Both the position numbers and the translations under genes were made by a program. From OCS116 cluster bacterium AG-430-B22 (GTDB taxonomy: Bacteria; Pseudomonadota; Alphaproteobacteria; MED-G09), in NCBI GenBank assembly GCA_003209955.1, contig QCOD01000001.1, positions 33,330 to 97,329 on the forward strand: DNA of 64,000 nt. The letters run 5' to 3'. Under the pieces are notes generated by a model. The model made no database searches and was not told the origin of the DNA. It saw only the letters and a program-made list of their open reading frames with translations. This document shows positions 1 to 64,000 of the stretch, in pieces (within the stretch, counting starts at the first letter, position 1; each line of letters starts with the position of its first letter).

Positions 1-1437
1 ACTCAAGATTTTCCCAAACATCAATTTGCCTGGAAAGTTTTAGGAGCAATATTAGGAGCAACAGGAAGAAATTCCGAAGCCGTAGATGCTATTCGGACAG
101 CAATTGAATTATCCCCTACAGACGTTGCTGCCCATAATAACTTGGGCATCACGCTGAAAGGACTAGGAAGATTGGATGAGGCTGAAGCAAGCTGCAAACG
201 GGCGATAGCTTTAAATCCTAACTTGGCGGAAGTCCATAGCAACTTAGGCAACATACTCAAAGAATTAGACAGATTAGACGAAGCTCTAGCAAGCTATAAC
301 CAAGCGATAGCGCTGAAACCTGACTATGCCGAAGCCCATAGTAACCTCGGTAATGTTTTAAAGGCTAAAGGTAAACTAAAGGATGCAGAAAAGCGCTACC
401 TAAAAGCTATATCCATAAAGCCTGATTATGCTGAAGCTTATTATAATTTAGGTAATATACTTAAAGAGTTAGGTAGATTAGAAAATGCAACTAATGCTTA
501 CAAAAAAGCAATTGAACTTAAATCAGACTATGTCGATGCAAGAATTAATCTTGACAAAGTAATGCAGGGCATTGTGCCAACGTGGCATATAAGCATGATG
601 AATGATGAACTAAGAAATAGCACATTTTCAGATGCAATTAAAATAGCTGTTGATAAAGACTCTTTAGTATTTGAAATTGGTACAGGATCAGGTTTACTAT
701 CAATGATGGCTATTGAGAGTGGAGCAAAAAAAGTTGTCACTTGTGAGTCAATAAAAACAATTTCTGATAATGCAAAAAAAATTATTCATAAAAATGGATA
801 TCAAAAAAAAATAGATGTAATAAATAAGAAATCAACCGAAGTAAAAATTGGTGAAGATATTCCCCATAAGGCAGACTTGCTGATTGCAGAAATTTTATCC
901 TCTGAATTTGTTGGTGAGGGAGTGATAGAAAGTATGTCAGATGCAAATAAAAGATTGCTAAAGAAAAATGGAAGAGTAATACCTCAATCTGGTTGTATAA
1001 AGATTGCTTTGCTTGGCGATACTGAAGAAATAAAAAAATCAACATATATTGATAAATCTGATGGTTTTGACTTATCTCTTTTTAATTCAATTACTCAAAG
1101 AAAATTTTCTCTTAAGCTTAAGGAAAAACCAAAAATTTTAAGTGATGATGAAGATACATTTACAATTAATCTTAAAAATATAGATAATTATTCTAACGAA
1201 GAGAAAGTTTTTAGATTACAAGCAAATCAAGACGGTTTATGTCTTGGATTAATACAATGGATGAAAATAAAGCTTTACGAAGATATTGAGTATGAAAATA
1301 TTCCATACAATGTGCAATCACATTGGAGTACTCCCGTTTATGTATTTGACGAGCCTATTGAATTGAAGAAGGGGCAATTTTTGGATATTAAAGGGTTTCT
1401 AGCTAAGGATAGTGTGTGGTTTAATCATGAAAGTTAG
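1..1437 (+). CDS. TPR-repeat protein fused to a protein-arginine N-methyltransferase (PRMT)-like SAM-dependent methyltransferase; 5' partial (frame is open from base 1)
   Basis: N-terminal half is tandem TPR repeats (AxAHxNLGxxL...AL...Y..AI.L.P repeated about 5 times). C-terminal half carries PRMT motif I (VFEIGTGSGLLSMMAIESGAKKVVTCE), a double-E loop-like segment (AEILSSEFVGEGVIESM) and a THW-loop-like segment (QSHWSTPVY). Frame 1 has no stop from position 1, so the true start lies upstream of the window. Confidence 0.6.
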   Translation, partial: TQDFPKHQFAWKVLGAILGATGRNSEAVDAIRTAIELSPTDVAAHNNLGITLKGLGRLDEAEASCKRAIALNPNLAEVHSNLGNILKELDRLDEALASYNQAIALKPDYAEAHSNLGNVLKAKGKLKDAEKRYLKAISIKPDYAEAYYNLGNILKELGRLENATNAYKKAIELKSDYVDARINLDKVMQGIVPTWHISMMNDELRNSTFSDAIKIAVDKDSLVFEIGTGSGLLSMMAIESGAKKVVTCESIKTISDNAKKIIHKNGYQKKIDVINKKSTEVKIGEDIPHKADLLIAEILSSEFVGEGVIESMSDANKRLLKKNGRVIPQSGCIKIALLGDTEEIKKSTYIDKSDGFDLSLFNSITQRKFSLKLKEKPKILSDDEDTFTINLKNIDNYSNEEKVFRLQANQDGLCLGLIQWMKIKLYEDIEYENIPYNVQSHWSTPVYVFDEPIELKKGQFLDIKGFLAKDSVWFNHES

Positions 1438-1576
1438 AAGCTTGTTAATATAAAGTTATCCAAAGAAGAATTATGATGAAAATTGATAGAAATTTAATGA
1501 GAAATCTAATAAATACTTACTGCATACTTGAAAAAAGTCCTTGTCAATTATTGAATAATAATAGTTTTTTTGTCGT

Positions 1577-2206
1577 GTGCTATTGAGTGGGAATAAAAAA
1601 TTGTCAAAAAAAATTATAAGAATTTCTGAAAGTCAAATACCTGAAAGACTTAGAGGTAGTCGATCTAAAATATTGAGAAAAATTGCTAGATTTGGAATAA
1701 ATATATCTGGCTGGACTATAAAGGGAAAGGTTCCTGATGAAGAAAGAATAGTGATAATTGCTGCTCCTCATACATCAAATTGGGATTTTATTTTGGCTAT
1801 GTTAGCAATCTTTGGATTGAATATTAAGGTACGATGGCTTGGAAAACATTCAATATTTAAACCTGGTTTTAAATTTTTTTTTGAGTGGCTTGGCGGCATT
1901 CCTGTTTATAGGAATAATCCGTCATCATTAATCAAGAATGTTGTAAATATAGTTAAAAAAGAAAGAAGTATTGTTATTGCTATGACCCCCGAGGGCACTA
2001 GAAAGAAAGTAAAGAGGTGGAAAACAGGTTTTTTGAGAATAGCTAAACAAACACATTCAAAAATTTTATTAATTTCTATTGATGCACCAACCAAAAGTAT
2101 AAAAATAGGAAAGATCTTTAACCCTACGGGCAATAGTGAAGAAGATTTAGCTCACATTCAAAAATATTACAGTACCTTTAGAGGTATAAATCCTCAAAAA
2201 TCATAA
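1577..2206 (+). CDS. lysophospholipid (1-acyl-sn-glycerol-3-phosphate) acyltransferase family protein, PlsC-like
   Basis: HxxxxD acyltransferase motif (HTSNWD) followed by a MTPEGTR-type motif; GTG start in the ORF track, true start uncertain. Confidence 0.55.
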   Translation: MLLSGNKKLSKKIIRISESQIPERLRGSRSKILRKIARFGINISGWTIKGKVPDEERIVIIAAPHTSNWDFILAMLAIFGLNIKVRWLGKHSIFKPGFKFFFEWLGGIPVYRNNPSSLIKNVVNIVKKERSIVIAMTPEGTRKKVKRWKTGFLRIAKQTHSKILLISIDAPTKSIKIGKIFNPTGNSEEDLAHIQKYYSTFRGINPQKS

Positions 2207-2225
2207 TTAAAAACTTATTAATTCT

Positions 2226-3857
2226 CTAGTTTTCTTTCGATAAGAATGATTTTCCATTAATATGATCAGATATTTTTTCAGCTATCATAATTGTTGGTGC
2301 ATTTGTGTTTCCAGCAATCAAGCTAGGCATTAATGATGCATCAACAACTCTTAAAGACTCAATTCCGTGAACCTGACCATGTTCATTAGTTACGGCAAGT
2401 TCATCTATGCCCATTTTACAGGTTCCAACTGGATGATAGAGTGTTTCGCCAGTTTCTCTTATCCAATTATCTAATTCATCATCATCATTTATATCTGTGT
2501 TTGATCCTGGTTTAAGTTCTTCACCCCTATATTCATCAAAAACAGGTTGCATAAAGACTCTACGGGCCTCTCTAAGTCCATTTCTAGTATCAATAAGGTC
2601 TTGTTCTACAGAAAAATAATTTGGATACATTAGTGGAGCATCATTTGGATCGGAACTCTTAAGTGTTATATTTCCTCTACTTTGAGGTCTGCATAAATAA
2701 ACAAGGTTAGAAAAACCATGTTCCAGAGGGACGCCCTCTCTACCATGAACATCTTGCATTGCAATTGATACATAATGTATTTGAATATCAGGTATTTCTT
2801 TTTCAGGTTGCGATTTTATAAAAGCACCACCAACGCAGGGTGGATTTGCGGCATCACCAGTCCCTGTTATTAAATATTTCGCTCCAGCCAGCATTGTACT
2901 AAAAAAACCTGCCGATCTATGAAGAGTTACTGGTTGTGTACAAGCAAATTGACTAACTACAGCAAAATGATCCTGTAAATTTTTTCCAACACCTTTGAGC
3001 TCGTGATTAACTTGAATACCATGTTTTTTAATTTCTTCAGAATCTCCAATTCCACTTCTCATTAATATTTGTGGAGAATTTACTGCGCCTGAGGATAAAA
3101 TTACCTCTCTATTACAGCCACTGACCTTCTTTTTACCTTTTTCAAAATATTCAACTCCAATTGCCTTTTTATTTTTGAATACCACCTTGTCCACTGTAAT
3201 ATTTGTTTTGGTATGTAAGTTTTTTCTATTTAACGCAGGATAAAGATAGGCTCTTGCTGAACTAAATCTTTTAGATCCCTTTATAGTATGCTCATATCGA
3301 GAAAAACCCTCTTGCTGTTTTCCATTAAAATCATTTGTTAAAGGGAAACCTGCTTGTTTGCCGGCTTCAACAAACTTATCCAAAAGAATATCATCTTCTC
3401 TTGTTGATTTTTTTACATTTAACGGACCACCTTGCCCGTGAAATTCTTCATCACCATCACCTTCATAGTTTTCAGCTCTTTTAAAGTAGGGTAATACATC
3501 ATCATAAGACCAACCAGGATTACCAAGCTGTCTCCAATGATCATAATCCGAGGAATGTCCTCGCGTATAAATCATCGCATTAATTGATGATGATCCACCC
3601 CACCCCCTTCCTCTGGGCCAATATAATTTTCTTCCAACTGTATTACTTTCTGGTTCAGTTTCGAAACCATAATTTTGCTTGTTTTCTCTAGGAACAATTT
3701 GTGAATAGCCTGAGGGCATATGAATAAATAAGTTTGTATCCTTTCCTCCTGCCTCAATAAGAAGAACAGAGTTTCTATCGTTATCAGACAATTTATTGGC
3801 TAATACGCAACCCGCACTTCCAGCGCCTACAATTATGTAGTCAAAATTTTCTTCCAT
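2226..3857 (-). CDS. GMC-family FAD oxidoreductase (choline/alcohol dehydrogenase-like)
   Basis: N-terminal FAD Rossmann motif DYIIVGAGSAGCVLANKLS; about 540 aa; GMC signature regions; C-terminal catalytic His region (HPVGTCKMG). Confidence 0.85.
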   Translation of the reverse strand: MEENFDYIIVGAGSAGCVLANKLSDNDRNSVLLIEAGGKDTNLFIHMPSGYSQIVPRENKQNYGFETEPESNTVGRKLYWPRGRGWGGSSSINAMIYTRGHSSDYDHWRQLGNPGWSYDDVLPYFKRAENYEGDGDEEFHGQGGPLNVKKSTREDDILLDKFVEAGKQAGFPLTNDFNGKQQEGFSRYEHTIKGSKRFSSARAYLYPALNRKNLHTKTNITVDKVVFKNKKAIGVEYFEKGKKKVSGCNREVILSSGAVNSPQILMRSGIGDSEEIKKHGIQVNHELKGVGKNLQDHFAVVSQFACTQPVTLHRSAGFFSTMLAGAKYLITGTGDAANPPCVGGAFIKSQPEKEIPDIQIHYVSIAMQDVHGREGVPLEHGFSNLVYLCRPQSRGNITLKSSDPNDAPLMYPNYFSVEQDLIDTRNGLREARRVFMQPVFDEYRGEELKPGSNTDINDDDELDNWIRETGETLYHPVGTCKMGIDELAVTNEHGQVHGIESLRVVDASLMPSLIAGNTNAPTIMIAEKISDHINGKSFLSKEN

Positions 3858-3974
3858 TTTTATCCCATTAAAAACTAATGAAATATTATCATGAACTACC
3901 TTTTAATATTTTTCAATAATCAATATATGTGGAATAATTTGCATCTAACTAAAAAAAATTATTAAATAAATATT

Positions 3975-4460
3975 ATGAAAAAGCTTTTAATTATTTTCGC
4001 TATCTCTCTTTATCCTTTAACCTCAGAATCATCTGGCAATCTTGCAAAATATCCTCCAGAAGAAATAGATATCACTATAACAACTTTAAATGATGGATAT
4101 CCTAAAATTGCTCCAGAACAAATTAAACTTATAACTGGTAAATACTATCGTCTAAATATTAACTGTCCTGATGTTAGAGATGATTTAACAGGCTGGCGTA
4201 TAGAAATGTTAGAACTTTTACATAATTCTCATCTTAGATTAGTAACTGTTGGTGATATTGAAATCCATCTTCAGGGTTTAAGCTTTAACGCAATTGAATG
4301 TGACGAAATAGGCTCTGCACATGTTAGCCTTGTTCCAATTAAACCAGGCTCTTATCAACTTTATGTTGGAAATGTTCCTAGTGCAGTAGGCAGACCTATT
4401 GGTGAATCAGGAATACAAGATGATGGAAAATATGTATTTGGTAGTTTTGTTGTTCGTTAA
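3975..4460 (+). CDS. hypothetical secreted protein
   Basis: Hydrophobic N-terminal signal-like segment (MKKLLIIFAISLYPLTSESS); no recognisable motif. Confidence 0.4.
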   Translation: MKKLLIIFAISLYPLTSESSGNLAKYPPEEIDITITTLNDGYPKIAPEQIKLITGKYYRLNINCPDVRDDLTGWRIEMLELLHNSHLRLVTVGDIEIHLQGLSFNAIECDEIGSAHVSLVPIKPGSYQLYVGNVPSAVGRPIGESGIQDDGKYVFGSFVVR

Positions 4461-4471
4461 CTAGTTAAAAA

Positions 4472-5260
4472 ATGTATAAATTAAAAATATTTTCATATAT
4501 TCCTAATCCACGTGTCTGGAAAGCTATTATTGCAGGAAAAATCTGTGGAGTAGAAGTTGAAGTTATAGGTGATAAACCATCTAACCTTGGTTCATGGCTT
4601 TGGGATTTTAACCCTAAGGTTTTGAATGAAAAAGAAAAGAATCCCGATCATAAATATGCTAGGAAAGGCAAAAGAGGTTTTTCAGGAGTTTTATATAAAA
4701 CAGATTCATTTTTGAAGGCTCATCCTTTTGGAACAGTACCGGCTGCATTTAGTCCTGATGGAGATATTGGTATATTCGAGTCTAATAGCATATTAAGAGC
4801 TGTTGCAAGGGTAGGCAAAGAGTTTAATTTATATGGCGAAAATGAATATCAAGCTTCAAGAATTGATAGTTTCCTTGATGCAAATCTAGTTTTTGCAAGA
4901 GAAGCTCAAGTTTATATGTTGGATTATACAAATGTAAGCAAAGAAGGATATGAAAGAGTTTCTGCGGCTTATGAATTTTACTTATCTGGAATTGAGCAAG
5001 CTTTGAATGAGAGTCCTTTCATATCTGGTGAAAATTTGAGTATCGCAGATATATCTTTTGTTTGTGATGTTGCTCAATTTTTAAGAGAAGGGCATTATGA
5101 GGATGTTTTAAAGGATAGAGGCTTTGATTTAGTAGCTAATAATTTCAAAGATGAATATCCAAAAACATTTACACATTTATTCTCTTTAGCTAAAAGAGAT
5201 GAGTTTTCCTTAGTTCTAGGAACATATCTTGATTGGTATAAAGATAAATTAGATATTTGA
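4472..5260 (+). CDS. glutathione S-transferase-like protein
   Basis: Thioredoxin-like N-terminal domain with FESNSILRAV (GST G-site-like Ser/Asn motif); C-terminal helical domain LSIADISFVCDV. Confidence 0.5.
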   Translation: MYKLKIFSYIPNPRVWKAIIAGKICGVEVEVIGDKPSNLGSWLWDFNPKVLNEKEKNPDHKYARKGKRGFSGVLYKTDSFLKAHPFGTVPAAFSPDGDIGIFESNSILRAVARVGKEFNLYGENEYQASRIDSFLDANLVFAREAQVYMLDYTNVSKEGYERVSAAYEFYLSGIEQALNESPFISGENLSIADISFVCDVAQFLREGHYEDVLKDRGFDLVANNFKDEYPKTFTHLFSLAKRDEFSLVLGTYLDWYKDKLDI

Positions 5261-5278
5261 ACTTTTGTTGATTGAAAA

Positions 5279-5926
5279 ATGAAATTTATAATTTTTGACT
5301 TAGATGACACCTTATTATGCGGGGATTGCGAAGCAGGGTGGATAAATTTTCTTATTGCTAAAGGGTTATTAAATGGCGATGAGCACTCATCAAAACTTAA
5401 TCAATTTGATATTGATTACAGGAAGGGTATTCTTAATTTTGATGAATACTCAAGCTATATTCAGGCACCTCTCAAAAATTTAGATGTCAGTACAGTAGAA
5501 AAGTTAGTGGATGAATTTATTAAAAATAATATTGATGATTTAACAGATGACCTAACTACTGACCTTTTAAAAGAGGCAAAATCCGCAGATAAAGTTCTCA
5601 TTGCATCGGGATCACATAATTTTCTTGTAAAAGGTTTTGCTGAATATTTTGGAATAGAATTTAGTATTGGGACACCAGTTGAAATAAAAGATGATATCTT
5701 TACAGGCAGCTTATTGGGTGAACCAACATTTAGTGAAGGAAAAGTTAAGGCTGTTAAGAATTGGTGTTCTGAAAATAATTTAAAAATTGAAGATTCAATT
5801 TTTTATTCAGACTCAATAAATGATCTTCCAATGTTTGAAGCTTGTGGCGATCCAATAGTTGTAAATCCTGACGATAATTTAAGAAAGATTGCTATAGATA
5901 GGTCATATAAGATTTTAAGTAGATGA
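5279..5926 (+). CDS. HAD-IB family hydrolase (phosphoserine-phosphatase-like)
   Basis: HAD motif I FDLDDTL; motif IV SDSINDLPMFEA typical of the SerB/HAD-IB subfamily. Confidence 0.65.
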   Translation: MKFIIFDLDDTLLCGDCEAGWINFLIAKGLLNGDEHSSKLNQFDIDYRKGILNFDEYSSYIQAPLKNLDVSTVEKLVDEFIKNNIDDLTDDLTTDLLKEAKSADKVLIASGSHNFLVKGFAEYFGIEFSIGTPVEIKDDIFTGSLLGEPTFSEGKVKAVKNWCSENNLKIEDSIFYSDSINDLPMFEACGDPIVVNPDDNLRKIAIDRSYKILSR

Positions 5927-5968
5927 TTTATTTAAAAAATCTAATTTAATAAAACTATAAATAAAATA

Positions 5969-6175
5969 ATGAAGAAATTTTCTGAAAGTGAAAAAAGTGA
6001 AATTATTGAATTGGCCTTATCTGACCATGCTAGTTTTAATAACATTAGATCAATTTATGGGATTGGAGAAAAAGATGTTAAGAAGCTAATGAGAGAAAAC
6101 TTAAAATCTCGTTCATATAAATCATGGAGAAAAAGAGTTAGAGAATTTTCTGATAGAAGAGAAAAATATAAATAA
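5969..6175 (+). CDS. DUF2805/TIGR03643-like small conserved protein
   Basis: 68 aa; pattern F..IR..YG..E..V..LMR..LK..SYK.WRKRV matches the remembered TIGR03643 consensus. Confidence 0.5.
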   Translation: MKKFSESEKSEIIELALSDHASFNNIRSIYGIGEKDVKKLMRENLKSRSYKSWRKRVREFSDRREKYK

Positions 6176-6266
6176 TTATATGACTTTAATAATTCTTATT
6201 CAAACCAGTTTTAATATATTTTCTTGATACATTTTTAACCAAATGATATTTTGTTAAAAAAATTAA

Positions 6267-8006
6267 TTGGAGAGCCCTATGTATGACTTAATTATTAGAA
6301 ACGGTACTATTATTGATGGCACAGGAAATGATCGATATGTTGCTGATATTGCTATAAAAGATGAAAAAATTTCAGCAATAGGTGAAATTCAAGGATCTGC
6401 CAATAAGGAGATTGATGCTAAAGGTAAGTTAGTGACTCCTGGATGGGTTGATGTTCATACACATTATGATGGCCAAGCTACATGGGATCCAGTTTTAGCA
6501 CCATCAAGTTGGCATGGTGTGACAACAGTAGTTATGGGTAACTGCGGTGTAGGTTTTGCACCTGTTAAACCAAAGGATAGGGATTTCCTTATTGAGTTAA
6601 TGGAGGGAGTTGAAGATATTCCAGGCGCTGCTCTATCTGAAGGTATTGATTGGCAATGGGAGAGTTTTCCTGAATATCTTGATGCGTTAGAGTCTTTTCC
6701 TAGAGCAATTGATGTTGCGACCCAGGTCCCCCATGGAGCAATACGTGCTTATGTAATGGGAGAGCGTTGTAATTCAGATTATGCTCCCACAAAAGATGAA
6801 GTAGATCAAATGGCTGAGTTAGTTAGAGAGGGTGTAGAGGCTGGAGCATTAGGTTTTTCTAGTTCTAAAACCTTATTACACAAAGACATTCATGGAGAAT
6901 ATATGCCAGGAACTTTTTCTGGAAATGAGGAAATGTTAGCACTTGGCTTAGGGATGAAGGGTCTAAATAACTCCGTTTTTGAATTAGTATCAGATCATTT
7001 AGGGGAAGATGAAGAATGGGAATGGGTAAAGGATTTTCAGAAGCAGACAGGTTTGACTGTAACTTTAATTGCAACGACTGCCCCTGCTTACAAAAACAAT
7101 AAGATGTATAATCTTGCAGAGCAAGCACGCCTTGAAGGTCATGAAATTAGACCGCAAGCTGCCGGAAGACCTACTGGTGTTTTACATGGTCTTCAGTCAA
7201 GTTTTCATGCATTTGTTGGACATCCAACTTGGAAAAATGAACTTGCATCCCTTGATCATGATGAATTACTAGCTAGATTACGTGATCCAGCGACAAAAAA
7301 GAAAATTCTTGCTGAAGAAACTACTATCAAAAATGAATTATTGCAGGATCTACCATCTTTAATGGGTCAGGTTTTTCCACTTGGTGAAAAACCAAATTAT
7401 GAACCAGAGTTCAAAGATAGTGTAGCTGGTATTGCTCTAGAGCGTGATTTAGATGTTATGGAGGTAATGTATGATCTTCTTGTTCAAGGAGAAGGCAAAG
7501 AACTTTTCTATCAACCCTTAGGTGGATATCATACATATGATTTAGAGCCTCACAAAAAATTATTGGAACATCCAAATGTATTGTTTGGGCTAAGTGACGG
7601 AGGAGCTCATTGTGGAGTGATTGCAGATGCTGGTATGCCTACATTTATAATGACACACTGGGGTCGAGATAGAACTCGTGGCGATAAATTATCTTTAGAG
7701 TTTATTGTAAAGTCTCTTACATCAAGTACTGCAGAAGCATTTGGTATGTTTGATAGAGGTTATATCAAAGAAGGAAAAATTGCTGATATCAATATCATCG
7801 ATTTTGATTCAATGAGACTGCATAGACCCGAAGCAATATTTGATTTACCTGCAGGTGGAAGAAGGTTAGTTCAAAAACCTGAAGGTTATGAAATAACCGT
7901 TAAAGCTGGCGAAGTTATCTTTGATAATGGCGTTCATACAGGAGCGCTTCCAGGAAAACTAGTACGTAGAAGTAATGAAAAAAGAGAAATGGCTGTTAAT
8001 AGCTAA
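6267..8006 (+). CDS. N-acyl-D-amino-acid deacylase (D-aminoacylase) family amidohydrolase
   Basis: N-terminus DLIIRNGTIIDGTGN...GWVDVHTHYD (metal-binding HxH); length 579 aa; C-terminal composite amidohydrolase domain typical of D-aminoacylases. Confidence 0.8.
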   Translation: MESPMYDLIIRNGTIIDGTGNDRYVADIAIKDEKISAIGEIQGSANKEIDAKGKLVTPGWVDVHTHYDGQATWDPVLAPSSWHGVTTVVMGNCGVGFAPVKPKDRDFLIELMEGVEDIPGAALSEGIDWQWESFPEYLDALESFPRAIDVATQVPHGAIRAYVMGERCNSDYAPTKDEVDQMAELVREGVEAGALGFSSSKTLLHKDIHGEYMPGTFSGNEEMLALGLGMKGLNNSVFELVSDHLGEDEEWEWVKDFQKQTGLTVTLIATTAPAYKNNKMYNLAEQARLEGHEIRPQAAGRPTGVLHGLQSSFHAFVGHPTWKNELASLDHDELLARLRDPATKKKILAEETTIKNELLQDLPSLMGQVFPLGEKPNYEPEFKDSVAGIALERDLDVMEVMYDLLVQGEGKELFYQPLGGYHTYDLEPHKKLLEHPNVLFGLSDGGAHCGVIADAGMPTFIMTHWGRDRTRGDKLSLEFIVKSLTSSTAEAFGMFDRGYIKEGKIADINIIDFDSMRLHRPEAIFDLPAGGRRLVQKPEGYEITVKAGEVIFDNGVHTGALPGKLVRRSNEKREMAVNS

Positions 8007-8011
8007 TTTTC

Positions 8012-8809
8012 ATGAGAGACTTTAAAGGTAAGATTATTGCTATTACGGGTGGGGCTACCGGAATTGGTTTTGCTCTTGCCAAAGCTTTCGGATCTGAGGG
8101 AGCTAAAATAGTTATTGGGGAAACTAGAGAAGAAAAACTTCAAGAAGCTATAGATAAATTCAAAAGCCTTAATATTGATGCAGATAAAACTCATTTAGAT
8201 GTTACCGATCTGAAAAGTGTTGAAAGCTTTGCTGACTTTACCTGCGAGCGTTATGGGCAAGTAGATATGTTGATTAACAATGCAGGGATTTCTGGTGCTC
8301 GAGGAAGGATTGATAAAGTAGATATTGAAGAAGCTAAAAAAGTTTTTGATGTTAATTTTTTCGGAGTATGGAATGGTTGCTCCGTTTTTAGTAAAAAAAT
8401 GATTGAGCAAGGAACAGAAGCAGAAATTTATAACTTAGGTTCTGAAAATTCATTGTTTGTTGCAGTACCTAATTCAGTCGCATATGTTGCTTCTAAACAC
8501 GCAGTTCTTGGGTTAAGTGAGAGCCTAAGGAATGATCTTCCAGATTTTATTCACATTGGGACAATTATTCCAGGTTATGTAGATACACCTCTAACAGGGC
8601 AAATAGAGGGTGGGATGAATGCTGATAAATTTGCTGAAATAATCAAGGAACAGATTAAAAATAAAGAACATATAATTGTTTCTCATGCTTACAATGTTGT
8701 ACACATTGAAAAGCGCAATAACGAGATAGCTTTTGCTTATGAAAAATATGCTCCGCGATATGATGGTGATGACGAGTATGATGTTAAGACAATTCTTTCT
8801 AGTTTATAA
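8012..8809 (+). CDS. short-chain dehydrogenase/reductase (SDR)
   Basis: TGGATGIGFALA cofactor motif; NNAG; catalytic Y..xK (YVASKHA). Confidence 0.85.
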   Translation: MRDFKGKIIAITGGATGIGFALAKAFGSEGAKIVIGETREEKLQEAIDKFKSLNIDADKTHLDVTDLKSVESFADFTCERYGQVDMLINNAGISGARGRIDKVDIEEAKKVFDVNFFGVWNGCSVFSKKMIEQGTEAEIYNLGSENSLFVAVPNSVAYVASKHAVLGLSESLRNDLPDFIHIGTIIPGYVDTPLTGQIEGGMNADKFAEIIKEQIKNKEHIIVSHAYNVVHIEKRNNEIAFAYEKYAPRYDGDDEYDVKTILSSL

Positions 8810-8811
8810 GA

Positions 8812-9237
8812 ATGAATTTTTTATCTAATATTTTAATTGCCCTCAAACTCCCTGCAGGTATTTGGAAGAATTTTGTTTTGTTTGGTCTATCTGTTTTTTT
8901 TATCTATTTTGGTATAGATCACTTCATTAATCCAGATTTTTATTTATCTATTATGCCTCCATCATTTCCATTACATGAAGAGGCAGTATATATAAGTGGT
9001 TTTTTTGAAATAGTTGGTGGTATAGGTGTTTTAATTCCTCGCTTTCGTAAAATAGCAGGATGGGGTTTAGTTGCTCTTTTAATTGCTGTTTATCCAGCTA
9101 ATATTTATATGGCCATAACTCCAGAAGCATTTCCAGATATTCCAGTTGAAATGCTTTATTTTCGTCTTGTATTACAATTTTTATTTTTCTATTGGGCTTA
9201 TTCAGTAACACGTCCGGTATTTAATTTAGTAAGTTAA
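8812..9237 (+). CDS. DoxX-like small membrane protein
   Basis: 141 aa, 4 predicted TM segments; GxFEIVGGIGVLIP and LIAVYPANIYMA resemble the DoxX-like family. Confidence 0.4.
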   Translation: MNFLSNILIALKLPAGIWKNFVLFGLSVFFIYFGIDHFINPDFYLSIMPPSFPLHEEAVYISGFFEIVGGIGVLIPRFRKIAGWGLVALLIAVYPANIYMAITPEAFPDIPVEMLYFRLVLQFLFFYWAYSVTRPVFNLVS

Positions 9238-9266
9238 ACTTATAAACAATTATAAAGAGATAAAAT

Positions 9267-10421
9267 ATGAAGATATTAGCATTAGGAGGTAGTGGTGGAA
9301 TGGGAAGATATGCTGTTCAATCCCTTTATAAACACCCCAAAATAAAAAAAATTTATGTAGCTGACATCAATGCTGATGCTGCAAAAGATTTCTCATTAAC
9401 TTTCAGTGATAAAGTAGAAGGTATAGGATTAGATGTAACAAAAAATGAATCTTTATTAGAGGTTATGTCTAAAGTCGATATAGCGGTTAATACGACAGGA
9501 CCTTTTTTTAAATTTGCTGAACCAATTCTAAGAGCTTCAATAGAAACAAATTGTCATTATTTTGATATTTGTGATGATTGGGAGCCAACCGAAAAAATGT
9601 TTCTTTTGGATAATCAAGCAAAAAACGCTGGAATTACAGCTATCTTAGGACTAGGTGCTAGCCCTGGATTAACAAATATCCTTGCTTATATGGCTATGCT
9701 GGAACTTGACGATATTTCAAAAGTTTATACAGGATGGGATATGTCTTCAGCTAAACCAGAGCCTATATCATCACAAAAAGGGGTTAATGCAGCTATGGTT
9801 CATGCAATCGAGCAAATGATTGGAAAAATTAAGGTATTTAAAGATGGAAAGTATCAAATGGTAAGACCTTTAACAGAAGTAAAAATTCATTATCCAGAAT
9901 TAGGGGAATTTAAAGCAAACATATTTGGCCATCCAGAGGCAATAAGTTTTCCTCATCATTATCCTAATATTAATGAGTCATTAAATTTAATGCATGGTGA
10001 AGAAAGAGGATTTAATACAACCTTGAAGTTTATAAGGTTTTTAATTGAGATTAATCTTTTAACGAAAAATATGGCTGCAAGAATTCTAACATGGATGGAA
10101 GGATCTACTACCTCAATGCAAAAAACAGAAAAACTAAATTTACCACCGGTCTTTGGTTATGCTGAGGGAAATAAGAATGGCCAAAAGATTTCAATTGGCG
10201 TAACTATTGATGGAGACATCATGGATTTATCAATGGGGGAGGCTACCTCTTTTCCTTTAGCATGTGGAGTAAAAATGTTAATTGATGGGTTGATTGATAG
10301 CTCTGGTGTTCATGCTCCAGAGTCAGGAATTATTGATCCAGGGTTATTTATGAATTATTTATCGAGAGAAATAAATAACGAAGGTAAACTATTTCCAGTA
10401 ATTACAAGGAGTGAAATATGA
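9267..10421 (+). CDS. saccharopine dehydrogenase-like NAD(P)-binding oxidoreductase
   Basis: N-terminal Rossmann segment MKILALGGSGGMGRYAV...YVADIN; GLGASPGLTNILA motif typical of Sacchrp_dh_NADP proteins. Confidence 0.55.
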   Translation: MKILALGGSGGMGRYAVQSLYKHPKIKKIYVADINADAAKDFSLTFSDKVEGIGLDVTKNESLLEVMSKVDIAVNTTGPFFKFAEPILRASIETNCHYFDICDDWEPTEKMFLLDNQAKNAGITAILGLGASPGLTNILAYMAMLELDDISKVYTGWDMSSAKPEPISSQKGVNAAMVHAIEQMIGKIKVFKDGKYQMVRPLTEVKIHYPELGEFKANIFGHPEAISFPHHYPNINESLNLMHGEERGFNTTLKFIRFLIEINLLTKNMAARILTWMEGSTTSMQKTEKLNLPPVFGYAEGNKNGQKISIGVTIDGDIMDLSMGEATSFPLACGVKMLIDGLIDSSGVHAPESGIIDPGLFMNYLSREINNEGKLFPVITRSEI

Positions 10422-11359
10422 GAGCAGTTGGTTTTAAAGAATTTGGAGATCCGGAAGTTCTAGAAGTAATGGATATTCCAGAAGTTTTCGCAGGTCCCGG
10501 CGAAATAAGAATTAGAAATTATGCTTCGGCTGTAAATCCTACAGATATTGTTTCAAGAAGTGGTTTAATTTCCCAATTTCGTAAAGATTTTTCTCTTCCC
10601 TCAGTACCAGGAATGGATATCTCTGGGATTGTAGATCAAGTGGGAGAGGGCGTCGAAACAGGAATAAATATTGGTGATAAGGTAATGGGAATGGTGATAC
10701 CTAATGAACTCCATGGAGCTTATCGTGAGCAAATAATTTTAAATCAATTTGCAGTTGTTAAGAACCCGGAAGGCTATTCTTTTGTGGAGTCATCAACATT
10801 ACCTATGAATGGTTTAACTGCTCGATTATCCTTAGATTTGTTAAATTTAAATAAAGAGCAAGTTCTTGCTGTTACAGGTGGACCAGGCGCATATGGAGGT
10901 TATGTAATCCAGTTAGCAAAAGCTGATGGTCTAACTGTAATTGCGGACGCAAATGAAAATGATATTGAGCTTTTAAATGAATTAGGTGCCGATCATATAA
11001 TTCCAAGAGGTGAAAATTTTGTCGAAAAAATTAAAGAAGTTTTCCCCGAAGGTGTTGATGGTATTGCTGATGGAGCTTTACTTAACGAAAAGGCAATTGA
11101 CGCTGTTAAAGATAATGGATCTTTTACAAGCGTAAGGGGGTTTAAAGGAGAACCACAAAGAAATATAAATTTTACTTCTACTTGGGTAATTGAATATGAT
11201 TGTGACTTCGATAAGCTAGATAAGCTTCGTCAACAAGTTGAAGATGACCTTGTTACTCTTAGGGTAGCTGATACGGTAACTCCTGAAAATGCCTATGAGG
11301 CTCATAAAAGACTTGATGGAGGGGGTACTAGAGGTAGGATGGTTATTAATTGGGAATAA
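10418..11359 (+). CDS. MDR-superfamily NAD(P)H:quinone oxidoreductase / Zn-independent alcohol dehydrogenase-like
   Basis: MRAVGFKEFGDPEVLEV..., GMDISG, and LAVTGGPGAYGGYVIQLAK Rossmann segment; ATGA overlap with the upstream gene. Confidence 0.7.
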   Translation: MRAVGFKEFGDPEVLEVMDIPEVFAGPGEIRIRNYASAVNPTDIVSRSGLISQFRKDFSLPSVPGMDISGIVDQVGEGVETGINIGDKVMGMVIPNELHGAYREQIILNQFAVVKNPEGYSFVESSTLPMNGLTARLSLDLLNLNKEQVLAVTGGPGAYGGYVIQLAKADGLTVIADANENDIELLNELGADHIIPRGENFVEKIKEVFPEGVDGIADGALLNEKAIDAVKDNGSFTSVRGFKGEPQRNINFTSTWVIEYDCDFDKLDKLRQQVEDDLVTLRVADTVTPENAYEAHKRLDGGGTRGRMVINWE

Positions 11360-11368
11360 AGGTTTATA

Positions 11369-12025
11369 TTGGAAGATAAAATTAAATTATGGGGAGCTGG
11401 CACTACAAGAACACTAAGACCAATTTGGATGGCTGAGGAGCTTGGAGTAGATTATGAATTAATCCCTATTGGCCCAAGAACTGGTGAAACACAATCAAAA
11501 GAATTCACTGACCTCAATCCCAAGCAAAAAATACCATTTTTGGAAAATGGTGAAATTAGATTATCTGAAAGTTTAGCTATATGTAGATATTTAGAATATA
11601 CCTTTCCCTCCAATAAAATATTTATACCAAAGAATAATATTGATAGAGCAAAAGAGGACGAGTGGTGTAGTTACATTTATGGAGAAATTGACGAAACAAC
11701 TCTTTATGTCATGAGAAGGCATTATGATCTTAAATCGATTTATGGTGACTCACCAATTGTGGTAAAGGCTTGCAGAGAACATCTAAAAAAGAATTTAGAA
11801 ATTATTGATGATTTTTTAAAAGATAAAAAATCAATTCTTGATAAAGGATTTGGATTAGCAGATATTATGCTTATTTCTTGCCTTGACTGGGCAATTTATT
11901 ATGAGTTTAAATTACCTGAAAATATCATGTCATATAGAGAAAACATTAAAAAAAGATCGGCCTTTAAAGAAGCCATGTTAAAAAATTATAAATCATCTGA
12001 GGTACTTAACAGTGGGACCACTTAA
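11369..12025 (+). CDS. glutathione S-transferase
   Basis: KLWGAGTTRTLRPIWMAEELGVDYELIPI thioredoxin-fold N-terminus; LSESLAICRYL G-site motif; C-terminal GST helical domain. Confidence 0.8.
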   Translation: MEDKIKLWGAGTTRTLRPIWMAEELGVDYELIPIGPRTGETQSKEFTDLNPKQKIPFLENGEIRLSESLAICRYLEYTFPSNKIFIPKNNIDRAKEDEWCSYIYGEIDETTLYVMRRHYDLKSIYGDSPIVVKACREHLKKNLEIIDDFLKDKKSILDKGFGLADIMLISCLDWAIYYEFKLPENIMSYRENIKKRSAFKEAMLKNYKSSEVLNSGTT

Positions 12026-13202
12026 AGGTATAAAAATAATTGATCTTACAAGCATGGTATCGGGGCCAATGTGTTCAATGATATTAGCCGATCAGGGTGC
12101 AGAGGTTATTAAAGTTGAACCAGTTATTGGGGATCAAGTTCGGCATATGGCAACGCCTCATAATGGTGTAAATGCACCATTTTATTCCGTAAATAGAGGT
12201 AAGAAATCATTGGCGATTGATTTAAAATCAAAAGAGGGGAGAGAAATTTTGTTAAAATTAGCTGAAGACGCAGATGTTTTTATGCAAAATTTTAGACCAG
12301 GCGCTATTGATCGAATGGGTTTTAGTGAAAAAGTCATACGAAAATTAAATAAAAAAATTATTTACTTATCAATTAGTGGTTTTGGTGAAAAAGGCCCTTA
12401 CTCTCAATCACGAGTATATGATCCAGTTATTCAAGCTTTATCAGGAGCAACAGATATTCAAGCTGACAGAGATACTGGAAAACCTAAAATGTTTCGTATC
12501 ATTATTGCTGATAAAACGACAGCACTGACAGCTGCTCAAGCAGTTTCATCAGCTCTTTATGCTAGAGAGGTATCAGGTACTGGGCAGCATATTAATTTAT
12601 CAATGTTAGAGAGTATGCTTGCCTTTTTTTGGCCTGAAGGTATGGCTGGTTTAGTTTACGAGGATAAGGAATTTGATGTTCGAAAGATTCAAGGAACACA
12701 AGATTTAATTTATAAAGCAAAAGATCGTTATATTACTGCTGGTGCTGTTTCTGATGCTGAATGGCGAGGAATGTGCAAGGCTCTGAACAGAGAAGATTTG
12801 ATAGATGATGAAAGATTCTCAGACTCTTCTTCTCGCATGGTAAATGCACAAGAGAGAAAAGAGCTGACTGGAGAAGAAATTTCTAAGTGGGATAGTGAAG
12901 ATTTACTTGAAAGATTTCAAAAGGAAGGAGTTCCCTGTGCTCCATTGCTTGATAGAATGGAATTAATGGATCATGAGCAAATAACTGCAAATGAAACAAT
13001 TTGGTATGATAACTTTGATGGATTTGGTCAAATAAGGCAGGCACGCCCGGCTGCAAGATTTAGTGAAACAGAAAGTGAAATTGTAAGACCAGCACCAAAA
13101 TTAGGTGAACATGGCTTAGAGATACTTTCGGATCTTGGTTATGAAAAGTCACTACAACAAAGACTGATAGATGAAGGTAAATTAGTAGTTAAAAATGATT
13201 AA
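12012..13202 (+). CDS. family III CoA-transferase (CaiB/BaiF/Frc-like)
   Basis: N-terminal LKGIKIIDLTSMVSGPMCSMILADQGAEVIKVE is the canonical CoA-transferase III signature; 396 aa. Confidence 0.85.
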   Translation: MGPLKGIKIIDLTSMVSGPMCSMILADQGAEVIKVEPVIGDQVRHMATPHNGVNAPFYSVNRGKKSLAIDLKSKEGREILLKLAEDADVFMQNFRPGAIDRMGFSEKVIRKLNKKIIYLSISGFGEKGPYSQSRVYDPVIQALSGATDIQADRDTGKPKMFRIIIADKTTALTAAQAVSSALYAREVSGTGQHINLSMLESMLAFFWPEGMAGLVYEDKEFDVRKIQGTQDLIYKAKDRYITAGAVSDAEWRGMCKALNREDLIDDERFSDSSSRMVNAQERKELTGEEISKWDSEDLLERFQKEGVPCAPLLDRMELMDHEQITANETIWYDNFDGFGQIRQARPAARFSETESEIVRPAPKLGEHGLEILSDLGYEKSLQQRLIDEGKLVVKND

Positions 13203-13226
13203 GAAATCTATTTTAAAAAATTCACT

Positions 13227-14135
13227 CTAAACTAGAGAAAAAACAATAAAAAAAGAAAAAGGTATTATCAATATCCATGAAATAATTGGGTAAATTAATT
13301 TCTTTGTATCGATATCTTTCAAATTCTTAAATGCTATTTGTGTTCCAACCGAAAATAACCCAATAAGGAGTAAAATTTGACTAACATTCCTAATAATTTC
13401 TTTTTCTATAGGTGTATTGAAATAAGACCCTGAAATAATTGCTAAAATAAAAAAAATAACAAACATTGGGAATGGAAAATGTTTTTTATCACTCTTCTCA
13501 GTTATGCTTATTAACATAATTAATGGTATTAACCATAAAGTTCGCCCTAGTTTTAATGTTGATGCAGTCTCCAGAGACTCATACCCGTAACTCATTGAAG
13601 CGCCTATGACCGCGCTAGTATCATGAATTACAGTTGCGGCCCATGCTCCAAATTGACTTTGAGATAAATTTAATAATTCCCCTATAAATGGAAAAAGAAA
13701 TATTCCTAAGGCATTTAAAATGAATATTATTGATAAAGCTGCAGCTAAATCTTCATTTTTTGATTTAATGATTGGCGCAATAGATACCATTGCCGTTCCA
13801 CCACAAATTGATGATCCAGAAGCAACTAAAAGAGAATAATTTTTATCAATTTTAAGTGAAAGACCTAATAAAAAAACAAATGTAAAAGTTAATACAACAA
13901 ATATTGATATTGCAGGCATGTATTGAAAGCTAGAATTAATTGCTGATTGATAATTAATTGAAAAGCCAAGAAGAACTATTCCAGTCTGTAAAATAATTGT
14001 TGAATATTTTTTTGTAATAAATTCATTTTTAGTTTTAAACATCAGACTAAAAATTATTCCACCAAATATCGCTAAAATAGGTATTTTAAAGAAAATACTT
14101 ACAAATAAAAAAATGATTAAATAGAAATAGATCAT
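13227..14135 (-). CDS. polytopic inner-membrane protein, possibly YeiH/UPF0324 (putative sulfate exporter) family
   Basis: About 10 hydrophobic segments; GSSICGGTAM motif reminiscent of UPF0324; family assignment tentative. Confidence 0.35.
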   Translation of the reverse strand: MIYFYLIIFLFVSIFFKIPILAIFGGIIFSLMFKTKNEFITKKYSTIILQTGIVLLGFSINYQSAINSSFQYMPAISIFVVLTFTFVFLLGLSLKIDKNYSLLVASGSSICGGTAMVSIAPIIKSKNEDLAAALSIIFILNALGIFLFPFIGELLNLSQSQFGAWAATVIHDTSAVIGASMSYGYESLETASTLKLGRTLWLIPLIMLISITEKSDKKHFPFPMFVIFFILAIISGSYFNTPIEKEIIRNVSQILLLIGLFSVGTQIAFKNLKDIDTKKLIYPIISWILIIPFSFFIVFSLV

Positions 14136-14224
14136 AGTTGAATAATATCATTATAAATCAAATTATCTCTTAATTATTTCTTTCTAAACTATTTAAAATA
14201 TATAATATTAATAATTAAGTAATA

Positions 14225-14836
14225 TTGGAGAAGATGATGACCAAAGAAGTAGATTTTTATTTTGATTTTGCTAGTCCTAATGCATATTTAAGTCATAAAG
14301 TGCTTAAATCAATTTCTGAAAAAACGGGGGCTAAAGTTAATTATATTCCTGTTCTCTTAGGAGGTATATTTAAGGCTACTAATAACAACCCACCAATGGT
14401 TCAATTTGCTGAGGTAAAGGGCAAATTAGAGTATCAATCACTTGAAATAACGAGATTTATTGAAAGACATGGTTTGCAATCTTTTCAAATGAATCCACAC
14501 TTTCCAGTAATAAGTTTACAAATTATAAGAGGCGCAATTGCTGCTGAAATGGATGGCTATCTTGAAGAATATATAGATAAAGTATTAGTTCATATGTGGG
14601 AGCAACCCAAGAAAATGGATGATCCAGAAGTCATCAAAGAAGCATTTGTTGAGTCAGGATTAGATGCCGATAAATTGATGAGTCAAATGCAGGATCCTGA
14701 TGTTAAAGCAAAACTAATATCTAATACTGAAGCAGCCGTTGAAAGAGGGGTTTTTGGTATACCAACTTTTTTTGTTGGTGATCAAATATTCTTTGGAAAA
14801 GACACATTATGGCAAGTTGAAGAATTACTTATATAA
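14225..14836 (+). CDS. 2-hydroxychromene-2-carboxylate isomerase family protein (DsbA-like thioredoxin fold, NahD-like)
   Basis: VDFYFDFASPNAYLS near the N-terminus and FGIPTFFVGDQIFFGKDTL near the C-terminus closely match NahD/HCCA isomerases. Confidence 0.8.
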   Translation: MEKMMTKEVDFYFDFASPNAYLSHKVLKSISEKTGAKVNYIPVLLGGIFKATNNNPPMVQFAEVKGKLEYQSLEITRFIERHGLQSFQMNPHFPVISLQIIRGAIAAEMDGYLEEYIDKVLVHMWEQPKKMDDPEVIKEAFVESGLDADKLMSQMQDPDVKAKLISNTEAAVERGVFGIPTFFVGDQIFFGKDTLWQVEELLI

Positions 14837-14872
14837 TTTGACTTTATCTAATTAGTTTAATACTTACGCGTT

Positions 14873-15157
14873 ATGTGGAATTTAAAAAATAAAATATTAG
14901 TTTTCTTTATAGCTATGTTATTTTTCACTTCGGTTTCAGCCGAAGAACTTCTACATGACCATCACAAACATCATGATCATATATCTGTTGAAATAGATTG
15001 TGATTTTTGTGTTAATGCAGCTCCTGAGTTTGAAAATGAAGTTTTTAATTTTGGAGACCAATTCCTTAATATTTCTGAGTTTATTCAAACTCTTGATAAT
15101 CAATTTTTAGACAACAATACTTCTGAATTTTATTCCAGAGGACCTCCTCAAATTTAA
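14873..15157 (+). CDS. small secreted His-rich protein (candidate metal-binding partner of the downstream receptor)
   Basis: 94 aa; N-terminal signal peptide (ILVFFIAMLFFTSVSA), then HDHHKHHDH immediately after the predicted cleavage site; 38 bp upstream of the His-rich TonB-dependent receptor on the same strand. Confidence 0.5.
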   Translation: MWNLKNKILVFFIAMLFFTSVSAEELLHDHHKHHDHISVEIDCDFCVNAAPEFENEVFNFGDQFLNISEFIQTLDNQFLDNNTSEFYSRGPPQI

Positions 15158-15195
15158 ATTTCATTTCTTATGTAAATTTAAAAAAGGAGATAAAA

Positions 15196-17523
15196 TTGAA
15201 AAATTTACTTTTAGCGCTTTTGTTTGTGGGTGCTTTAATAATACACAATGAAAAAATATATTCGAGTGAGATAGATGAAATTGTAGTTACATCATCTTAC
15301 ATTGATAAAAACCTATCAGACCTAGACGATCCAATTCATGTAATTGGGGGAGATGATGCCACTTTTGACTCTACAGTAAGCTTAGGAGAGTCACTTGATA
15401 ATCTTCTTGGAGTTCAATCCTCAGATTTTGGTGCAGCTGTTGGTCATCCTATCATTCGTGGTTTATCAGGTAATAGAGTTAGAATTATGAATAATGGTAA
15501 AACTCTAAGAGATGTTTCTACTATTGGTGACGATCATATGAATGAGGTTGATTTAAATGATATCCAACAAATAGAAATAGTTAGAGGACCATCATCACTT
15601 CTATATTCTAGTGGGACTGTTGGAGGCATAATAAATATCATTGATAATACAATTGCTAGAGAAGATTTTAAAGAACCCAAATTTAATATTGCTTTAGAAA
15701 CCCAATCTGTTAACGAAGGAGAAGCTGGAAGTTTTTCTTATCAAAATAACATTGGTGGTTTCAATGTAAGTTTGGCTTATAAAGATTCTCAGTTTGATAA
15801 TTATGATATTCCAAATGGTGCAATCATTCATGCCGAGGATGAGCATCACGATGAAGATGAGCATCACGATGAAGATGAGCATCACGATGAAGAAAATCTT
15901 GGTTACTTAGAAAACTCTGACTTTGAATCAACATCACAAAGATTTGGTATTTCAAAAACAGGTGAATGGGGATATTTCGGTATTTCTTATAAGAATTCTG
16001 AAAGTCTTTTTGGTGTTCCATTCCACGGTGATGGTCACGAAGATCATGGAATGCATGGTAAAGAAGAACATCATGAAGAAGAAGCACATCATGATGAAGA
16101 TGAGCATCATGATGAAGATGAACATGAAGGTCATGATGAGCATGAAGGTGAAAGAATTTTTTCCAATACAGAATCTGATATTTTTGATGTTGAAGGTTCT
16201 TATGTCGTTAATAGTTCTTGGCTGAAAAAGATTAATTATTTCTTTAGATCTTCAGATTATCTTCATACTGAGCAACATGCTGAAGAAGAACATCATGAAG
16301 AAGAAGAGCATCATGACGAAGATGAGCATCATGACGAAGATGAGCATGATGAACATGGTCATGCTGAAGGCCCAACAAATTTTGAAAATAAATCTAAGGA
16401 GTTTGGTTTTGTTTTTGATTTAACAAATGATGTTGTTAAGCAAAAATTATCTATCAATTATGTAGAAGAAGAAATTTCTATAGTTGGTGCTGAAGCATTT
16501 ATGAGGCCAACAGATAATGAAGAATTATCCATTGGTTATTATTTGTCTAAAGAATTTGGATTATTCGATGTTGATTTCGGTATTAGGTATGATGATATTT
16601 CTCGTAAAGGTTCATTAGCTCATCATGAAGAAGAGCATCACGATGAAGACGAACATCACGATGAAGACGAACATCACGATGAAGACGAACATGAAGAGGA
16701 AATTGACTTCTTTAATAAAGATTATAGCGAAACAAGTTTTGCTGTTAATTTTTCAAGAGAAGTTAATGATAACTTTACAGTTAGTCTAGGCCTAGCAAGA
16801 GTTGAAAGAGCGCCATCACCAGTAGAGTTATATATGAATGGAGCTCATTTAGTTACTGGTCGCTTTGAAGTCGGCAATACAGAACTTGAATCTGAGAGCG
16901 CTAACAACATTGATTTGAATGTATTTTATAAAAATAATAATTTCTCTTTTAGAGGTAATATATTCAAAAATGATATTGATAACTACATCTATCTACAAGA
17001 TGAAACGGAAGAAGAGCATGAAGAGCATGAAGAGCATGGCGATCATGATGACCATGGTGGTCTTATATTAGCAAACTTCCTGCAAAAAGATGCTGAACTT
17101 GAAGGTTATGAATTTGAAGTTAGTCAGATTTTTACTTTTGATAGAGGTAATCTTACTTTATCATTCGGCAGAGACTCAGTTACAGGCGAGTTTAAGAATG
17201 GAATGAATATTCCAAGAATTGTGCCTGCAAGAAATATTATAACTGTCTCTTACTCAGAAGATAATCTTCTAGCAAGATTGACTTATAAAGATGTTGAAGA
17301 GCAAAATGATATTGGAGAAGGTGAAACAGCAACTGAAGCTTATGAAATGCTTGATTTTTCTTTAAAGAAAACTTTTGTTCTTAATAATCAAAATGAAATA
17401 AGTTTATCATTGTTTGGTAAGAATCTTCTTGACGAAGTGGCCAGAAATCACGCTTCTTTTGTTAAAAATGAAGTTCCTTTACCAGGAAGAAATTATGGTC
17501 TTAAATTAAATTATAAATTTTAA
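15196..17523 (+). CDS. TonB-dependent outer-membrane receptor with five His/Asp/Glu-rich insertions
   Basis: Signal peptide; TonB-box-like EIVVTSS; plug-domain motifs (IRG..G..RV....NG); C-terminal terminal Phe (KLNYKF). Five low-complexity insertions (EHHDEDEHHDEDEHHDE and variants) sit in the barrel region. TTG start with AAGGAGA RBS 5 nt upstream. Confidence 0.8.
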   Translation: MKNLLLALLFVGALIIHNEKIYSSEIDEIVVTSSYIDKNLSDLDDPIHVIGGDDATFDSTVSLGESLDNLLGVQSSDFGAAVGHPIIRGLSGNRVRIMNNGKTLRDVSTIGDDHMNEVDLNDIQQIEIVRGPSSLLYSSGTVGGIINIIDNTIAREDFKEPKFNIALETQSVNEGEAGSFSYQNNIGGFNVSLAYKDSQFDNYDIPNGAIIHAEDEHHDEDEHHDEDEHHDEENLGYLENSDFESTSQRFGISKTGEWGYFGISYKNSESLFGVPFHGDGHEDHGMHGKEEHHEEEAHHDEDEHHDEDEHEGHDEHEGERIFSNTESDIFDVEGSYVVNSSWLKKINYFFRSSDYLHTEQHAEEEHHEEEEHHDEDEHHDEDEHDEHGHAEGPTNFENKSKEFGFVFDLTNDVVKQKLSINYVEEEISIVGAEAFMRPTDNEELSIGYYLSKEFGLFDVDFGIRYDDISRKGSLAHHEEEHHDEDEHHDEDEHHDEDEHEEEIDFFNKDYSETSFAVNFSREVNDNFTVSLGLARVERAPSPVELYMNGAHLVTGRFEVGNTELESESANNIDLNVFYKNNNFSFRGNIFKNDIDNYIYLQDETEEEHEEHEEHGDHDDHGGLILANFLQKDAELEGYEFEVSQIFTFDRGNLTLSFGRDSVTGEFKNGMNIPRIVPARNIITVSYSEDNLLARLTYKDVEEQNDIGEGETATEAYEMLDFSLKKTFVLNNQNEISLSLFGKNLLDEVARNHASFVKNEVPLPGRNYGLKLNYKF
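15835..15894 (+). repeat. in-frame tandem 18-nt repeat block 1: (gagcatcacgatgaagat)x3, encoding (EHHDED)3
   Basis: Three perfect or near-perfect 18-nt units at 15841-15858, 15859-15876 and 15877-15894, read directly from the sequence. Confidence 0.9.
16030..16150 (+). repeat. in-frame His/Asp/Glu codon repeat block 2 (degenerate 18-nt units)
   Basis: gcacatcatgatgaagat / gagcatcatgatgaagat / gaacatgaaggtcatgat / gagcatgaaggt, preceded by ggtcacgaagatcatgga...gaacatcatgaagaagaa. Confidence 0.8.
16270..16368 (+). repeat. in-frame His/Asp/Glu codon repeat block 3
   Basis: gaagaacatcatgaagaagaagagcatcatgacgaagatgagcatcatgacgaagatgagcatgatgaacatggtcatgct. Confidence 0.8.
16618..16698 (+). repeat. 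in-frame tandem 18-nt repeat block 4: gagcatcacgatgaagac then (gaacatcacgatgaagac)x2
   Basis: Units at 16633-16650, 16651-16668 and 16669-16686, followed by gaacatgaagag. Confidence 0.9.
17007..17060 (+). repeat. in-frame Glu/His codon repeat block 5: (gaagagcat)x3 then ggcgatcatgatgaccatggt
   Basis: EEEHEEHEEHGDHDDHGG encoded by 9-nt repeats read directly. Confidence 0.8.
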
Positions 17524-17547
17524 CTAATATTAAAATTTATTTGAGAT

Positions 17548-17588
17548 AATGCTCAGAGTTCTTTAGCTCTGGGCATTATTTATTTTAA
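17548..17588. terminator. rho-independent terminator between convergent genes (TonB-dependent receptor + / MFS transporter -)
   Basis: aatgctcagag-ttcttt-agctctgggcatt inverted repeat (one G-U wobble) followed by atttatttt. Confidence 0.55.
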
Positions 17589-17603
17589 CCAAGATACAAA
17601 GTC

Positions 17604-19043
17604 TCAATCCTTTTCTATTTCTAAAGATTTAAGAGCTTCTTCATGTGAAGATTTAGAAATATTATAGAAAAACATACATGAAATTGATGCTAAAGTTAAA
17701 ATTGGACCTAAGATGGCTTGAAAAAATGCCAATCTATAAATTGGTTCCTGCATCTCTAACACTGTTGGGTTTTTTACATCAAAACCTACAAACTCCAAAA
17801 GAAAACCAACAAATACAACGCCTAAACCACTTATTATTTTTTGAATAAAGCCATTCGCAGACAAATAAAGACCTTCATCTCTTCGTCCAGTCGTTAATTG
17901 ACCATCTTCAACAACATCATAAACCATTGATATTACTAATATCCATCCTGCTGTTCTTAAAAAATAACCAACGCATAAAAATATAATAATTGTCCACCAA
18001 AGAGCATCTGTTCCATTTTCAGGAAAAATTTGCATTGGTACATATGGGTCCAATAATCTTAACCAAATTGGCATTGGCTCAACAATGAGATTGATAAGAA
18101 ATAAACCTATGGCAAAGTTTTTTTTGCTCTTTCCTCTAGCTAAAGGTGCCGCAAAGAATCCTGCTAAAACAACTGGTAGGGCTATAATAATTGGAAATAA
18201 GCTTATTTCCTCGGGAGTCCATTGCCAAAAATAAATACTAAAATAATTATCTAAACTTGAAAATATTCCAATATTAAGAGCTAAAATAGTTCCAGCAGTA
18301 AAAAGAACTAACCAATTTCTATTTGAAAGAGACTCAACTATTTCTTTCCAAAATTCAGAAAATTTAAAACTCTTAGGATCTGGCTCAACCATGTCAGGAA
18401 TATATTTATGTGTTGATAGTGAGGATATTAGGCCAAAGATAATGATTAAAAAACAAGCTAAAAGACCAAATTTTGGATAGGCTTCAGGATTTAAAAAAGC
18501 ACGAGAACCTGAAAATGTTTCAGTTTCCACAAGAAAAAAAGCTAACATTGCATAGCTCATAATCCCCAAACCCATATTGCCGTATAAAACACCATAACCA
18601 CTTAAGGTGTTACGCCTTTCATAATCAGTAATAAGTTCAGGACCAATTGCTGCTCTTGGTGTCTCATAAAAAGTAAACAATGTTCGCAAAAGAATTGATG
18701 CAATTAATAATTTTATAAAAAGTGTAGTTTGAGAAGTATCTGTAGGAATTGAATAAAGAAAATAAGCACTTAAACCAAAAGGTATTATTGCTAAATACAC
18801 AAATGGATGTCTTCTTCCCCATTTTGATTTAAAACGGTCTGACCAGGCGCCAACCAAGGGGTCTGAGATTGCATCAAATACTAGAGCAATAGCAAGAGCA
18901 TAGGATGCCAATAATGGTTCGAGACCTAAAATCTGATTAAAATAAACTAGAAGCCATGATCCAAACAGTAAATTCTTAACCCCAACAGCGCCAGATCCTA
19001 ATGTGTATAAGTGCAAGGTGTTGTTTGAAATATTATTGCTCAT
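17604..19043 (-). CDS. MFS transporter, glycoside-pentoside-hexuronide (GPH):cation symporter family
   Basis: 12 TM-like segments; GPH signature D-R-x-x-x-K-W-G-R-R-H-P after TM2 (DRFKSKWGRRHPF). Confidence 0.7.
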   Translation of the reverse strand: MSNNISNNTLHLYTLGSGAVGVKNLLFGSWLLVYFNQILGLEPLLASYALAIALVFDAISDPLVGAWSDRFKSKWGRRHPFVYLAIIPFGLSAYFLYSIPTDTSQTTLFIKLLIASILLRTLFTFYETPRAAIGPELITDYERRNTLSGYGVLYGNMGLGIMSYAMLAFFLVETETFSGSRAFLNPEAYPKFGLLACFLIIIFGLISSLSTHKYIPDMVEPDPKSFKFSEFWKEIVESLSNRNWLVLFTAGTILALNIGIFSSLDNYFSIYFWQWTPEEISLFPIIIALPVVLAGFFAAPLARGKSKKNFAIGLFLINLIVEPMPIWLRLLDPYVPMQIFPENGTDALWWTIIIFLCVGYFLRTAGWILVISMVYDVVEDGQLTTGRRDEGLYLSANGFIQKIISGLGVVFVGFLLEFVGFDVKNPTVLEMQEPIYRLAFFQAILGPILTLASISCMFFYNISKSSHEEALKSLEIEKD

Positions 19044-19092
19044 GAGATATGCCTTAGTAATAGAAATATATTAATTTACAATGATTAAATCC

Positions 19093-20439
19093 TTATTGAG
19101 TTTCAAGAATTCTTTCATTTTTTGTATTTTTTAATTGATCACGAATTTTTGAGTGCATTTCTTCTGTGATAGGATATTTCCATATAATAAATATAGCGGT
19201 TAAAAAGAAGAAAGAGGGTAGTGTAGAAAATAGAAACTTAAGACCAAATAATTGACTCGGACTATTATTAACATCTAACCCTGTATTAAAGTTAATCCAA
19301 GATAATGCTGTTAATGCAAGCCAGGTACCTATAGAGCCTGCTAATTTTGAAGTTAATGACCAAGATGAGAAAAATAAGCCGGATCTATTTTCTCCGCTTT
19401 TTACTGTATCTAAATCAATAACATCTGCCTTCATTGAATTTGGTAATGCTGCAAAACCCCCGGCAGCAAAACCCGTTGTAATGGTAATAGGGAGCATCCA
19501 CCAAAAATCACCTTCACCCAAAAGAAGGTAAAAAGGATGTGCAAACGCAATCATTGCAAAACTGCAAATATATGCCTTATGCTTTCCGATTTGCTTTGAT
19601 AACCAAACCCAAAACGGTACAGCAATGATATTTGTTAGATAAAAAAACGTAAGCATAAATATAGCCATTTCTTCAGCTTTAAGAACATAAGCAATAAAAA
19701 ATAAATATAGTGGAATTGTTATAGAAAAAGCTATTCCTCCAAACATAAAAGCCATTATTAATCTTTTAAATGGAGAGTTTTCCAACATAATTTTGAAACC
19801 CTTAATTGGAGAGATGTTTGATTGAACATAATCCTTAGACTCAGGAACTTTTAATACGGTTAAAAACACACATATAGGCATAATAATTACACTTGCAATC
19901 CCAACGATATATAAAACATTTGTGCTACCGCCAAGACCAAAAAAAACGAGAGCTATAGTTGGGATAAGTTGAGCGCTTAGACTACCAACTACTCCAGAAA
20001 TTGATCTCCACCCTGTAATTCTCGATCTTTCATTATAATCTGGCGATAGCTCGGCACCCCAAGCATAGTAGGGTATAATGAGCATGGTTGTTCCTATTGA
20101 AAGAAGAAACATCCATAAAAATAGATGAAGAGCTCCAGCTCCTTCAGGAGGAATAAAGAGCATATAAATACTTACCATTAGTAAGGGTGTAGCTATTGCA
20201 ATCCATGGTCTTCTTCTTCCCCATTTTGTATTAGTTCGGTCATTGATGTAACCAACTACTGGGTCAGTAAAAACATCAAAAATACGGACCGCTAAAATGA
20301 TATTTGCTGCTAAGGCTAAAGGAACTCCCATTTCACCAGTGTAAAATTTAGGGATAAAAACAAGGATAGGAAAAAGGGCAATATTTATAGGCATCTCTGC
20401 CAAGCTGTAATAAAACAAAGTTGATTTTTTTAATTTCAA
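19093..20439 (-). CDS. MFS transporter, GPH:cation symporter family (paralog of the adjacent gene)
   Basis: DRTNTKWGRRRPW signature; 12 TM-like segments. Confidence 0.7.
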   Translation of the reverse strand: MKLKKSTLFYYSLAEMPINIALFPILVFIPKFYTGEMGVPLALAANIILAVRIFDVFTDPVVGYINDRTNTKWGRRRPWIAIATPLLMVSIYMLFIPPEGAGALHLFLWMFLLSIGTTMLIIPYYAWGAELSPDYNERSRITGWRSISGVVGSLSAQLIPTIALVFFGLGGSTNVLYIVGIASVIIMPICVFLTVLKVPESKDYVQSNISPIKGFKIMLENSPFKRLIMAFMFGGIAFSITIPLYLFFIAYVLKAEEMAIFMLTFFYLTNIIAVPFWVWLSKQIGKHKAYICSFAMIAFAHPFYLLLGEGDFWWMLPITITTGFAAGGFAALPNSMKADVIDLDTVKSGENRSGLFFSSWSLTSKLAGSIGTWLALTALSWINFNTGLDVNNSPSQLFGLKFLFSTLPSFFFLTAIFIIWKYPITEEMHSKIRDQLKNTKNERILETQ

Positions 20440-20470
20440 TTTTCCCTCAAAGTCATGAATAAATTTATAT

Positions 20471-21256
20471 TTAATCTTTATCGAGCATGGTGTCGTGATT
20501 CCACCAAGCTAAATCCGAAAATGCTCTGATATCTATTTCATGAGTCCAAGTCGATCTATGCTGTTGAGCTATATGATAATATGTATCTGCAATTTTTTCT
20601 GGAAGTATTAATCCGTCATTTTCCATACCCTTTGTTTCTCGCATTTTTTGATATAATTCTGGTCCAAGCAATTTACCTAAAGTATCTGGTGCATCTACAG
20701 CTCCATCAATTACTACATGGGCAACATGTATTCCTTGGGAAGCAAATTCAGCATTTAGAGATTGACAAAGCATTCTTCTTGCACCCATTGCAGCTGCATG
20801 TGAGTGTTGTGTTTTATTTCCTCTCATTGCCGCAGTTGCAGAAGTTACAATTATATTACCTTTTTTTCTTTCGACCATCAAAGGACATAAAACCTTAGCA
20901 ATCCTGAACAAACCAAAACTTGCCATTCTCCAACCTAACTCAAATTCTTTATGAGTTGTTTGATGAAGTAATTTCATTCCAGTCTGAGCGCCTAAATTAT
21001 AGATTAGAACCTCAATTGGACCTATGTCTCTTTCTATAGAGACAATTAAGTCTTCCAATACATTATCATCAACAGCATTAAGAAGGGATCCTGATGCTTT
21101 ACCACCATTTTCTTCAATATTACCAATTAAACGATCAAGACCTTCTTTATCACTTCTTCGACATAAATATGAGTGATATCCTTCTTTCGCAAATTTTGCA
21201 GCAACAGTTCCTCCGATCCCTGCTCCTGCACCAAGAACTAGACATACAGGTTTCAT
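20471..21256 (-). CDS. short-chain dehydrogenase/reductase (SDR)
   Basis: VLGAGAGIGGTVAAKFAKEG Rossmann motif; NLGA; Y..xK. Confidence 0.8.
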   Translation of the reverse strand: MKPVCLVLGAGAGIGGTVAAKFAKEGYHSYLCRRSDKEGLDRLIGNIEENGGKASGSLLNAVDDNVLEDLIVSIERDIGPIEVLIYNLGAQTGMKLLHQTTHKEFELGWRMASFGLFRIAKVLCPLMVERKKGNIIVTSATAAMRGNKTQHSHAAAMGARRMLCQSLNAEFASQGIHVAHVVIDGAVDAPDTLGKLLGPELYQKMRETKGMENDGLILPEKIADTYYHIAQQHRSTWTHEIDIRAFSDLAWWNHDTMLDKD

Positions 21257-21265
21257 TTTTACTCC

Positions 21266-21874
21266 TTATTTTTTTGGTTCTGATTCTTTTTGATACTTAT
21301 AATAATCTTCAACAGGAATCATTACATGTGCCCATATTGTTTTTGGAAACATCACATAAGGGGCGCCATTTGTAAAATCAGCATTCATATTGTCCAAACT
21401 AGATGGGTCCTTTGGCATAAGCATCAAATGTGGACCAGACTCAATCCATTGACCTGGTGTGCTATCTTTTTCATTTAATATACCAGCCTTAGAGTTGTCC
21501 TCTCCTACATCACCATGAAGCATCCACATCCAGCCATCATTATCAAGTTGAGGTGTCTTACCCTGCATATATGCCATCATCCATTTGATTGCTTCTTTAT
21601 CGGAACATGCTGGCATAGCTTCATGAACATCCTTCCAGCCTTCTTTAGGAAAAGGTCTAGGATTGCCTGCCTGGCATGTCCAACCATTGGTTCCTTCCCT
21701 AAGTATTTTACCATCTCCACCTATAATTGTTGCAAAATCACCAATAAATGAAGGAGCCGCGCTTGAGTAAGCTTTAATCTGCCATTCATCAGAACTGTTT
21801 TTTTCTCCAGCATAAGTTTCGGTTAATGAAAGTAAAAATAAAACTACAAAAGTGAATAGAATAAATTTTTTCAT
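21266..21874 (-). CDS. hypothetical secreted protein
   Basis: Signal peptide MKKFILFTFVVLFLLSLTETYA; Trp/Met-rich mature region, 4 Cys; no recognised motif. Confidence 0.4.
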   Translation of the reverse strand: MKKFILFTFVVLFLLSLTETYAGEKNSSDEWQIKAYSSAAPSFIGDFATIIGGDGKILREGTNGWTCQAGNPRPFPKEGWKDVHEAMPACSDKEAIKWMMAYMQGKTPQLDNDGWMWMLHGDVGEDNSKAGILNEKDSTPGQWIESGPHLMLMPKDPSSLDNMNADFTNGAPYVMFPKTIWAHVMIPVEDYYKYQKESEPKK

Positions 21875-21965
21875 AATTTTTGACCTCTTTTAAAATATTA
21901 AAAATATTTTAAATAAATAAATAACTTAAACAATTAAATTATGAAAATAGATCAACTAATATTAC

Positions 21966-23204
21966 CTAATTAGTTATTAAATCTTCTTCTTTATGAATAA
22001 AAAACCGAGAAATAATAATCATGCCAATATTAAATAATGCATGAATAGCTAATACTTGAGCAGCCAATAGCTCAATTGATATAATTCCTGAATAAATTAT
22101 AGATAAAACCAATACAGACCTAATAGATTCATAAATGATAGTGTTAACCTTATTTGATAAAACTAGAGAAATTATTATTGATGAGAGAAAAAGAGAAATA
22201 CCAAAGATGGCAGTCTCTAAGAAATTTTGACTTTTTAGAGTGAAAAAAACTACAAGTGTCATAAAAGGAATAAAAATCAATTGTATCCAAACAAATTTCA
22301 TAAGGTTAGGGGATATTTTTGGATCAAATTTATCATTTTGATCAATATTTCTATAAGGGAATTTCTTTTCAACATCTTCTGGACGCCAATTAGTCCTTGA
22401 AAACCAAACTTTTATTTTATCTCTCCAATTTTTTGTACGGTATGAGTCTTTCGCCATATTAATAAATACTTCAATATTTGCCCATAAAGGATTCCAACTT
22501 CTTAATGCTTTAACAGTTCCGTATACAGGCTTTAAGTCATCTCTTTCTTCACAATATGTCCCAAAAAATCTATCCCATATAATAAAAACACCTCCGTAAT
22601 TTTTATCGACATACTCAGGATTCTTAGCGTGATGTATTCTATGGTTACTTGGAGTTATAAAATACCTTTCATACCATCCTAATTTACCAATATGTTCTGT
22701 ATGAACCCAAAATTGGTAAATCAGATTTAAACCTCCTACAGCAACAAATACAGGTGAAGGTATCCCAACAAGAAGAATTGGTACAAAAAATATCCACTTC
22801 CATAAAAAACCTGTACTAGTTTGTCTTAATGCCGTTGAAAGATTAAATTCTTCTCCATGATGATGAACAACATGTGTTGCCCAGAGAAATTTATATTCAT
22901 GATGCAATCTATGCATCCAGTAATATAAAAAATCATATAAAAAAAATGCAAAAATCCATGTAAATGGTGAGTTAATAGATAATTGAAAGAGATTCATATT
23001 TATAGCAACATATGAAAATGTAAGACCTTGAAATCCAAGGTTTAATATTGTTGGAAATCTACTGATTAAGCCGATATTGATACTCGTAATTGTATCATTT
23101 AATCTATAATTATTTTTACCTTTTACATAACCGTAAAGTAATTCAATACAGATCATTAAAAAGAAAATAGGAATAGCTAAAAATATGAGAAATGATTTAT
23201 CCAT
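21966..23204 (-). CDS. fatty-acid hydroxylase superfamily (sterol desaturase/C-5 or C-4 methyl oxidase-like) membrane protein with an approximately 140-aa C-terminal membrane extension
   Basis: Three His boxes HRLHHEYKF, HVVHHHGEEFN and HRIHH in a polytopic membrane protein; extra hydrophobic C-terminal segments after residue about 270. Confidence 0.7.
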   Translation of the reverse strand: MDKSFLIFLAIPIFFLMICIELLYGYVKGKNNYRLNDTITSINIGLISRFPTILNLGFQGLTFSYVAINMNLFQLSINSPFTWIFAFFLYDFLYYWMHRLHHEYKFLWATHVVHHHGEEFNLSTALRQTSTGFLWKWIFFVPILLVGIPSPVFVAVGGLNLIYQFWVHTEHIGKLGWYERYFITPSNHRIHHAKNPEYVDKNYGGVFIIWDRFFGTYCEERDDLKPVYGTVKALRSWNPLWANIEVFINMAKDSYRTKNWRDKIKVWFSRTNWRPEDVEKKFPYRNIDQNDKFDPKISPNLMKFVWIQLIFIPFMTLVVFFTLKSQNFLETAIFGISLFLSSIIISLVLSNKVNTIIYESIRSVLVLSIIYSGIISIELLAAQVLAIHALFNIGMIIISRFFIHKEEDLITN

Positions 23205-23268
23205 GATTTTTCTTTAATTTTTCATTTTTTATATAATATTTGTTAAATTGTAAACAAAGGGAAATATT

Positions 23269-24204
23269 ATGGCTGTAAAATTACCAGATTCAAATGATGA
23301 AAATTGCCTAATTCTTTTTGAAAAAGTTGAAAAGGATTTATTTTCCTATTCTGATAGGATTAAAATTAAAAATATTGATCAAAAATTTTTCAAAGAAATA
23401 GTAATTCCTATAGCTGTATATCTAAATTCGTTAGAAAAGACTGCTAAACCATTATTGATAGGCCTTACAGGCGGGCAAGGTTCAGGTAAAACAACATTAT
23501 CTGACTTTGTTCAGTTGGCCTTAAAAAAAGGATTTAAAAAAAGAACTACAGGCTTCTCAATTGATGACATATACAAATCTCAAAATGATAGAGAATTACT
23601 TGGAAAAAAAATTCATTCTATGTGTAAAGTCAGGGGTGTACCTGGCACTCATGATGTTGACCTTGCTATAAAGACAATAGATTCCTTAAATTTTGCCACA
23701 AATGAAATGATTACATCAATTCCTGTATTTTCTAAGCCATTAGATAAGCATTTACCAGAGAGCGAATGGGTGCAATATAAAGGAAAACCAGATTTTATTT
23801 TTTTTGATGGATGGTTTTGCGGAGCTAAGCCAATTTCTGAAAAAAATTGGTCACCACCTTTAAACGAACTAGAAGAAAAACAAGATCCAGATGGAGTTTG
23901 GTCAAAGTGGTATAATAGAGAATTATCGGGAGATTATCAGGAATTGTTTAACAGTTTTGATATATTGCTCATGATTAAGGTACCAAGCATGGAACATATT
24001 TTTGAAAGTAGATGGATACAAGAAAAAACTCTTGAAAAAAATCTTACTGATCCAGAAATGAAAAAGAAAATTATGACAAAAGAAGAAGTTATTCATTTTG
24101 TTATGCATTATGAAAGGTTAACAAGATATGTTTTGGAAGAAATACCAAAATTTGCTGATATAGTATTGTATAGGGATAATGAATTTAATTTTAAACAAAT
24201 GTAA
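23269..24204 (+). CDS. P-loop kinase, glycerate-3-kinase (GLYK)/TDA10-like, PRK/URK superfamily
   Basis: Walker A LIGLTGGQGSGKTTLS; length and downstream hydrophobic and Asp motifs fit the plant/yeast-type glycerate kinase family; substrate uncertain. Confidence 0.4.
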   Translation: MAVKLPDSNDENCLILFEKVEKDLFSYSDRIKIKNIDQKFFKEIVIPIAVYLNSLEKTAKPLLIGLTGGQGSGKTTLSDFVQLALKKGFKKRTTGFSIDDIYKSQNDRELLGKKIHSMCKVRGVPGTHDVDLAIKTIDSLNFATNEMITSIPVFSKPLDKHLPESEWVQYKGKPDFIFFDGWFCGAKPISEKNWSPPLNELEEKQDPDGVWSKWYNRELSGDYQELFNSFDILLMIKVPSMEHIFESRWIQEKTLEKNLTDPEMKKKIMTKEEVIHFVMHYERLTRYVLEEIPKFADIVLYRDNEFNFKQM

Positions 24205-24212
24205 GGGAAGCT

Positions 24213-24803
24213 ATGGAAGAGAATAATTTACCAAAAATTATTAGGGCACAAAAACAGCAAAAAGATAAAATAAAAGGCGTTTTAAAACTTGGATTTTCAT
24301 CTGATCCTTTAATAAGATGGGTGTTTCCTGATCCAAATATTTATTTAGTAAATTTTGATACATGGATGGAAGAATTTTCAAAAATATCTTTTTCTAATGA
24401 TGTAGTATTTGCCGAAGAAAATTTTCATGGAGCTTCACTATGGCATCCACCTGGTTTTGAATTTGATGAAACATGTTTATATCCAACACTAGAATGGATG
24501 ACAGAGGAGAGAATTGAATTTGTAAGTCAGTTTTTTGAGGAATTCTCAAATTACCATCCCGATGATGCCTGGTATTTGGCTTTTATTGGCGTCGATCCAT
24601 CAAAACAAGGTCTTGGTGTTGGTTCCTTTATATTAAAAGAAGCCCTCAAAACGATTGATGAAAGAGGCGAGAGAGCATATTTAGAATCTTCTAATCCTCG
24701 AAATATGTCGCTCTATGAAAGGCATGGTTTTGAAAGTATGGGTAAAGTTCAAATTGGCGACTCTCCGCCTGCACACCCTATGATAAGAGAGCCAAGGAAA
24801 TAA
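24213..24803 (+). CDS. GNAT family N-acetyltransferase
   Basis: Acetyl-CoA binding motif A: FIGVDPSKQGLGVGSFILKEAL. Confidence 0.75.
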   Translation: MEENNLPKIIRAQKQQKDKIKGVLKLGFSSDPLIRWVFPDPNIYLVNFDTWMEEFSKISFSNDVVFAEENFHGASLWHPPGFEFDETCLYPTLEWMTEERIEFVSQFFEEFSNYHPDDAWYLAFIGVDPSKQGLGVGSFILKEALKTIDERGERAYLESSNPRNMSLYERHGFESMGKVQIGDSPPAHPMIREPRK

Positions 24804-24872
24804 AGTTGTTGTTGAGTATTTAAATACATTCTGTAATATTGATGTCATTATTTAGGATTAAGGGAGATACAT

Positions 24873-25571
24873 ATGTCAAATATATTAATTGTTGGTGCTA
24901 CGAGAGGAATTGGGCTTGAATTAACAAAGCAGTATTCCGATGAAGGAAGCTCTGTAATTGCCTGTGCTAGAGATAAAGCCAATGCTTCTTTACTTGACGA
25001 AATTGCTTCAGGATCAGAAAATATTTCTATCGAACAGCTTGATATTGCAAATCCCTCATCGATTGACGCTGCTGCAACTAATATAGGAGATAGTGTTATA
25101 GATACTGTAATAATAGTTGCAGGTGATGTTGGAGGAGATCCAATGGAACAACAATCACTTGATAATATAGATATAGATCAGTGGCATAAAACTCTTGATA
25201 TAAACACAATTGGCCCACTTTTGGTTGCGAAAGCATTTAAAAGCAATTTAGTTGCTTCGGGTAATGGAAACCTAATGATACTTTCCAGTCAGTTAGGCGC
25301 TTCTACATGGCCAATGGGTGGAATGTATATATATTCAACCACTAAAGCTGCAGTTGGTAAAGTCGGTAAAATATTATCTCTTGATTGGGCTGAAGATCCA
25401 ATAACTGTGTCAATCATGCATCCAGGATGGGTTCAAACGGATATGGGTGGACCAGGGGCAGAAATAACAGCAGAAGAAAGTGCATCTGGCATTAGGAATG
25501 TGATTAGCGGACTAACAAAAGAAGATTCTGGCAATTTTTATAAATGGAATGGCGATATTCATCCTTGGTAG
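24873..25571 (+). CDS. short-chain dehydrogenase/reductase (SDR, C-factor/CsgA-like subgroup)
   Basis: LIVGATRGIGLEL motif; YSTTKAA catalytic Y..xK. Confidence 0.75.
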   Translation: MSNILIVGATRGIGLELTKQYSDEGSSVIACARDKANASLLDEIASGSENISIEQLDIANPSSIDAAATNIGDSVIDTVIIVAGDVGGDPMEQQSLDNIDIDQWHKTLDINTIGPLLVAKAFKSNLVASGNGNLMILSSQLGASTWPMGGMYIYSTTKAAVGKVGKILSLDWAEDPITVSIMHPGWVQTDMGGPGAEITAEESASGIRNVISGLTKEDSGNFYKWNGDIHPW

Positions 25572-25603
25572 TCTATAATTCTGTGATTTAAGAATTTATT
25601 TAA

Positions 25604-26725
25604 TTAGATATTAACAATTATCCCTTCATTTGGATTTATATTACCTTGAATAACTTCATCATAAGTATCTAAAAAATTATTTAATCCTGAAACTTCTTTA
25701 ATGTTCATCCAATTTTTGCTTTGTTCGGCTCTAGCATCCATAAAAGATGTTGTTTTTTTATTGTAACCATCTGTTCCCCAGTCACTTATTCTTTTTTGGA
25801 TATGATCTGGAGCAAAAAAGAACTCAGTTCTATCTCTATTCATGAGTTGACCCATTGCATCATCAGCTGTTGTTTCATTATCCCAATGTGTCATACCAAC
25901 TGTAATACACTTAAGCATGTGATTTCCAAGTGAGCTATGAAGTTTTCCTAGTATTTCTCTATTACCAGCCATATCGACCATTACACTAGAATTATTAATA
26001 TTTATATCACCAAGGTCATCATAATAATAAATCTGATCATATGAATTTAAGCTTTTTACAAATTCAGAATTTCTTTTTGAAGTTAACCCAATAATTTCAG
26101 GTTTTCTCTCCTCACTTTGTAAACCTTGAGCAAGACCAATAGCTGTTTTACTAGATGCACTCACTATGATCACCTGTTCAGCCCCTAAATAATTTTCATT
26201 TTGAAGATAATCACATAAACAAAAAGATGTTACATGAAGTGGAAATAAAAGAGCTCTTATCTTGTCATTATTCTTATTATAATTGTTTTCATTGTTTAAT
26301 CTTATGTAATTATTGTAAACTGGAGGTAATTCTTTTCGATGTTCTTCGCCATCTATAAAAGTTTTTTGTGAAATTTTTATCGGTTTCAAAGTCAAAATAT
26401 TAGATGCTGGAAAATAACCAAAAAGTCTTTCTCCGACTTGTAATTCTTTATTATTTGAGTACTTTATTTCAGCAAAACCCCACATTGGTATGCATCCCCA
26501 AATGTTCTCAGGATCACTCATGGTTGGGAAAAATTGCCAGTAACCCATCATTTCGCCTGCAACACCGTATGTAACATTGTTAGATGTGAAAGCAAAATTT
26601 TCAATTTGAACTATTATTTCTCCATTTTTTAAATCATCCAAATTAATATCATTTGTAACAATTCTTCTTTGCGTTAAATTTTTTTTTGATGTTTGTAACT
26701 CTTCTTTGATAAGACTCATAACCAA
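25604..26725 (-). CDS. conserved hypothetical protein (possibly DUF2855-like)
   Basis: 373 aa, soluble, no motif I can name confidently. Confidence 0.3.
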   Translation of the reverse strand: MVMSLIKEELQTSKKNLTQRRIVTNDINLDDLKNGEIIVQIENFAFTSNNVTYGVAGEMMGYWQFFPTMSDPENIWGCIPMWGFAEIKYSNNKELQVGERLFGYFPASNILTLKPIKISQKTFIDGEEHRKELPPVYNNYIRLNNENNYNKNNDKIRALLFPLHVTSFCLCDYLQNENYLGAEQVIIVSASSKTAIGLAQGLQSEERKPEIIGLTSKRNSEFVKSLNSYDQIYYYDDLGDININNSSVMVDMAGNREILGKLHSSLGNHMLKCITVGMTHWDNETTADDAMGQLMNRDRTEFFFAPDHIQKRISDWGTDGYNKKTTSFMDARAEQSKNWMNIKEVSGLNNFLDTYDEVIQGNINPNEGIIVNI

Positions 26726-26770
26726 CCTTTATTACTTGTTATTTTTTATTATAGATAGGAGTATATATTA

Positions 26771-27814
26771 TTGGAAAATAAAAACAAAATAACGATAATT
26801 GGAGTACCAGCATCACCCTACACTAGAAAAATGCTAGCTGCTTTAAGGTATAGAAATATTCAGCATTCCGTAATTTGGGGTAATGCCAAAGAAATATTAA
26901 ATTCGATGGGCTTGGAGACTCCCAAACCCACACTTTTACCAGTAGTTTTATTGAATAATGGCAGTGAAGTTAAAGCTATTTGTGATACAACACCTATAAT
27001 AAGAAAACTTGAGGTTAGTAAGTCTGAAAGAGGTATTATTCCGAAAAATAAATCTCTTGCTTTATTAAATTCAATTCTTGAAGATTTTGGCGATGAATGG
27101 GTAACTAAATACATGTTCCATTATCGATGGCATTTTCAAAGGGATATTGATAATGCTGGCAATATATTGCCTCTTCTTCACTCAGTGAGCTTAGAAGAAA
27201 AAACTCATAAAGATTTTAAAAAATATATTACTGATTTGCAGATAAGTAGATTATGGGTTGTTGGTTCCAACGAAAAAACTGCAGATATTATTGAAAGAAG
27301 TTATAAAAGATTTCTAGTATTATTAGAAAATCATTTTGAAACTACCCCCTTTTTATTTGGTGATAAGCCTTTATCATCAGATTTTGCTTTTTATGGACAA
27401 ATGACCCAACTCATTGGCTTTGATCCAACGTCAAGAGAAATAGCTCTTGAGTTATCACCTAGAGCTGTTGCTTGGGTTGATATTATGGAAGATTTATCAG
27501 GTTTTGATGAAGACTCAAGTCATCTTTTATCAATTGAAAATCTTCCAGAAACAACCTTTTCCATTTTTGAGGAATTGAGTCATGGATATGTACCTGCAAT
27601 GATTGCAAATTCAATAGCTTTTAAAAAAGGTCAAGAAACTTGGTCAACAAAAATTGATAATCAAATATGGGAACAAAAAACATTTCCTTATCAAGCTAAG
27701 TGCCTAGAATGGATTAGAGAAGAATTTAATGAGCTTGAGCAAGATGACAAGACAAAGGTTTTTAATTTTTTAACAAAAATGGGCTGTGAAAAATTACTGA
27801 TCAATAAGGAGTAA
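26771..27814 (+). CDS. glutathione S-transferase-like protein (thioredoxin-fold N-terminus, long C-terminal domain)
   Basis: ITIIGVPASPYTRKMLAALRY...LLPVV resembles a GST N-terminal domain; 347 aa; first gene of a tight + strand operon. Confidence 0.45.
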   Translation: MENKNKITIIGVPASPYTRKMLAALRYRNIQHSVIWGNAKEILNSMGLETPKPTLLPVVLLNNGSEVKAICDTTPIIRKLEVSKSERGIIPKNKSLALLNSILEDFGDEWVTKYMFHYRWHFQRDIDNAGNILPLLHSVSLEEKTHKDFKKYITDLQISRLWVVGSNEKTADIIERSYKRFLVLLENHFETTPFLFGDKPLSSDFAFYGQMTQLIGFDPTSREIALELSPRAVAWVDIMEDLSGFDEDSSHLLSIENLPETTFSIFEELSHGYVPAMIANSIAFKKGQETWSTKIDNQIWEQKTFPYQAKCLEWIREEFNELEQDDKTKVFNFLTKMGCEKLLINKE

Positions 27815-27816
27815 AT

Positions 27817-28884
27817 ATGAAAATATTGAGAACACCTGATAAAAGTTTTGATGTAATAACCGATTTTCCTTATGAACCATGTTATACCAATATTAAGACT
27901 AAAGATGGTAGTGAATTAAGAATACATCACATAGATGAAGGGCCTAAAGATGGACCTATTCTATTGGCAATGCATGGCCAACCAGTTTGGTGTTATCTCT
28001 ACTCAAGAATGATACCCTTCTTAACAAAAGCTGGAATAAGAGTAATCGCCCCTGATTTACCGGGTTATGGAAAGTCTGATAAGCCGGCTTCAAGATCTGA
28101 TTACAGTTATCAAAATCAAGTTGATTGGATGGTGGACTGGTTAAATGCTAATGATTTTAAAGATATAACTTTCTTTGGACAGGATTGGGGTGGGCTAATT
28201 GGGTTAAGAGTAGTTGCGAGGGAGTCACATAGATTTTCAAAGGTTTCAATGGGTAATACCGGACTTCCCTATAATCCAGATGCACCAGAAGAGGTTGTTA
28301 AGGAAATAAAAACCTTTAGAGAGAGTGATATAAAGCTATACCCATTATCTATGGCTAAACAAGTGAGAGAAATGGATAATGGTAAATTACATCCTGGATT
28401 AAAATTTATGTACTGGCAGAAATTTTGTTGGGATACGGAAGATCTTCCCATTGGTTTTATACAATCTATGCAAATGGAAAAGAGGTCACTAATTTCAACA
28501 ATTATAAATTATATATTTATATTATTAGGAAAATATAGTGCTTCTCCTTTCAAGTCATATATAGCAAAAGCATACGAGGCACCATTTCCAGACCCAAGCT
28601 ACAAAATGGGCCCTAGAGCAATGCCAAGTCAAGTACCTATAATTCCTGATCAATCTCTTGAAGAGCAAAGGAAAGCAAGAGAATTTTTTAGTAAATGGGA
28701 TAAACCTTTTCTGAGTGTTTTTGCAGGTGATGATCCTGTAACAAATGGAATTGAACAAGATGTATTAAATATGTGTCCAAATGCAAAAAGCGCACCTCAT
28801 ATTGGTGGTGGCCATTTTTTTCAATGGAAAAGGTCTAAAAAACTTTCAGAGATTCTAATAGACTTTATCAAGGAAAATAAATGA
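27817..28884 (+). CDS. haloalkane dehalogenase, HLD-I subfamily (DhlA-like alpha/beta hydrolase)
   Basis: Recalled alignment to Xanthobacter DhlA: LRTPDKSF...HGQPVWCYLYSRMIP...RVIAPDLPGYGKSDKP; nucleophile and halide-binding context FGQDWGG (Asp-Trp); AYEAPFPDPSYK; catalytic acid region GDDPV and His in GGGHFFQ. Confidence 0.8.
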   Translation: MKILRTPDKSFDVITDFPYEPCYTNIKTKDGSELRIHHIDEGPKDGPILLAMHGQPVWCYLYSRMIPFLTKAGIRVIAPDLPGYGKSDKPASRSDYSYQNQVDWMVDWLNANDFKDITFFGQDWGGLIGLRVVARESHRFSKVSMGNTGLPYNPDAPEEVVKEIKTFRESDIKLYPLSMAKQVREMDNGKLHPGLKFMYWQKFCWDTEDLPIGFIQSMQMEKRSLISTIINYIFILLGKYSASPFKSYIAKAYEAPFPDPSYKMGPRAMPSQVPIIPDQSLEEQRKAREFFSKWDKPFLSVFAGDDPVTNGIEQDVLNMCPNAKSAPHIGGGHFFQWKRSKKLSEILIDFIKENK

Positions 28885-29465
28885 AGAGTTTTGTAATTAT
28901 TATTAGTGTGTTTATAATTTTAGGAAGTGTTGGTTGGCATTTCCGAGCAAATATTATTTTTGAAATATATCCCCTTATAATTGAAGCACGGGGGTATGGA
29001 GAAAAGTCGGAGTTATCTTTAAAAGAAATTAATGGAGTTGAGATTATGGAAGTAAAAAATGCATTAGTACCAAATGATGAACAAATGAAAGGTTTTATGG
29101 AAGGTGATATTGATACGCCTATATATATGGTTAATTTACTTAAATTTAGAGATAAAGCAGAATATGAAGATGGTAGGGAAACTAATTTAACAGGTGAAGA
29201 GGCTTACTTAATTTATGGAAAAGAAGTGCAAAAGCATCTTAAAAAATTTGGAGCTGAACCAATTTTTTCAGGAAGAGTTGCACGGCTGATGTTAGGCGAA
29301 GTAGGAGAACTTTGGGATGTAATCGCAATTGCTAAATATCCCAATCGAAAAGCTATGATGGAAATGATTATGGATGCGGATTATAGAGAAAGTGAAAAAC
29401 ATCGTGCTGCAGGTTTAAAAGGCCAACTTAATATTGAAACTAAAACAGGAGAGTTTGATTGGTAG
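28881..29465 (+). CDS. hypothetical protein with N-terminal TM anchor (possibly DUF1330-like C-terminal domain)
   Basis: ATGA overlap with the dehalogenase gene; N-terminal hydrophobic segment then soluble domain; family uncertain. Confidence 0.35.
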   Translation: MKSFVIIISVFIILGSVGWHFRANIIFEIYPLIIEARGYGEKSELSLKEINGVEIMEVKNALVPNDEQMKGFMEGDIDTPIYMVNLLKFRDKAEYEDGRETNLTGEEAYLIYGKEVQKHLKKFGAEPIFSGRVARLMLGEVGELWDVIAIAKYPNRKAMMEMIMDADYRESEKHRAAGLKGQLNIETKTGEFDW

Positions 29466-29935
29466 ATTTTCTTGATAAGATATTTCCTGAAAATGCGAAC
29501 AATAACTATTCAGGAAATCGAATAGCCTTATGGGTACTGATAGGATTTCTTGCTCTTATGACTTGGCGCTCAGCAATACACATGTTTTTTGAACCCTTTG
29601 GATTGCATAATATTGCAAATATTGTTGTTTTGATGGGTAACCCCGATCCAATGCCATTAATTTATCGCTTTTTTTCTATTTGGGGATTTGCACAATTAAT
29701 TTTTTGTATTGCTTGTTGGATTGCAATCATTAAATACAGGTCATTTATACCATTAATGTATTTATTTTGGATTTTTGAGTGGGGAGTAAGAGTTATTTAT
29801 TATCCATTTTTTGGAAGAGGTGGTGATGTAATTAATAATTATAATACAGCAGGTACGCCTGGGTTTTATATGGCTCCATACATTTTGATCTTATTAATAA
29901 TATTTTTTATTTTATCTTTAAGGAGACAAAATTGA
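29459..29935 (+). CDS. hypothetical polytopic membrane protein
   Basis: 4 hydrophobic segments, Trp-rich; TTG start in the ORF track; overlaps neighbours by 4-7 nt. Confidence 0.4.
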   Translation: MVDFLDKIFPENANNNYSGNRIALWVLIGFLALMTWRSAIHMFFEPFGLHNIANIVVLMGNPDPMPLIYRFFSIWGFAQLIFCIACWIAIIKYRSFIPLMYLFWIFEWGVRVIYYPFFGRGGDVINNYNTAGTPGFYMAPYILILLIIFFILSLRRQN

Positions 29936-30993
29936 AAATAATCAAATATTTGATTTTTATAATCGCAATTTTAGTTATTGGTGTTTTAATTTTAATAAGA
30001 ATCCCTTCAATTCAGGACAGAATAGCAACTAGAGTCATTAAAAATACTCTTACTAATCCATTGTCTTTACCTGATGATGCGCTAACCGCTCTAGTATGTG
30101 GCTCTCGCTCTCCAATACCTTCACCTAATAGAGCTGAAACTTGTATTTTAATTAAGGCTGGAGAAAATCTTTATATAGTTGATGTTGGTGACGGTAGTAT
30201 AAGTAATTTAAGAAATTGGAGAGTCGATATTAATAAAGTGAAGGCCGTTTTACTTACACATCTGCACTCTGATCATATATCTGATCTTGCCGATTTACAT
30301 TTAAATTCTTGGATTATGAATCCTACAAGATCAAAGAAATTAGATGTCTTTGGTCCACAAGGAGTTGACCAAGTTGTTAATGGTTTTGATGCTGCATACA
30401 AATTAGATTATCAGTTTAGAAACGAACACCATGGCGATGATGTTGCACCACTTGATTCTGCTGGCTATGAACCAAATATTATCGATTTAGCAAGTCCAAT
30501 TATTATTGATGATAATGGCTTAAAAGTTACAGCCTTCTCTGTGATTCATGACCCTGTTGAACCAGCTTTAGGATACCGTTTTGATTATAAAGGAAGATCA
30601 ATAGTGATAAGTGGTGATACAATTTATCATGATAATGTTATCAAAAACTCAAAAGATGCTGATGTTTTATTTCACGAGGCTCAAGCAAATCATATGATTA
30701 AAATTATGGAAAATGAAAATGTAAAGTTAGGCAATCTTTTGTTGGCTAAAGTTATGTCGGATATTGTTACCTATCATACGACACCAGTTGAGGCGGCAGA
30801 AATTGCAAATAAAGCTAATGTTCGACATTTGGTTTTTTATCACCTTACCCCTGCACCAAGAAATAATATTATGGAAAATATGTTTGTTAGAGGTGTAAAT
30901 GAGGTAAGAGAGGAATGGACATTATCTGATGATGGAACAATGGTGATTTTACCTCTTAATTCTGATAAGATAGAAATCAAAAAAATAAATTAA
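29932..30993 (+). CDS. metallo-beta-lactamase-fold hydrolase (RNase Z/ElaC-like or MBL hydrolase) with N-terminal TM anchor
   Basis: LLTHLHSDHISDL (HxHxDH) and downstream His/Asp ligands (HEAQANH; YHLTP). Confidence 0.75.
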   Translation: MKIIKYLIFIIAILVIGVLILIRIPSIQDRIATRVIKNTLTNPLSLPDDALTALVCGSRSPIPSPNRAETCILIKAGENLYIVDVGDGSISNLRNWRVDINKVKAVLLTHLHSDHISDLADLHLNSWIMNPTRSKKLDVFGPQGVDQVVNGFDAAYKLDYQFRNEHHGDDVAPLDSAGYEPNIIDLASPIIIDDNGLKVTAFSVIHDPVEPALGYRFDYKGRSIVISGDTIYHDNVIKNSKDADVLFHEAQANHMIKIMENENVKLGNLLLAKVMSDIVTYHTTPVEAAEIANKANVRHLVFYHLTPAPRNNIMENMFVRGVNEVREEWTLSDDGTMVILPLNSDKIEIKKIN

Positions 30994-30995
30994 AT

Positions 30996-31328
30996 ATGCT
31001 TTTTTTAATAACTAAAATCATTGTGACTGCTGCTATTATTGTCCTGATAAGCGAAATTGCTAAAGTTAACGATAAGTTAGGTGGCTTAATAGCTGCAATG
31101 CCTATTATGACACTGCTTGTTATTTTGTGGATGTATTATGATGGAAATTCTAATGAAAAAATTTCTTCACATATATCATATACATTGTTTTATATTGTGC
31201 CAACCATACCAATGTTCTTAATTTTTCCTTTTGTCATTTCAAAATTTGGTTTTTATATAGCTTTTTTAATAAGTATTTTAATAACAGTAATTTCTGTAAC
31301 AATTCTAAATTTTTTTATAAAAATCTAA
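30996..31328 (+). CDS. small 3-4 TM membrane protein (DUF3147-like)
   Basis: 110 aa, almost entirely hydrophobic; last gene of the operon. Confidence 0.4.
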   Translation: MLFLITKIIVTAAIIVLISEIAKVNDKLGGLIAAMPIMTLLVILWMYYDGNSNEKISSHISYTLFYIVPTIPMFLIFPFVISKFGFYIAFLISILITVISVTILNFFIKI

Positions 31329-32482
31329 TTTATATTGTCGCGCATTGTTCTAAAACAATTTCTTATTTCATTTATAAAAAGTTCGGGTTGTTCAAAGGCT
31401 GCAAAATGACCTCCTTTATCTAACTCGTTCCAATAGACAATGTTTGCATAAACTTGCTCTGCCCAAGCTCTTGGTGTACGAGAGATTTCTTTTGGAAAGA
31501 TACTACAACCAATTGGTAATGAGAGTTTTTTGTCAGAATTACCTCCAAATGATCCAAAGCTTTCCCAATAAAGACGTGCTGAAGATGCACCGCTTTTTGT
31601 TAACCAATAAAACATGATATTATCAATTAATTCTTCCTTTGTGAGGATATTTTCGGGATGACCATCACAGTCAGTCCATTCATAAAATTTTTCAATTATC
31701 CAAGCCGCTTGACCTATTGGTGAATCGACTAGGCTATAACCTAAGGTTTGTGGTCTTGTGCTTTGTTGTTTTGAATAACCAGAACCCCATTCTTGATAAT
31801 AATTTAAGCCTTCAAATGCAATTTTATCCCTCTCACTTGGATTTTCTATAGCCTCCTTAGTTGGTGGAGCAAAAGGCATGTTAACATGTAGCCCTAAACA
31901 ATTACCTTTGTTCTGCTTTCCAATAGCAATTGTTATGGCTGAGCCCCAATCACCACCTTGTGCGAAGTAATTTTTATAGCCAATTTTATTCATTAATTGA
32001 TCCCAAATTTCAGCAATTTTATCAACTCCTGTTCCATTCTTTGATGGTTTACTAGAAAATCCATATCCAGGAAGAGTAGGGCAAACAACATGGAATGCAT
32101 CTTCTTTCTCTCCCCCATAATTAAGGGGATCAACGAGAGGTCTTATTATTTTATGAAATTCTACAATTGAACCAGGCCAACCATGACTCATAATTAAAGG
32201 TGTTGCATTTTCAATTTCACTTTTAACATGAACGAAATGAATATCAAGTTCATCTATAGTCGTAATATACTGATCAAAAGAATTATAATACTCTTCTCTT
32301 TTTCTCCAGTTATAGTTATTAATCCAATATTCACTAACTTCTTTCATATAAGATAAAGGGGTGCCTTGGTTCCAGTCGTTTACAGTTTCTTTTTCTGGCC
32401 ATCGGGTAGATTCGATTCTGCTTTTTAATTTATTTATATCTTCATCAGCAATTTCGATTTTGAAGGGTTTTATTTCTGACAT
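31325..32482 (-). CDS. epoxide hydrolase (microsomal EH-like, alpha/beta hydrolase with EH N-terminal domain)
   Basis: N-terminal domain signature PFKIEIADEDINKLKSRIESTRWPE; HGWPGS oxyanion motif; GGDWGS nucleophile elbow; C-terminal catalytic His (GGHFAAFEQPE). Confidence 0.85.
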   Translation of the reverse strand: MSEIKPFKIEIADEDINKLKSRIESTRWPEKETVNDWNQGTPLSYMKEVSEYWINNYNWRKREEYYNSFDQYITTIDELDIHFVHVKSEIENATPLIMSHGWPGSIVEFHKIIRPLVDPLNYGGEKEDAFHVVCPTLPGYGFSSKPSKNGTGVDKIAEIWDQLMNKIGYKNYFAQGGDWGSAITIAIGKQNKGNCLGLHVNMPFAPPTKEAIENPSERDKIAFEGLNYYQEWGSGYSKQQSTRPQTLGYSLVDSPIGQAAWIIEKFYEWTDCDGHPENILTKEELIDNIMFYWLTKSGASSARLYWESFGSFGGNSDKKLSLPIGCSIFPKEISRTPRAWAEQVYANIVYWNELDKGGHFAAFEQPELFINEIRNCFRTMRDNIN

Positions 32483-32562
32483 TGTTTTATTATTCTCACT
32501 TATTATTTAAATTATGCCAAAATTTATGCTTAAATAAAAATATATTTTTTAAGGGGAAAACT

Positions 32563-32973
32563 ATGAGTGATCATGTAGCGGATAGAATTGCTTTACAAGA
32601 TGTTATGCTTAGATATGCAGCAGGTGTTGATGAGCGTGATTTTGATCTTTATTCTTCATGTTTTATCGAAGATGTGGAGATCCTAGATTTTGGTGAAGAA
32701 CCTATAAATGGAAGAGATAATTGGGTTGAATATGTGAAAGGTGCACTCTCAAATTATGGCCCAACTCAGCATATGCTTGGCCCTCAGCTTGCCTCAATTA
32801 ATGGTGATGACGCTCACTGCAGAACAGATGTTCAGGCTTTACATTATCTTAAAGAACCCGAGGGTGAAATACTTACTCTTTGGGCAACATATGAAACAGA
32901 TATGAAGAGAGTTGATGGAGAATGGAAAATATATCGTCATAGATTAGTTTCAAGAGGAATTCGTCAGCAATAA
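32563..32973 (+). CDS. NTF2-like/SnoaL-like small protein
   Basis: About 136 aa; RIALQDVMLRYAAGVDERDFD N-terminal helix pattern typical of the SnoaL_4/NTF2 superfamily; ATG at 32563 preceded by AAGGGG RBS. The ORF-track start at 32482 would overlap the epoxide hydrolase gene. Confidence 0.55.
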   Translation: MSDHVADRIALQDVMLRYAAGVDERDFDLYSSCFIEDVEILDFGEEPINGRDNWVEYVKGALSNYGPTQHMLGPQLASINGDDAHCRTDVQALHYLKEPEGEILTLWATYETDMKRVDGEWKIYRHRLVSRGIRQQ

Positions 32974-33425
32974 TGTCTTTAAAAACAAAAATACCACCTC
33001 CAGTAGTTACAATATTATTTGCTATTATGATTTTCTATTTTTCGGACAATTTTACATATATCGATTTACCTTTTAAAATATATATTTCACTATTTTTCAT
33101 AGTATTAGGTTTTATTGTAACTTTTTCTTCAGCAAGAAATTTTAAAAAGAAGGATACAACTGTTAATCCTATGAAACCCAATGAGACCTCTAAATTAGTA
33201 ACTGATGGTTTTTTTAAGATTACACGTAACCCTATGTATTTAGGTATGTTGTTGTTTTTGTTGGGTTTATCTATTTATAACGGTTTAATTGTAGGTTTAA
33301 TATTCTTACCTTTATTTGTTGGATATATTACTTATTTTCAAATTATTCCTGAAGAGAATGCCATGCTTGAGATCTTTGGCGAAGAATACAAAGTATATAT
33401 GAAAAAAGTTAGGCGATGGATTTGA
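32973..33425 (+). CDS. isoprenylcysteine carboxyl methyltransferase (ICMT)/phospholipid methyltransferase family membrane protein
   Basis: ITRNPMYLGMLL...EE..L...FG..Y..Y signature near the C-terminus; 4 TM segments. Confidence 0.75.
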   Translation: MSLKTKIPPPVVTILFAIMIFYFSDNFTYIDLPFKIYISLFFIVLGFIVTFSSARNFKKKDTTVNPMKPNETSKLVTDGFFKITRNPMYLGMLLFLLGLSIYNGLIVGLIFLPLFVGYITYFQIIPEENAMLEIFGEEYKVYMKKVRRWI

Positions 33426-33428
33426 TAA

Positions 33429-34316
33429 ATGGCTGATATAAAACACTTGAAAGCAGATGCGTCTCAAGAGGATATCCTGAGTGTCATTGATCAAGATGCA
33501 GCGTTAATCTTAGATGATGTTCTAGACAATGATTTATCAAGCCAGATTAAAGATGAGCTAGATCCTTATTTAAATAGCTATATTAAAGGAAAGACCGAGT
33601 TTACTGGTTTTGAGACTAAAAGAGTAGGAGGCTTGTTAGCAAGATCAGTAGGTTGTCAAAATCTAGCTCTTCATCCCCTTATAAATAATCTAGCTTGTAA
33701 TTTCCTTGAACCTTATGGCGATGGGTATCAACTTCACTTCACTTCGGCAGTTAGTATTGGTCCTGGAGAGTCAAAACAGATACTTCATCGCGATAGGGGT
33801 ATCTGGGGTGGATATATTCCAAGAAAAATAGAAACTCATTTCAGTACAATTTGGGCTTTAACTGATTTCACTAAAGAAAATGGCGCTACTCAAGTTGTTC
33901 CAGGTTCGCATAAATGGGATAAAGATAGAGTCCCTAATGAGGATGAAATTGCTTATGCTGAAATGTCTTCTGGCTCAGTATTGCTTTATACTGGGACTGT
34001 TCTTCACGGAGGTGGAAAAAACTCCACTGATAATGAGATTAGAACTGGAGTTTTTATGCATTATACCTTGAACTGGTTAAGGCAAGAGGAAAATCAGTAT
34101 CTATCTCACCCTCCTGAAGTTGCTAAGAATTTTTCACCTGAATTAAGAGCCCTTATTGGATATTCAAAAGGTGGATATGTACTTGGTTTTTACACTGACC
34201 CTGATGATAAAAAAGGAACAATGGATTCAGTAAGTCCTGAAAGAATTTTTGGAGAAGAAGAGGATGATTTCTCATCATTGCCTCCTCAAAGCGATTTAGT
34301 AAAAGATACTTCATAG
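33429..34316 (+). CDS. phytanoyl-CoA dioxygenase (PhyH) family Fe(II)/2-oxoglutarate-dependent oxygenase
   Basis: H-x-D facial triad (ILHRDRG), distal His (VLHGGGKN) and Arg; length and spacing fit PhyH. Confidence 0.65.
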   Translation: MADIKHLKADASQEDILSVIDQDAALILDDVLDNDLSSQIKDELDPYLNSYIKGKTEFTGFETKRVGGLLARSVGCQNLALHPLINNLACNFLEPYGDGYQLHFTSAVSIGPGESKQILHRDRGIWGGYIPRKIETHFSTIWALTDFTKENGATQVVPGSHKWDKDRVPNEDEIAYAEMSSGSVLLYTGTVLHGGGKNSTDNEIRTGVFMHYTLNWLRQEENQYLSHPPEVAKNFSPELRALIGYSKGGYVLGFYTDPDDKKGTMDSVSPERIFGEEEDDFSSLPPQSDLVKDTS

Positions 34317-34324
34317 TAATTTCA

Positions 34325-35092
34325 ATGATAAAAAAATTAGATAATAAAGTTGCTATAATTACCGGCGGAGCTGGCGGAATAGGGAAGGCAATAGCAATAG
34401 AATTTTTAAATCAAGGATCTGATGTATTGCTTTTTGATTTAAATGAAAGCGACTTAAAAAACTTGTGCCAAGAAATTGGCTCTAATCACCTTAGCTATTG
34501 CGCAGGTGACGTAACTTCTATTGAGGATAATTTAAGAGCTGTAGAAATAGCAAAAGAGAAATTTGGAGGTCTTGATATTTTTGTTGCAAATGCTGGCATT
34601 GAAGGTGATGTTAAAAATTTAGAAGATTATGATATTGATAAATTTGATCAAGTTATGGCTGTAAATGTGAAAGGGCCTTTTTTAGGTTTGAAGGCATCCA
34701 TTCCAGCACTAACTGATAGAGGAGGTGGAAGTTTTATTATAACTTCTAGTATCGCAGGTTTATCTGGTGCGCCACAAATAGGCGCCTATGCAACAAGTAA
34801 GCATGCCGTAATTGGTTTGATGAAATCTGCCGCAAAAGAGAATGCTGAAAAAAATATAAGAGTAAACACAGTTAACCCATCTCCTGTTGAGACAAGAATG
34901 ATGCGCAGTCTAGAGGAAGGATTGATGCCGGGTGAGTCTGAGCAAGCTAAAGATCTTATGGAATCAAATATTCCATTAGGTAGATATGGTAAACCCGAAG
35001 ATGTAGCCAAAGTAATGCTTTTCCTTGCAAGCGATGATAGTTCTTTTGTTACAGGCTCTGTTTATAATGTTGATGGAGGAAGTACTGCTTAA
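34325..35092 (+). CDS. short-chain dehydrogenase/reductase (SDR)
   Basis: VAIITGGAGGIGKAIA; NAG; YATSKHA. Confidence 0.85.
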   Translation: MIKKLDNKVAIITGGAGGIGKAIAIEFLNQGSDVLLFDLNESDLKNLCQEIGSNHLSYCAGDVTSIEDNLRAVEIAKEKFGGLDIFVANAGIEGDVKNLEDYDIDKFDQVMAVNVKGPFLGLKASIPALTDRGGGSFIITSSIAGLSGAPQIGAYATSKHAVIGLMKSAAKENAEKNIRVNTVNPSPVETRMMRSLEEGLMPGESEQAKDLMESNIPLGRYGKPEDVAKVMLFLASDDSSFVTGSVYNVDGGSTA

Positions 35093-36507
35093 GGCTTAAA
35101 AGGGCCTTTTGCAATATATTTATCCATTGTCTGGTGGTAATGCCTAAGCCTACTTTCCTGATAATTTGCATATGTTATTTTACCAGATTTACTAGCTCGA
35201 ATACCTCTTTCAACCTCAGGTATGTTACTCATATCTTGATCAAAAATAAAACCTATACCAGTTAATTCTTCAGCATCATCCCAGTTTTCATCTTCATTTA
35301 GATAATGTATTGGGATTGGTTCATACTTTTCTTGCTTATCAGGATCTTTATGATTTCTTTGCAAAAACATAGCTTCCATTATTGCAGAGTCTTCTCTATT
35401 TCCATTTGGTCGAAATCTATAGATAAGGTTTCTTGGAAAGCCACCCCAGGGTGAAAAATTTGGAAATACATTATAAACTATTGCATCAAGCATTTCTGCA
35501 TCTGATTTATCAGAGTAATCATGTCCATCGGCTTCTTCAAAGGCATCTCTCATAGCTTGTGCTGCAACCTTTCTAGCCTCCTCTCCTTCTGGGACGAGTA
35601 TCTTATCATCTGCAGCCATTCGACCAGATCCATAAAAAATGGTATCTAATATTTCTTGTTCATCTACATTTTTAAGATTTGGGCTTGGTTTTCCCGTTAA
35701 GGCAATATTTCTATTCATATGATCGCCATAAATATCATATCGTGCATTTTCATCTGCTTGGAAAGGTAAAATTTCTGGGTGAATTAATGTCGCATGAAAA
35801 GATTCCATAAATGCTTCTTGAACTGTTTTCCAGTTACCCGGAACCACTTTTGAAACATGAATAACTTTTTTACAATCACCTAAATTCCATCTTTTATGGT
35901 GTTCTGGAAGAGGAGCAAGGTATTCTTCTAATGAGACAGCCTTATCATCCATATTAATAAATACAAAGCCTTCCCAAATCTCAACTCTAACTTCAGGAAG
36001 CTTAAAATCTCTATCTTTTATGTGCTGAAAATCCCATGAAGCAGGAGTAAATTTTAATGATCCATCTAAATTCCAACAAAAACCATGGAAAGGACATTGT
36101 AGATCTTTACCAAATCCGCGTTCAGTTTTTATTCTTCTACCTCTATGCAAACAGCTATTATAAAAAGCTTGAATTTTATCTTCTTCAGATCTCACAATCA
36201 AAAAAGACCAATCAAGTATATCATATACAAGGCTGTCACCAACTTCCGGAATATCCTCTACTCTGCATGCAAATTGCCAGACTCTAGTCCACATACAGTC
36301 TCTTTCTTTTTCAAAAAATTCTTTAGAAATGTATCTGGAAGTATCAATATCTTCAGAGCCAAGATATTCATAAGTTTCTTCGACCATAAATTCAGGTACT
36401 GTTTTGGCATCTTCCATTAGGTACTCTGTATAGCTTGTATCTGGCGATCTTTCGTCACCAGTTTTAACAACTGAAAGTTTTTGATTTTCTTTTTTTATTT
36501 CACTCAT
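35089..36507 (-). CDS. Rieske [2Fe-2S] non-heme-iron oxygenase, alpha (catalytic) subunit
   Basis: Rieske motif CLHRG-x16-CPFHGFCW; mononuclear Fe ligands EAFMESFHATLIHP plus downstream Asp; 472 aa. Confidence 0.85.
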   Translation of the reverse strand: MSEIKKENQKLSVVKTGDERSPDTSYTEYLMEDAKTVPEFMVEETYEYLGSEDIDTSRYISKEFFEKERDCMWTRVWQFACRVEDIPEVGDSLVYDILDWSFLIVRSEEDKIQAFYNSCLHRGRRIKTERGFGKDLQCPFHGFCWNLDGSLKFTPASWDFQHIKDRDFKLPEVRVEIWEGFVFINMDDKAVSLEEYLAPLPEHHKRWNLGDCKKVIHVSKVVPGNWKTVQEAFMESFHATLIHPEILPFQADENARYDIYGDHMNRNIALTGKPSPNLKNVDEQEILDTIFYGSGRMAADDKILVPEGEEARKVAAQAMRDAFEEADGHDYSDKSDAEMLDAIVYNVFPNFSPWGGFPRNLIYRFRPNGNREDSAIMEAMFLQRNHKDPDKQEKYEPIPIHYLNEDENWDDAEELTGIGFIFDQDMSNIPEVERGIRASKSGKITYANYQESRLRHYHQTMDKYIAKGPFKP

Positions 36508-36681
36508 ATTAACACCATATATAGCATTCCCTAGTTTTTATGTTATTTTTTAATTTTAGCAAGAAAAAATGGTATTTTTTAAAACAAATTCTTTACTCAA
36601 AAAAAACTGTAATTTCATTATATTTTAACCTAGACTATAAACTAATTGATCTTAGTAATTAATGAAAATAGGGGGTTTTCT

Positions 36682-37080
36682 ATGAATAATATGGAAGAAA
36701 AATTAGCTATAAGAGAGCTATTAGATAGATACTGTGATGGCGTTAATCAAAGAGATGCTGACATTTGGGGCAGCACATGGTCAGAAAACGCTATCTGGGA
36801 AATTCCACATTTAGATATCAAAAATGAAAGCAAGAAAACAATCGTTAATGTTTGGAATGATGCCATGAAAGGATATCCATTTGTACATATGATAGCTCAA
36901 CCTGGTTTTATTAATATTGATGGTGATAAAGCTTATATGAGAAGTTATACTATTGAAACGGCAGTTTTACCAGATGGAACTGAATTACGACCTTGTGGTC
37001 AATATGATGACGAATGCATTAAAGAAAATGGTGAATGGAAATTTTCTAAGAGATCATTTAGCAATCTTTATGGAGAATAA
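36682..37080 (+). CDS. NTF2-like small protein translationally coupled to the Rieske alpha subunit (candidate divergent beta-like subunit)
   Basis: 132 aa from ATG 36682 (AGGGGG RBS); NTF2/SnoaL-like pattern (LLDRYCDGVNQRDADIWGSTWSENAIWEIP); stop overlaps the downstream Rieske ATG (TAATGA). Confidence 0.5.
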   Translation: MNNMEEKLAIRELLDRYCDGVNQRDADIWGSTWSENAIWEIPHLDIKNESKKTIVNVWNDAMKGYPFVHMIAQPGFINIDGDKAYMRSYTIETAVLPDGTELRPCGQYDDECIKENGEWKFSKRSFSNLYGE

Positions 37081-38450
37081 TGATAATGAATAAAATTATA
37101 CCCACGCCAAGGGATAAGCATCCCGATCCTAAACTAAGAGGAGATAGGATTTCAGGTGAAAGATATTACTCGAAAGAATTTATGCAAAAAGAATGGGATC
37201 ATATGTGGACAAAAGTGTGGCAGATTGCGGGGATTGCATCTGAGATATCAGAACCAGATGATTTTTTTGTTTATAAAATTGGCTTAGAAGAAGTTTTAGT
37301 AGTTCGCCAAAAAGATAGATCTGTAAAGGCTTTTTACAATGTTTGTCCTCATAGAGGAAATATATTGGTTCATGTTGAAAACGGATCATTAGATACTTTT
37401 AAATGCACTTACCATGGGTGGGAGTACGATACTGAGGGAGTTTTAAGGAATCTTCAAGATCCTGAGGATTTTGATGATGGTAATCCTTGTGGGAAAATTA
37501 AGTTAAAACAAATTCGTTGTGAGGTCGCCTTAGGTTTTGTTTGGATTACTCTCTCTGATGAGCCTCAAAACTTTGAAGATGCCCTTAATCCCTTAATTAG
37601 TCATATGAATCCTTATCAGCCTGAGAAATATATAAGAGTTTTAAATCTTACTTGTGAAGTTGACTGTAATTGGAAGATAATTCATGATAATTTTAATGAG
37701 TCCTATCATTTACCAACATTACACCCTGAGCTTTCTGTTCATATCGAAAATGATTATAAATTTTCGCAATTTGATATGTATGATAATGGTCACAATAGAA
37801 TGCTTATGCCCGGTCATAAACCAGCATTAGGGGATCAGTCACCAAATGAGGTCAATTTCCCTCTTGATGCTGCACTAGAGGCCTGGGATTTGAATCCTGA
37901 GGATTTTAAAGGTAAAGCTCAAGAAACAAGACTAGCTATACAAAAGCAAAAGAGAAAATTAGCCAAAGGTAGAGGTTTTTGGCATTATGAATTTTTAACC
38001 GATGAACAATTGACTGATTATTATTTTTATAATTGCTTTCCTAATTATGATATCACAATGACTCCTGATGGAATTCAGTTTCAAAGACCACAGCCACATC
38101 CAACTGATCCAGAAAAATGCCTTTTTGAGCATTGGTGGCTTGTTCCAGATATGGAGCAATTATCAGCCTCAGCAACTTTCATGGGATCTGATACAACTGA
38201 AAATACTGCTGGAGAGAATATGACCGAGACACCTCTTGGACCAAGGCCATTGAGACCTGCAGAGCATGAATGGGTAATATATCCAGAAGGTTCTATGGGT
38301 TATGTTACTGATCAAGATATCAGTATGGCCATAGGTCAGCAAAAAGGCGTCAAGTCAAAAGGCTTTGATGATGCAATTTTAACTAATCAAGAAAGAAGGG
38401 TTAGAAGGTATCACGAGGTGCTAAATGATTATATTGAAGGAAGAAGATAA
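37080..38450 (+). CDS. Rieske [2Fe-2S] non-heme-iron oxygenase, alpha subunit
   Basis: CPHRG-x17-CTYHGWEY; DNFNESYHLPTLHP catalytic motif; 456 aa. Confidence 0.85.
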   Translation: MIMNKIIPTPRDKHPDPKLRGDRISGERYYSKEFMQKEWDHMWTKVWQIAGIASEISEPDDFFVYKIGLEEVLVVRQKDRSVKAFYNVCPHRGNILVHVENGSLDTFKCTYHGWEYDTEGVLRNLQDPEDFDDGNPCGKIKLKQIRCEVALGFVWITLSDEPQNFEDALNPLISHMNPYQPEKYIRVLNLTCEVDCNWKIIHDNFNESYHLPTLHPELSVHIENDYKFSQFDMYDNGHNRMLMPGHKPALGDQSPNEVNFPLDAALEAWDLNPEDFKGKAQETRLAIQKQKRKLAKGRGFWHYEFLTDEQLTDYYFYNCFPNYDITMTPDGIQFQRPQPHPTDPEKCLFEHWWLVPDMEQLSASATFMGSDTTENTAGENMTETPLGPRPLRPAEHEWVIYPEGSMGYVTDQDISMAIGQQKGVKSKGFDDAILTNQERRVRRYHEVLNDYIEGRR

Positions 38451-38457
38451 GATTAAA

Positions 38458-39432
38458 TTAATATAATTCAATCATTATTCCAGGTTCAACTGTGTAAAAA
38501 TTAATATTTGTTTCAGAGACTATTTTCTTCAAGCGTTCTCTAGGCTCTAAAACCGGTTCATCAGTTAATATAAAGGTTCCCCAGTGCATTCCTATACTTT
38601 TTTTAGCCTCAAGATCTATTGATATATTCAGTGCTTCCTCTGGAGTAACATGAGAATAACTCATAAACCATTCAGGATCATATGCACCAATAGGTATCAT
38701 TGCAAAATCTACCGGCCCAAGTTTATTCTTTATTTCAACAAAATCTTTTGAATAACCTGTATCTCCAGCATGAAAAATATTCTTATTATCATTTTTAATG
38801 AACCAACTTCCCCATAAACTTTTATTTCTATCTCTAAGACCTCTTGCCGACCAATGCTGCGCTGGAGTGAAAGTGAATTTTGTTTTGCTTATTATCTTAT
38901 CTTCCCACCATATGAACTCATATCCATTAATAAGTTTATAGTTTTTCAGTAATTTTAAATCACCCTTTGGAACCAAAATTTTAACATCAGGAAATTTTTT
39001 TTGTATTTTTCTTAAGCTATTTATATCAAGATGATCATAATGATTATGACTAATTGTAATAACATCAATTTTTGGTAAATCTTTAATATCGATTACAGGT
39101 TTAATTAGTCTTTTTGGTCCAGCAAAAGATAATGGAGAAGCCCTATCCGAGAATATAGGATCAAATAAAATTGTAATATCGCCATTATTAACTAGAAACG
39201 TAGAGTGGCCAATCCATAAAGCATAAAATTTACGATCATCAAAAAATTCAGAATTTATAATTTCACTTGTTTCAATAAATTCTTTTTTTGGCTCTTCCCG
39301 ACTCCAGCTCCATTTTAGAACTTCACTAAAGCTTTTTTCATTCTTCTTACCATCAGAATTGGAAAACCTATCTTCTGAAAAAGATATTGAAGTAGAAAGT
39401 AGAATTATAAAAAAAATTAATAGTAATCTCAT
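38458..39432 (-). CDS. secreted metallo-beta-lactamase-fold hydrolase (NAPE-PLD-like)
   Basis: Signal peptide; ITISHNHYDHLD (HxHxDH); downstream His/Asp ligands. Confidence 0.7.
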   Translation of the reverse strand: MRLLLIFFIILLSTSISFSEDRFSNSDGKKNEKSFSEVLKWSWSREEPKKEFIETSEIINSEFFDDRKFYALWIGHSTFLVNNGDITILFDPIFSDRASPLSFAGPKRLIKPVIDIKDLPKIDVITISHNHYDHLDINSLRKIQKKFPDVKILVPKGDLKLLKNYKLINGYEFIWWEDKIISKTKFTFTPAQHWSARGLRDRNKSLWGSWFIKNDNKNIFHAGDTGYSKDFVEIKNKLGPVDFAMIPIGAYDPEWFMSYSHVTPEEALNISIDLEAKKSIGMHWGTFILTDEPVLEPRERLKKIVSETNINFYTVEPGIMIELY

Positions 39433-39490
39433 GCAAATTATATAGTCTTAAATAGATATGTTTTCAAATAATGATTTTAAGGAATAAAAT

Positions 39491-40693
39491 ATGGAAAAAA
39501 TATACGATATTATTATCTGGGGAGCGAGTGGTTTTACAGGAAGATTAGCCGTCGATTATATTTATAAGAATCAAAATAACAGTAATTTGACATGGGCTGT
39601 AGCAGGCAGAAACGAGTCAAAGATTAAAGAGATGCTTGATGGAAAGAATGTGCCAATTCTTATTGCAGATAGCCATGATAAGGAATCCTTGGTCGATCTG
39701 GTTAAAAAAACAAAAGTAATTCTAACAACTGTTGGTCCATATGCGAGATATGGATCTGAGTTAGTAGAAGCATGTGCCGAGAATGGAACTCATTATTGTG
39801 ATCTAACAGGTGAAGTGCATTGGATGAGGCATATGATAACTAAATATCAAAATACAGCTCAAGAAAGTGGAGCAAAAATTGTTCATACTTGTGGTTTTGA
39901 CAGCATTCCGTCAGATATAGGAGTTTATTTTCTTCAGAAAAATATGCGTGAATTGTACGGTGTAAATGCAAAACAAATAAAATATAGAACAAGAGGCTTC
40001 TCAGGAGGTGCCAGCGGTGGAACTGTAGATAGTCTTATGTCAATGATGGAACAAGCCAAAAAAGATTCTTCTATTCTTAAAATTATTGCAAACCCATACG
40101 CTCTTAATGACAAAGAAAAAGGTCTAGATGGTCCGGATAAAATGTCACCATATTTTGACAAAGATTTTGACGCTTGGGTTGGCCCTTTTATTATGGCAGG
40201 AATTAATACTAGAGTAGTTAGAAGAACAAATGAATTACTCAATAATATTTATGGAGATAATTTTGAATATAATGAAGGTAGCATTACTGGAAAAGGGCCA
40301 AAAGGCTTAATTGGCGCAACAACATCTGGAGTGGTGACCGGAGGAATGGCAGGAATGGCAGCATTTTCTCCAACAAGATCGATTTTAAAAAGTTTTCTAC
40401 CTAAGCCAGGTGAGGGGCCTTCAGAAGAAACAATGGAAAATGGTTTTTTTGAAATCGAATTATTGGGCATCCACCCAACGGATAGGGATAAAGATATGAG
40501 GGTTTGGATTCATGGTGATAAAGACCCAGGATACAAATCTACCGCTAAAATGATATCGGAGAGTGCTATGGCTCTAGCTCAAAATGATTTAAGCGTTGGT
40601 GGTGGTTTTTGGACTCCCGCTTCTGCAATGGGAGATACTCTTATAAATCGCTTACCAAATGCTGGAGTAACTTTTAAGATAATGGATAGTTAA
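39491..40693 (+). CDS. saccharopine dehydrogenase-like NAD(P)-binding oxidoreductase
   Basis: YDIIIWGASGFTGRLAV Rossmann N-terminus; 400 aa, characteristic of the Sacchrp_dh family. Confidence 0.65.
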   Translation: MEKIYDIIIWGASGFTGRLAVDYIYKNQNNSNLTWAVAGRNESKIKEMLDGKNVPILIADSHDKESLVDLVKKTKVILTTVGPYARYGSELVEACAENGTHYCDLTGEVHWMRHMITKYQNTAQESGAKIVHTCGFDSIPSDIGVYFLQKNMRELYGVNAKQIKYRTRGFSGGASGGTVDSLMSMMEQAKKDSSILKIIANPYALNDKEKGLDGPDKMSPYFDKDFDAWVGPFIMAGINTRVVRRTNELLNNIYGDNFEYNEGSITGKGPKGLIGATTSGVVTGGMAGMAAFSPTRSILKSFLPKPGEGPSEETMENGFFEIELLGIHPTDRDKDMRVWIHGDKDPGYKSTAKMISESAMALAQNDLSVGGGFWTPASAMGDTLINRLPNAGVTFKIMDS

Positions 40694-40701
40694 GGAGAAT
40701 A

Positions 40702-41058
40702 TTGATGATAAAAGTTATAATGCCTATGAGAAGAAAAGAAGGTATGACAATCGATGAATTTCGAGAATACTATGAAACTAAACACAGAATAATAGGTGAG
40801 AAATATCTAACAGGATACGCTACAAAATATATAAGACGCTTTACCAACCCTTTGCCTGACAGATCAGGAAAGACATTTGATCCAGATTTTGATGTATTGA
40901 TGGAGATTTGGTATCCGGACATGGAAACATTTGAAAAATGCGCTGAAAACCTTCAAAAACCTGAAATTAAAAAAGAAATAAATGACGATGAAGAAAAAAT
41001 TTTCGATTTGTCTTTAATGAGAACCTATATTGTTGAGGAACATGAATCTGAGATGTAA
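40702..41058 (+). CDS. EthD-domain small protein (dimeric alpha/beta-barrel)
   Basis: 118 aa; MIKVIMPMRRKEGMTIDEFREYYETKH matches the start of EthD-family proteins. Confidence 0.5.
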   Translation: MMIKVIMPMRRKEGMTIDEFREYYETKHRIIGEKYLTGYATKYIRRFTNPLPDRSGKTFDPDFDVLMEIWYPDMETFEKCAENLQKPEIKKEINDDEEKIFDLSLMRTYIVEEHESEM

Positions 41059-41379
41059 GATTTTCGTTTGAAATAACTTTAAGAATCAATAAAATAAATT
41101 TATTGATAAATCAAAGCGCTTAACAAGATCAGAGAGAGCTAGAAAAAGAAGAAGTAATACCAAAACCATTATTAGTAAAAGAACTCAAAATACTTATTCT
41201 CAATTTTATAGATTAAAAATAAAAAGACAAAAAATAAAAATTAAATTAGTTCAATAAAGCTTTAAAAAATTCTAATAAAAAAGTTATCCACATAAAATTA
41301 AAAAAAAATATCGCATAAATACAAAATTTCTTATTAGATGATAATCATTCTCAGTTTTAAAAATAATAAGGAGGGTTAT
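41059..41379 (+). promoter_or_regulatory. unusually long (321 bp) AT-rich non-coding leader ending in a strong SD (AAGGAGGG) before the small-membrane-protein gene pair
   Basis: No ORF on either strand; other intergenic gaps in the window are mostly 0-120 bp. Confidence 0.4.
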
Positions 41380-41781
41380 ATGACTGAATATCAAATTCTA
41401 AATATGTTTTGGATGCAAGCTATAAGCAATGCAATGTTTCAATTAGGCGTTTTTGTTCTTTTGTGGGCTGCATTAAGAGGATCATTAAGGATTTATGATC
41501 AAGGAGCTAATTTACCTACAAAAATTATTAGTTCTTTATTCGGGCTTGGCATAGTTTATAGCGGTTTACAGATTTCTGGGTTCTTTTCTATTAATTGGAG
41601 AAGTACTTCATATTCTTTAGGGCAATTAGAGAATTTATCTCCGCATTCACAAAGATTTGTTGATTTTTTACCAATTTCCGATCCTCCTGAATTTTCATTA
41701 ATCCCATGGGATCCAATCACGGGCGTATGGTGGATAGTAGTTATTATCGCTCTTCTTGCGCCAATTTGGGTAAAGAAATAA
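41380..41781 (+). CDS. small 3-TM membrane protein, paralog A
   Basis: ATG at 41380 with AAGGAGGG RBS; 133 aa; shares a conserved core with paralog B (LPTKIISSLFGLGIVYSGLQ vs LFTKVVSSLFGLITLAYAWQ). Confidence 0.6.
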   Translation: MTEYQILNMFWMQAISNAMFQLGVFVLLWAALRGSLRIYDQGANLPTKIISSLFGLGIVYSGLQISGFFSINWRSTSYSLGQLENLSPHSQRFVDFLPISDPPEFSLIPWDPITGVWWIVVIIALLAPIWVKK

Positions 41782-41833
41782 AAATAATAAAAAATTATAA
41801 AAATCTATTCATTATTTAAGAAAGGAGAAAAAA

Positions 41834-42238
41834 ATGGATGAATTACAAATATGGACATTGTTTAGCTCGAACAGAATCGGTTCAGCTTTAATTGGAATAG
41901 GTATCATTTTGGCTATTTGGCTGTCTTTAAGAATTGCAAAGGCAACAAGAGAGTCAGACGAGGCAAATCTTTTTACAAAAGTTGTTTCCAGTCTTTTTGG
42001 TCTAATAACTCTTGCCTATGCTTGGCAACAATACACAATTGGTGGAAATATTAGAGTAGCTGCAGCGCAAAATCTTTCAAATTTAAAAGAGAGCGGTACA
42101 GAGCTTTCACAGGTTGCAGAAGGTTTTATTTCTAATGTTGGAACTACTTTTTCTCCTACGCCATCGGTATTAGGTATAGCATTTATTGTGGTTATAGCAG
42201 TTATGATTCTTGGACAGATTTGGCTTCCAAAAAATTAA
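41834..42238 (+). CDS. small 3-TM membrane protein, paralog B
   Basis: 134 aa; AAAGGAG RBS; same topology as paralog A (2 N-terminal TMs, soluble segment, C-terminal TM). Confidence 0.6.
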   Translation: MDELQIWTLFSSNRIGSALIGIGIILAIWLSLRIAKATRESDEANLFTKVVSSLFGLITLAYAWQQYTIGGNIRVAAAQNLSNLKESGTELSQVAEGFISNVGTTFSPTPSVLGIAFIVVIAVMILGQIWLPKN

Positions 42239-42257
42239 ATTTAAAAGAAAAAAAATT

Positions 42258-42290
42258 AAAGCGTCCTTGTTTAAGGGCGCTTTTTATTTT
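42258..42290. terminator. bidirectional rho-independent terminator between convergent genes
   Basis: aaagcgtcc-ttgtttaa-gggcgc stem-loop flanked by A-run upstream and tttttatttt downstream; overlaps the stop of the minus-strand Rieske gene. Confidence 0.65.
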
Positions 42291-43720
42291 GGAAGCTTTC
42301 CACTTAAGTAATCGTGAAGCGTTTCATGAAAGTATCTAACTCTTGTTTCTTGAGCTGCAAGATAAGGCTCTTGGTATCCTTTAGACCTAACACCTCTTCT
42401 TAAACCATCAGTAAGTTGCCAGTCTTGGTAAACGACATGATCCCATAAGTCTTCAACTCCTTTGCCGCCATCATAATCTCTAAAATCTAATTCAACTTCT
42501 TGAAGTTTTACGGGGTTTACTTTAGTACGACTAAGAAATTCCTGGTCGTTAGCCTCATCTTTTTTACCTATACCTGCAGAGGTTGAAGTAAATTTTTGAT
42601 CGTTGTCTCTGCCTGTTTTTCCTATACCTTTTGCTGATCCACCAATTGGATATCCCATATCCCAAAGATCAAAAAAACATTTTTCAGGATCAGTTGGATG
42701 TGGAAACCAGTTTAAGAGAATACAACCATCTGCTTGTATACCCATAGCAATATTTGGAAAAATGAATTGAAAAGGGCTTTCTGTTAATTCTTCATCAGAT
42801 AGGTTTTCATAATGATGATAACCTTTTTCTTTATATAATTTTCTTTTTGCTTTTTTTAAATCTGTCCAACCCTGCTCAGATAACGTTTCATAATCAGGAT
42901 ACTGACTCACATCAACTCCCCAACTTTCAAGTATAATTTTGAACGGATGATCTTCATCTTCTTTTACTCTATCTCTTAATGATGGTCGACCCATTTGAAT
43001 TATTCTTGCATGACCTTTTGGAAACATTTCATATCTTGAAGTAAAATGATCTTGGTCAATTACTGAAGGGACCTGCGGATGTACAAATCGAGTATGATAT
43101 GACTCATTAAAATTATCGCAAAAGAATTTCCAATTAACATCCAACTCAACTCTAACCCATTGGGCTCTAATTTGGTCTTTGAAATTGTGATTTTTATATA
43201 TCTCAGGAATTGGGTCTAAATAATCCATAAGATCAGGAGCTTGATCGCTCATAGTGTAAAAAATGAAACCATCCCATGTATCAACTCTAACTTCGACTAG
43301 CTTTCTTTTACCTACTGGACTTCCTTGAGGATAGTCATCTTCATCAGGAACACTTATTACATCGCCATTTAACCCAAATTGCCAATCATGATAAGGGCAT
43401 CGAAAAGAGTCTTGTGAACTATCGCATTCAACTAGTCTTTGACCTCGATGCGCACAGCTATTGTAGAAACCTCTTAAAGATCCATCTTTTTGTCTTACAA
43501 TGATAACGGACTCTTTAACTAAATCATGAACTATATAATCACCTGGTTCTTCAATTTGCACTTCTCTACCAGCTATTAACCATACCTTTGTCCACATATG
43601 GTTCCATTCTTTATCCATAAAATCTTTACAAAAATAACGATCGTTAGTTATTGAGTCGCCTCTTAATTCATTAGGATTTTTACCGTCTAATACTGATGGA
43701 TGTTTGATTATTTTATCCAT
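42284..43720 (-). CDS. Rieske [2Fe-2S] non-heme-iron oxygenase, alpha subunit
   Basis: CAHRG-x17-CPYHDWQF; DNFNESYHTRFVHP; 478 aa. Confidence 0.85.
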   Translation of the reverse strand: MDKIIKHPSVLDGKNPNELRGDSITNDRYFCKDFMDKEWNHMWTKVWLIAGREVQIEEPGDYIVHDLVKESVIIVRQKDGSLRGFYNSCAHRGQRLVECDSSQDSFRCPYHDWQFGLNGDVISVPDEDDYPQGSPVGKRKLVEVRVDTWDGFIFYTMSDQAPDLMDYLDPIPEIYKNHNFKDQIRAQWVRVELDVNWKFFCDNFNESYHTRFVHPQVPSVIDQDHFTSRYEMFPKGHARIIQMGRPSLRDRVKEDEDHPFKIILESWGVDVSQYPDYETLSEQGWTDLKKAKRKLYKEKGYHHYENLSDEELTESPFQFIFPNIAMGIQADGCILLNWFPHPTDPEKCFFDLWDMGYPIGGSAKGIGKTGRDNDQKFTSTSAGIGKKDEANDQEFLSRTKVNPVKLQEVELDFRDYDGGKGVEDLWDHVVYQDWQLTDGLRRGVRSKGYQEPYLAAQETRVRYFHETLHDYLSGKLPK

Positions 43721-43787
43721 TTTCCCCCAAGAAAAATTATCTATTAATTAATAATAATATTATTTAACTAGAAAAAAACAAATTTTG

Positions 43788-45104
43788 CTATCGATTTATA
43801 TATCTATCGATAAAATTATGAAATTGTTGGACGCGATTTTCTTGTCCCGATAAATACGCCCCTTCAAAACCACTTGAATGAAAGCCTAGTTGTTGGGCAC
43901 TAGCTCTTTCTAGGTCTTGGTCAGCCACATCACTAAGAGTTTCCTCACCAAATATGACAACTCTTTTTTCTACCTCTTCCCAAGGAACCATATCTTCAGG
44001 AGATGCAACTAGATCAGAATCATTAGACTTTAATGCAAAACCCCAATGATCAAATATAGATTTATTTGGATCGTCAGGATGTGGCTCTGTTCTTTGTAAA
44101 GAGACAACATTTGCCGTATATGTAATTGATGTTCCCGGAAAAATATTGAAATGAAATGCATCAGTTAACCATGCGTCAGGCAAATTCTCAAAATGATCGA
44201 ACCCCCTTTCTTTCCCAAGCTTCTTTTTTTGATTTTGTAAACTTTCTCTAACCAAATGAGCTTTTTTATTAAAATCTTCTGGGTTTAAATTCCAATAAGT
44301 TAGCTCAGCTTCTAATTTTTCATTCATCTCAAAAGTTTTTGAGTTTCTAAGTGAAGGAAGAGATCCCTTCATTTTCATTAAGTTATGACCTGTTTCATAG
44401 AGTTCAAAGTCAGTATTTTTGTAATCATCATCATAATAATCACTAATTTGAGGGTGAGTTGCGGGTAGATGATAAGATTCACAGAAATTATCCCTTAATG
44501 CTTTCCAATTAAAAGGAACTTCACAAACTTTATAATATACTCTTTTTAAGCCCTCATTATCATACATATCTAAATATTTAGTTATTTCACCGAGAAAACC
44601 TTTTAAAGGAAAACAATTTTTATCCATATTATACCATATAAAACCTGCATATTCTTCACATGGTATTTCATTAAGCTTTAGTTTTCCGCATGGGTTACCC
44701 TGCGGAAAATCATCGTCATCTTGAGCATAAATTAATTCACCTTCATAATTAAATTTCCATCCATGATATGTGCATCTAAAATCACTAACAAAACCTGCAT
44801 CAACATGAACAAGTCTGTTTCCTCTGTGTGGGCAGACATTATGAAAAGCTCTAACTTTATTGTGTTTATTTCTAACCAGTAAAATTGACTCTCTACCGAT
44901 ATTATGAGTTACAAAATCTCCTTCTTTTTCGAGTTCTCTTCCCCAGCAACCAATATTCCAAACTTTTGACCATAATTTTGATAGTTCTTTTTCCATAAAA
45001 TCTTTTGAAGTATATCTATCACCTGTAATTTTTACTTCTTCATCGTAAATTCTATTAGCTGAACCGCTTACGCTTGCTTTTCTTTGTTTTTCTGGATCTT
45101 CCAA
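43788..45104 (-). CDS. Rieske [2Fe-2S] non-heme-iron oxygenase, alpha subunit
   Basis: CPHRG-x17-CTYHGWKF; DNFCESYHLPATHP; 438 aa. Confidence 0.85.
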   Translation of the reverse strand: MEDPEKQRKASVSGSANRIYDEEVKITGDRYTSKDFMEKELSKLWSKVWNIGCWGRELEKEGDFVTHNIGRESILLVRNKHNKVRAFHNVCPHRGNRLVHVDAGFVSDFRCTYHGWKFNYEGELIYAQDDDDFPQGNPCGKLKLNEIPCEEYAGFIWYNMDKNCFPLKGFLGEITKYLDMYDNEGLKRVYYKVCEVPFNWKALRDNFCESYHLPATHPQISDYYDDDYKNTDFELYETGHNLMKMKGSLPSLRNSKTFEMNEKLEAELTYWNLNPEDFNKKAHLVRESLQNQKKKLGKERGFDHFENLPDAWLTDAFHFNIFPGTSITYTANVVSLQRTEPHPDDPNKSIFDHWGFALKSNDSDLVASPEDMVPWEEVEKRVVIFGEETLSDVADQDLERASAQQLGFHSSGFEGAYLSGQENRVQQFHNFIDRYINR

Positions 45105-45225
45105 AATATCCTCTTTAATCTATTATTTATATTTTATATAATTTGTATTGATATAAATGATATTAGCAATATACTATTTTATTATTAATAAGTAAATTCT
45201 ACGAAATAATTATTGGGGAGTCATT

Positions 45226-47682
45226 ATGAAAGTTTTTAATTCTTTATCATTTTCATTTATTTTAGTTTTTAGTTTCAATGTTTTAAATGCTCAAGAAGAG
45301 CCATTAGTTAATTTATCAAGCAGTATTGAAGAAATAGTTGTTACTGCAAGAGCAACAGATGAATCTATAAGGGATATCCCTGTATCAATTACTGCCTATG
45401 ATGAGGAAGCTCTTGAAACATTTGGAATTAAAGACCTCCAAGATTTAGCAGCTTCATCTGCATCACTTGAAATTGGTCAAATAAATAGCGGAAGCGGTTT
45501 CCAAATAGCAGTAAGGGGTATTTCCTCTAGTCCTGGAAGTATTGGAATTGAGCAATCAGTAGCGCTAATGATTGATGGCGTTTATTATCCACAAGGTAGA
45601 ACTATACATGAAGGATTATTTGATGCTAGCCAAGTGGCTATTTTAAAAGGCCCCCAAGCATTATATTTTGGTAAAAATGCTACTGCTGGAGCTATAGTCA
45701 TTACAACTAATGATCCTGGAGAAGAAACTGAGTGGTCAGCAAAAATATCTAATGAATTTGAATATAAAAATAAATCAGCAGAGTTAGTTTTTTCAACACC
45801 TATAAGTGATAATTGGGGAGTAAGACTTGCTTTGAAAAGTTCAAAAATGGATGAAGGCTGGATCATTAATGATGCAGGTGAAACTAGCTATAATACACTT
45901 GATGTAGGTAATGGTTTTGCTGCATCTTCATACCCAAATGATAAAGCATATGATTTTGCTCCTCAAACAGAAAATACATTTGCAAGAATAACTTTGAAAG
46001 GTCAGCTTGCAGACAATATTACATTAAAAGTAAAAGCATCCACTGCTGAAACTGAAAATACTTCTCTTGCTCTGCACGAAAATTTTGAATGTCTTACTCT
46101 AAACGGAGTATCGCATGTTAATTCAGGAGTTGGACCAGGCGGCATTCAAGCACCACTTCCTAACCCCAATGATATAACGGCTTGTAATAAAGATGGTAGA
46201 CGTGGATCTAATCCTATTCCTAAAGCTGTTGCTGATGTTACACCACTTGAAGGACAGTTTGGAGGGGCTCTTGGAGAAGTTTATGAGTCTAATATTATAA
46301 CTGCGAGTCTTGATATTGAATTAGATAATTATGATATATTAACTGTAGCTAATATTGCTGAACAAGAGGTTGGCTGGGTTATTGACTGTGATGGAACTGC
46401 ATTTACAAGTTGTTTTGCTGGTGAAGGCAACAGTTATGAAAATATAGCTATTGAGTCTAAAATTGTATCAAAAAATTCTGGTAATTTTAATTGGGCTTTT
46501 GGTGTCTATTATCAGGAATGGGAGTTAAATTTTGCTCAAGAAGTTACTTTTGCTAATTTGGAAGATTCATCAGCACCAGACATTTATCGTTATCTAGCTT
46601 ATAACAAGATCTCTCAAACTGAGGGTGAGGCTATATCAGTTTATGGTGAAGCTATTTGGGATATAAATGAGAATTTACAATTAACTGCTGGAGGTAGATT
46701 TATTAAAGAGGAAAAAGATTCCTATTTTACCCAACCTTATGCAAATGCAGCAGTTCTTGGGTTATTTAATTTAGGTAGATTTATTGAAGTTGAAACTGAT
46801 CTTGATGATTTTGTTCCTGAGGTAACACTTCGTTATCAACCCAATGATAATACAACTTATTATGTCGCTTATAAAGAAGGCTGGAAGTCTGGAGGATTTG
46901 ATAATGGTACAATTGATAGCACATTAAATATAGATCCATATAAAGATATTCAATATGATCCAGAAACCGTTAAAGGTTTTGAATTAGGCGTTAAGACTCT
47001 GTTATTTGATGGAGCTATGAAACTTGATCTTGATCTATACACCTATGAATATGATGACTTACAGCTTAATTATTTTAATGCTGCTATATTTGCTTATAGA
47101 ACTCTTAATGCACCAGAGTCAGAATCAAAAGGTTTCGATTTAGCGGTTACATACTACCCGCCTTTGATAGAAGGTTTACTATTAAATGCATCTGTATCAT
47201 ACAATGAGGCTGCCTATAAGAAATTTAATGGCCCTTGTTATAGCGGACAAAAGCCATCTGAAGGTTGTAATATTGGAACAGGTCCATTGAAAGATCAAAA
47301 TCTCGATGGCAATCAAATGGCCCTAGCTCCTGAACTAAGGATTAATTATGGGTTTAATTTTTCTACCCCTATAGGTAATGGTTTAGATCTTGGAATTAAT
47401 CTTAATGCAAAATTTTCTGACGATTATCCTTTAACCGCATGGATTAATGCTAAACAAGAGTCTTATACTACTGTTGATTCATCTGTATTTATAAATTCTG
47501 ATAGTGGCTGGTCTGTTGGCTTAATAGGAAGAAACCTAAGTGATGAATATATTCAAACAATTTCTGCCGAAACTCCATCAACCGGTGGTAATACAGGTAC
47601 AGAATTCGGCTTCCCTGCCGACAGATATGCCTATGTTAAGCCTGGTAGAACACTTATGCTTGAGTTATCTTACAAGAGATAA
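45226..47682 (+). CDS. TonB-dependent outer-membrane receptor
   Basis: Signal peptide; TonB-box-like EEIVVTAR; plug motifs (ISSSPGSIG...DGVYY; LKGPQALYFG.NATAGAI); about 820 aa beta-barrel-sized C-terminal region. Confidence 0.8.
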   Translation: MKVFNSLSFSFILVFSFNVLNAQEEPLVNLSSSIEEIVVTARATDESIRDIPVSITAYDEEALETFGIKDLQDLAASSASLEIGQINSGSGFQIAVRGISSSPGSIGIEQSVALMIDGVYYPQGRTIHEGLFDASQVAILKGPQALYFGKNATAGAIVITTNDPGEETEWSAKISNEFEYKNKSAELVFSTPISDNWGVRLALKSSKMDEGWIINDAGETSYNTLDVGNGFAASSYPNDKAYDFAPQTENTFARITLKGQLADNITLKVKASTAETENTSLALHENFECLTLNGVSHVNSGVGPGGIQAPLPNPNDITACNKDGRRGSNPIPKAVADVTPLEGQFGGALGEVYESNIITASLDIELDNYDILTVANIAEQEVGWVIDCDGTAFTSCFAGEGNSYENIAIESKIVSKNSGNFNWAFGVYYQEWELNFAQEVTFANLEDSSAPDIYRYLAYNKISQTEGEAISVYGEAIWDINENLQLTAGGRFIKEEKDSYFTQPYANAAVLGLFNLGRFIEVETDLDDFVPEVTLRYQPNDNTTYYVAYKEGWKSGGFDNGTIDSTLNIDPYKDIQYDPETVKGFELGVKTLLFDGAMKLDLDLYTYEYDDLQLNYFNAAIFAYRTLNAPESESKGFDLAVTYYPPLIEGLLLNASVSYNEAAYKKFNGPCYSGQKPSEGCNIGTGPLKDQNLDGNQMALAPELRINYGFNFSTPIGNGLDLGINLNAKFSDDYPLTAWINAKQESYTTVDSSVFINSDSGWSVGLIGRNLSDEYIQTISAETPSTGGNTGTEFGFPADRYAYVKPGRTLMLELSYKR

Positions 47683-47699
47683 TTAAAATATAGATAAAT

Positions 47700-47737
47700 A
47701 AGCCCTAAATTTTAATTGATTTGGGGCTTTTTTATGT
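47700..47737. terminator. rho-independent terminator between convergent genes (TonB-dependent receptor + / NTF2-like -)
   Basis: aagcccta-aattttaattgatt-tggggctt stem-loop (one mismatch) followed by ttttt. Confidence 0.5.
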
Positions 47738-48145
47738 AGTATGTAAAATTGAAAAAGTCCTTTTTTGGAAATACCAATGACCATCAATTTTAATAAATTC
47801 ATCATGATATTGTCCGTGAGTTTGTGATTTAATATTTTCTTTATCTGTACCTACCTCGATTGTATATGTTGTTCCTTTAGCGATATTTCCATCAATTGTT
47901 AAAGATCCAAGCAGAGCTACAAATACTATGTATTCGTAATTACTCATGGCTTCTTCCCATTTTTTTACAATTTGATCTCTTCCTTCAACTTTTTCAAGAC
48001 CAGGAAAGTTTGGAACGCTCCAAATTGCATCTTCAGACCATGTATTACCCCAATCTTTTGAATCATTTCTACTAACTGAATCTCCATATGACATTACCAA
48101 TTCGTGAAGAGCTAGTTTATCTTCAGTATTTCCAACAAAACTCAT
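47732..48145 (-). CDS. NTF2-like small protein (paralog of 36682..37080)
   Basis: KLALHELVMSYGDSVSRNDSKDWGNTWSEDAIWSVP parallels KLAIRELLDRYCDGVNQRDADIWGSTWSENAIWEIP. Confidence 0.5.
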   Translation of the reverse strand: MSFVGNTEDKLALHELVMSYGDSVSRNDSKDWGNTWSEDAIWSVPNFPGLEKVEGRDQIVKKWEEAMSNYEYIVFVALLGSLTIDGNIAKGTTYTIEVGTDKENIKSQTHGQYHDEFIKIDGHWYFQKRTFSILHTT

Positions 48146-48248
48146 GTTATCTCCTATTATTTATTTTATATTTTTTATATTAATACTATAAGATATAAGA
48201 GAGTAAATTCATAAAAGTTTTGAAACTGATTAACAATATGAAGTATTA

Positions 48249-49328
48249 ATGTTTTCGATATTAAGTAAAATAATTTTTTTGGTGTACCTATTAACATTTT
48301 TAAATATTTTAACAGCAAAAGAAATTGTAATTTACCCTAAAATTGAAACTGAAACTGTTTTTACTAAAGGCGATGCAGCAGATGATCCAGCTTTTTGGTT
48401 TAATGAAAATGATCCTGCACAAAGCATAGTTTTTGGAACTGATAAAAAGGCTGGTTTACATTCCTTCTCTTTAACTGGAAAAAGAATTCAGTATATACCA
48501 TCAGGTAAAATTAATAATATTGATATGAGAAGCGGCTATAGCTTTGGTGCAAAAAACTTTTCTATATTAGCAGGTTCAAATGCAAGTAATAACTCAATAA
48601 TAATTTATTTGATTAATGAAGATGGAATAATTGAAAAATTAAATAAAAATGAACTTAAGACAGAACTTGAAGGTGTTTATGGTCTTTGTATGTATAAAAG
48701 TAGCAAATCTAAATTTACTTATATTTTTGTTAGCGATGCTATAACACTTACCATTAATCAGTACAGAGTGCTTAATTTCTTTCCTATTAAAGCACAATTA
48801 GTTCGGGAAATTAAAACAGAATCAACCTCAGAAGGGTGTGTTGTAGATGATGAGACTGGTATTTTGTACTTTGCTCAAGAGGATGAAAATTCTGGTGTTT
48901 ATTTTGTTGACGCAGAGCCCATAGACAGTGAAATCAATACAATAGATAACATTAAAGAAAATGGTGGTAACATAAATGGTGATGCTGAAGGCTTAGCTAT
49001 ATTAAATCATCCTGAAGGTAAATTATTAATAGCATCATCTCAGGGATCAAGTGATTTTACAGTTTATAATTTAAGCAATAAGAATAAATTCATAGGAAGA
49101 TTTTCAATTGGCAAAGATAATGAAATTGATGGTGTCTCAAGAACAGATGGAATTGAAATTTATACTGGTTATATTAATGAAGATTATGAATTTGGTATAT
49201 TAATTGCTCAAGACGATATGAATATGGCAACCTTTGATTTGGATGGGGTTTCTTTACAAGCAAAAAAAATTAATCAAAACTTTAAATTAGTTCCAGTTAA
49301 GCAAATAGTAGAAAATTTTTTGGATTAA
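48249..49328 (+). CDS. secreted beta-propeller phytase (3-phytase)-like protein
   Basis: Signal peptide; DDPAFWFN matches the BPP signature DDPA[IV]W of Bacillus-type phytases; repeated Asp/Glu-rich Ca-binding-like segments; about 360 aa. Confidence 0.6.
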   Translation: MFSILSKIIFLVYLLTFLNILTAKEIVIYPKIETETVFTKGDAADDPAFWFNENDPAQSIVFGTDKKAGLHSFSLTGKRIQYIPSGKINNIDMRSGYSFGAKNFSILAGSNASNNSIIIYLINEDGIIEKLNKNELKTELEGVYGLCMYKSSKSKFTYIFVSDAITLTINQYRVLNFFPIKAQLVREIKTESTSEGCVVDDETGILYFAQEDENSGVYFVDAEPIDSEINTIDNIKENGGNINGDAEGLAILNHPEGKLLIASSQGSSDFTVYNLSNKNKFIGRFSIGKDNEIDGVSRTDGIEIYTGYINEDYEFGILIAQDDMNMATFDLDGVSLQAKKINQNFKLVPVKQIVENFLD

Positions 49329-49735
49329 TTTTTTGGAGTTTCCATTAGTTCAATTAATACGCCATCAGAATCTTTAGGATGAATAAAGATTATAGGGGTA
49401 CCATGCGCACCAATCCTTGGTTCATTTAAAACTGTAGCTCCTTTTTCCTCCATTTCACTTTTTGCCTCATGAATATCTTTAACTTCGAAACAAATATGAT
49501 GTTGTCCCCCTTTGGGATTTTTATCTAGGAAATTTTGAATTGGAGAACCATCTCCTAGAGGCTCTATCAGCTCGATTTGACTATTTGGAAGATTAACAAA
49601 GCAAAATCTTACACCCTGGTCGGTCATTTCACCAATTTCTGTAATATCAGTTGCGTTATATAAATTTTTATATGTTTCAATAGCTTTTTCTATTGATGGT
49701 ACTGCAACGCCAACATGATTTAATGGTCCAATCAT
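49325..49735 (-). CDS. methylmalonyl-CoA epimerase/glyoxalase-type VOC family protein
   Basis: LNHVGVAVPSIEKAIETYKNL...HHICFEV two-module VOC fold; size 136 aa matches methylmalonyl-CoA epimerases. Confidence 0.7.
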   Translation of the reverse strand: MIGPLNHVGVAVPSIEKAIETYKNLYNATDITEIGEMTDQGVRFCFVNLPNSQIELIEPLGDGSPIQNFLDKNPKGGQHHICFEVKDIHEAKSEMEEKGATVLNEPRIGAHGTPIIFIHPKDSDGVLIELMETPKN

Positions 49736-49844
49736 TTTAATTCTCCTATAAATTATTTGTAAAAATCTTTTTTTTCATTAATCTTTCAATCAGATTAACA
49801 AAATTACTAAATAAAATAAATATTATCAAAAAAGGATTAAAATT

Positions 49845-50456
49845 ATGCTCAAAGTTCATTTTGCTCCAAATTCTAGAGCCGGTAGAATTATATGGTTGTT
49901 AGAAGAATTATCTCTTCCTTATGAAGTTAATAATATGGCGTTTCATCCAAGTGACTTAAAGTCAGATGAACATAGAAAAAGGCATCCTCTAGGAAGAATA
50001 CCAGTTCTTGATGATGGTGATATTAGAATTTATGAGTCTGGTGCGATAGTAGAATATGTTCTGGAAAGGCATAAAAATGGAGGATTAAAGCCTTCTTCAG
50101 ATGACACGAATTATCCTAATTTTTTACAATGGTTTCATTATTGCGAAGGCATGGTAATGCCTCCAATTAATACTATTGTTGTTCAGACAATTCTTCTTCC
50201 TCCTGAAAGGAGAGATGAAACTGCATTAGGACAAGCACAAAGATTGCTGACAAAATCATTAGTTCCTGTTGATGAAGCGCTTGAAGGAAAAGAATATTTG
50301 ATTGGTAATTTTTCTGCTGCGGATATTATGCTTGGTCATGCATGTTTTATGAGTAATAGAATGGGTTGTATCCCAGATGAAATGAGTAATCTTAAAAAAT
50401 ATGTTGAAAATATCACAAATAGACCAGCTTTTAAAATAGCTATTGAAATGCAATAA
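49845..50456 (+). CDS. glutathione S-transferase
   Basis: LKVHFAPNSRAGRIIWLLEELSLPYE; IPVLDDGDIRIYESGAIVEYV G-site motif. Confidence 0.8.
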   Translation: MLKVHFAPNSRAGRIIWLLEELSLPYEVNNMAFHPSDLKSDEHRKRHPLGRIPVLDDGDIRIYESGAIVEYVLERHKNGGLKPSSDDTNYPNFLQWFHYCEGMVMPPINTIVVQTILLPPERRDETALGQAQRLLTKSLVPVDEALEGKEYLIGNFSAADIMLGHACFMSNRMGCIPDEMSNLKKYVENITNRPAFKIAIEMQ

Positions 50457-50469
50457 AACCCATCTTCTG

Positions 50470-51144
50470 ATGATAAATTTTTGGACAGTTAAAGTAATAA
50501 GATTTGTTACAATTTTTTTTGTAGTTGCAGTTATTATTGCTTCTTATTTTTATCCAGGTGGAAATATTCATGATATTACTCAATCGGGATATTCATTTAC
50601 TCATAATTTTTTAAGTGATTTAGGTGGATTAGAATCTCATTCAGGTGAAGATAATATTATATCCATGATTTTTTTTAATTTATCAATGTTACTTTTTTTC
50701 TTTATCGGTATTTCTTTTTTATTCGTTCCCATTTTATTTAAGGAAAATAAGCCTACCTTTATTTTAGCAATTGTAGGCTCTTTATTTTTCTTTATCGGGT
50801 CGATGTTTTTTGCTGGTGTTGGTTTTACACCTTACGATGTTTTTTTTGATCTTCATGTCTTTTTTGCTCTCAACTCTTTTAGATTAATGATTCCTGCATC
50901 GTTAATTTATTTAATAGTTTTTCTAAGAAGTTCTTTAAGTATAAAATATATAGCTGTTATAGCCTCATTTTTATTTCTTGTTACCGCATATGTTATTTAC
51001 TTAAATATCGGAGAAAACCCGTTATCAAACAAAGAGGCAATGATTGCTTCTGCTACAATACAAAAATTTATAGCATTTATGTCAGTTGCGACAGTATTCT
51101 CTCTATCTTTCGGATTTTCAAAAAGAATAAACAATTCTAAATAA
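50470..51144 (+). CDS. hypothetical polytopic membrane protein
   Basis: 6 hydrophobic segments; first ATG downstream of the GST stop chosen (ORF track start 50443 overlaps the GST gene). Confidence 0.4.
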   Translation: MINFWTVKVIRFVTIFFVVAVIIASYFYPGGNIHDITQSGYSFTHNFLSDLGGLESHSGEDNIISMIFFNLSMLLFFFIGISFLFVPILFKENKPTFILAIVGSLFFFIGSMFFAGVGFTPYDVFFDLHVFFALNSFRLMIPASLIYLIVFLRSSLSIKYIAVIASFLFLVTAYVIYLNIGENPLSNKEAMIASATIQKFIAFMSVATVFSLSFGFSKRINNSK

Positions 51145-51227
51145 TTTAGTTTTTGCAATTAAATTGCAATATCAGACAAGTAAAAATTACTATGTTATAA
51201 GCGCTCTAAATTGAATTGGAGTTTATT

Positions 51228-51662
51228 ATGGAAGAATTAAATCAAGCTAAAGTCTGTGAAATTTTAAATCAGATTATGGAATATGAATTAGCCGGTGTTG
51301 TTAGATACACACATTCATCTTTAATGGTATCAGGCCCAAACAGAATACCAATAGTTGAATTTTTACAGAGCCAGGCAACCGAATCCCTAGATCATGCGCA
51401 ACAAGCAGGTGAGTTTTTGACCGGCTTAGATGGTCATCCAAGTCAGAAAATTGCTAAAATTGAAGAAAGCAATAGACATTCTATAGAAAATATTCTTGAG
51501 GAGAGTCTCGAGCATGAAATTCATGCTTTAAACCTATATAAGGAGTTATTGGATTGTGTCGAAAATGCATCAGTATATCTTGAGGAGTATGCCAGAACAA
51601 TGATTGGTCAGGAAGAACAGCATACAATTGAATTAAAAAAGATGCTTAAAGATTATTCATGA
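51228..51662 (+). CDS. ferritin-like diiron protein (bacterioferritin/ferritin family)
   Basis: Two E-x-x-H motifs (ESLDH, ESLEH) with upstream Glu in helices, about 145 aa; ATG 51228 with GGAG 6 nt upstream (the track's TTG start at 51216 is less likely). Confidence 0.55.
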   Translation: MEELNQAKVCEILNQIMEYELAGVVRYTHSSLMVSGPNRIPIVEFLQSQATESLDHAQQAGEFLTGLDGHPSQKIAKIEESNRHSIENILEESLEHEIHALNLYKELLDCVENASVYLEEYARTMIGQEEQHTIELKKMLKDYS

Positions 51663-51740
51663 GAAATAATTCATTTATTTAACATTTTTGACACTTTAAA
51701 GATTTATATTTATAATTTCTTTGAAATTGGGGGAAATATT

Positions 51741-52820
51741 ATGAGTCAACAAGAAGAAAGTTTTAATCCTGAATACAATCCGCTTGGCGCTGAAGGATCA
51801 ATTGATACTAATGCTATGCCTTGGATATCAGTTAAAGATGTAAAAGGTTTATTTATTAAGCCAATAAGAGTAAGTCCAGAAAGCGGAATGTTTTCTTTGA
51901 TATATAAATTAGAGAAAGGATGTTCGTTTCCTAGCTCTGTATATCTTGGCGGAATGGATATGTTAGTTTTATCAGGTCAACTGAGTTATGCTCAAGAGGA
52001 TAAAGAAAGTGTTTTAGCTCCAGGAACTTGGGGTTTTATAGCAGCAAATTCCAGAGTTAATTCAATAACTGCCATTGAAGAAACTGAAGTTTTAGCTAAT
52101 TTTTATAGCGCATTAGCACTATTAAAAGATGATGGCTCACTTCAATCTCTTTTAACAGGAACTGATGTTCAGAAGCTTGCAACTGAAAAAAATATTTCTC
52201 TTGTTCCTAATTCATCAACTGAATGCTGGGAAAGAGGCCCTCAAACTTATGAAGGCCCAGGCGAGCCTTTGGCTATCGCATCTTCTAATGCTGCGACATT
52301 AGTAGATTCTGATGTGGGATCAGTATTGTCATCTGAAATTTCTCATCCGCATTTTGTTGATACTAGAGAAGTACCATGGTTTACAATGCCAACAATGCCC
52401 GATGTTGGTTTAAAGCTTTTGCGTGTCAGTGAAGAAACTGGATTCGTTTCTATGATTGTTAGACATAATGGAGTTGCTCTTCCGCATTCGCATATTGGCG
52501 CTAGTGACTTTTTAGTATTGAGTGGAGCTTTAGGTGTTAGAGCAGGTCCCCCTGAAGGATATGGCCCAGGTATGTGGTTCTATGAACCTGCAGGTGCGAG
52601 ACATGAGGAAACACAAAGAGTTACAGATGAAGACTTAATTTATACTGCTAATATATATGGTCCGTTAGTTTTTGACTCTGGACCTGGTACACCTGTTGAA
52701 GCTGTTGTTTCTTGGATGGATTACAAAACAATGGCTGAAGAAGGTGGTATCAAGTTAGTTCCAAACTCTAATTCAAATGATAAAACCTTACTTGCATGGG
52801 CTCCAATAGAAGCAAATTAA
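51741..52820 (+). CDS. tandem-duplicated ChrR-like cupin (bicupin) protein
   Basis: Two internally repeated segments (MPWISVKDVKGLFIKPIRVSPESGMFSLIYKLEKG...LVLSGQL and VPWFTMPTMPDVGLKLLRVSEETGFVSMIVRHNG...LVLSGAL) resembling the C-terminal cupin domain of the ChrR anti-sigma factor. Confidence 0.45.
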   Translation: MSQQEESFNPEYNPLGAEGSIDTNAMPWISVKDVKGLFIKPIRVSPESGMFSLIYKLEKGCSFPSSVYLGGMDMLVLSGQLSYAQEDKESVLAPGTWGFIAANSRVNSITAIEETEVLANFYSALALLKDDGSLQSLLTGTDVQKLATEKNISLVPNSSTECWERGPQTYEGPGEPLAIASSNAATLVDSDVGSVLSSEISHPHFVDTREVPWFTMPTMPDVGLKLLRVSEETGFVSMIVRHNGVALPHSHIGASDFLVLSGALGVRAGPPEGYGPGMWFYEPAGARHEETQRVTDEDLIYTANIYGPLVFDSGPGTPVEAVVSWMDYKTMAEEGGIKLVPNSNSNDKTLLAWAPIEAN

Positions 52821-53890
52821 AAAAATATAATGTAGTTGATCTTTTCTGCGGAGCAGGAGGTTTTTCTCTTGGTCTTAAAGATACAAATAGATTCAACTCA
52901 ATTTTAGCAAATGATATAGATATGGATATGTGTGAAACATATTCGTTAAATTTTCCAAAATCAAAAATACTGTCTAAATCTATATCTGATATAGACTTTT
53001 TTTCTATTAATAAGAAAAATACTATTGATGTTGTGGTTGGAGGACCCCCTTGTCAGGCTTATTCACTATCGGGAAAAAGACATATTGATGACCCAAGGGC
53101 CAATTTGTTCTTAGAGTATTTTAGAGCAATTGAAGAAATTAAACCCAAGATATTTGTTTATGAAAATGTGAAAGGCTTATTCTCATACAAAAAAGGGAAT
53201 ATATTTCGTCAATTACAAGAAATATTTGAAAAAATTGGTTACGAACTTTCAATAAATCTGGTAAATGCCCTTAATTATGGAGTTCCTCAATCTAGAGAAA
53301 GAATATTTATTATTGGTTATAAAAAAGGATTGAATTATTCTTTTCCTAAATCTTCACATGCAAAAAAAACAATAAGAAAACCTGTAACAATTAGTGATGC
53401 AATTTCAGATTTACCTAAAATAAAAAATAATGAAAATTCGGTTAAATATTTATCTAAACCAAAAACAAATTATCAAAAACTTATGAGAAAAAATGCTCCC
53501 GATAATTTAATGGATCATAAATCATCAAAACACAGTGAAAATCTTGTTACTATTATGAGTTATTTACCGGAAGGAGGATTAAAAAAGGATTTACCTTTTA
53601 AAATTAGACCAAAGTCTGGATACGCAAATAGCTATGGAAGGCTATGGTGGAATAAACCAGCTACAACTATTACTCGAAATTTTGGTACACCAAGTTCAGC
53701 AAGATGTATTCATCCTAAAATAGATAGAGCTCTTACAACCAGAGAGGGCGCAAGGTTACAAAGTTTCCCTGATCGATATCAATTTTTTGGTTCCAGAGCA
53801 AAGAAGAACCTTCAAATAGGTAATGCTGTACCACCTCTTTTAGCGCGAGCAATAGGAAAGAGTATTTCTTTGGCTCTTGATAAATTATGA
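52796..53890 (+). CDS. DNA (cytosine-5)-methyltransferase
   Basis: Motif I VVDLFCGAGGFSLG, motif IV GGPPCQAYSLSG, motif VI ENV, motif VIII QSRERIFIIG, motif X GNAVPPLLARAIG; the only in-frame ATG overlaps the upstream gene by 25 nt. Confidence 0.85.
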   Translation: MGSNRSKLKKYNVVDLFCGAGGFSLGLKDTNRFNSILANDIDMDMCETYSLNFPKSKILSKSISDIDFFSINKKNTIDVVVGGPPCQAYSLSGKRHIDDPRANLFLEYFRAIEEIKPKIFVYENVKGLFSYKKGNIFRQLQEIFEKIGYELSINLVNALNYGVPQSRERIFIIGYKKGLNYSFPKSSHAKKTIRKPVTISDAISDLPKIKNNENSVKYLSKPKTNYQKLMRKNAPDNLMDHKSSKHSENLVTIMSYLPEGGLKKDLPFKIRPKSGYANSYGRLWWNKPATTITRNFGTPSSARCIHPKIDRALTTREGARLQSFPDRYQFFGSRAKKNLQIGNAVPPLLARAIGKSISLALDKL

Positions 53891-53924
53891 TTTAAGTTTT
53901 TCTTAATAATGTTATAAAAAATAT

Positions 53925-54614
53925 ATGACTAACTTCACATCGCTAATTGCTGGTTCTACAGGATATCTTGGATCAAAAATATTAAATTATTTATCTAAAG
54001 AGGATGAAAAAATTTATTCTCTCTCAAGAAGAAAAAATACTCTGAATAATGCAAATTTAGAGGAATTAATTATTGATTTTGAGTCCCTTGATGAATTTGA
54101 ATTACCAAAAATAGAACATGTTTACTTATGTTTGGGATATGAATTGAGGGCTTGGGAGTTAATCGTAATGCCTGATAAACTAAAAAAGCCTTTTTACAAA
54201 GTTGATTACGAATATACTCTTAATATTGCAAAAAAAAGCTTAGATGCTGGCGCTAAATCTATCTCATTAGTTTCAGCTATTGGAGCAAACAGTGATTCAA
54301 CAAGCTTTTACCTAAAAACTAAAGGTGAGTTAGAAGAGGAGATTAAAAAGCTTCCTTTTGAAACAATTAATATATTTCAACCTGGTCATTTAGCGGGAAG
54401 AATTAATTGGCAAAGAGAAAAAAATGATCCAAGAATAGATGTCTTTGCCTTTGAAATAGCCTCCTTATTTTTCGATCCATTTATGATTAGTGGATTGAGA
54501 AAATTTAGAAGTATAAATGCTAAAAGATTGGCAAAATTCATTGTTAAGAAATCTAAAGAAAACCATAACGGTATTAACTATATGAGTTATAATGATTTCA
54601 CTTATGATAATTAG
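53925..54614 (+). CDS. NAD(P)-binding atypical SDR (HTATIP2/NmrA-like)
   Basis: IAGSTGYLGSKIL Rossmann N-terminus, about 230 aa, no classical Y..xK spacing. Confidence 0.5.
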   Translation: MTNFTSLIAGSTGYLGSKILNYLSKEDEKIYSLSRRKNTLNNANLEELIIDFESLDEFELPKIEHVYLCLGYELRAWELIVMPDKLKKPFYKVDYEYTLNIAKKSLDAGAKSISLVSAIGANSDSTSFYLKTKGELEEEIKKLPFETINIFQPGHLAGRINWQREKNDPRIDVFAFEIASLFFDPFMISGLRKFRSINAKRLAKFIVKKSKENHNGINYMSYNDFTYDN

Positions 54615-54620
54615 TTAAAT

Positions 54621-55481
54621 ATGTTCGATATTAAAGATAAAAATGTTCTTATAACTGGAGCAACTAGCGGTATAGGGCGAGCGGCAGCAATAGAGCTTTC
54701 TTCAATTGGGGCAAATATATTTTTTGTTGCTAGGAGTGAGAGCAAAGCGCAATTATTAGTTGATGATATTAATAAAATAAGTGGAAAAGGAGCAATTCCG
54801 ATTATTGCAGATCTATCATCACAATCTGATATTCGTAAAGCAGCACAAAAATTTAATACACTTAATTTACCTCTTCATGTTTTGCTAAATAATGCAGGTC
54901 TAATTAATAAAGAGAGAAAGGAAACAATTGATGGCTATGAGGAAGTTTTTGCGATTAATCATCTAGCTTATTTTTTATTAACTAATCTATTAATTGATAA
55001 GCTTAAGGAAGCGAACGGCAGCAGGATAGTCAATGTCTCCTCTGGAGCGCATGCTTTTGTAAAAGGTTTTAATTTTGAAGATGTCCAATCTGAGAAGTCT
55101 TATAAGCCTTTTCAGGTTTATGGTTATTCTAAATTAGCAAATATACTTTTTACAAAAAAACTATCGGCTATTCTTGAAAACAACAAGATTACAGTGAATT
55201 GCTTACATCCTGGTGTTGTTAGTACCTCTTTCGGACAAAATAACGGTAATTTACAAAAATATTTATTTTTTCTTGCTAAACCTTTTATGCGAAGCTCTGA
55301 AAAGGGCGCAGAGACATCTATTTATTTGTGCTCTTCCCCTGAAGTATCAGATGAATCAGGACAATATTTTTATAATTGCAAGGTAGCAAAAACCACTAAA
55401 TGGGCGCAAAGCAAAGAAGATGCAGATAGATTATGGAATTTAAGCGAAGAATTTACTGGAGTTTCATGGGGTATAAATTAA
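54621..55481 (+). CDS. short-chain dehydrogenase/reductase (SDR, retinol-DH/WWOX-like subgroup)
   Basis: ITGATSGIGRAAAIEL; NNAG; YGYSKLA. Confidence 0.8.
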   Translation: MFDIKDKNVLITGATSGIGRAAAIELSSIGANIFFVARSESKAQLLVDDINKISGKGAIPIIADLSSQSDIRKAAQKFNTLNLPLHVLLNNAGLINKERKETIDGYEEVFAINHLAYFLLTNLLIDKLKEANGSRIVNVSSGAHAFVKGFNFEDVQSEKSYKPFQVYGYSKLANILFTKKLSAILENNKITVNCLHPGVVSTSFGQNNGNLQKYLFFLAKPFMRSSEKGAETSIYLCSSPEVSDESGQYFYNCKVAKTTKWAQSKEDADRLWNLSEEFTGVSWGIN

Positions 55482-55491
55482 ATATATTTGT

Positions 55492-56505
55492 ATGATTATG
55501 AAAGCAATCCTTCTAGTAAATTTAGGTTCGCCAAAAGATCTTAATTTAAGTTCTATTAAAGAGTATTTAATAGAGTTCTTAACAGATGATAATGTTGTCG
55601 ATCTTCCGAAAATTATCCAAAAAATTTTAGTAAAAAATATTATTGTTCCTTTTAGATCCAAGAAAACTCAAGAGGCATATAGCTCTATATGGAAAAAAGA
55701 TGGATCACCCTTAATAATAAATACAAATTCTTTAGCAAAAAAACTATCAGAGAAAACTAATTATTCTGTTGAAATAGCTATGAGGTATCAATATCCAACT
55801 ATCAATGAAGCAATAGAAAAATTAATCAATAAAGGATGTAAAGAAATTATTGCCGTTCCTCTTTATCCGCATTATGCACAATCAACAATATTGACAACAG
55901 AGAATAAAATAAAAGAGATATCAACATCTTTAGAAGGAGACTTTAAGTTATCATTTATAAAGCCATTTTATAATCAAGAAGGTTACATCAACTCATTGGC
56001 ATCTTTAATTAAAGAAAGCCTACCATCTGAGTTTGATCATTTGCTTTTTAGCTATCATGGTATACCAGAAAGACATGTTAGAAATACCGATCCATCAAAA
56101 AAACATTGTCTCAAAGTAAGAGATTGCTGCAATATTAAAGCTGATGCGCATCAATTTTGCTATAGGCACCAGGTTTTAGAAACTACAAAACTTTGTGCAG
56201 AAAGGTTAAATATAGAAAAAGAAAAATGGAGTGTTTCTTTTCAGTCAAGAATTGGACCGGGATGGCTTAAACCTTTTACTGATAAGATTTTAGATGAATT
56301 ACCTAAAAAAAATATAAAAAAGTTAGCAGTTGTTTGTCCTGCATTTGTAGCGGATAACTTAGAAACATTGGAAGAAATAAATATAAGAGCTAGAGAACAA
56401 TTTTTAGAAAATGGAGGAATAGAATTTACTTACATTCCTTGTTTAAATGATAACGATAATTGGGTAGAATTTTTAGGTAATTATATAATTCAAGTGGGAG
56501 AATAG
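55492..56505 (+). CDS. hemH: ferrochelatase
   Basis: ILLVNLGSP N-terminus; PLYPHYAQSTI; conserved His in SYHGIPE and Glu/Asp motifs in the C-terminal half (FVADNLETLEE). Confidence 0.85.
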   Translation: MIMKAILLVNLGSPKDLNLSSIKEYLIEFLTDDNVVDLPKIIQKILVKNIIVPFRSKKTQEAYSSIWKKDGSPLIINTNSLAKKLSEKTNYSVEIAMRYQYPTINEAIEKLINKGCKEIIAVPLYPHYAQSTILTTENKIKEISTSLEGDFKLSFIKPFYNQEGYINSLASLIKESLPSEFDHLLFSYHGIPERHVRNTDPSKKHCLKVRDCCNIKADAHQFCYRHQVLETTKLCAERLNIEKEKWSVSFQSRIGPGWLKPFTDKILDELPKKNIKKLAVVCPAFVADNLETLEEINIRAREQFLENGGIEFTYIPCLNDNDNWVEFLGNYIIQVGE

Positions 56506-56506
56506 A

Positions 56507-57601
56507 GTGCTAACAAAAGGCGATGACTTTCCTATTCATCAAAAAGCTTCACCCTTAGCTGAGGTGGGTTCCTCAAGGAATTTTTATGATAGGTATTTTT
56601 TTAATGGTTACTCAAGCGAAGATAAAATTTTCTTTGGAGCTGTTTTATGTGTTTACCCAAATTTAAATATAATGGATGCAGCTTTTACCATCGCCCATAA
56701 AGGTATTCAACATAATGTAAGGGCATCAAGAATACTAAATTTAGAAAGATTAGATACTGTTGTAGGGCCAATTGAGGTTAAGGTAATAGAGCCTCTTCAA
56801 AAACTTCAAGTGTTGGTTAGTGATAAAGATTCAGGTGTTAATGTTGATATCACTTTTGACGGCTTTACAGAAGTATTGCAGGAGCCTCAGATGTTTTTAT
56901 ATGACGGTCCAAGAAAAACTATGGATACATGTAGAATGGTTCAACATGGCTCATGGGCCGGGCAAATAAAAATAGAAGATTTTACAATAGATATCGATCA
57001 AGAAAAATTTGTCGGAACAAGGGATAGATCTTGGGGAGTTAGGCCAGTTGGAGCTTACGATAGTCAACCATCAGCTCCAATGAGTTTGCCACAATTTTAT
57101 TGGTTATGGAATCCCGCTCATTTTGATGATTTTACTACGCAGTTTCATTTTGTTGATGACTCTGACGGAAATCTAGTAAATGGACATTCTATTTTACAAT
57201 ATAAAAATAAAAGAGAAAAAGAAACATTTTCAGATTTAGAAAAAACTGTTGAGTATTTTAAGGGATCAAGAAGAGTAAAATTTCTTGAAATTAATGCTCT
57301 AGATAAAAATAAAGATAATATCAATTTGAAGGTTACTCCTAAAACAAGAGTTTTTATGTGCGGTTTAGGTTATATGCATCAAGAGTGGGGTCACGGTCAT
57401 TTTAAAGGTGAAAATGAAAGAACTTACGATACTTATAATTTAAGTGAAGACCCTCATGACCCACCATTTCTGCATATTCAATCAATAAGCGATGTGACTT
57501 TGTTAAGAAAAGAAAAAACTTATAATGGATCATGTATTCTTGAAGAGTTAATTCTTGGACCTCATTTGCCTAGTGGTTTTAAAGATTTATTTGATCGTTA
57601 A
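56507..57601 (+). CDS. conserved hypothetical protein
   Basis: 364 aa soluble protein, no motif I can name; 2-nt gap after hemH and 3-nt gap before the kinase-like gene, so probably co-transcribed. Confidence 0.35.
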   Translation: MLTKGDDFPIHQKASPLAEVGSSRNFYDRYFFNGYSSEDKIFFGAVLCVYPNLNIMDAAFTIAHKGIQHNVRASRILNLERLDTVVGPIEVKVIEPLQKLQVLVSDKDSGVNVDITFDGFTEVLQEPQMFLYDGPRKTMDTCRMVQHGSWAGQIKIEDFTIDIDQEKFVGTRDRSWGVRPVGAYDSQPSAPMSLPQFYWLWNPAHFDDFTTQFHFVDDSDGNLVNGHSILQYKNKREKETFSDLEKTVEYFKGSRRVKFLEINALDKNKDNINLKVTPKTRVFMCGLGYMHQEWGHGHFKGENERTYDTYNLSEDPHDPPFLHIQSISDVTLLRKEKTYNGSCILEELILGPHLPSGFKDLFDR

Positions 57602-57603
57602 AA

Positions 57604-58674
57604 ATGCCAGTTAGTACTGAAAAAAATTTTGATAAAAAATTTAATCTCTTTAAAGACTGGTTAACGCAACAAGATAATTTTAAAGATAAAGGTCATTTAA
57701 TTACAGCAAATGAAAGTTCTATAGCCTCAGGGTTTTCAAATGAAACTTTTATTTTTAGCCTAAATGAAAATGATGAAATTAAAAATTATGTTTTACGATT
57801 GAAACCTACTAATTATCAAGTTTTTCCAGAATATAACCTAAAATTACAAGTTGATATTATGAAGTGTTTGTTTGAAAGAGGTTTTCCTACGCCAAATATT
57901 ATATTATATGAATCAAACGATGATATTTTAGGTTCGGAGTTTTATCTAATGGATTTTATTAATGGTGAAGCTCCAACTGATAATCCACCATACCACATGG
58001 ATCCAGAGGGAATGGTTGGTAGAGCTAATAAAGAAGATAGAAGAAAAATCTGGACAGAATGGATACATTATTTGAATCGAATTCATACATTGGATATCAA
58101 TGATTTAAAATTAAAAGAGCTAGATAAAAAGTATAGAAACAAAAACCCACTTGATATTGATATTGATTATTATCAAAATTTTTTAGATTGGGGAATGGAT
58201 GGAGAAGATAATCCTTTATGCAATAATGTTTTAAGATGGTTGAGAGAAAATAAACCAAAAAAAAATAATCCTTTAAGACTATGTTGGGGGGACTCTCGTC
58301 CAGGCAATATTTTATATGATAATTTCAAGGCTTCTGCTTTATTGGATTGGGAAATGGCAACATACGGAGATCCAATTTCAGATATAGCATGGGGTTTAGC
58401 AGTGGATGATGCTAGCAGTATAGGCTTAACGGTAGATAGGTTGGAAGGTTCAATGGATTATGACGAAGCTTTAGCACTTTGGTCAGAGCATACTGGATTT
58501 TCTATAGAAAATTATAATTACTATAGAATATTTTCTTTGTTAAAGTTTTCAGTAATAATGGTACGCGTTGCAAAGAAGCTTGTATTTAATAATATAATGC
58601 CATTAGAAAGCGATTTTTATAAAAATAATTATATTTCAAATTTTCTAAAATCTGAATTTGACGCAAATAATTAA
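57604..58674 (+). CDS. phosphotransferase enzyme family protein (APH/choline-kinase-like small-molecule kinase)
   Basis: Brenner-like catalytic loop CWGDSRPGNILYD (H/G-D-x-x-x-x-N) and downstream LDWEMATYGDP (D-x-E Mg-binding motif). Confidence 0.65.
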   Translation: MPVSTEKNFDKKFNLFKDWLTQQDNFKDKGHLITANESSIASGFSNETFIFSLNENDEIKNYVLRLKPTNYQVFPEYNLKLQVDIMKCLFERGFPTPNIILYESNDDILGSEFYLMDFINGEAPTDNPPYHMDPEGMVGRANKEDRRKIWTEWIHYLNRIHTLDINDLKLKELDKKYRNKNPLDIDIDYYQNFLDWGMDGEDNPLCNNVLRWLRENKPKKNNPLRLCWGDSRPGNILYDNFKASALLDWEMATYGDPISDIAWGLAVDDASSIGLTVDRLEGSMDYDEALALWSEHTGFSIENYNYYRIFSLLKFSVIMVRVAKKLVFNNIMPLESDFYKNNYISNFLKSEFDANN

Positions 58675-58691
58675 TAAATAAGAGGTTAAAA

Positions 58692-59087
58692 ATGGAAAAC
58701 TTTATTTACCCAGGTCTTTTAAGTAGCGTTGCTTTATTGGTTTATTATTTTACACTTTTACAAGCAGGATTAGCGAGAGTGAAATATGGTATTAAAGCTC
58801 CTTCACATGATGGACCTGAAGAATATGTAAGAAAAGTTAGGGTTCATCATAATACTATTGAGCATTTAGTATTGTTTTTACCTGGTTTATGGCTATTTTC
58901 ATTTGCAGTTGATCCTATTTGGGCATTTATTATTGGCATTGTATGGCCAATAGGACGAATAAAGTACGCATTAGATTATTATAAAGATGCTGAAAAAAGA
59001 GGTCCTGGTTTATATTTCAGTATGCCACCAATATATATTTATGTTCTTGGATCATTAATTGGTTTTATTATAAAAATTGTTTCGTAA
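58692..59087 (+). CDS. MAPEG-family membrane protein (microsomal GST-like)
   Basis: 131 aa, 4 TM; RKVRVHHNTIEHLVLFLP matches the MAPEG R-x-x-x-N-x-x-E motif. Confidence 0.55.
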   Translation: MENFIYPGLLSSVALLVYYFTLLQAGLARVKYGIKAPSHDGPEEYVRKVRVHHNTIEHLVLFLPGLWLFSFAVDPIWAFIIGIVWPIGRIKYALDYYKDAEKRGPGLYFSMPPIYIYVLGSLIGFIIKIVS

Positions 59088-59099
59088 AAGAGTTTTTGA

Positions 59100-61097
59100 A
59101 TGACTAACTGGGGTATTCTAGGAACTGGTAACATAGCTAAAACTTTCGCATCAGCTATTAAAGAGACCGACAGATCAACTTTATTAGCGGTTGGAAGTCG
59201 ATCAAAAGATTCTGCTGATTTATTTGCCTCAACTTATAACTGTATTGGTTTTGATGATTATCAAAAGCTTTTAGATGATAAAGATATTAATTCTATATAT
59301 ATCTCTACTCCTCATGCATCACATTTTGAATTCTCTTATAAGGCATTGATGAATGGTAAATCTGTTCTTTGCGAAAAGCCTCTTACAATGAATTCTTCAG
59401 AGGCAATGCTATTATTTAACCTTGCCAAGAAAAAGCAGCTACTTCTAGTTGAAGCTTTTATGTATCGGATGCATCCTCAAACCGATAAAATTAGAGAATT
59501 AGTTCAAGAAAACTTCGAAGGTAAAAAAATTGAAATAAAAGCAAGCTTTGGGTTTCAAGCTAATGTCAATGAAGACCACCGATTACTTAATCCGAAACTT
59601 GGGGGTGGATCTATTTTAGATATCGGTTGCTACCCTTTATCTATGGCAAGAATGATAGTTGGGTTCATAAACGGTAAAGAATTTATGGATCCAGAAGAAT
59701 ATGAAGTTCAATCTGAGATAAATAAACATGGAATTGATTTATCATCTGAAGCGAAATTAACTTTTTCAGATGGATCATTAGCTTATCTATCCTCATCAAT
59801 AAAAGAAAATTTAGATAATTCTGTTGAGGTTACAGATGGGAAAAGAACTCTTTTAGTTAGAGATCCTTGGCATTGTGGTGAATATAAGAAGGATAATAAT
59901 TCTCTAATTATTAAAGAAGGTAATAAAAAAATTTCTGAAATAAATATAGATGCCATGGGTAAAGTTTATATAAATGAGATCAATCATTTTGATGAATGTC
60001 TAAAAAATAATATTGAAAGCATAAAAATATCTCATAAAGACTCATATGGTAACGCTGTATGTCTAGATGAATGGAGAAGACTTGCAGGTGTAAGATATGA
60101 TTTTGATGAGCCTGAGAATAACTCATCATCCTTTAATAAATCCTTATTTAATAATAAAGAAAATTTAATTCCCAAAATAAAAATTGAAGGTTTAAATAGT
60201 AAAGTTTCGAAGTTAGTTTTCGGATGTGATAATCAGATAGATACAAATCATGCTTTTTCAATGTTTGATCACTTTTACTCGATTGGAGGCAATGTATTTG
60301 ATACTGCATTTATTTATAATGATGGAAAAAGTGATGAGCATCTTGGTAGATGGATAAATTCTAGAAAACTAGAAAATGATGTTATTGTTCTAGGTAAAGG
60401 CGCTCACACGCCTCACTGTTATCCTGAAATAATTCGTGATCAACTTCTTAAGAGTTTATCTCGATTGAAAATAGACTACATAGATATTTATTGCTTACAT
60501 AGAGATAATCAAGATGTTCCAGTTAAAGAGTTTATTGATGTCTTAAATGAGCTAAAGGATGAGGGGTTAATAAAAATATTTGGAGCATCTAATTGGTCTT
60601 TAAAGAGGTTTCAAGAGGCTATTGATTATGCTGATAACAGTAATAAAACTCCGTTTGAAGCATTGAGCAATAATTTTAGTTTAGCTCATATGATAAAGCC
60701 GGTCTGGCCAGGGTGTGAAAGTTCTTCAGATAAAGATTTTAGGAAATTTTTGAAGAAAAAAAATATTCCTTTATTTCCTTGGTCAAGTCAAGCTAGAGGT
60801 TTTTTTCTAAAAGATACTTTAGAAAAAGAATCTTATCATCCTGCAGACCCAAACTTAGATGAACAAAAAAGAGTATGGCATAGTAAAGAAAATTTAATAA
60901 AAAGAGATAGATGTTTTGCAATGGCTAAGGATAAAGGATTTGAACCAATAGAGATTGCTCTAGCTTATGTTTTAAATCAAGATTTTCCAGTGTTTCCTCT
61001 AATTGGGCCTAGAAATTTTATAGAAACTGAAAGCTCTGCTAATTCGTTAAAAGTTCAACTGACCAAAGAGGAAATGCAATGGTTAGATTTAAATTAA
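59100..61097 (+). CDS. two-domain oxidoreductase: N-terminal Gfo/Idh/MocA family + C-terminal aldo/keto reductase
   Basis: N-terminus WGILGTGNIAKTFASAI...EKP (Gfo/Idh/MocA Rossmann and EKP motif). C-terminal half DTAFIYNDGKSDEHLGRW (AKR D-x-x-x-x-Y catalytic motif), LHRDN and further AKR-like segments; single 665-aa ORF with no internal stop. Confidence 0.65.
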   Translation: MTNWGILGTGNIAKTFASAIKETDRSTLLAVGSRSKDSADLFASTYNCIGFDDYQKLLDDKDINSIYISTPHASHFEFSYKALMNGKSVLCEKPLTMNSSEAMLLFNLAKKKQLLLVEAFMYRMHPQTDKIRELVQENFEGKKIEIKASFGFQANVNEDHRLLNPKLGGGSILDIGCYPLSMARMIVGFINGKEFMDPEEYEVQSEINKHGIDLSSEAKLTFSDGSLAYLSSSIKENLDNSVEVTDGKRTLLVRDPWHCGEYKKDNNSLIIKEGNKKISEINIDAMGKVYINEINHFDECLKNNIESIKISHKDSYGNAVCLDEWRRLAGVRYDFDEPENNSSSFNKSLFNNKENLIPKIKIEGLNSKVSKLVFGCDNQIDTNHAFSMFDHFYSIGGNVFDTAFIYNDGKSDEHLGRWINSRKLENDVIVLGKGAHTPHCYPEIIRDQLLKSLSRLKIDYIDIYCLHRDNQDVPVKEFIDVLNELKDEGLIKIFGASNWSLKRFQEAIDYADNSNKTPFEALSNNFSLAHMIKPVWPGCESSSDKDFRKFLKKKNIPLFPWSSQARGFFLKDTLEKESYHPADPNLDEQKRVWHSKENLIKRDRCFAMAKDKGFEPIEIALAYVLNQDFPVFPLIGPRNFIETESSANSLKVQLTKEEMQWLDLN

Positions 61098-61104
61098 TTT
61101 AGAC

Positions 61105-61989
61105 TTAAGTTAAATTATAAATACCTTCTAAATCTCTTCCTTGCACAGTAACTTCTTGATTGTTTTCCATTCTTTTTAAATGAGCGAGGGTCGACATTGC
61201 TGCGGCGGGATGAAGAGATTTATCAACATCTTTATAAATCATCTTTACTATTTCTGAGATCCTATTATTTCCTTTTTTTATAGCATCAATAATCTGTTTT
61301 TCACGGTTTAGTCTATGAGATATATATTCTGAGACTAACTTTTTAGGCTCATCAATAATTGGACCGTGAGTTGGAAAAAATTTCTCTTCTCTTCGAGAAA
61401 GCAATTTTTCTAAAGAAACAATATAATCTTCCATATCGCCATCAGGGGGAACAATAACCGTAGTAGACCAGCCCATTACATGATCGCCAGAGAATAGAAT
61501 ATTTTCATCTAATAAGGCATAACAAATATGGTTTGATGTGTGACCAGGGGTATGTATAGCTTCAATTGACCATTCATTAGTCTTTATTTTATCACCATCT
61601 TTTAATTCTATATCACCTTCAATATTTCTATCATAACCCTCCTCGAAATCATCTTGAGCAAGCTCAACATTACTTAAATTTTTATAATATATCTTTGCTC
61701 CAGTTTCAGATTTTAATTTTTTCGCAAGAGGTGAGTGATCATTATGGTTGTGAGTTAATAGTATATGAGTAATTTCTTGTCCTGATGTCGCCTTCATTAA
61801 TGCATTATAATGATCATTATCAATAGGCCCTGGATCTATTACAGCTATATTTTTATTGCCTATGATATATGTACCTGTGCCAGTGAAAGTGAAACCACCT
61901 GGATTGTTAGCAATCACTCTCCTTACAAGTGGCGTTAATTGATCACAAACTCCATATTCAATTGATTTTATAAATTTTTCTAATTGCAT
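61105..61989 (-). CDS. metallo-beta-lactamase-fold hydrolase (glyoxalase II-like)
   Basis: ILLTHNHNDHSP (HxHxDH); later His (HTPGHT) and Asp ligands (FSGDH). Confidence 0.75.
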   Translation of the reverse strand: MQLEKFIKSIEYGVCDQLTPLVRRVIANNPGGFTFTGTGTYIIGNKNIAVIDPGPIDNDHYNALMKATSGQEITHILLTHNHNDHSPLAKKLKSETGAKIYYKNLSNVELAQDDFEEGYDRNIEGDIELKDGDKIKTNEWSIEAIHTPGHTSNHICYALLDENILFSGDHVMGWSTTVIVPPDGDMEDYIVSLEKLLSRREEKFFPTHGPIIDEPKKLVSEYISHRLNREKQIIDAIKKGNNRISEIVKMIYKDVDKSLHPAAAMSTLAHLKRMENNQEVTVQGRDLEGIYNLT

Positions 61990-62073
61990 TAGTTTAATGA
62001 ATATTTCCCAAAAAAAACAAAAACTGATAATAATCTTATAAGAATAACTTAAAGTAATAAATTAATAAATATT

Positions 62074-63450
62074 ATGAAATATATTTCTACAAGAGGAAAG
62101 GCCCCTGAGTTAGGTTTTGAAGATGTTCTTTTATCCGGACTTGCAAATGATGGTGGTCTTTATATTCCAAAAGAATGGCCAAAGTTAGACTACAAAGAGC
62201 TACCTACAACATCATATTCTGAACAGGCAGCATATGTTATTTATCCTTTTGTTAAAGACTTTTTAAGTTATGAAGAGTTAAACGATATTGCTAGTCAGGC
62301 TTATAGTCATTTTCCTTCGAAAGAGGCAATAGGGTTGAAAGAAGTTGAAAAAGGAAACTATTTATTAGAGCTTTTTCATGGACCAACCCTTGCTTTTAAA
62401 GATTTTGCCATGCTTTTATTAGCTCAATTTTTTGAAACTTCTTTAAGTAAGAAAAATAAATCAATAACCATTTTAGGCGCTACTTCAGGAGATACTGGTA
62501 GTGCCGCGATTGAAGCTTTTAAAAATAATAATCATTGCACTGTTTTCATATTATTTCCAAAAGGAAGAGTATCTGAAATACAAAGAAAACAAATGACAAC
62601 TGTTGATAGCACAAGCATTTATCCAATTGAAATTGACGGAACTTTTGATGATTGTCAAAATCTTGTGAAACATCTATTCCAAAATCTTGAATTCAAAGAA
62701 GAGGTGAGTCTTGGTGCAATTAATTCAATCAATTGGGCGCGCGTAGCAGCTCAAATTGTTTACTATTTTTCAACATTTCAGCAATTACAATCAAATAGAG
62801 TTTCTTTTTCAGTACCAACAGGAAATTTTGGAGATGTTTTAGCCGGATGGGTTGCAAAAAAAATGGGATTACCTATTGATAAATTAATTGTTGCAACAAA
62901 TGATAATGATATTTTAGATCGAGCGATATCTAATGGTGACTACTTTCAAGAAGAAGTAAAGGCTACCACATCTCCAAGTATGGATATTCAAATTTCAAGT
63001 AATTTTGAGAGGTTATTGTTTGAATCTTTAGATAGGGACCCAGAAAAATTAAGAAATCTATTTAAAGAATTAAAGAAAAATAATGGTTTTAGAATAGGTG
63101 CTGACACTCTTACCTATATTAGAAATGATTTTAAATCAGGTAAGGCAAGTGAAGAAAAAGTAAAAGATACGATTTCACGGATTCATAAAGCTTCTAATAT
63201 AATTCTTGATCCACATACAGCAGTAGGATTTTATGCATCTGCAAGTGAATTAAATTTTGATGTACCGATGGTTAATTTAGGAACAGCACATCCTGCTAAA
63301 TTTTCTAAAGCAGTTATTGATGCAATCGGTCTTGAGCCAGAAATTCCTGATAGACTAAAAAATATAATTAATAAAAAAGAGAAGTTTACTCAATTAGAGA
63401 ATAATTCAGAAGTTTTAATAAGTTTTATAAGAAAGCACTCAAATGTTTAA
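62074..63450 (+). CDS. thrC: threonine synthase
   Basis: Canonical start MKYISTRG; PLP-lysine context LELFHGPTLAFKDFA; 458 aa. Confidence 0.85.
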   Translation: MKYISTRGKAPELGFEDVLLSGLANDGGLYIPKEWPKLDYKELPTTSYSEQAAYVIYPFVKDFLSYEELNDIASQAYSHFPSKEAIGLKEVEKGNYLLELFHGPTLAFKDFAMLLLAQFFETSLSKKNKSITILGATSGDTGSAAIEAFKNNNHCTVFILFPKGRVSEIQRKQMTTVDSTSIYPIEIDGTFDDCQNLVKHLFQNLEFKEEVSLGAINSINWARVAAQIVYYFSTFQQLQSNRVSFSVPTGNFGDVLAGWVAKKMGLPIDKLIVATNDNDILDRAISNGDYFQEEVKATTSPSMDIQISSNFERLLFESLDRDPEKLRNLFKELKKNNGFRIGADTLTYIRNDFKSGKASEEKVKDTISRIHKASNIILDPHTAVGFYASASELNFDVPMVNLGTAHPAKFSKAVIDAIGLEPEIPDRLKNIINKKEKFTQLENNSEVLISFIRKHSNV

Positions 63451-64000
63451 ACATATAAATCCCATATTTTTCTTATTTTTATTTTGTTTCTTAAGCATAC
63501 CTTTGTTGTCTCAAGTTATTACAATCGATTCGCATATTGATATTCCTTTTGATTATATGGAAAACCCCCAACATGACCCTGGTAAAATTACTGATATGCA
63601 GGTTGATCTAGCTAAAATGAAAAAGGGTGGTTTAGATTCTGGTTTTTTTGTTGTTTATGTTCCCCAAGGACCATTGGACAAAGCAGGCTTTAAAAAAGCA
63701 AAGCTTCTTGCTGAAAAAAAATTTTTAGCAATTTCAAAAATGACTAAAACATATTCTAATCAAATTGGACTTGCCTTGGCGCCAGAAGATATTATTCAAT
63801 TAAAAAATAATAACCTTTTATCAGCAGCAATTGGAATAGAAAATGGATATGTAATTGGCGAGGATTTATCATTATTAGACCATTATTATTCTCTTGGAGC
63901 TCGATATATGACATTAACTCATATAGGTCATAATCAGATAGCAGACAGCTCAATACCAAGTAAAAGATTAAATGATGAGGAAGAACTACATGGTGGAATT
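63443..64000 (+). CDS. membrane dipeptidase (peptidase M19, renal-dipeptidase-like), 3' partial
   Basis: ATG at 63443 overlaps the thrC stop; signal peptide; ITIDSHIDIP (M19 H-x-D metal motif); open to the window end (186 codons, no stop). Absent from the ORF track because it has no stop. Confidence 0.65.
   Translation, partial: MFKHINPIFFLFLFCFLSIPLLSQVITIDSHIDIPFDYMENPQHDPGKITDMQVDLAKMKKGGLDSGFFVVYVPQGPLDKAGFKKAKLLAEKKFLAISKMTKTYSNQIGLALAPEDIIQLKNNNLLSAAIGIENGYVIGEDLSLLDHYYSLGARYMTLTHIGHNQIADSSIPSKRLNDEEELHGGI

Follow-up and report, generated by a model that had tools for sequence, protein, structure and literature searches.

What does the haloalkane dehalogenase (HLD) gene at this locus do, and in what company does it do it? 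The window, the whole 64,000-nucleotide stretch analyzed, had been given a sequence-only reading in which six overlapping + strand genes (g1 to g6), built around a DhlA-like HLD and followed by a convergent epoxide hydrolase, form a dedicated 1,2-dihaloalkane or organohalide detoxification module. The six + strand open reading frames and the convergent one are all present (Table 1). The explanation favored here, with a probability of roughly 0.6, is that g2 encodes an HLD-I enzyme with an enlarged cap, belonging to a SAR86-rich clade and set in a conserved, rearranging module for the detoxification or catabolism of hydrophobic electrophiles.

Table 1. Features of the locus, with positions in the window and the evidence for each assignment
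Feature	Coordinates	Strand	Length	Evidence
DUF2855 protein, divergent	25604..26725	-	373 aa	Pfam DUF2855, 331.5 bits
g1, GST-like protein	26771..27814	+	347 aa	Pfam GST_N_3
g2, haloalkane dehalogenase, HLD-I-type, enlarged cap	27817..28884	+	355 aa	NCBIfam, PDB, model
g2 cap-domain region (~residues 155-245), two insertions versus solved HLDs	28279..28551	+		alignments, model
g3, DUF1330-like protein, conserved core	29046..29465	+	~139 aa	PDB profile match, homolog starts
g4, orphan membrane protein, four long helices	29459..29935	+	158 aa	helix pattern, AF2
g5, membrane-anchored MBL-fold hydrolase, ElaC/AtsA branch	29932..30993	+	353 aa	Pfam Lactamase_B_2, 75.5 bits
g6, four hydrophobic segments, PRK09272 family-related	30996..31328	+	110 aa	NCBIfam NF006751, 130 bits (cut-off 154)
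Epoxide hydrolase, convergent, EHN N-terminal domain	31325..32482	-	385 aa	Pfam EHN, 133.9 bits, and Abhydrolase_1
Canonical GST	49845..50456	+	203 aa	tblastn, 61% identity to cluster-C5 GSTs

The dehalogenase and its cap

The g2 protein scores 316.6 bits against the NCBIfam model NF002043 "haloalkane dehalogenase" (curated cut-off 265) and its best solved relatives are all HLD-I, in agreement with the enzyme type read earlier. The motifs HGQP (53), QDWGG (122), FMYW (197), GDDP (304) and GGGHF (330) are found, among them the nucleophile, HGxP, cap and catalytic His contexts that had been recognized. By family, Asp123 is the predicted nucleophile, Trp124 and Trp200 the predicted halide-binding residues and His333 the predicted base, with Asp306 (Asp305 adjoining) as the probable catalytic acid and HGQP, containing Gln55, as the putative oxyanion motif. 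The pentad Asp123/Trp124/Trp200/Asp306/His333 is kept in 80/80 g2 orthologs, with no loss of the triad or of a halide-binding Trp, and these five residues are likewise invariant across 62 database homologs. An intact pentad alone is no proof that the physiological substrate is an organohalide, and to our knowledge the natural substrate is not known for many HLD homologs of non-degraders. The AF2 model (pLDDT 81, pTM 0.83) has an alpha/beta core with a helical cap and is matched by Foldseek to HLD-I structures with TM values of 0.83-0.87 (target-normalised), and a hydrophobicity scan of the protein shows neither a signal peptide nor a TM or hydrophobic segment. We assign g2 to subfamily HLD-I, as a cytoplasmic haloalkane dehalogenase with a predicted hydrolytic activity. 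The gene is under purifying selection, as judged from the 45 synonymous and 14 non-synonymous codon differences from the near-identical locus L001.

Within HLD-I, sequence comparison places g2 nearer to DpcA (Psychrobacter cryohalolentis K5, 6f9o, E=8e-80), DccA (Caulobacter crescentus, 5esr) and DmrA (Mycobacterium rhodesiae JS60, 4mj3), with 34-39% identity, E values of 1e-72 to 1e-80 and target-normalised Foldseek TM values of 0.83-0.87, than to DhlA (Xanthobacter autotrophicus GJ10, 1edb/2had), a member of the same subfamily matched at 8.5e-38 with a Foldseek identity of ~25%; g2 is not specifically "DhlA-like". The alpha/beta-hydrolase core, the Asp-His-Asp triad, the Trp-Trp halide site and a catalytic acid carried by an "xDP" loop that follows strand 7 are common to g2 and DpcA/DccA/DmrA. 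The differences are HGQP in g2 for HGEP, a cap ~55 residues longer with two to three helices more, and the setting of g2, which is known here from sequence, in an uncultured marine clade with conserved partner genes. The pentad of DhlA (D124/W125/W175/D260/H289) corresponds to D123/W124/W200/D305-306/H333 in g2. The motif-for-motif match claimed with DhlA extends to the two halves of the core, aligned by BLASTP with 37% identity over residues 1-154 and 27% over 250-352, but not to the cap, for which BLASTP gives no alignment; the context of the second Trp is recovered only with multiple or HMM alignment. The view that HLD-I enzymes are known mostly from soil isolates is dated, the solved structures including DppA (Plesiocystis pacifica) and DpaA (Paraglaciecola agarilytica), whose hosts are marine.

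Two cap insertions account for the length of g2, the solved HLD chains among the PDB sequence matches all having 290-325 amino acids. Alignment to DpcA, DccA, DmrA and DhlA together with the model shows the first insertion (~26-40 amino acids, residues ~155-196) to contribute two extra helices, and the second (~23-30 amino acids, residues ~217-247, window sequence LISTIINYIFILLG) an amphipathic helix, with an amphipathic per-column hydrophobicity pattern across 62 homologs. In total ~55 residues and two to three helices, one of them amphipathic, are added, the AF2 model having eight helices between strands 140-145 and 298-300, and PDB sequence comparison finds this extra in no solved HLD. The insertion is conserved clade-wide; among the full-length matches listed from a 50%-identity representative library, only P0530, P0534, P0554, P0569 and P0609 align through the cap in one stretch. 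The extra residues would necessarily change the shape of the access tunnel and the range of substrates open to the clade's HLD. The cap insertions are absent from the sequence-only reading.

The g2 clade is narrow yet extremely abundant, uncharacterised, marine and mostly SAR86. Relatives at E<=1e-20 number 7,265 proteins, a single 90%-identity cluster counts 4,959 sequences, and at least 598 loci of the clade, mostly from SAR86, are present in the genome collection.

Proteins encoded around the dehalogenase

The upstream gene g1 is GST-like as described, with GST_N_3 above its cut-off (26.9 bits compared with 22) and GST_C_6 and GST_C_2 sub-threshold. A thioredoxin-like N-domain is followed by a GST_C-like region and ~100 extra C-terminal residues, and S15-P16-Y17, the cis-Pro-like P57 and D72/T74 are invariant in 17 homologs. 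The likeness to cytosolic GSTs of the Ser type (tau, theta, zeta) comprises the thioredoxin-like domain, SP(Y/F), the cis-Pro position and the GST_C-like helical region, and an acidic/Ser-Thr pair lies at the site where GSTs bind the gamma-glutamyl group, glutathione binding by g1 being putative. Unlike those enzymes (~210-230 amino acids) the g1 proteins have ~345 amino acids, the ~100-residue C-terminal extra and a C-domain under the Pfam cut-offs. The family profile gives weak GST matches in the PDB (E ~1e-3), and the homologs, at least 5,006 of ~345 amino acids, are annotated as GST N-terminal domain proteins. The AAGGAG for g2 is located inside the 3' end of g1. The canonical 203-residue GST, with weak NCBIfam GST matches, lies 21 kb from the window HLD; in 38/79 related loci the HLD is directly followed by a gene of its type, often present as two copies in tandem.

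The third protein had been described as TM-anchored, an anchor that is missing in 17/17 homologs. The longest g3 ORF, from 28881, is extended by 55 residues that include a TM-like helix. This extension has no counterpart in the homologs outside the window's own lineage (17 aligned), all of which begin at the equivalent of Met56 (ATG 29046). A GGAG is placed 9 nt upstream of this ATG; together with the homolog starts it makes both the anchor and the g2/g3 overlap doubtful. Codon-position differences from L001 are 3/6/5 in the extension compared with 12/4/45 in the HLD gene, and the anchor is probably an artefact of ORF extension. Nearly the whole conserved core of g3 matches the DUF1330 protein RPA0582 (Rhodopseudomonas palustris, PDB 3dca/3hhl) with a profile E=2e-30, and against Pfam DUF1330 g3 scores 22.7 bits (cut-off 23). 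Since RPA0582 is itself without a known function, the match identifies a fold family, not a chemistry.

Both g4, read as a 4-TM protein, and g6, read as a small membrane protein, are multi-helix membrane proteins. No match to g4 occurs in Pfam, NCBIfam or PDB sequences, family profile included, and a fold search of the PDB with the AF2 model (pLDDT 80) likewise gives no match (best E=1.2). Its homologs form 714 clusters, 148-187 amino acids throughout and all unannotated, with conserved residues that include R37, S38, H41, D63, P64, W75, G76, R111, P134 and G135. The MBL-fold hydrolase was correctly recognized in g5, whose N-terminus carries a hydrophobic helix (residues 3-21) and whose HxHxDH motif lies at residue 110. 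It misses every NCBIfam equivalog cut-off, RNase Z (139/363) and GntH (147/333) being far under, and its best PDB matches are 8gyg "Arysulfatase" (5e-19) and PNGM-1 (8e-19). The MBL fold, HxHxDH and the ElaC/RNase Z-like branch are common to g5, PNGM-1 and the AtsA-type arylsulfatases of SulfAtlas family S4, a family described as lying near the RNase Z clade (PMC5066984); the similarity is just ~70 bits, and g5 differs in its N-terminal membrane helix. No PDB sequence relative is found for the DUF2855 protein. The convergent gene is an epoxide hydrolase as read, with the motifs HGWP and GGDWG.

Gene order in the window and in related genomes

The junctions had been described as overlaps of 1-4 nt. 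Overlaps of 4 nt occur at g4/g5 and, only with the longest g3 ORF, at g2/g3; the g3/g4 overlap is 7 nt, and g1/g2 and g5/g6 are separated by 2-nt spacers, leaving three of the five co-directional junctions overlapping. The convergent overlap of g6 with the epoxide hydrolase gene is 4 nt. Scans for promoters and terminators give no more than chance, which leaves the operon structure putative; g1-g5 probably form one or two transcription units in the window.

Neighbourhoods were counted in 79 loci from ~80 related genomes, so that co-occurrence is partly inherited synteny. No partner of the HLD is more constant than the g1 family, which is found in 58/79 loci, always on the HLD strand and within 5 kb in 57. 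The g3 family occurs in 56/79, all on the HLD strand, and the g4 family in 47/79, all co-directional with the HLD and within 5 kb. For g5 the count is 35/79 (26 co-directional, 27/35 within 5 kb), and for DUF2855 23/79, all within 5 kb and 22/23 co-directional, the window's copy being divergent. The GST-like, DUF1330-like, 4TM and DUF2855 genes thus rarely lie more than 5 kb from the HLD, in 58 distinct arrangement strings and at least five orders of the four core genes. This recurrence in shuffled order, with three families always co-directional, argues for functional linkage.

The HLD and its recurring partners constitute a conserved, undescribed, widespread and rearranging marine module, and the operon is not strain-specific. 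The proposed six-gene unit survives for g1-g5, which cluster with the HLD elsewhere and are joined by DUF2855, but g6 and the epoxide hydrolase are incidental, non-conserved neighbours: g6 is beside the HLD only in L001, and an epoxide hydrolase homolog adjoins it only there, lying ~5 kb off on the opposite strand in L015-L017. In other genomes the module is extended by nu-type and other GSTs, FabK/NMO-like and CurA-like ene-reductases, an S1 sulfatase, an acyl-CoA dehydrogenase (ACAD) and a divergent TetR. Genes for TetR, sulfatase, NMO and DsbA-like proteins, present at other loci, are absent from the window. An HLD without partners is found in ~15-20% of loci, so the enzyme can work without them. 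Calling the module a pathway is guilt by association, since DUF1330, DUF2855 and 4TM are uncharacterised families and the GST-like and MBL proteins weakly assignable.

Proposed role and alternatives

Family chemistry and the conserved residues suggest that Asp123 would make an SN2 attack on a halogen-bearing sp3 carbon, with the leaving halide held by the indole NH of Trp124 and of the cap residue Trp200, and possibly also by the side chain of Gln55. Water activated by His333, predicted to pair with Asp306, would then hydrolyse the alkyl-enzyme ester. The module core would consist of the proteins of g1 to g5 (GST-like, HLD, DUF1330-like, orphan 4-helix membrane protein and ElaC/AtsA-like MBL hydrolase) together with the DUF2855 protein. 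Its most likely task is to detoxify or catabolise, inducibly, hydrophobic electrophiles that arise naturally in the sea, the HLD dealing with halogenated aliphatic compounds among them. SAR86 fits this role, with its many GSTs and with hydrophobic or aromatic compounds as its predicted speciality (PMC11582366). The GSTs, ene-reductases, sulfatase and TetR in relatives point to broad handling of hydrophobic electrophiles, not to a DhlA-type 1,2-dihaloalkane pathway. Such an operon, dedicated to 1,2-dihaloalkanes or small organohalides and composed of exactly the six genes and the epoxide hydrolase, is improbable. It would suit the pentad common to g2 and DhlA, the tight co-directional packing and the adjoining epoxide hydrolase, but DhlA is distant (~25% identity overall, cap unalignable) with a cap unlike the enlarged one of g2, and neither g6 nor the epoxide hydrolase is conserved with the HLD. 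When 1,2-dichloroethane is catabolised, DhlA works alongside an alcohol dehydrogenase, an aldehyde dehydrogenase and the haloacid dehalogenase DhlB; no match to these families occurs among the gene products scanned (17.6-36.5 kb), which leaves the 1,2-dihaloalkane module unsupported, and related loci carry GSTs, ene-reductases and a sulfatase instead.

Luciferases arose from the HLD fold, and the physiological substrate of the g2 clade could be other than an organohalide, the cluster processing non-halogenated lipids or aromatics through displacement of some other anionic group, hydrolysis of an ester or epoxide, or cofactor-free oxygenation like that of Renilla luciferase. The conserved large remodelling of the cap and the Glu-to-Gln change in HGxP, both clade-specific, fit this idea, the ene-reductases, ACAD, sulfatase and GSTs have no intrinsic halogen link, and the predicted preference of SAR86 for hydrophobic or aromatic compounds (PMC11582366) suits it too. 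We regard it as unlikely, because it is difficult to see why both halide-stabilising Trp residues and the Asp-His-Asp triad should be invariant in 80/80 unless an anionic group leaves and a covalent alkyl-enzyme intermediate forms, and the g2 score exceeds the curated HLD cut-off. It is also very doubtful that the locus is no pathway at all, only a SAR86-type hotspot of independent detoxification genes held by shared regulation or inherited synteny. The highly variable content, the extra HLD paralogs and many GSTs in the same region, the solitary HLD of some lineages and an HLD identity pattern incongruent with that of its neighbours would all be expected of a hotspot. A functional module better accommodates the four families, three without other known context, that keep within 5 kb and to the HLD strand through at least five orders, the orphan 4TM family doing so in 47/47 surveyed loci that carry it.

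Subfamily, fold and active site of the dehalogenase

The product of g2, the central gene of the cluster, is a haloalkane dehalogenase (HLD), as the sequence-only reading had proposed, and belongs to subfamily HLD-I by every sequence and model feature examined here. It scores 316.6 bits against NCBIfam NF002043 (PRK00870, haloalkane dehalogenase; cut-off 265) over profile positions 1-301 of 302 and falls far under the cut-offs of the HLD-II type models NF002938 and NF002873. The best PDB sequence matches are 6f9o (271.7 bits, E = 7.8e-80), 5esr (258.1 bits) and 4mj3 (245.6 bits), which Foldseek names as DpcA, DccA and DmrA, respectively. The AlphaFold2 model (62-sequence alignment, pLDDT 81.2, pTM 0.83) has an α/β-hydrolase core with a helical cap, or lid domain, between strands 6 and 7, and eight helices lie between the strands at residues 140-145 and 298-300. 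The top 17 Foldseek matches to the model in the PDB are all HLD-I (target-normalised TM 0.78-0.87), the best being DmrA, DpcA, DccA, DppA, DpaA and DhlA, with HLD-II enzymes placed after these. HLDs as a kind are already known, and databases already label such proteins.

The pentad that defines HLD catalysis (PMC3938430) is intact in g2 as Asp-123, Trp-124, Trp-200, Asp-306 and His-333. The motif QDWGG at residue 122 places Asp-123 at the position of the nucleophile and Trp-124 at that of the first halide-stabilising tryptophan, and neither varies among the 80 orthologs (one from each locus) or the 109 HLD-family ORFs of the related loci, which were aligned with DhlA using MAFFT. Gln-55 and the whole pentad show no substitution in 80/80 orthologs or in 62 database homologs; loss of the catalytic triad or a halide tryptophan, named beforehand as evidence against a dehalogenase, is not seen. 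Trp-200, in the segment Phe-197-Met-Tyr-Trp, aligns with Phe-172-Thr-Ala-Trp-175 of DhlA and with the FEAW segment of DccA. In HLD-II, to which DadB belongs, the second halide residue is instead an asparagine after HG, and the acid is a glutamate after strand 6, whereas HLD-I has an aspartate after strand 7; the catalytic histidine follows strand 8. Asp-305 lies opposite DhlA Asp-260 in the MAFFT and BLAST alignments and is aspartate in 61 and asparagine in 19 of the 80 orthologs. Asp-306-Pro-307 pairs with the DP of DpcA, DccA and DmrA in HMMER alignments, and owing to this pairing and its invariance Asp-306, rather than Asp-305, is taken as the probable catalytic acid. Relative to its 96% identical counterpart in locus L001, g2 has 45 synonymous and 14 non-synonymous codon differences, which shows that the gene is under strong purifying selection.

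The enzyme is longer (355 amino acids) than every solved HLD chain listed (290-325 amino acids), the extra length being contributed by two cap insertions at approximately residues 155-196 and 217-247, and none of the top 17 HLD-I fold matches has so large a cap. The second insertion is amphipathic throughout the family and merely more hydrophobic in the window's protein; a transmembrane role for it is rejected on this pattern and because no 19-residue stretch exceeds the threshold. The variable residue of the HGxP motif is glutamine (HGQP), compared with glutamate in DhlA. The conserved cap, larger by ~55 residues, and HGQP are new features that occur in no solved HLD listed, and we know of no characterised HLD that has them.

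The sequence-only reading had placed g2 close to DhlA, at the centre of an organohalide or 1,2-dihaloalkane detoxification module. The DhlA reference sequence (identical to PDB 1edb_A over residues 1-310) is distant, with ~25% identity overall; BLASTP aligns residues 1-154 (37% identity) and 250-352 (27% identity) and leaves the cap unaligned, and the PDB sequence match of DhlA reaches 133 bits only, through residues 3-154. The residues matched in the MAFFT alignment are DhlA Asp-124/Trp-125, Trp-175, Asp-260 and His-289, opposite g2 Asp-123/Trp-124, Trp-200, Asp-305 and His-333. Among the gene products scanned at 17.6-36.5 kb none matches the alcohol dehydrogenase, aldehyde dehydrogenase or haloacid dehalogenase families, and with a cap that cannot be aligned both orthology to DhlA and a 1,2-dichloroethane pathway are rejected. 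The accompanying remark that HLD-I is known mainly from soil isolates is dated: DppA (Plesiocystis pacifica) and DpaA (Paraglaciecola agarilytica), both of marine hosts, are among the solved members.

If g2 follows the usual HLD chemistry of SN2 attack and ester hydrolysis, Asp-123 would be the nucleophile, Trp-124 and Trp-200 would clamp the halide, and His-333 with Asp-306 would activate water for hydrolysis of the ester. The amide of Gln-55 may contribute to halide binding, similar to the asparagine of HLD-II, and the enlarged, partly amphipathic cap would alter the tunnel and the substrate range.

Gene layout and partner proteins

The six consecutive plus-strand ORFs that had been claimed are all present, with spacers of -7 to +2 nt save for a possible 161-nt gap ahead of g3, and the cluster matches the window as a whole in GC content (0.323 versus 0.326). 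Of the overlapping six-gene operon that had been proposed, the tight co-directional packing stands; the g1/g2 and g5/g6 junctions have spacers, and g6 is not conserved. A single g1-g6 transcription unit is therefore no more than putative. Rfam and tRNA scans find no Rfam family, rRNA or tRNA in the window, and scans of this AT-rich DNA return 33 promoters against 37 expected and 2 terminators against 3.6 expected, at or below chance.

Positions of the cluster, its neighbours and other features of the window
Feature	Coordinates	Strand	Length	Junction with next gene
TonB-dependent receptor	15196-17523	+		
Adjacent MFS_2 (GPH-family) pair	17604-20439	-		
DUF2855 gene (divergent)	25604-26725	-	373 aa	
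g1, GST-like	26771-27814	+	347 aa	2-nt spacer; AAGGAG for g2 within g1 3' end
g2, HLD	27817-28884	+	355 aa	4-nt overlap, long g3 ORF only
g3, DUF1330-like	28881-29465	+	194 aa as longest ORF	7-nt overlap
HLD stop to DUF1330 start	28885-29045		161 nt	
TTGTAA-16-TATAAT	28891-28918			
g4, four-transmembrane (4TM) orphan	29459-29935	+	158 aa	4-nt overlap
g5, MBL-fold hydrolase	29932-30993	+	353 aa	2-nt spacer
g6, small membrane protein	30996-31328	+	110 aa	
Epoxide hydrolase (convergent)	31325-32482		385 aa	
SnoaL_4-like to SDR run	32482-34316	+		
Rieske alpha subunit	35089-36507	-		
Rieske alpha subunit	37080-38450	+		
Rieske alpha subunit	42284-43720	-		
Rieske alpha subunit	43788-45104	-		
TonB-dependent receptor	45226-47682	+		
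Unannotated ORF	51741-52820		359 aa	
DNA cytosine-5 methyltransferase	52796-53890	+		

The g1 protein reaches 26.9 bits against GST_N_3 (cut-off 22), with GST_N_2, GST_C_6 and GST_C_2 under their cut-offs. Ser-15-Pro-16-Tyr-17, Pro-57 and Asp-72/Thr-74 are invariant in 17 homologs, and alignment to a solved GST places Ser-15, Pro-57 and Asp-72/Thr-74 at the positions of the catalytic serine, the cis-proline and the γ-glutamyl-binding pair. The family profile matches the PDB at E ~1e-3; at least 5,006 proteins of ~345 amino acids make up the family, and homologs bear PF13417 and PF17171.

The g3 product had been described as a TM-anchored unknown protein. All 17 aligned homologs are ~133-145 amino acids in length and start at the window's Met-56, the ATG of which (29046) has GGAG 9 nt upstream. 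Differences from L001 in the 165-nt extension are spread 3/6/5 by codon position with no third-position bias, a weak test (the g3 core gives 6/6/9). The anchor is probably an artefact of ORF extension, which would leave g2 and g3 161 nt apart. In the window's lineage alone this 161-nt segment stays open in frame, with a TM-like helix encoded in it, and it contains a promoter-like TTGTAA-16-TATAAT, not above chance. As a single sequence g3 scores 22.7 bits against Pfam DUF1330 (cut-off 23), and its family profile matches RPA0582 (PDB code 3dca) with E = 2.4e-30 over profile positions 6-126, a match to a solved member that places it in DUF1330. The literature search on DUF1330 returned nothing relevant.

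The g4 protein has no Pfam, NCBIfam or PDB match, its family profile included, and its 714 homolog clusters are all of 148-187 amino acids and all unannotated. The confident four-helix model (pLDDT 80) has a best Foldseek match to the PDB of E = 1.2, and PDB sequence and Foldseek searches give no known fold. MAPEG (membrane GST; MGST, LTC4S, FLAP) likewise finds no support, with no Pfam match for 12 members at E ≤ 10 and no PDB sequence or MAPEG fold match. The g5 protein has an MBL fold with HxHxDH at residue 110, an N-terminal hydrophobic helix and 75.5 bits against Pfam Lactamase_B_2. Identity as RNase Z or GntH is rejected, both scores lying under cut-off (139.3 versus 363 and 147.4 versus 333). 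The nearest solved structure is the MBL-fold arylsulfatase 8gyg (5e-19, 72 bits only), followed by PNGM-1; in SulfAtlas the AtsA-type S4 sulfatases adjoin the RNase Z clade (PMC5066984). The g6 protein resembles the PRK09272 hypothetical membrane family with a score under cut-off, and the convergent gene is, as claimed, an epoxide hydrolase, of EHN type with HGWP and GGDWG motifs. As a whole, the observation in the sequence-only reading is partly confirmed and its interpretation partly supported.

Conservation of the neighbourhood and distribution of the long-cap clade

The window proteins were searched by tblastn against 80 loci (±8 kb) encoding a g2 relative and all ORFs of the loci were clustered, with counts taken over the 79 loci having a central HLD.

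Gene families around the dehalogenase in 79 related loci
Family	Loci	On HLD strand	Within 5 kb
GST-like	58	58	57
DUF1330-like	56	56	56
FabK/NMO-like flavoenzyme	48	39	46
4TM	47	47	47
Canonical GSTs (often tandem pair directly 3' of HLD)	38	36	38
MBL	35	26	27
S1 sulfatase	31	31	28
TetR (mostly divergent)	28	2	28
DUF2855	23	22	23
Acyl-CoA dehydrogenase	18	6	17
DsbA-like	17	17	17
Ceramidase-like	12	1	12
CurA-like reductase	11	0	11

The HLD is recurrently linked with g1, g3, g4, g5 and DUF2855. There are 58 distinct arrangement strings among the 79 loci, and the four core genes (GSTL, GST-like; D1330, DUF1330-like) occur in at least five orders (D1330-GSTL-HLD-4TM, HLD-D1330-GSTL-4TM, GSTL-HLD-4TM-D1330, GSTL-HLD-D1330-4TM and D1330-4TM-HLD-GSTL). 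Genes that stay clustered and co-oriented while their order changes again and again are classically read as functionally coupled, which would link the HLD with its partners. The loci come from related genomes, and the counts are uncorrected for phylogeny. The conserved partner set, including an orphan membrane family, is new. Adjacent g6 and epoxide hydrolase genes are found only in the near-identical L001, an epoxide hydrolase homolog lies ~5 kb off on the other strand in L015-L017, and in about one-sixth of loci the HLD stands alone. The window carries a compact version (DUF2855 on the minus strand, GSTL, HLD, D1330, 4TM and MBL) and lacks TetR, sulfatase, NMO and DsbA-like genes throughout its 64 kb, and a C5-type GST is located 21 kb from the HLD. 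The literature searched yielded no paper linking SAR86 with haloalkane dehalogenase and no mention of DUF2855.

Database proteins matching g2 at E ≤ 1e-20 number 7,265, of which the best 120 are 66-96% identical and nearly all 350-370 amino acids long, several being already auto-annotated as haloalkane dehalogenase. Among the full-length matches listed from a 50%-identity representative library, P0530, P0534, P0554, P0569 and P0609 align unbroken through the cap, the others matching in the two core halves only. The 90%-identity cluster holding the window's HLD has 4,959 members, and at least 598 loci in a one-genome-per-species collection encode a g2 relative. Taken together, the few representatives aligning through the cap, the cluster size and the number of loci indicate a narrow yet very abundant clade. 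The best 80 of these loci are nearly all titled SAR86 or unclassified Gammaproteobacteria, and the status of the long-cap HLD as a dominant marine SAR86-type clade is new.

The closest assemblies are L001, titled PS1 clade (96%, SAG), L003, titled Rhodobiaceae (95%, MAG), and L040, titled OCS116 (SAG). These titles are all alphaproteobacterial, while ~70 further loci bearing the module have SAR86 or Gammaproteobacteria in their titles. The alphaproteobacterial titles would reflect mislabelling or contamination on the one hand, or movement of the entire cluster between classes on the other. Exchange of the HLD gene alone is suggested by incongruent identities: the window's HLD is 86-87% identical to those of SAR86 loci L006 and L009, with the GST-like protein at only 53-54% and 4TM and MBL at 53-60%, whereas in L040 the pattern is reversed, the neighbours being 68-82% identical to the window's and the HLD only 67-69%. 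An archaeal origin is rejected for a 72% identical homolog labelled Poseidoniia archaeon, in which the HLD is solitary; its contig bears a TonB-dependent receptor, so the label is read as a binning error.

Many loci (L006, L009, L019, L020 and others) bear extra HLD paralogs, often a few kb from the main HLD. These include an HLD-II-like type of ~285 amino acids with asparagine after HG and without the aspartate after strand 7, a 342-amino acid form without the cap tryptophan, and a 366-376-amino acid form with HGEP. A 509-amino acid metagenomic protein on a 1.8-kb contig (P0001) is 96% identical to the window's HLD over 90% of its length and bears an added amidase domain (PF01425), which could reflect a genuine fusion or an artefact of gene calling or assembly.

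A possible organohalogen pathway and the setting of the window

The HLDs have been studied mostly for bioremediation and biotechnology, with enzymes from a few dozen bacteria in culture, and little is known of what they do in nature. The clade described here is conserved, ranks with the most frequent HLD sequences of ocean metagenomes and is located in SAR86-type genomes; its lid architecture has no counterpart in any solved structure and its partners include an orphan membrane protein family. The module would handle hydrophobic electrophiles, with halogenated aliphatics as the HLD substrates. Speculatively, the sulfatase, AtsA-like MBL, acyl-CoA dehydrogenase and ene-reductases of the relatives would suit halogenated and/or sulfated lipids. 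The long-cap HLD, GST-like protein, orphan four-helix membrane protein and AtsA/ElaC-like MBL, joined in most SAR86 genomes by the S1 sulfatase, ene-reductases and acyl-CoA dehydrogenase, could form a hitherto unrecognised pathway by which some of the most abundant marine heterotrophs would dehalogenate, and possibly desulfate, natural algal organohalogens, making SAR86-type bacteria a major marine halocarbon sink, an unlikely reading to which we give a probability of about 0.15. Candidate substrates would be polyhalomethanes, long-chain haloalkanes and halogenated or chlorosulfo-lipids. Activity on natural halocarbons would name the organisms and genes by which bacteria consume climate-relevant marine halocarbons and would offer enzymology a cap and tunnel enlarged by nature. 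The first SAR86 isolate (PMC11582366) may allow work in culture if the strain carries the cluster.

Among the other genes of the window are those for two TonB-dependent receptors, two MFS_2 transporters and four Rieske oxygenase alpha subunits, along with SDRs, a PhyH-type dioxygenase and a fatty-acid hydroxylase. This gene content amounts to a setting for the catabolism of hydrophobic compounds, of the kind proposed for SAR86, with its many GSTs, in the first-isolate paper, which has no word beginning with "halo" (PMC11582366). The region is flanked by the receptors and the adjacent MFS_2 pair, an arrangement that fits the import of larger organic substrates. The four Rieske/ring-hydroxylating alpha-subunit genes are paralogs that share a 10-kb segment just downstream of the HLD cluster, and none of the ORFs scanned was recognised as a beta subunit or reductase. 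Directly past the epoxide hydrolase is a tight co-directional run of SnoaL_4-like, PEMT/ICMT-like membrane methyltransferase, PhyH-type dioxygenase and SDR genes, conserved with the window only in L001. Farther downstream, the DNA cytosine-5 methyltransferase gene (TIGR00675, 239.7 bits) overlaps the unannotated 359-amino acid ORF, with which it may form a restriction-modification pair.

Follow-up and report, generated by a model that had tools for sequence, protein, structure and literature searches.

Four divergent Rieske oxygenase alpha-subunit genes without adjacent electron-donor genes in an alphaproteobacterial genome

Introduction

In the alpha3beta3 aromatic ring-dihydroxylating dioxygenases, the beta gene normally lies directly 3' of its alpha gene. 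The ferredoxin site of alpha3beta3 enzymes is reported to lie at the alpha-beta boundary (PMC9361823), and many alphas with one common ferredoxin/reductase pair are reported in Sphingobium yanoikuyae B1 (PMC1847435). CntA and GbcA, of the group V quaternary-ammonium monooxygenases, form two-component systems in which the oxygenase has a reductase of its own (CntB; PMC7948474).

Here we analyse four alpha genes in a 64-kb stretch of DNA, which as a whole we call the window. A preliminary description had singled them out as alpha-only oxygenases whose donors, as in alpha3-type Rieske monooxygenases, would be encoded elsewhere. The GC content is 0.29-0.37, and on sequence grounds the host is a low-GC marine alphaproteobacterium of the PS1 clade (Parvibaculales).

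Results

The open reading frames of the window reproduce exactly the coordinates and strands first given for the four genes, here A to D (Table 1), which are indeed complete Rieske alphas: all carry Rieske PF00355 (E 1e-13 to 2e-15) and Ring_hydroxyl_A PF00848 (E 4e-17 to 8e-31), both above Pfam cut-offs, with every ligand. A six-frame scan of the 64 kb found exactly four CxH-x16-17-CxxH motifs, one per gene. Invariant in the four-way alignment (B numbering) are the Rieske ligands C89, H91, C109 and H112, the bridging residue E207 and the iron ligands H210, H215 and D413, the last of which pairs with residue 343 of the CntA chain, that is, native Asp323, the third iron ligand (PMC7948474); the iron site of A reads ESFH-x4-H. 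The bridging carboxylate is Glu, as in CntA, and it is Glu in all 140 class A-D members. The AF2 model of B (pLDDT 92.4) has the Rieske-oxygenase alpha fold. The N-terminal signature reported earlier is present (R28, Y29, K32, F34, K37, E38, W43, V46, W47), but CntA shares some of it ('YTSSQVFEHEKEAIFAKSW'), and it is therefore largely a general alpha-subunit helix.

Table 1. Positions of the alpha genes, their Rieske motifs and neighbouring genes in the window.
Feature	Position	Strand	Remarks
Epoxide hydrolase	31325-32482	-	Pfam
Sno1, SnoaL_4	32482-32973	+	163 aa; Pfam, 85 bits; different subtype
PEMT-like methyltransferase	32973-33425		Pfam
PhyH-type 2OG dioxygenase	33429-34316		Pfam
SDR	34325-35092		Pfam; convergent with A
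Paralogue A, Rieske oxygenase alpha	35089-36507	-	472 aa; Pfam PF00355 + PF00848
CxH-x16-17-CxxH motif of A	36085-36153		Six-frame scan
Sno2, SnoaL_4 / NTF2-like	36682-37080	+	132 aa; Pfam PF13577, 68 bits
Paralogue B, Rieske oxygenase alpha	37080-38450	+	456 aa; Pfam, alignments, AF2 model
CxH-x16-17-CxxH motif of B	37344-37415		Six-frame scan
Metallo-beta-lactamase-fold hydrolase	38458-39432	-	Pfam; between alpha pairs
Saccharopine-dehydrogenase-like NAD(P) protein	39491-40693		Pfam; between alpha pairs
EthD protein	40702-41058		Pfam; between alpha pairs
Paralogue C, Rieske oxygenase alpha	42284-43720	-	478 aa; Pfam
CxH-x16-17-CxxH motif of C	43388-43456		Six-frame scan
Paralogue D, Rieske oxygenase alpha	43788-45104	-	438 aa, TTG start; Pfam
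CxH-x16-17-CxxH motif of D	44763-44834		Six-frame scan
TonB-dependent outer-membrane receptor	45226-47682	+	Pfam Plug, TonB_dep_Rec
Sno3, SnoaL_4 / NTF2-like	47732-48145	-	137 aa; Pfam; 40% identical to Sno2

The four fall, as ordinary members, in an uncharacterised clade of Rieske oxygenases. By neighbour joining over the N-terminal 194 columns with six reference sequences (Stc2 and GbcA not among them), A-D and their relatives are monophyletic (94% bootstrap). The four alpha3beta3 references split from them (76%), and an exclusive clade with CntA and 3n0q receives 12%; A-D are nested in neither group.

The comparison made in the preliminary description suggests a reading of A-D as alpha3-type group V enzymes (CntA/GbcA/Stc2/CMO/OxyBAC-like), with carnitine, betaines, choline or related osmolytes as substrates. 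CntA is the best PDB sequence match of A, of B and of the B-orthogroup profile; 3n0q, Stc2 and CntA are the top Foldseek matches of the B model; and the bridging Glu has a Phe two residues ahead (DNFNESYH, against DNYMECYH in CntA; PMC7948474), although this Phe belongs to a family-wide (D/E)N(F/Y) motif (NDO 'AENFVGDAYH') and is not diagnostic. Of the NCBIfam models, GbcA also scores highest for A, B and D and draws level with HcaE for C, yet at 110-122 bits against a cut-off of 670, over the N-terminal half only; A-D attain none of the NCBIfam equivalog cut-offs. The Cys-x-x-Cys pair (PMC10952381) is absent from A-D in the four-way alignment, C has its best PDB sequence matches in HcaE, IadD and BphA1, ahead of CntA, and the B model reaches a TM-score of about 0.63 with alpha3 and alpha3beta3 relatives alike (about 0.6-0.64 for the latter), TPADO and NDO alphas included, so that fold similarity cannot tell the two apart. 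No CntB/GbcB-type reductase occurs in the window or in 79 related genome loci, and the context comprises TonB receptors, SDRs, ACADs, P450s and an epoxide hydrolase rather than osmolyte catabolism. A quaternary-amine kinship does not hold up against the GbcA scores, the missing cysteines and the tree, and we consider it improbable.

It is less probable still that A-D are ordinary alpha3beta3 ring-dihydroxylating dioxygenases whose beta, ferredoxin and reductase genes lie just beyond the window. The PF00848 domain, sequence scores similar to those of NDO, BPDO and HcaE alphas, and the Rieske-type ferredoxins of relatives, as in class IIB/III dioxygenases, would all suit such a reading, but the bridging residue of HcaE, IadD, BphA1 and NdoB is Asp, the tree separates the two, no beta gene lies within 19-35 kb of A-D, and the 25 families listed (of 36) for small same-strand neighbours of clade alphas do not include PF00866.

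Nor does a fourfold expansion, as first described, fit the sequences. Pairwise identities are 27-42% (to B: A 27%, C 38%, D 42%), A being the most divergent, and closer orthologues exist elsewhere: 75% for A (L082), 47-58% for B and C in other orders, with 47% for C in a Parvibaculales MAG (L080). These values argue against recent lineage-specific expansion, and A-D probably represent four subfamilies that separated long ago within one widespread clade, as yet without biochemical characterisation. Loci of the clade typically have two or more alphas (167 genes across 76 loci), with 43 A-class relatives among them, and 20 kb of one Parvibaculales MAG contain five alphas and no donor gene: alpha clusters without donors are real, yet usual for the clade. 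Many of the relatives come from sphingomonads. The identity of B is 97% in a MAG of the PS1 clade (L001, 'Rhodobiaceae') and 88% in a PS1-clade single-cell genome, and A is about as conserved as B in MAGs L001 and L005, where synteny is the same. This conservation, the four intact reading frames with all metal ligands, the tight gene packing and a coupled start make it hardly credible that some of A-D are decaying or silent, left over in a streamlined genome after the loss of its electron donors, even though donor genes are absent nearby and Sno3 (below) stands without the ferredoxin gene that precedes it elsewhere.

Upstream of the alphas the window reaches 35 kb and downstream 19 kb, and donors may lie just past its ends. 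Scanned in every frame along its whole length, the window shows no motif of Fer2, Fer4, rubredoxin or a small Rieske protein, and among nearly all its ORFs Pfam searches gave neither an FNR-type or glutathione-reductase-type reductase nor PF00866. The lack of donors, claimed for 10 kb, therefore extends to the whole 64 kb, as does that of a canonical beta. With neither ferredoxin nor reductase near the alphas, electrons must come from genes elsewhere, as had been proposed; the accompanying analogy with CntA and GbcA was mistaken, given their dedicated reductase. Among relatives, the only linked carrier is a Rieske-type ferredoxin, in eight genome loci and in a Sphingomonas oryzagri operon (TBDR-SDR-alpha-ThuA-SDR-ferredoxin); no genuine plant-type ferredoxin or fused reductase occurs in the 79 related genome loci, and the ferredoxin scan showed no low-GC contigs.

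Three SnoaL_4 (NTF2-fold) genes in the window had been overlooked. Sno1, in the flanking catabolic block (31325-35092), keeps the GVD...TQH residues of 3b8l-type relatives and is for that reason possibly a catalytic lyase or isomerase. Sno2, divergent from A with 174 bp between, has AGGGGG ahead of its ATG, and its stop codon shares bases with the start codon of B (TAATG), which couples the two in translation. Its family is conserved (about 135 aa, 55-93% identity), and the nearest folds of its AF2 model (pLDDT 95.8) are LinA, 3b8l, Rv3472 and BaiE (TM 0.84-0.91, rmsd 1.5-2.2 A). At the position that is Asp in Rv3472 (D26) and 3b8l, proteins of the Sno2/Sno3 subtype carry Asn, Ser, Thr, Ile or Cys, and they have no conserved His, which makes a LinA/BaiE-type acid-base mechanism unlikely.

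It is possible, if only tentatively so, that B at the least, and conceivably the clade as a whole, is not alpha-only, a Sno2/Sno3-type protein replacing beta as a non-canonical small subunit in an alpha3-(NTF2)3 oxygenase, where it might help to dock a Rieske-type ferredoxin, whose site in alpha3beta3 enzymes is reported to be the alpha-beta boundary. Ring_hydroxyl_B is likewise NTF2-fold and trimeric. Besides the overlap with B and the missing Asp, this reading draws on a same-strand SnoaL_4 gene immediately beside 27 of 83 B-class alphas (many with overlaps of -1 or -4); on SnoaL_4 making up 30 of the 61 small same-strand neighbours of clade alphas; on the Sno3 subtype coming straight after a gene for a Rieske-type ferredoxin in 31 of 62 metagenome loci (all 31 scoring at least 60 bits against Sno3) and four genome loci, a ferredoxin gene being absent ahead of Sno3 in this window; on 56 of 64 Sno2-family members giving weak matches to the small-subunit model AndAd; and on a tandem SnoaL_4 downstream of an alpha (L024) that exceeds the PF00866 cut-off. 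An adjoining SnoaL_4 is missing, however, for two-thirds of B-class and nearly all A-class alphas, three PS1 relatives (L002, L003, L006) have B without one, and the S. oryzagri operon has alpha and ferredoxin but no NTF2 gene; the SnoaL_4 profile retrieves LinA, BaiE, Rv3472 and KSI from the PDB and no dioxygenase beta at E<=1, and Foldseek ranks LinA, 3b8l and BaiE at the top and its sole beta-labelled match at 45. The term alpha-only, correct as regards PF00866 in the window, is thus uncertain, because B is coupled to an NTF2-like gene of a kind found repeatedly with the clade.

Of the other neighbours, the genes at 38458-41058 carry no iron-sulfur motif in the motif scans. C follows D on the same strand after 67 bp, and D and the TonB-dependent receptor gene diverge, 121 bp apart; the receptor probably imports the substrate of the D-C unit. 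A receptor of this family adjoins clade alphas in 28 of 80 loci. The context families of the clade are SDR, SnoaL_4, Zn-ADH, TBDR, ACAD, acyl-CoA synthetase, KstD-like FAD enzyme, SCPx thiolase with DUF35, and P450. The window's own set (TonB receptors, SDRs, epoxide hydrolase, GSTs, PhyH) points to hydrophobic ring compounds rather than quaternary amines.

Discussion

We suggest that A-D are probably four functional terminal oxygenases of one uncharacterised clade, with donors encoded elsewhere and hydrophobic ring substrates, in what would be a catabolic island of a PS1-clade marine alphaproteobacterium. From the family at large, in a clade without a characterised member, we infer that each alpha would form a head-to-tail trimer, in which an electron would enter the Rieske [2Fe-2S] centre and pass across the subunit interface, with Glu207 as the bridge, to the mononuclear iron of the adjoining subunit, where O2 would be activated and the substrate hydroxylated. 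An NAD(P)H-reductase and a ferredoxin would be encoded elsewhere and probably be common to all four. Since the linked carrier of relatives is always a small Rieske-type ferredoxin, the ancestral arrangement was most likely a three-component chain, and a dedicated ferredoxin gene may have been lost from the locus in the streamlined PS1 genome. As substrates, rightly left unassigned by the preliminary description, we consider scarce aromatic or alicyclic ring compounds of hydrophobic character probable and quaternary amines unlikely. The ring compounds would enter through the adjacent receptor, and their further conversion would fall to the SDR, epoxide hydrolase, GST, PhyH and NTF2-like enzymes encoded nearby. 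The NTF2-like partner is a modestly interesting lead, the clade's common small neighbour being NTF2-like and not a classical beta.

Among known systems, the group V monooxygenases (CntA, GbcA/BmoA, Stc2, choline monooxygenase, OxyBAC; PDB 6y8j, 3vca, 3n0q) share with A-D the Rieske and PF00848 domains, the lack of a PF00866 beta gene and the bridging Glu in the spacing N-x-x-E-x-Y-H, and are marginally the best sequence and fold matches of A and B. A-D differ in forming a separate clade, in lacking the Cys-x-x-Cys pair and an adjacent FMN/[2Fe-2S] reductase, in a full-length identity of about 17-19%, in the link of their relatives to Rieske-type ferredoxins and in a context of hydrophobic-compound catabolism rather than osmolyte use. 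The alpha3beta3 dioxygenases (naphthalene, biphenyl, cumene, HcaEF, IadDE) resemble them in alpha fold, in N-terminal sequence scores (best for C) and in the relatives' ferredoxin, and are set apart by the bridging residue, the tree and the absence of PF00866 among the small neighbours listed. In the three-component anthranilate dioxygenase AndAcAdAbAa the likeness is one of resemblance, not membership: the relatives' ferredoxins are JGI-named AndAb-like, AndAc gives 55-83 bits against 750, and AndAd at most about 30 against 230. LinA, BaiE, Rv3472 and Saro_3538/3b8l ('putative aromatic ring hydroxylase') match Sno2 in fold and sequence profile, but the Sno2/Sno3 subtype differs from Rv3472 and 3b8l in the residues given above. 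Sphingobium yanoikuyae B1 (PMC1847435), an example of the sphingomonad arrangement, is likewise reported to have several oxygenase genes, scattered or clustered, without donors of their own, there for alpha3beta3 enzymes with canonical beta and here in a small, low-GC marine genome.

Four intact alpha genes without local partners

All four Rieske oxygenase alpha genes of the preliminary description (A to D; together with their relatives, the clade) are present as open reading frames where it placed them. Their products pass the Pfam cut-off for PF00355 (Rieske), with E-values from 1e-13 to 2e-15, and score 63-108 bits against a cut-off of 24.9 for PF00848 (Ring_hydroxyl_A). A six-frame scan of the 64 kb returned exactly four CxH-x16-17-CxxH motifs, one per alpha gene; the family criterion for the Rieske [2Fe-2S] motif is an N-terminal CxH-x15-17-CxxH. 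In a four-way alignment (B numbering) the Rieske ligands C89, H91, C109 and H112, the bridging E207 and the iron ligands H210, H215 and D413 are all invariant, leaving the 2-His-1-carboxylate iron site complete in each protein. The bridging Glu (ESYH/ESFH) is likewise present in 140 of 140 class A-D relatives, and D413 of B is aligned to position 343 of the tagged CntA chain, which corresponds to Asp323 in native numbering and supplies that enzyme's third iron ligand (PMC7948474). The AF2 monomer model of B has a pLDDT of 92.4. The N-terminal signature claimed earlier is also present, but overlaps the general alpha-subunit N-terminal helix, since CntA has YTSSQVFEHEKEAIFAKSW as its counterpart. 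Judged by sequence, we take A-D to be ordinary, intact members of an uncharacterised Rieske alpha clade, presumably fed electrons in trans.

Features of the window discussed in the text
Feature	Position	Strand	Description
TonB receptor	15196-17523		TonB-dependent receptor
PF04116 gene	21966-23204		fatty-acid-hydroxylase di-iron domain, 412 aa
Sno1	32482-32973		SnoaL_4 (Pfam)
A	35089-36507	-	Rieske alpha, 472 aa
Sno2	36682-37080		SnoaL_4 (Pfam)
B	37080-38450	+	Rieske alpha, 456 aa
ORF	41338-41781		hydrophobic, membrane-like, 147 aa
ORF	41834-42238		hydrophobic, membrane-like, 134 aa
C	42284-43720	-	Rieske alpha, 478 aa
D	43788-45104	-	Rieske alpha, 438 aa
TonB receptor	45226-47682		TonB-dependent receptor, divergent from D and C
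Sno3	47732-48145		SnoaL_4 (Pfam)
Phytase	48249-49328		beta-propeller phytase
Methyltransferase	52796-53890		C-5 cytosine DNA methyltransferase (PF00145)

A good ribosome-binding site precedes Sno2, and the gene ends in a stop codon that overlaps the start codon of B (TAATG); Sno2 is divergent from A, with 174 bp between them. D and C form a tandem pair. Around the alphas, Pfam identifies catabolic or detoxifying genes for an epoxide hydrolase, alpha/beta hydrolases and metallo-beta-lactamase-fold hydrolases, together with a PhyH dioxygenase, SDRs, a GMC oxidoreductase, four GST-like genes, EthD, DUF2855, a CoA-transferase and two TonB receptors. The two receptors and the phytase lie within 35 kb, an arrangement that fits the scavenging of scarce substrates across the outer membrane. 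Two adjacent hydrophobic ORFs with no Pfam match separate the EthD gene from C; by eye they share a pattern (...LFGL...Y...Q...G...) that would suggest a tandem duplicate. A scan for tRNA genes as island borders found none. The C-5 cytosine DNA methyltransferase gene (E 6e-81) overlaps the end of a ChrR-cupin gene, and no restriction endonuclease was identified beside it.

Motif scans of ORFs of at least 60 aa and of stop-to-stop segments of at least 40 aa in all frames found no plant-type, adrenodoxin-type, 4Fe-4S, rubredoxin or small Rieske motif in the window, and Pfam, applied to nearly every window ORF, found no FNR-type or glutathione-reductase-type reductase and no PF00866 beta subunit. 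An FMN/plant-type [2Fe-2S] reductase of the CntB/GbcB/YeaX type is likewise absent from the window. As both approaches were negative throughout, the original statement that no reductase or ferredoxin lies within 10 kb is upheld, and the partner-free stretch can be widened: it reaches 35 kb on the upstream side and 19 kb on the downstream side. The PF04116 gene encodes another oxygenase needing an external donor, with none nearby.

Host, island variability and paralogue divergence

B is 97% identical to a protein of the MAG 'Rhodobiaceae bacterium RS626', 95% to one of LRMED-253, and 88% and 73% to proteins of two 'PS1 clade' single-cell genomes, which places the host in the PS1 clade (Parvibaculales) of the Alphaproteobacteria; the GC content of the window is 29-37%. 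The order A-Sno2-B is retained in two related loci (L001, L005), while in four others (L002, L003, L004, L006) the B orthologue is placed elsewhere, uncoupled from any SnoaL_4 gene. In three of these, all from the PS1 clade (L002, L003, L006), the B orthologue (73-88%) adjoins an Amidohydro_2-like gene and a TonB receptor, lying in L002 downstream of dapA/smpB-like genes; these differing neighbourhoods indicate that the oxygenase island is variable within the PS1 clade. On a related marine contig (L082:4206-6217) an A orthologue (75%) is divergent from a Sno2 orthologue (73%) with no B following, so that Sno2 may belong with A no less than with B.

The four-fold expansion proposed for this streamlined genome is not a recent one. 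Identity to B is only 42% for D, 38% for C and 27% for A, and closer relatives are found elsewhere: for B at 47-58% in Sphingomonas, Pseudomonas, Aromatoleum, Porticoccaceae and others, for C at 47% in a Parvibaculales MAG, and for A, besides its L082 orthologue, at 43% in Sphingorhabdus. The 79 genome loci fetched around B homologues contain 167 alpha-family genes, distributed over 76 loci; classed by best window paralogue, 83 are B, 43 A, 12 C and 2 D. One Parvibaculales MAG has five alphas within 20 kb. In this family, which is moderately large (293 clusters at 50% identity, E<=1e-30), diverged paralogues normally occur together at one locus. We found no description of the clade in the literature on PS1 or Parvibaculum Rieske/SnoaL proteins or on NTF2-like beta subunits.

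A second Rieske alpha family, marked by the motif WKxAxDGYLEGYHF and a length of ~395-440 aa, accompanies the clade in ~20 sphingomonad loci (among them L013, L015, L017, L020, L025, L030, L047, L054, L058, L060, L064, L068, L070, L077 and L079). Most of its members have the bridging Glu, and the window has no gene of this family.

Electron donors in relatives

The 79 related loci contain neither a genuine plant-type ferredoxin nor a fused reductase, all motif matches being spurious; the discarded candidates comprise 'Fer2-motif' ORFs in high-GC loci and 'GxGxxG x2' reductase candidates, the latter being Arg-rich off-frame ORFs. A small Rieske-type ferredoxin (C[ST]HxxSxLxxGRIRRGxIxCPLHG) is linked in 8 of the 79 loci, and also in the locus L083; a protein search with this ferredoxin gave 14 matches. 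Sphingomonas oryzagri has it in a compact operon, TBDR-SDR-alpha-ThuA-SDR-Rieske ferredoxin (TBDR, TonB-dependent receptor), whose alpha is a 32% relative with an FNESYH motif. No reductase linked to the alphas or to the Rieske-type ferredoxin was found at any related locus. A metagenome scan with the ferredoxin profile returned no PS1-like contigs, all returned contigs having a GC content of at least 0.48. In Sphingobium yanoikuyae B1, many terminal oxygenases are documented to be served by one shared ferredoxin/reductase pair (PMC1847435).

A possible SnoaL_4 partner

The three window genes Sno1 to Sno3, overlooked in the preliminary description, encode SnoaL_4 proteins (PF13577, NTF2 fold), and genes of this kind recur among the relatives, with 67-71 in 44-46 of 80 loci. 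A same-strand SnoaL_4 gene is immediately adjacent to 27 of the 83 B-class alphas (16 downstream, 11 upstream, many with -1/-4 overlaps), to 1 of the 43 A-class and to 2 of the 12 C-class alphas. Small same-strand neighbours of clade alphas (n=61) include 30 SnoaL_4 and ~10 VOC proteins, and no PF00866 among the 25 of 36 families listed. In half of the loci from the metagenome scan with the ferredoxin profile (31 of 62, within L085-L164), the Rieske ferredoxin gene is directly followed on the same strand, after 9-130 bp, by a ~140-aa SnoaL_4 gene, in all 31 cases of the Sno3 subtype; the pair also occurs in L014, L016, L017 and L059. The window has kept Sno3, with no ferredoxin gene upstream of it. 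The association of SnoaL_4 genes with the alphas and with the ferredoxin is real and non-random.

Sno2 belongs to a well-conserved family of ~135-aa proteins, 55-93% identical, that match PF13577 only. Its AF2 model (pLDDT 95.8) has the NTF2 cone fold, with Foldseek TM-scores of 0.84-0.91 to LinA, 3b8l, 3ef8 and BaiE; nearest are LinA, 3b8l ('putative aromatic ring hydroxylase'), a putative scytalone dehydratase, Rv3472 and BaiE, and the sole beta-labelled structure, 3eby, comes at rank 45. The catalytic dyad of LinA is an Asp on helix 1 and a His. At the position of Rv3472 D26 and the Asp of 3b8l, proteins of the Sno2/Sno3 subtype have Asn, Ser, Thr, Ile or Cys, the 31 ferredoxin-linked proteins having T, I, C or N; in the Sno2 family, aligned with 2chc (D26N) and 3b8l (AVD), Asn22 is nearly invariant. 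The subtype also has no conserved His, which makes acid-base catalysis of the LinA type unlikely for Sno2 and Sno3.

The AndAd small-subunit model matches weakly in 56 of 64 Sno2-family members, and tandem double SnoaL_4 genes of ~350 aa lie by clade alphas in three loci (L024:11311-12360, L029:11125-12423, L080:14244-15314), directly downstream of the alpha in the first two; the second half of the L024 protein, the only such match, scores 35 bits against a Ring_hydroxyl_B (PF00866) threshold of 27. SnoaL_4 sequence profiles found no dioxygenase beta subunit in the PDB. In alpha3beta3 enzymes, classical dioxygenases with a PF00866 beta subunit, the ferredoxin binds at the alpha-beta boundary (PMC9361823). 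We consider it possible, if rather less than probable, that SnoaL_4 proteins are non-canonical small subunits or ferredoxin-docking partners. The idea is offered as a hypothesis because co-occurrence with the alphas is incomplete and the SnoaL_4 models are single-chain only.

A more specific proposal, which we rate as unlikely though worth stating, is that a catalytically 'dead' NTF2 trimer of the Sno2/Sno3 type replaces the beta subunit and docks a dedicated Rieske ferredoxin. Its gene would be either translationally coupled to an alpha, as with Sno2-B, or part of a two-gene ferredoxin-NTF2 module that would serve several alphas in trans; the PS1 genome would have retained Sno2 and Sno3 and dropped the dedicated ferredoxin from the locus. 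If this is true, the 'alpha-only' four would be a modular alpha/NTF2 system oxidising scarce marine ring compounds.

Gene context and possible substrates

Genes recurring around the clade across loci include SDRs (147 genes), Zn-ADH-like reductases, TonB receptors (28 loci), acyl-CoA dehydrogenases, acyl-CoA synthetases, SCPx-thiolase + DUF35 pairs, KstD-like FAD enzymes, P450s, VOC proteins, EthD and TetR regulators. Taken as context, such neighbours would make up pathways that handle hydrophobic aromatic, alicyclic or steroid-like acids rather than osmolytes. A conserved Porticoccaceae/SAR92 operon (L044-L046, L049, L056, L075) consists, in this order, of three or four SDRs, a B-class alpha, a secreted VOC/glyoxalase and a Vgb-lyase-like beta-propeller, with no SnoaL_4, ferredoxin or reductase gene in it. 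Genes for ~176-aa proteins that follow the Porticoccaceae alphas were considered as beta subunits and rejected, since their products are VOC/glyoxalase proteins.

Bacteria of the PS1 clade are common in surface seawater, and for a small genome it is a large investment to carry four terminal oxygenases in ~10 kb. Given that in sphingomonads, Porticoccaceae (SAR92) and Parvibaculales the alpha clade is repeatedly found with TonB receptors, SDRs and acyl-CoA enzymes, we suggest that it is a plausible candidate route by which dissolved organic matter of hydrophobic or alicyclic nature would be oxidised.

Comparison with known Rieske systems

The preliminary description likened A-D to group V, the quaternary-ammonium monooxygenases (CntA, GbcA, Stc2), and several tests of that analogy failed. 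In a neighbour-joining tree of 194 N-terminal columns with six reference fragments taken from HMMER alignments, A-D and their relatives form their own clade (94% bootstrap), and an exclusive union with CntA/3n0q received 12%, a figure resting on few references and the N-terminal region only. Clustering with ordinary aromatic dioxygenases was not seen either, the four alpha3beta3 references splitting from all others at 76%. The NCBIfam GbcA equivalog scores 110-122 bits against a cut-off of 670, covering model positions ~35-226 of 420, and HcaE scores 72-113 against 830; none of the NCBIfam equivalogs is approached by A-D.

The best PDB sequence match of A and B is CntA, and a B-orthogroup profile ranks CntA (152 bits) ahead of 3n0q (130), NDO (127) and Stc2 (120), while the best matches of C are the alpha3beta3 enzymes HcaE, IadD and BphA1. 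By E-value the AF2 model of B finds 3n0q, Stc2 and CntA first, but its TM-scores (0.62-0.65) are the same for the terephthalate and naphthalene dioxygenase alphas, and the model hence fails to separate alpha3 from alpha3beta3 relatives. The bridging Glu is characteristic of group V too (CntA E205; PMC7948474); it also occurs in the second co-located alpha family and is therefore not exclusive to group V. Two residues before it, at the CntA-203 position, where group V has an aromatic residue (Va) or Asn (Vb), the clade has Phe (DNFNE), which is not diagnostic since it belongs to a general (D/E)N(F/Y) motif also found in NDO and BphA1. The bile-salt 'Rieske monooxygenase' of Sphingobium Chol11 was rejected as a characterised relative, being a KshA homologue and hence of a different family.

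On these sequence grounds we regard the clade as distinct and uncharacterised, lying nearer the beta-less side of the family without belonging to group V. The earlier observations (genes, domains, absence of partners) thus stand, and the interpretation survives in part, without the quaternary-amine analogy and the expansion. The practical gain is negative and corrective: A-D should be annotated neither as carnitine/betaine/choline monooxygenases nor as classical aromatic dioxygenases. A single lead was unexpected, the linkage of alpha and ferredoxin genes to NTF2 genes: the ferredoxin-NTF2 pair and the alpha-NTF2 coupling provide a concrete, testable hypothesis on Rieske oxygenase subunit composition.

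Compared with HcaE, IadD, BphA1 and NDO-type enzymes, the clade has a bridging Glu in place of Asp, and no PF00866 gene stands beside the window alphas, whereas classical systems have one adjacent. Sno2 and Sno3 share the fold of the lyases LinA and BaiE but are missing their catalytic Asp and conserved His. Group V oxygenase and reductase genes are adjacent, and group V proteins differ from the clade at the iron site: CntA and 3n0q have ECYHC where A-D have ESYHL or ESFHA. The Cys-x-x-Cys pair around the first iron His of CntA, Stc2 and 3n0q, which belongs to 'some group V' (PMC10952381), is missing from class A-D proteins. Finally, group V enzymes are two-component systems with a dedicated reductase, CntB (PMC7948474) or YeaX (PMC9508527), whereas the relatives of the clade link to a Rieske-type ferredoxin.
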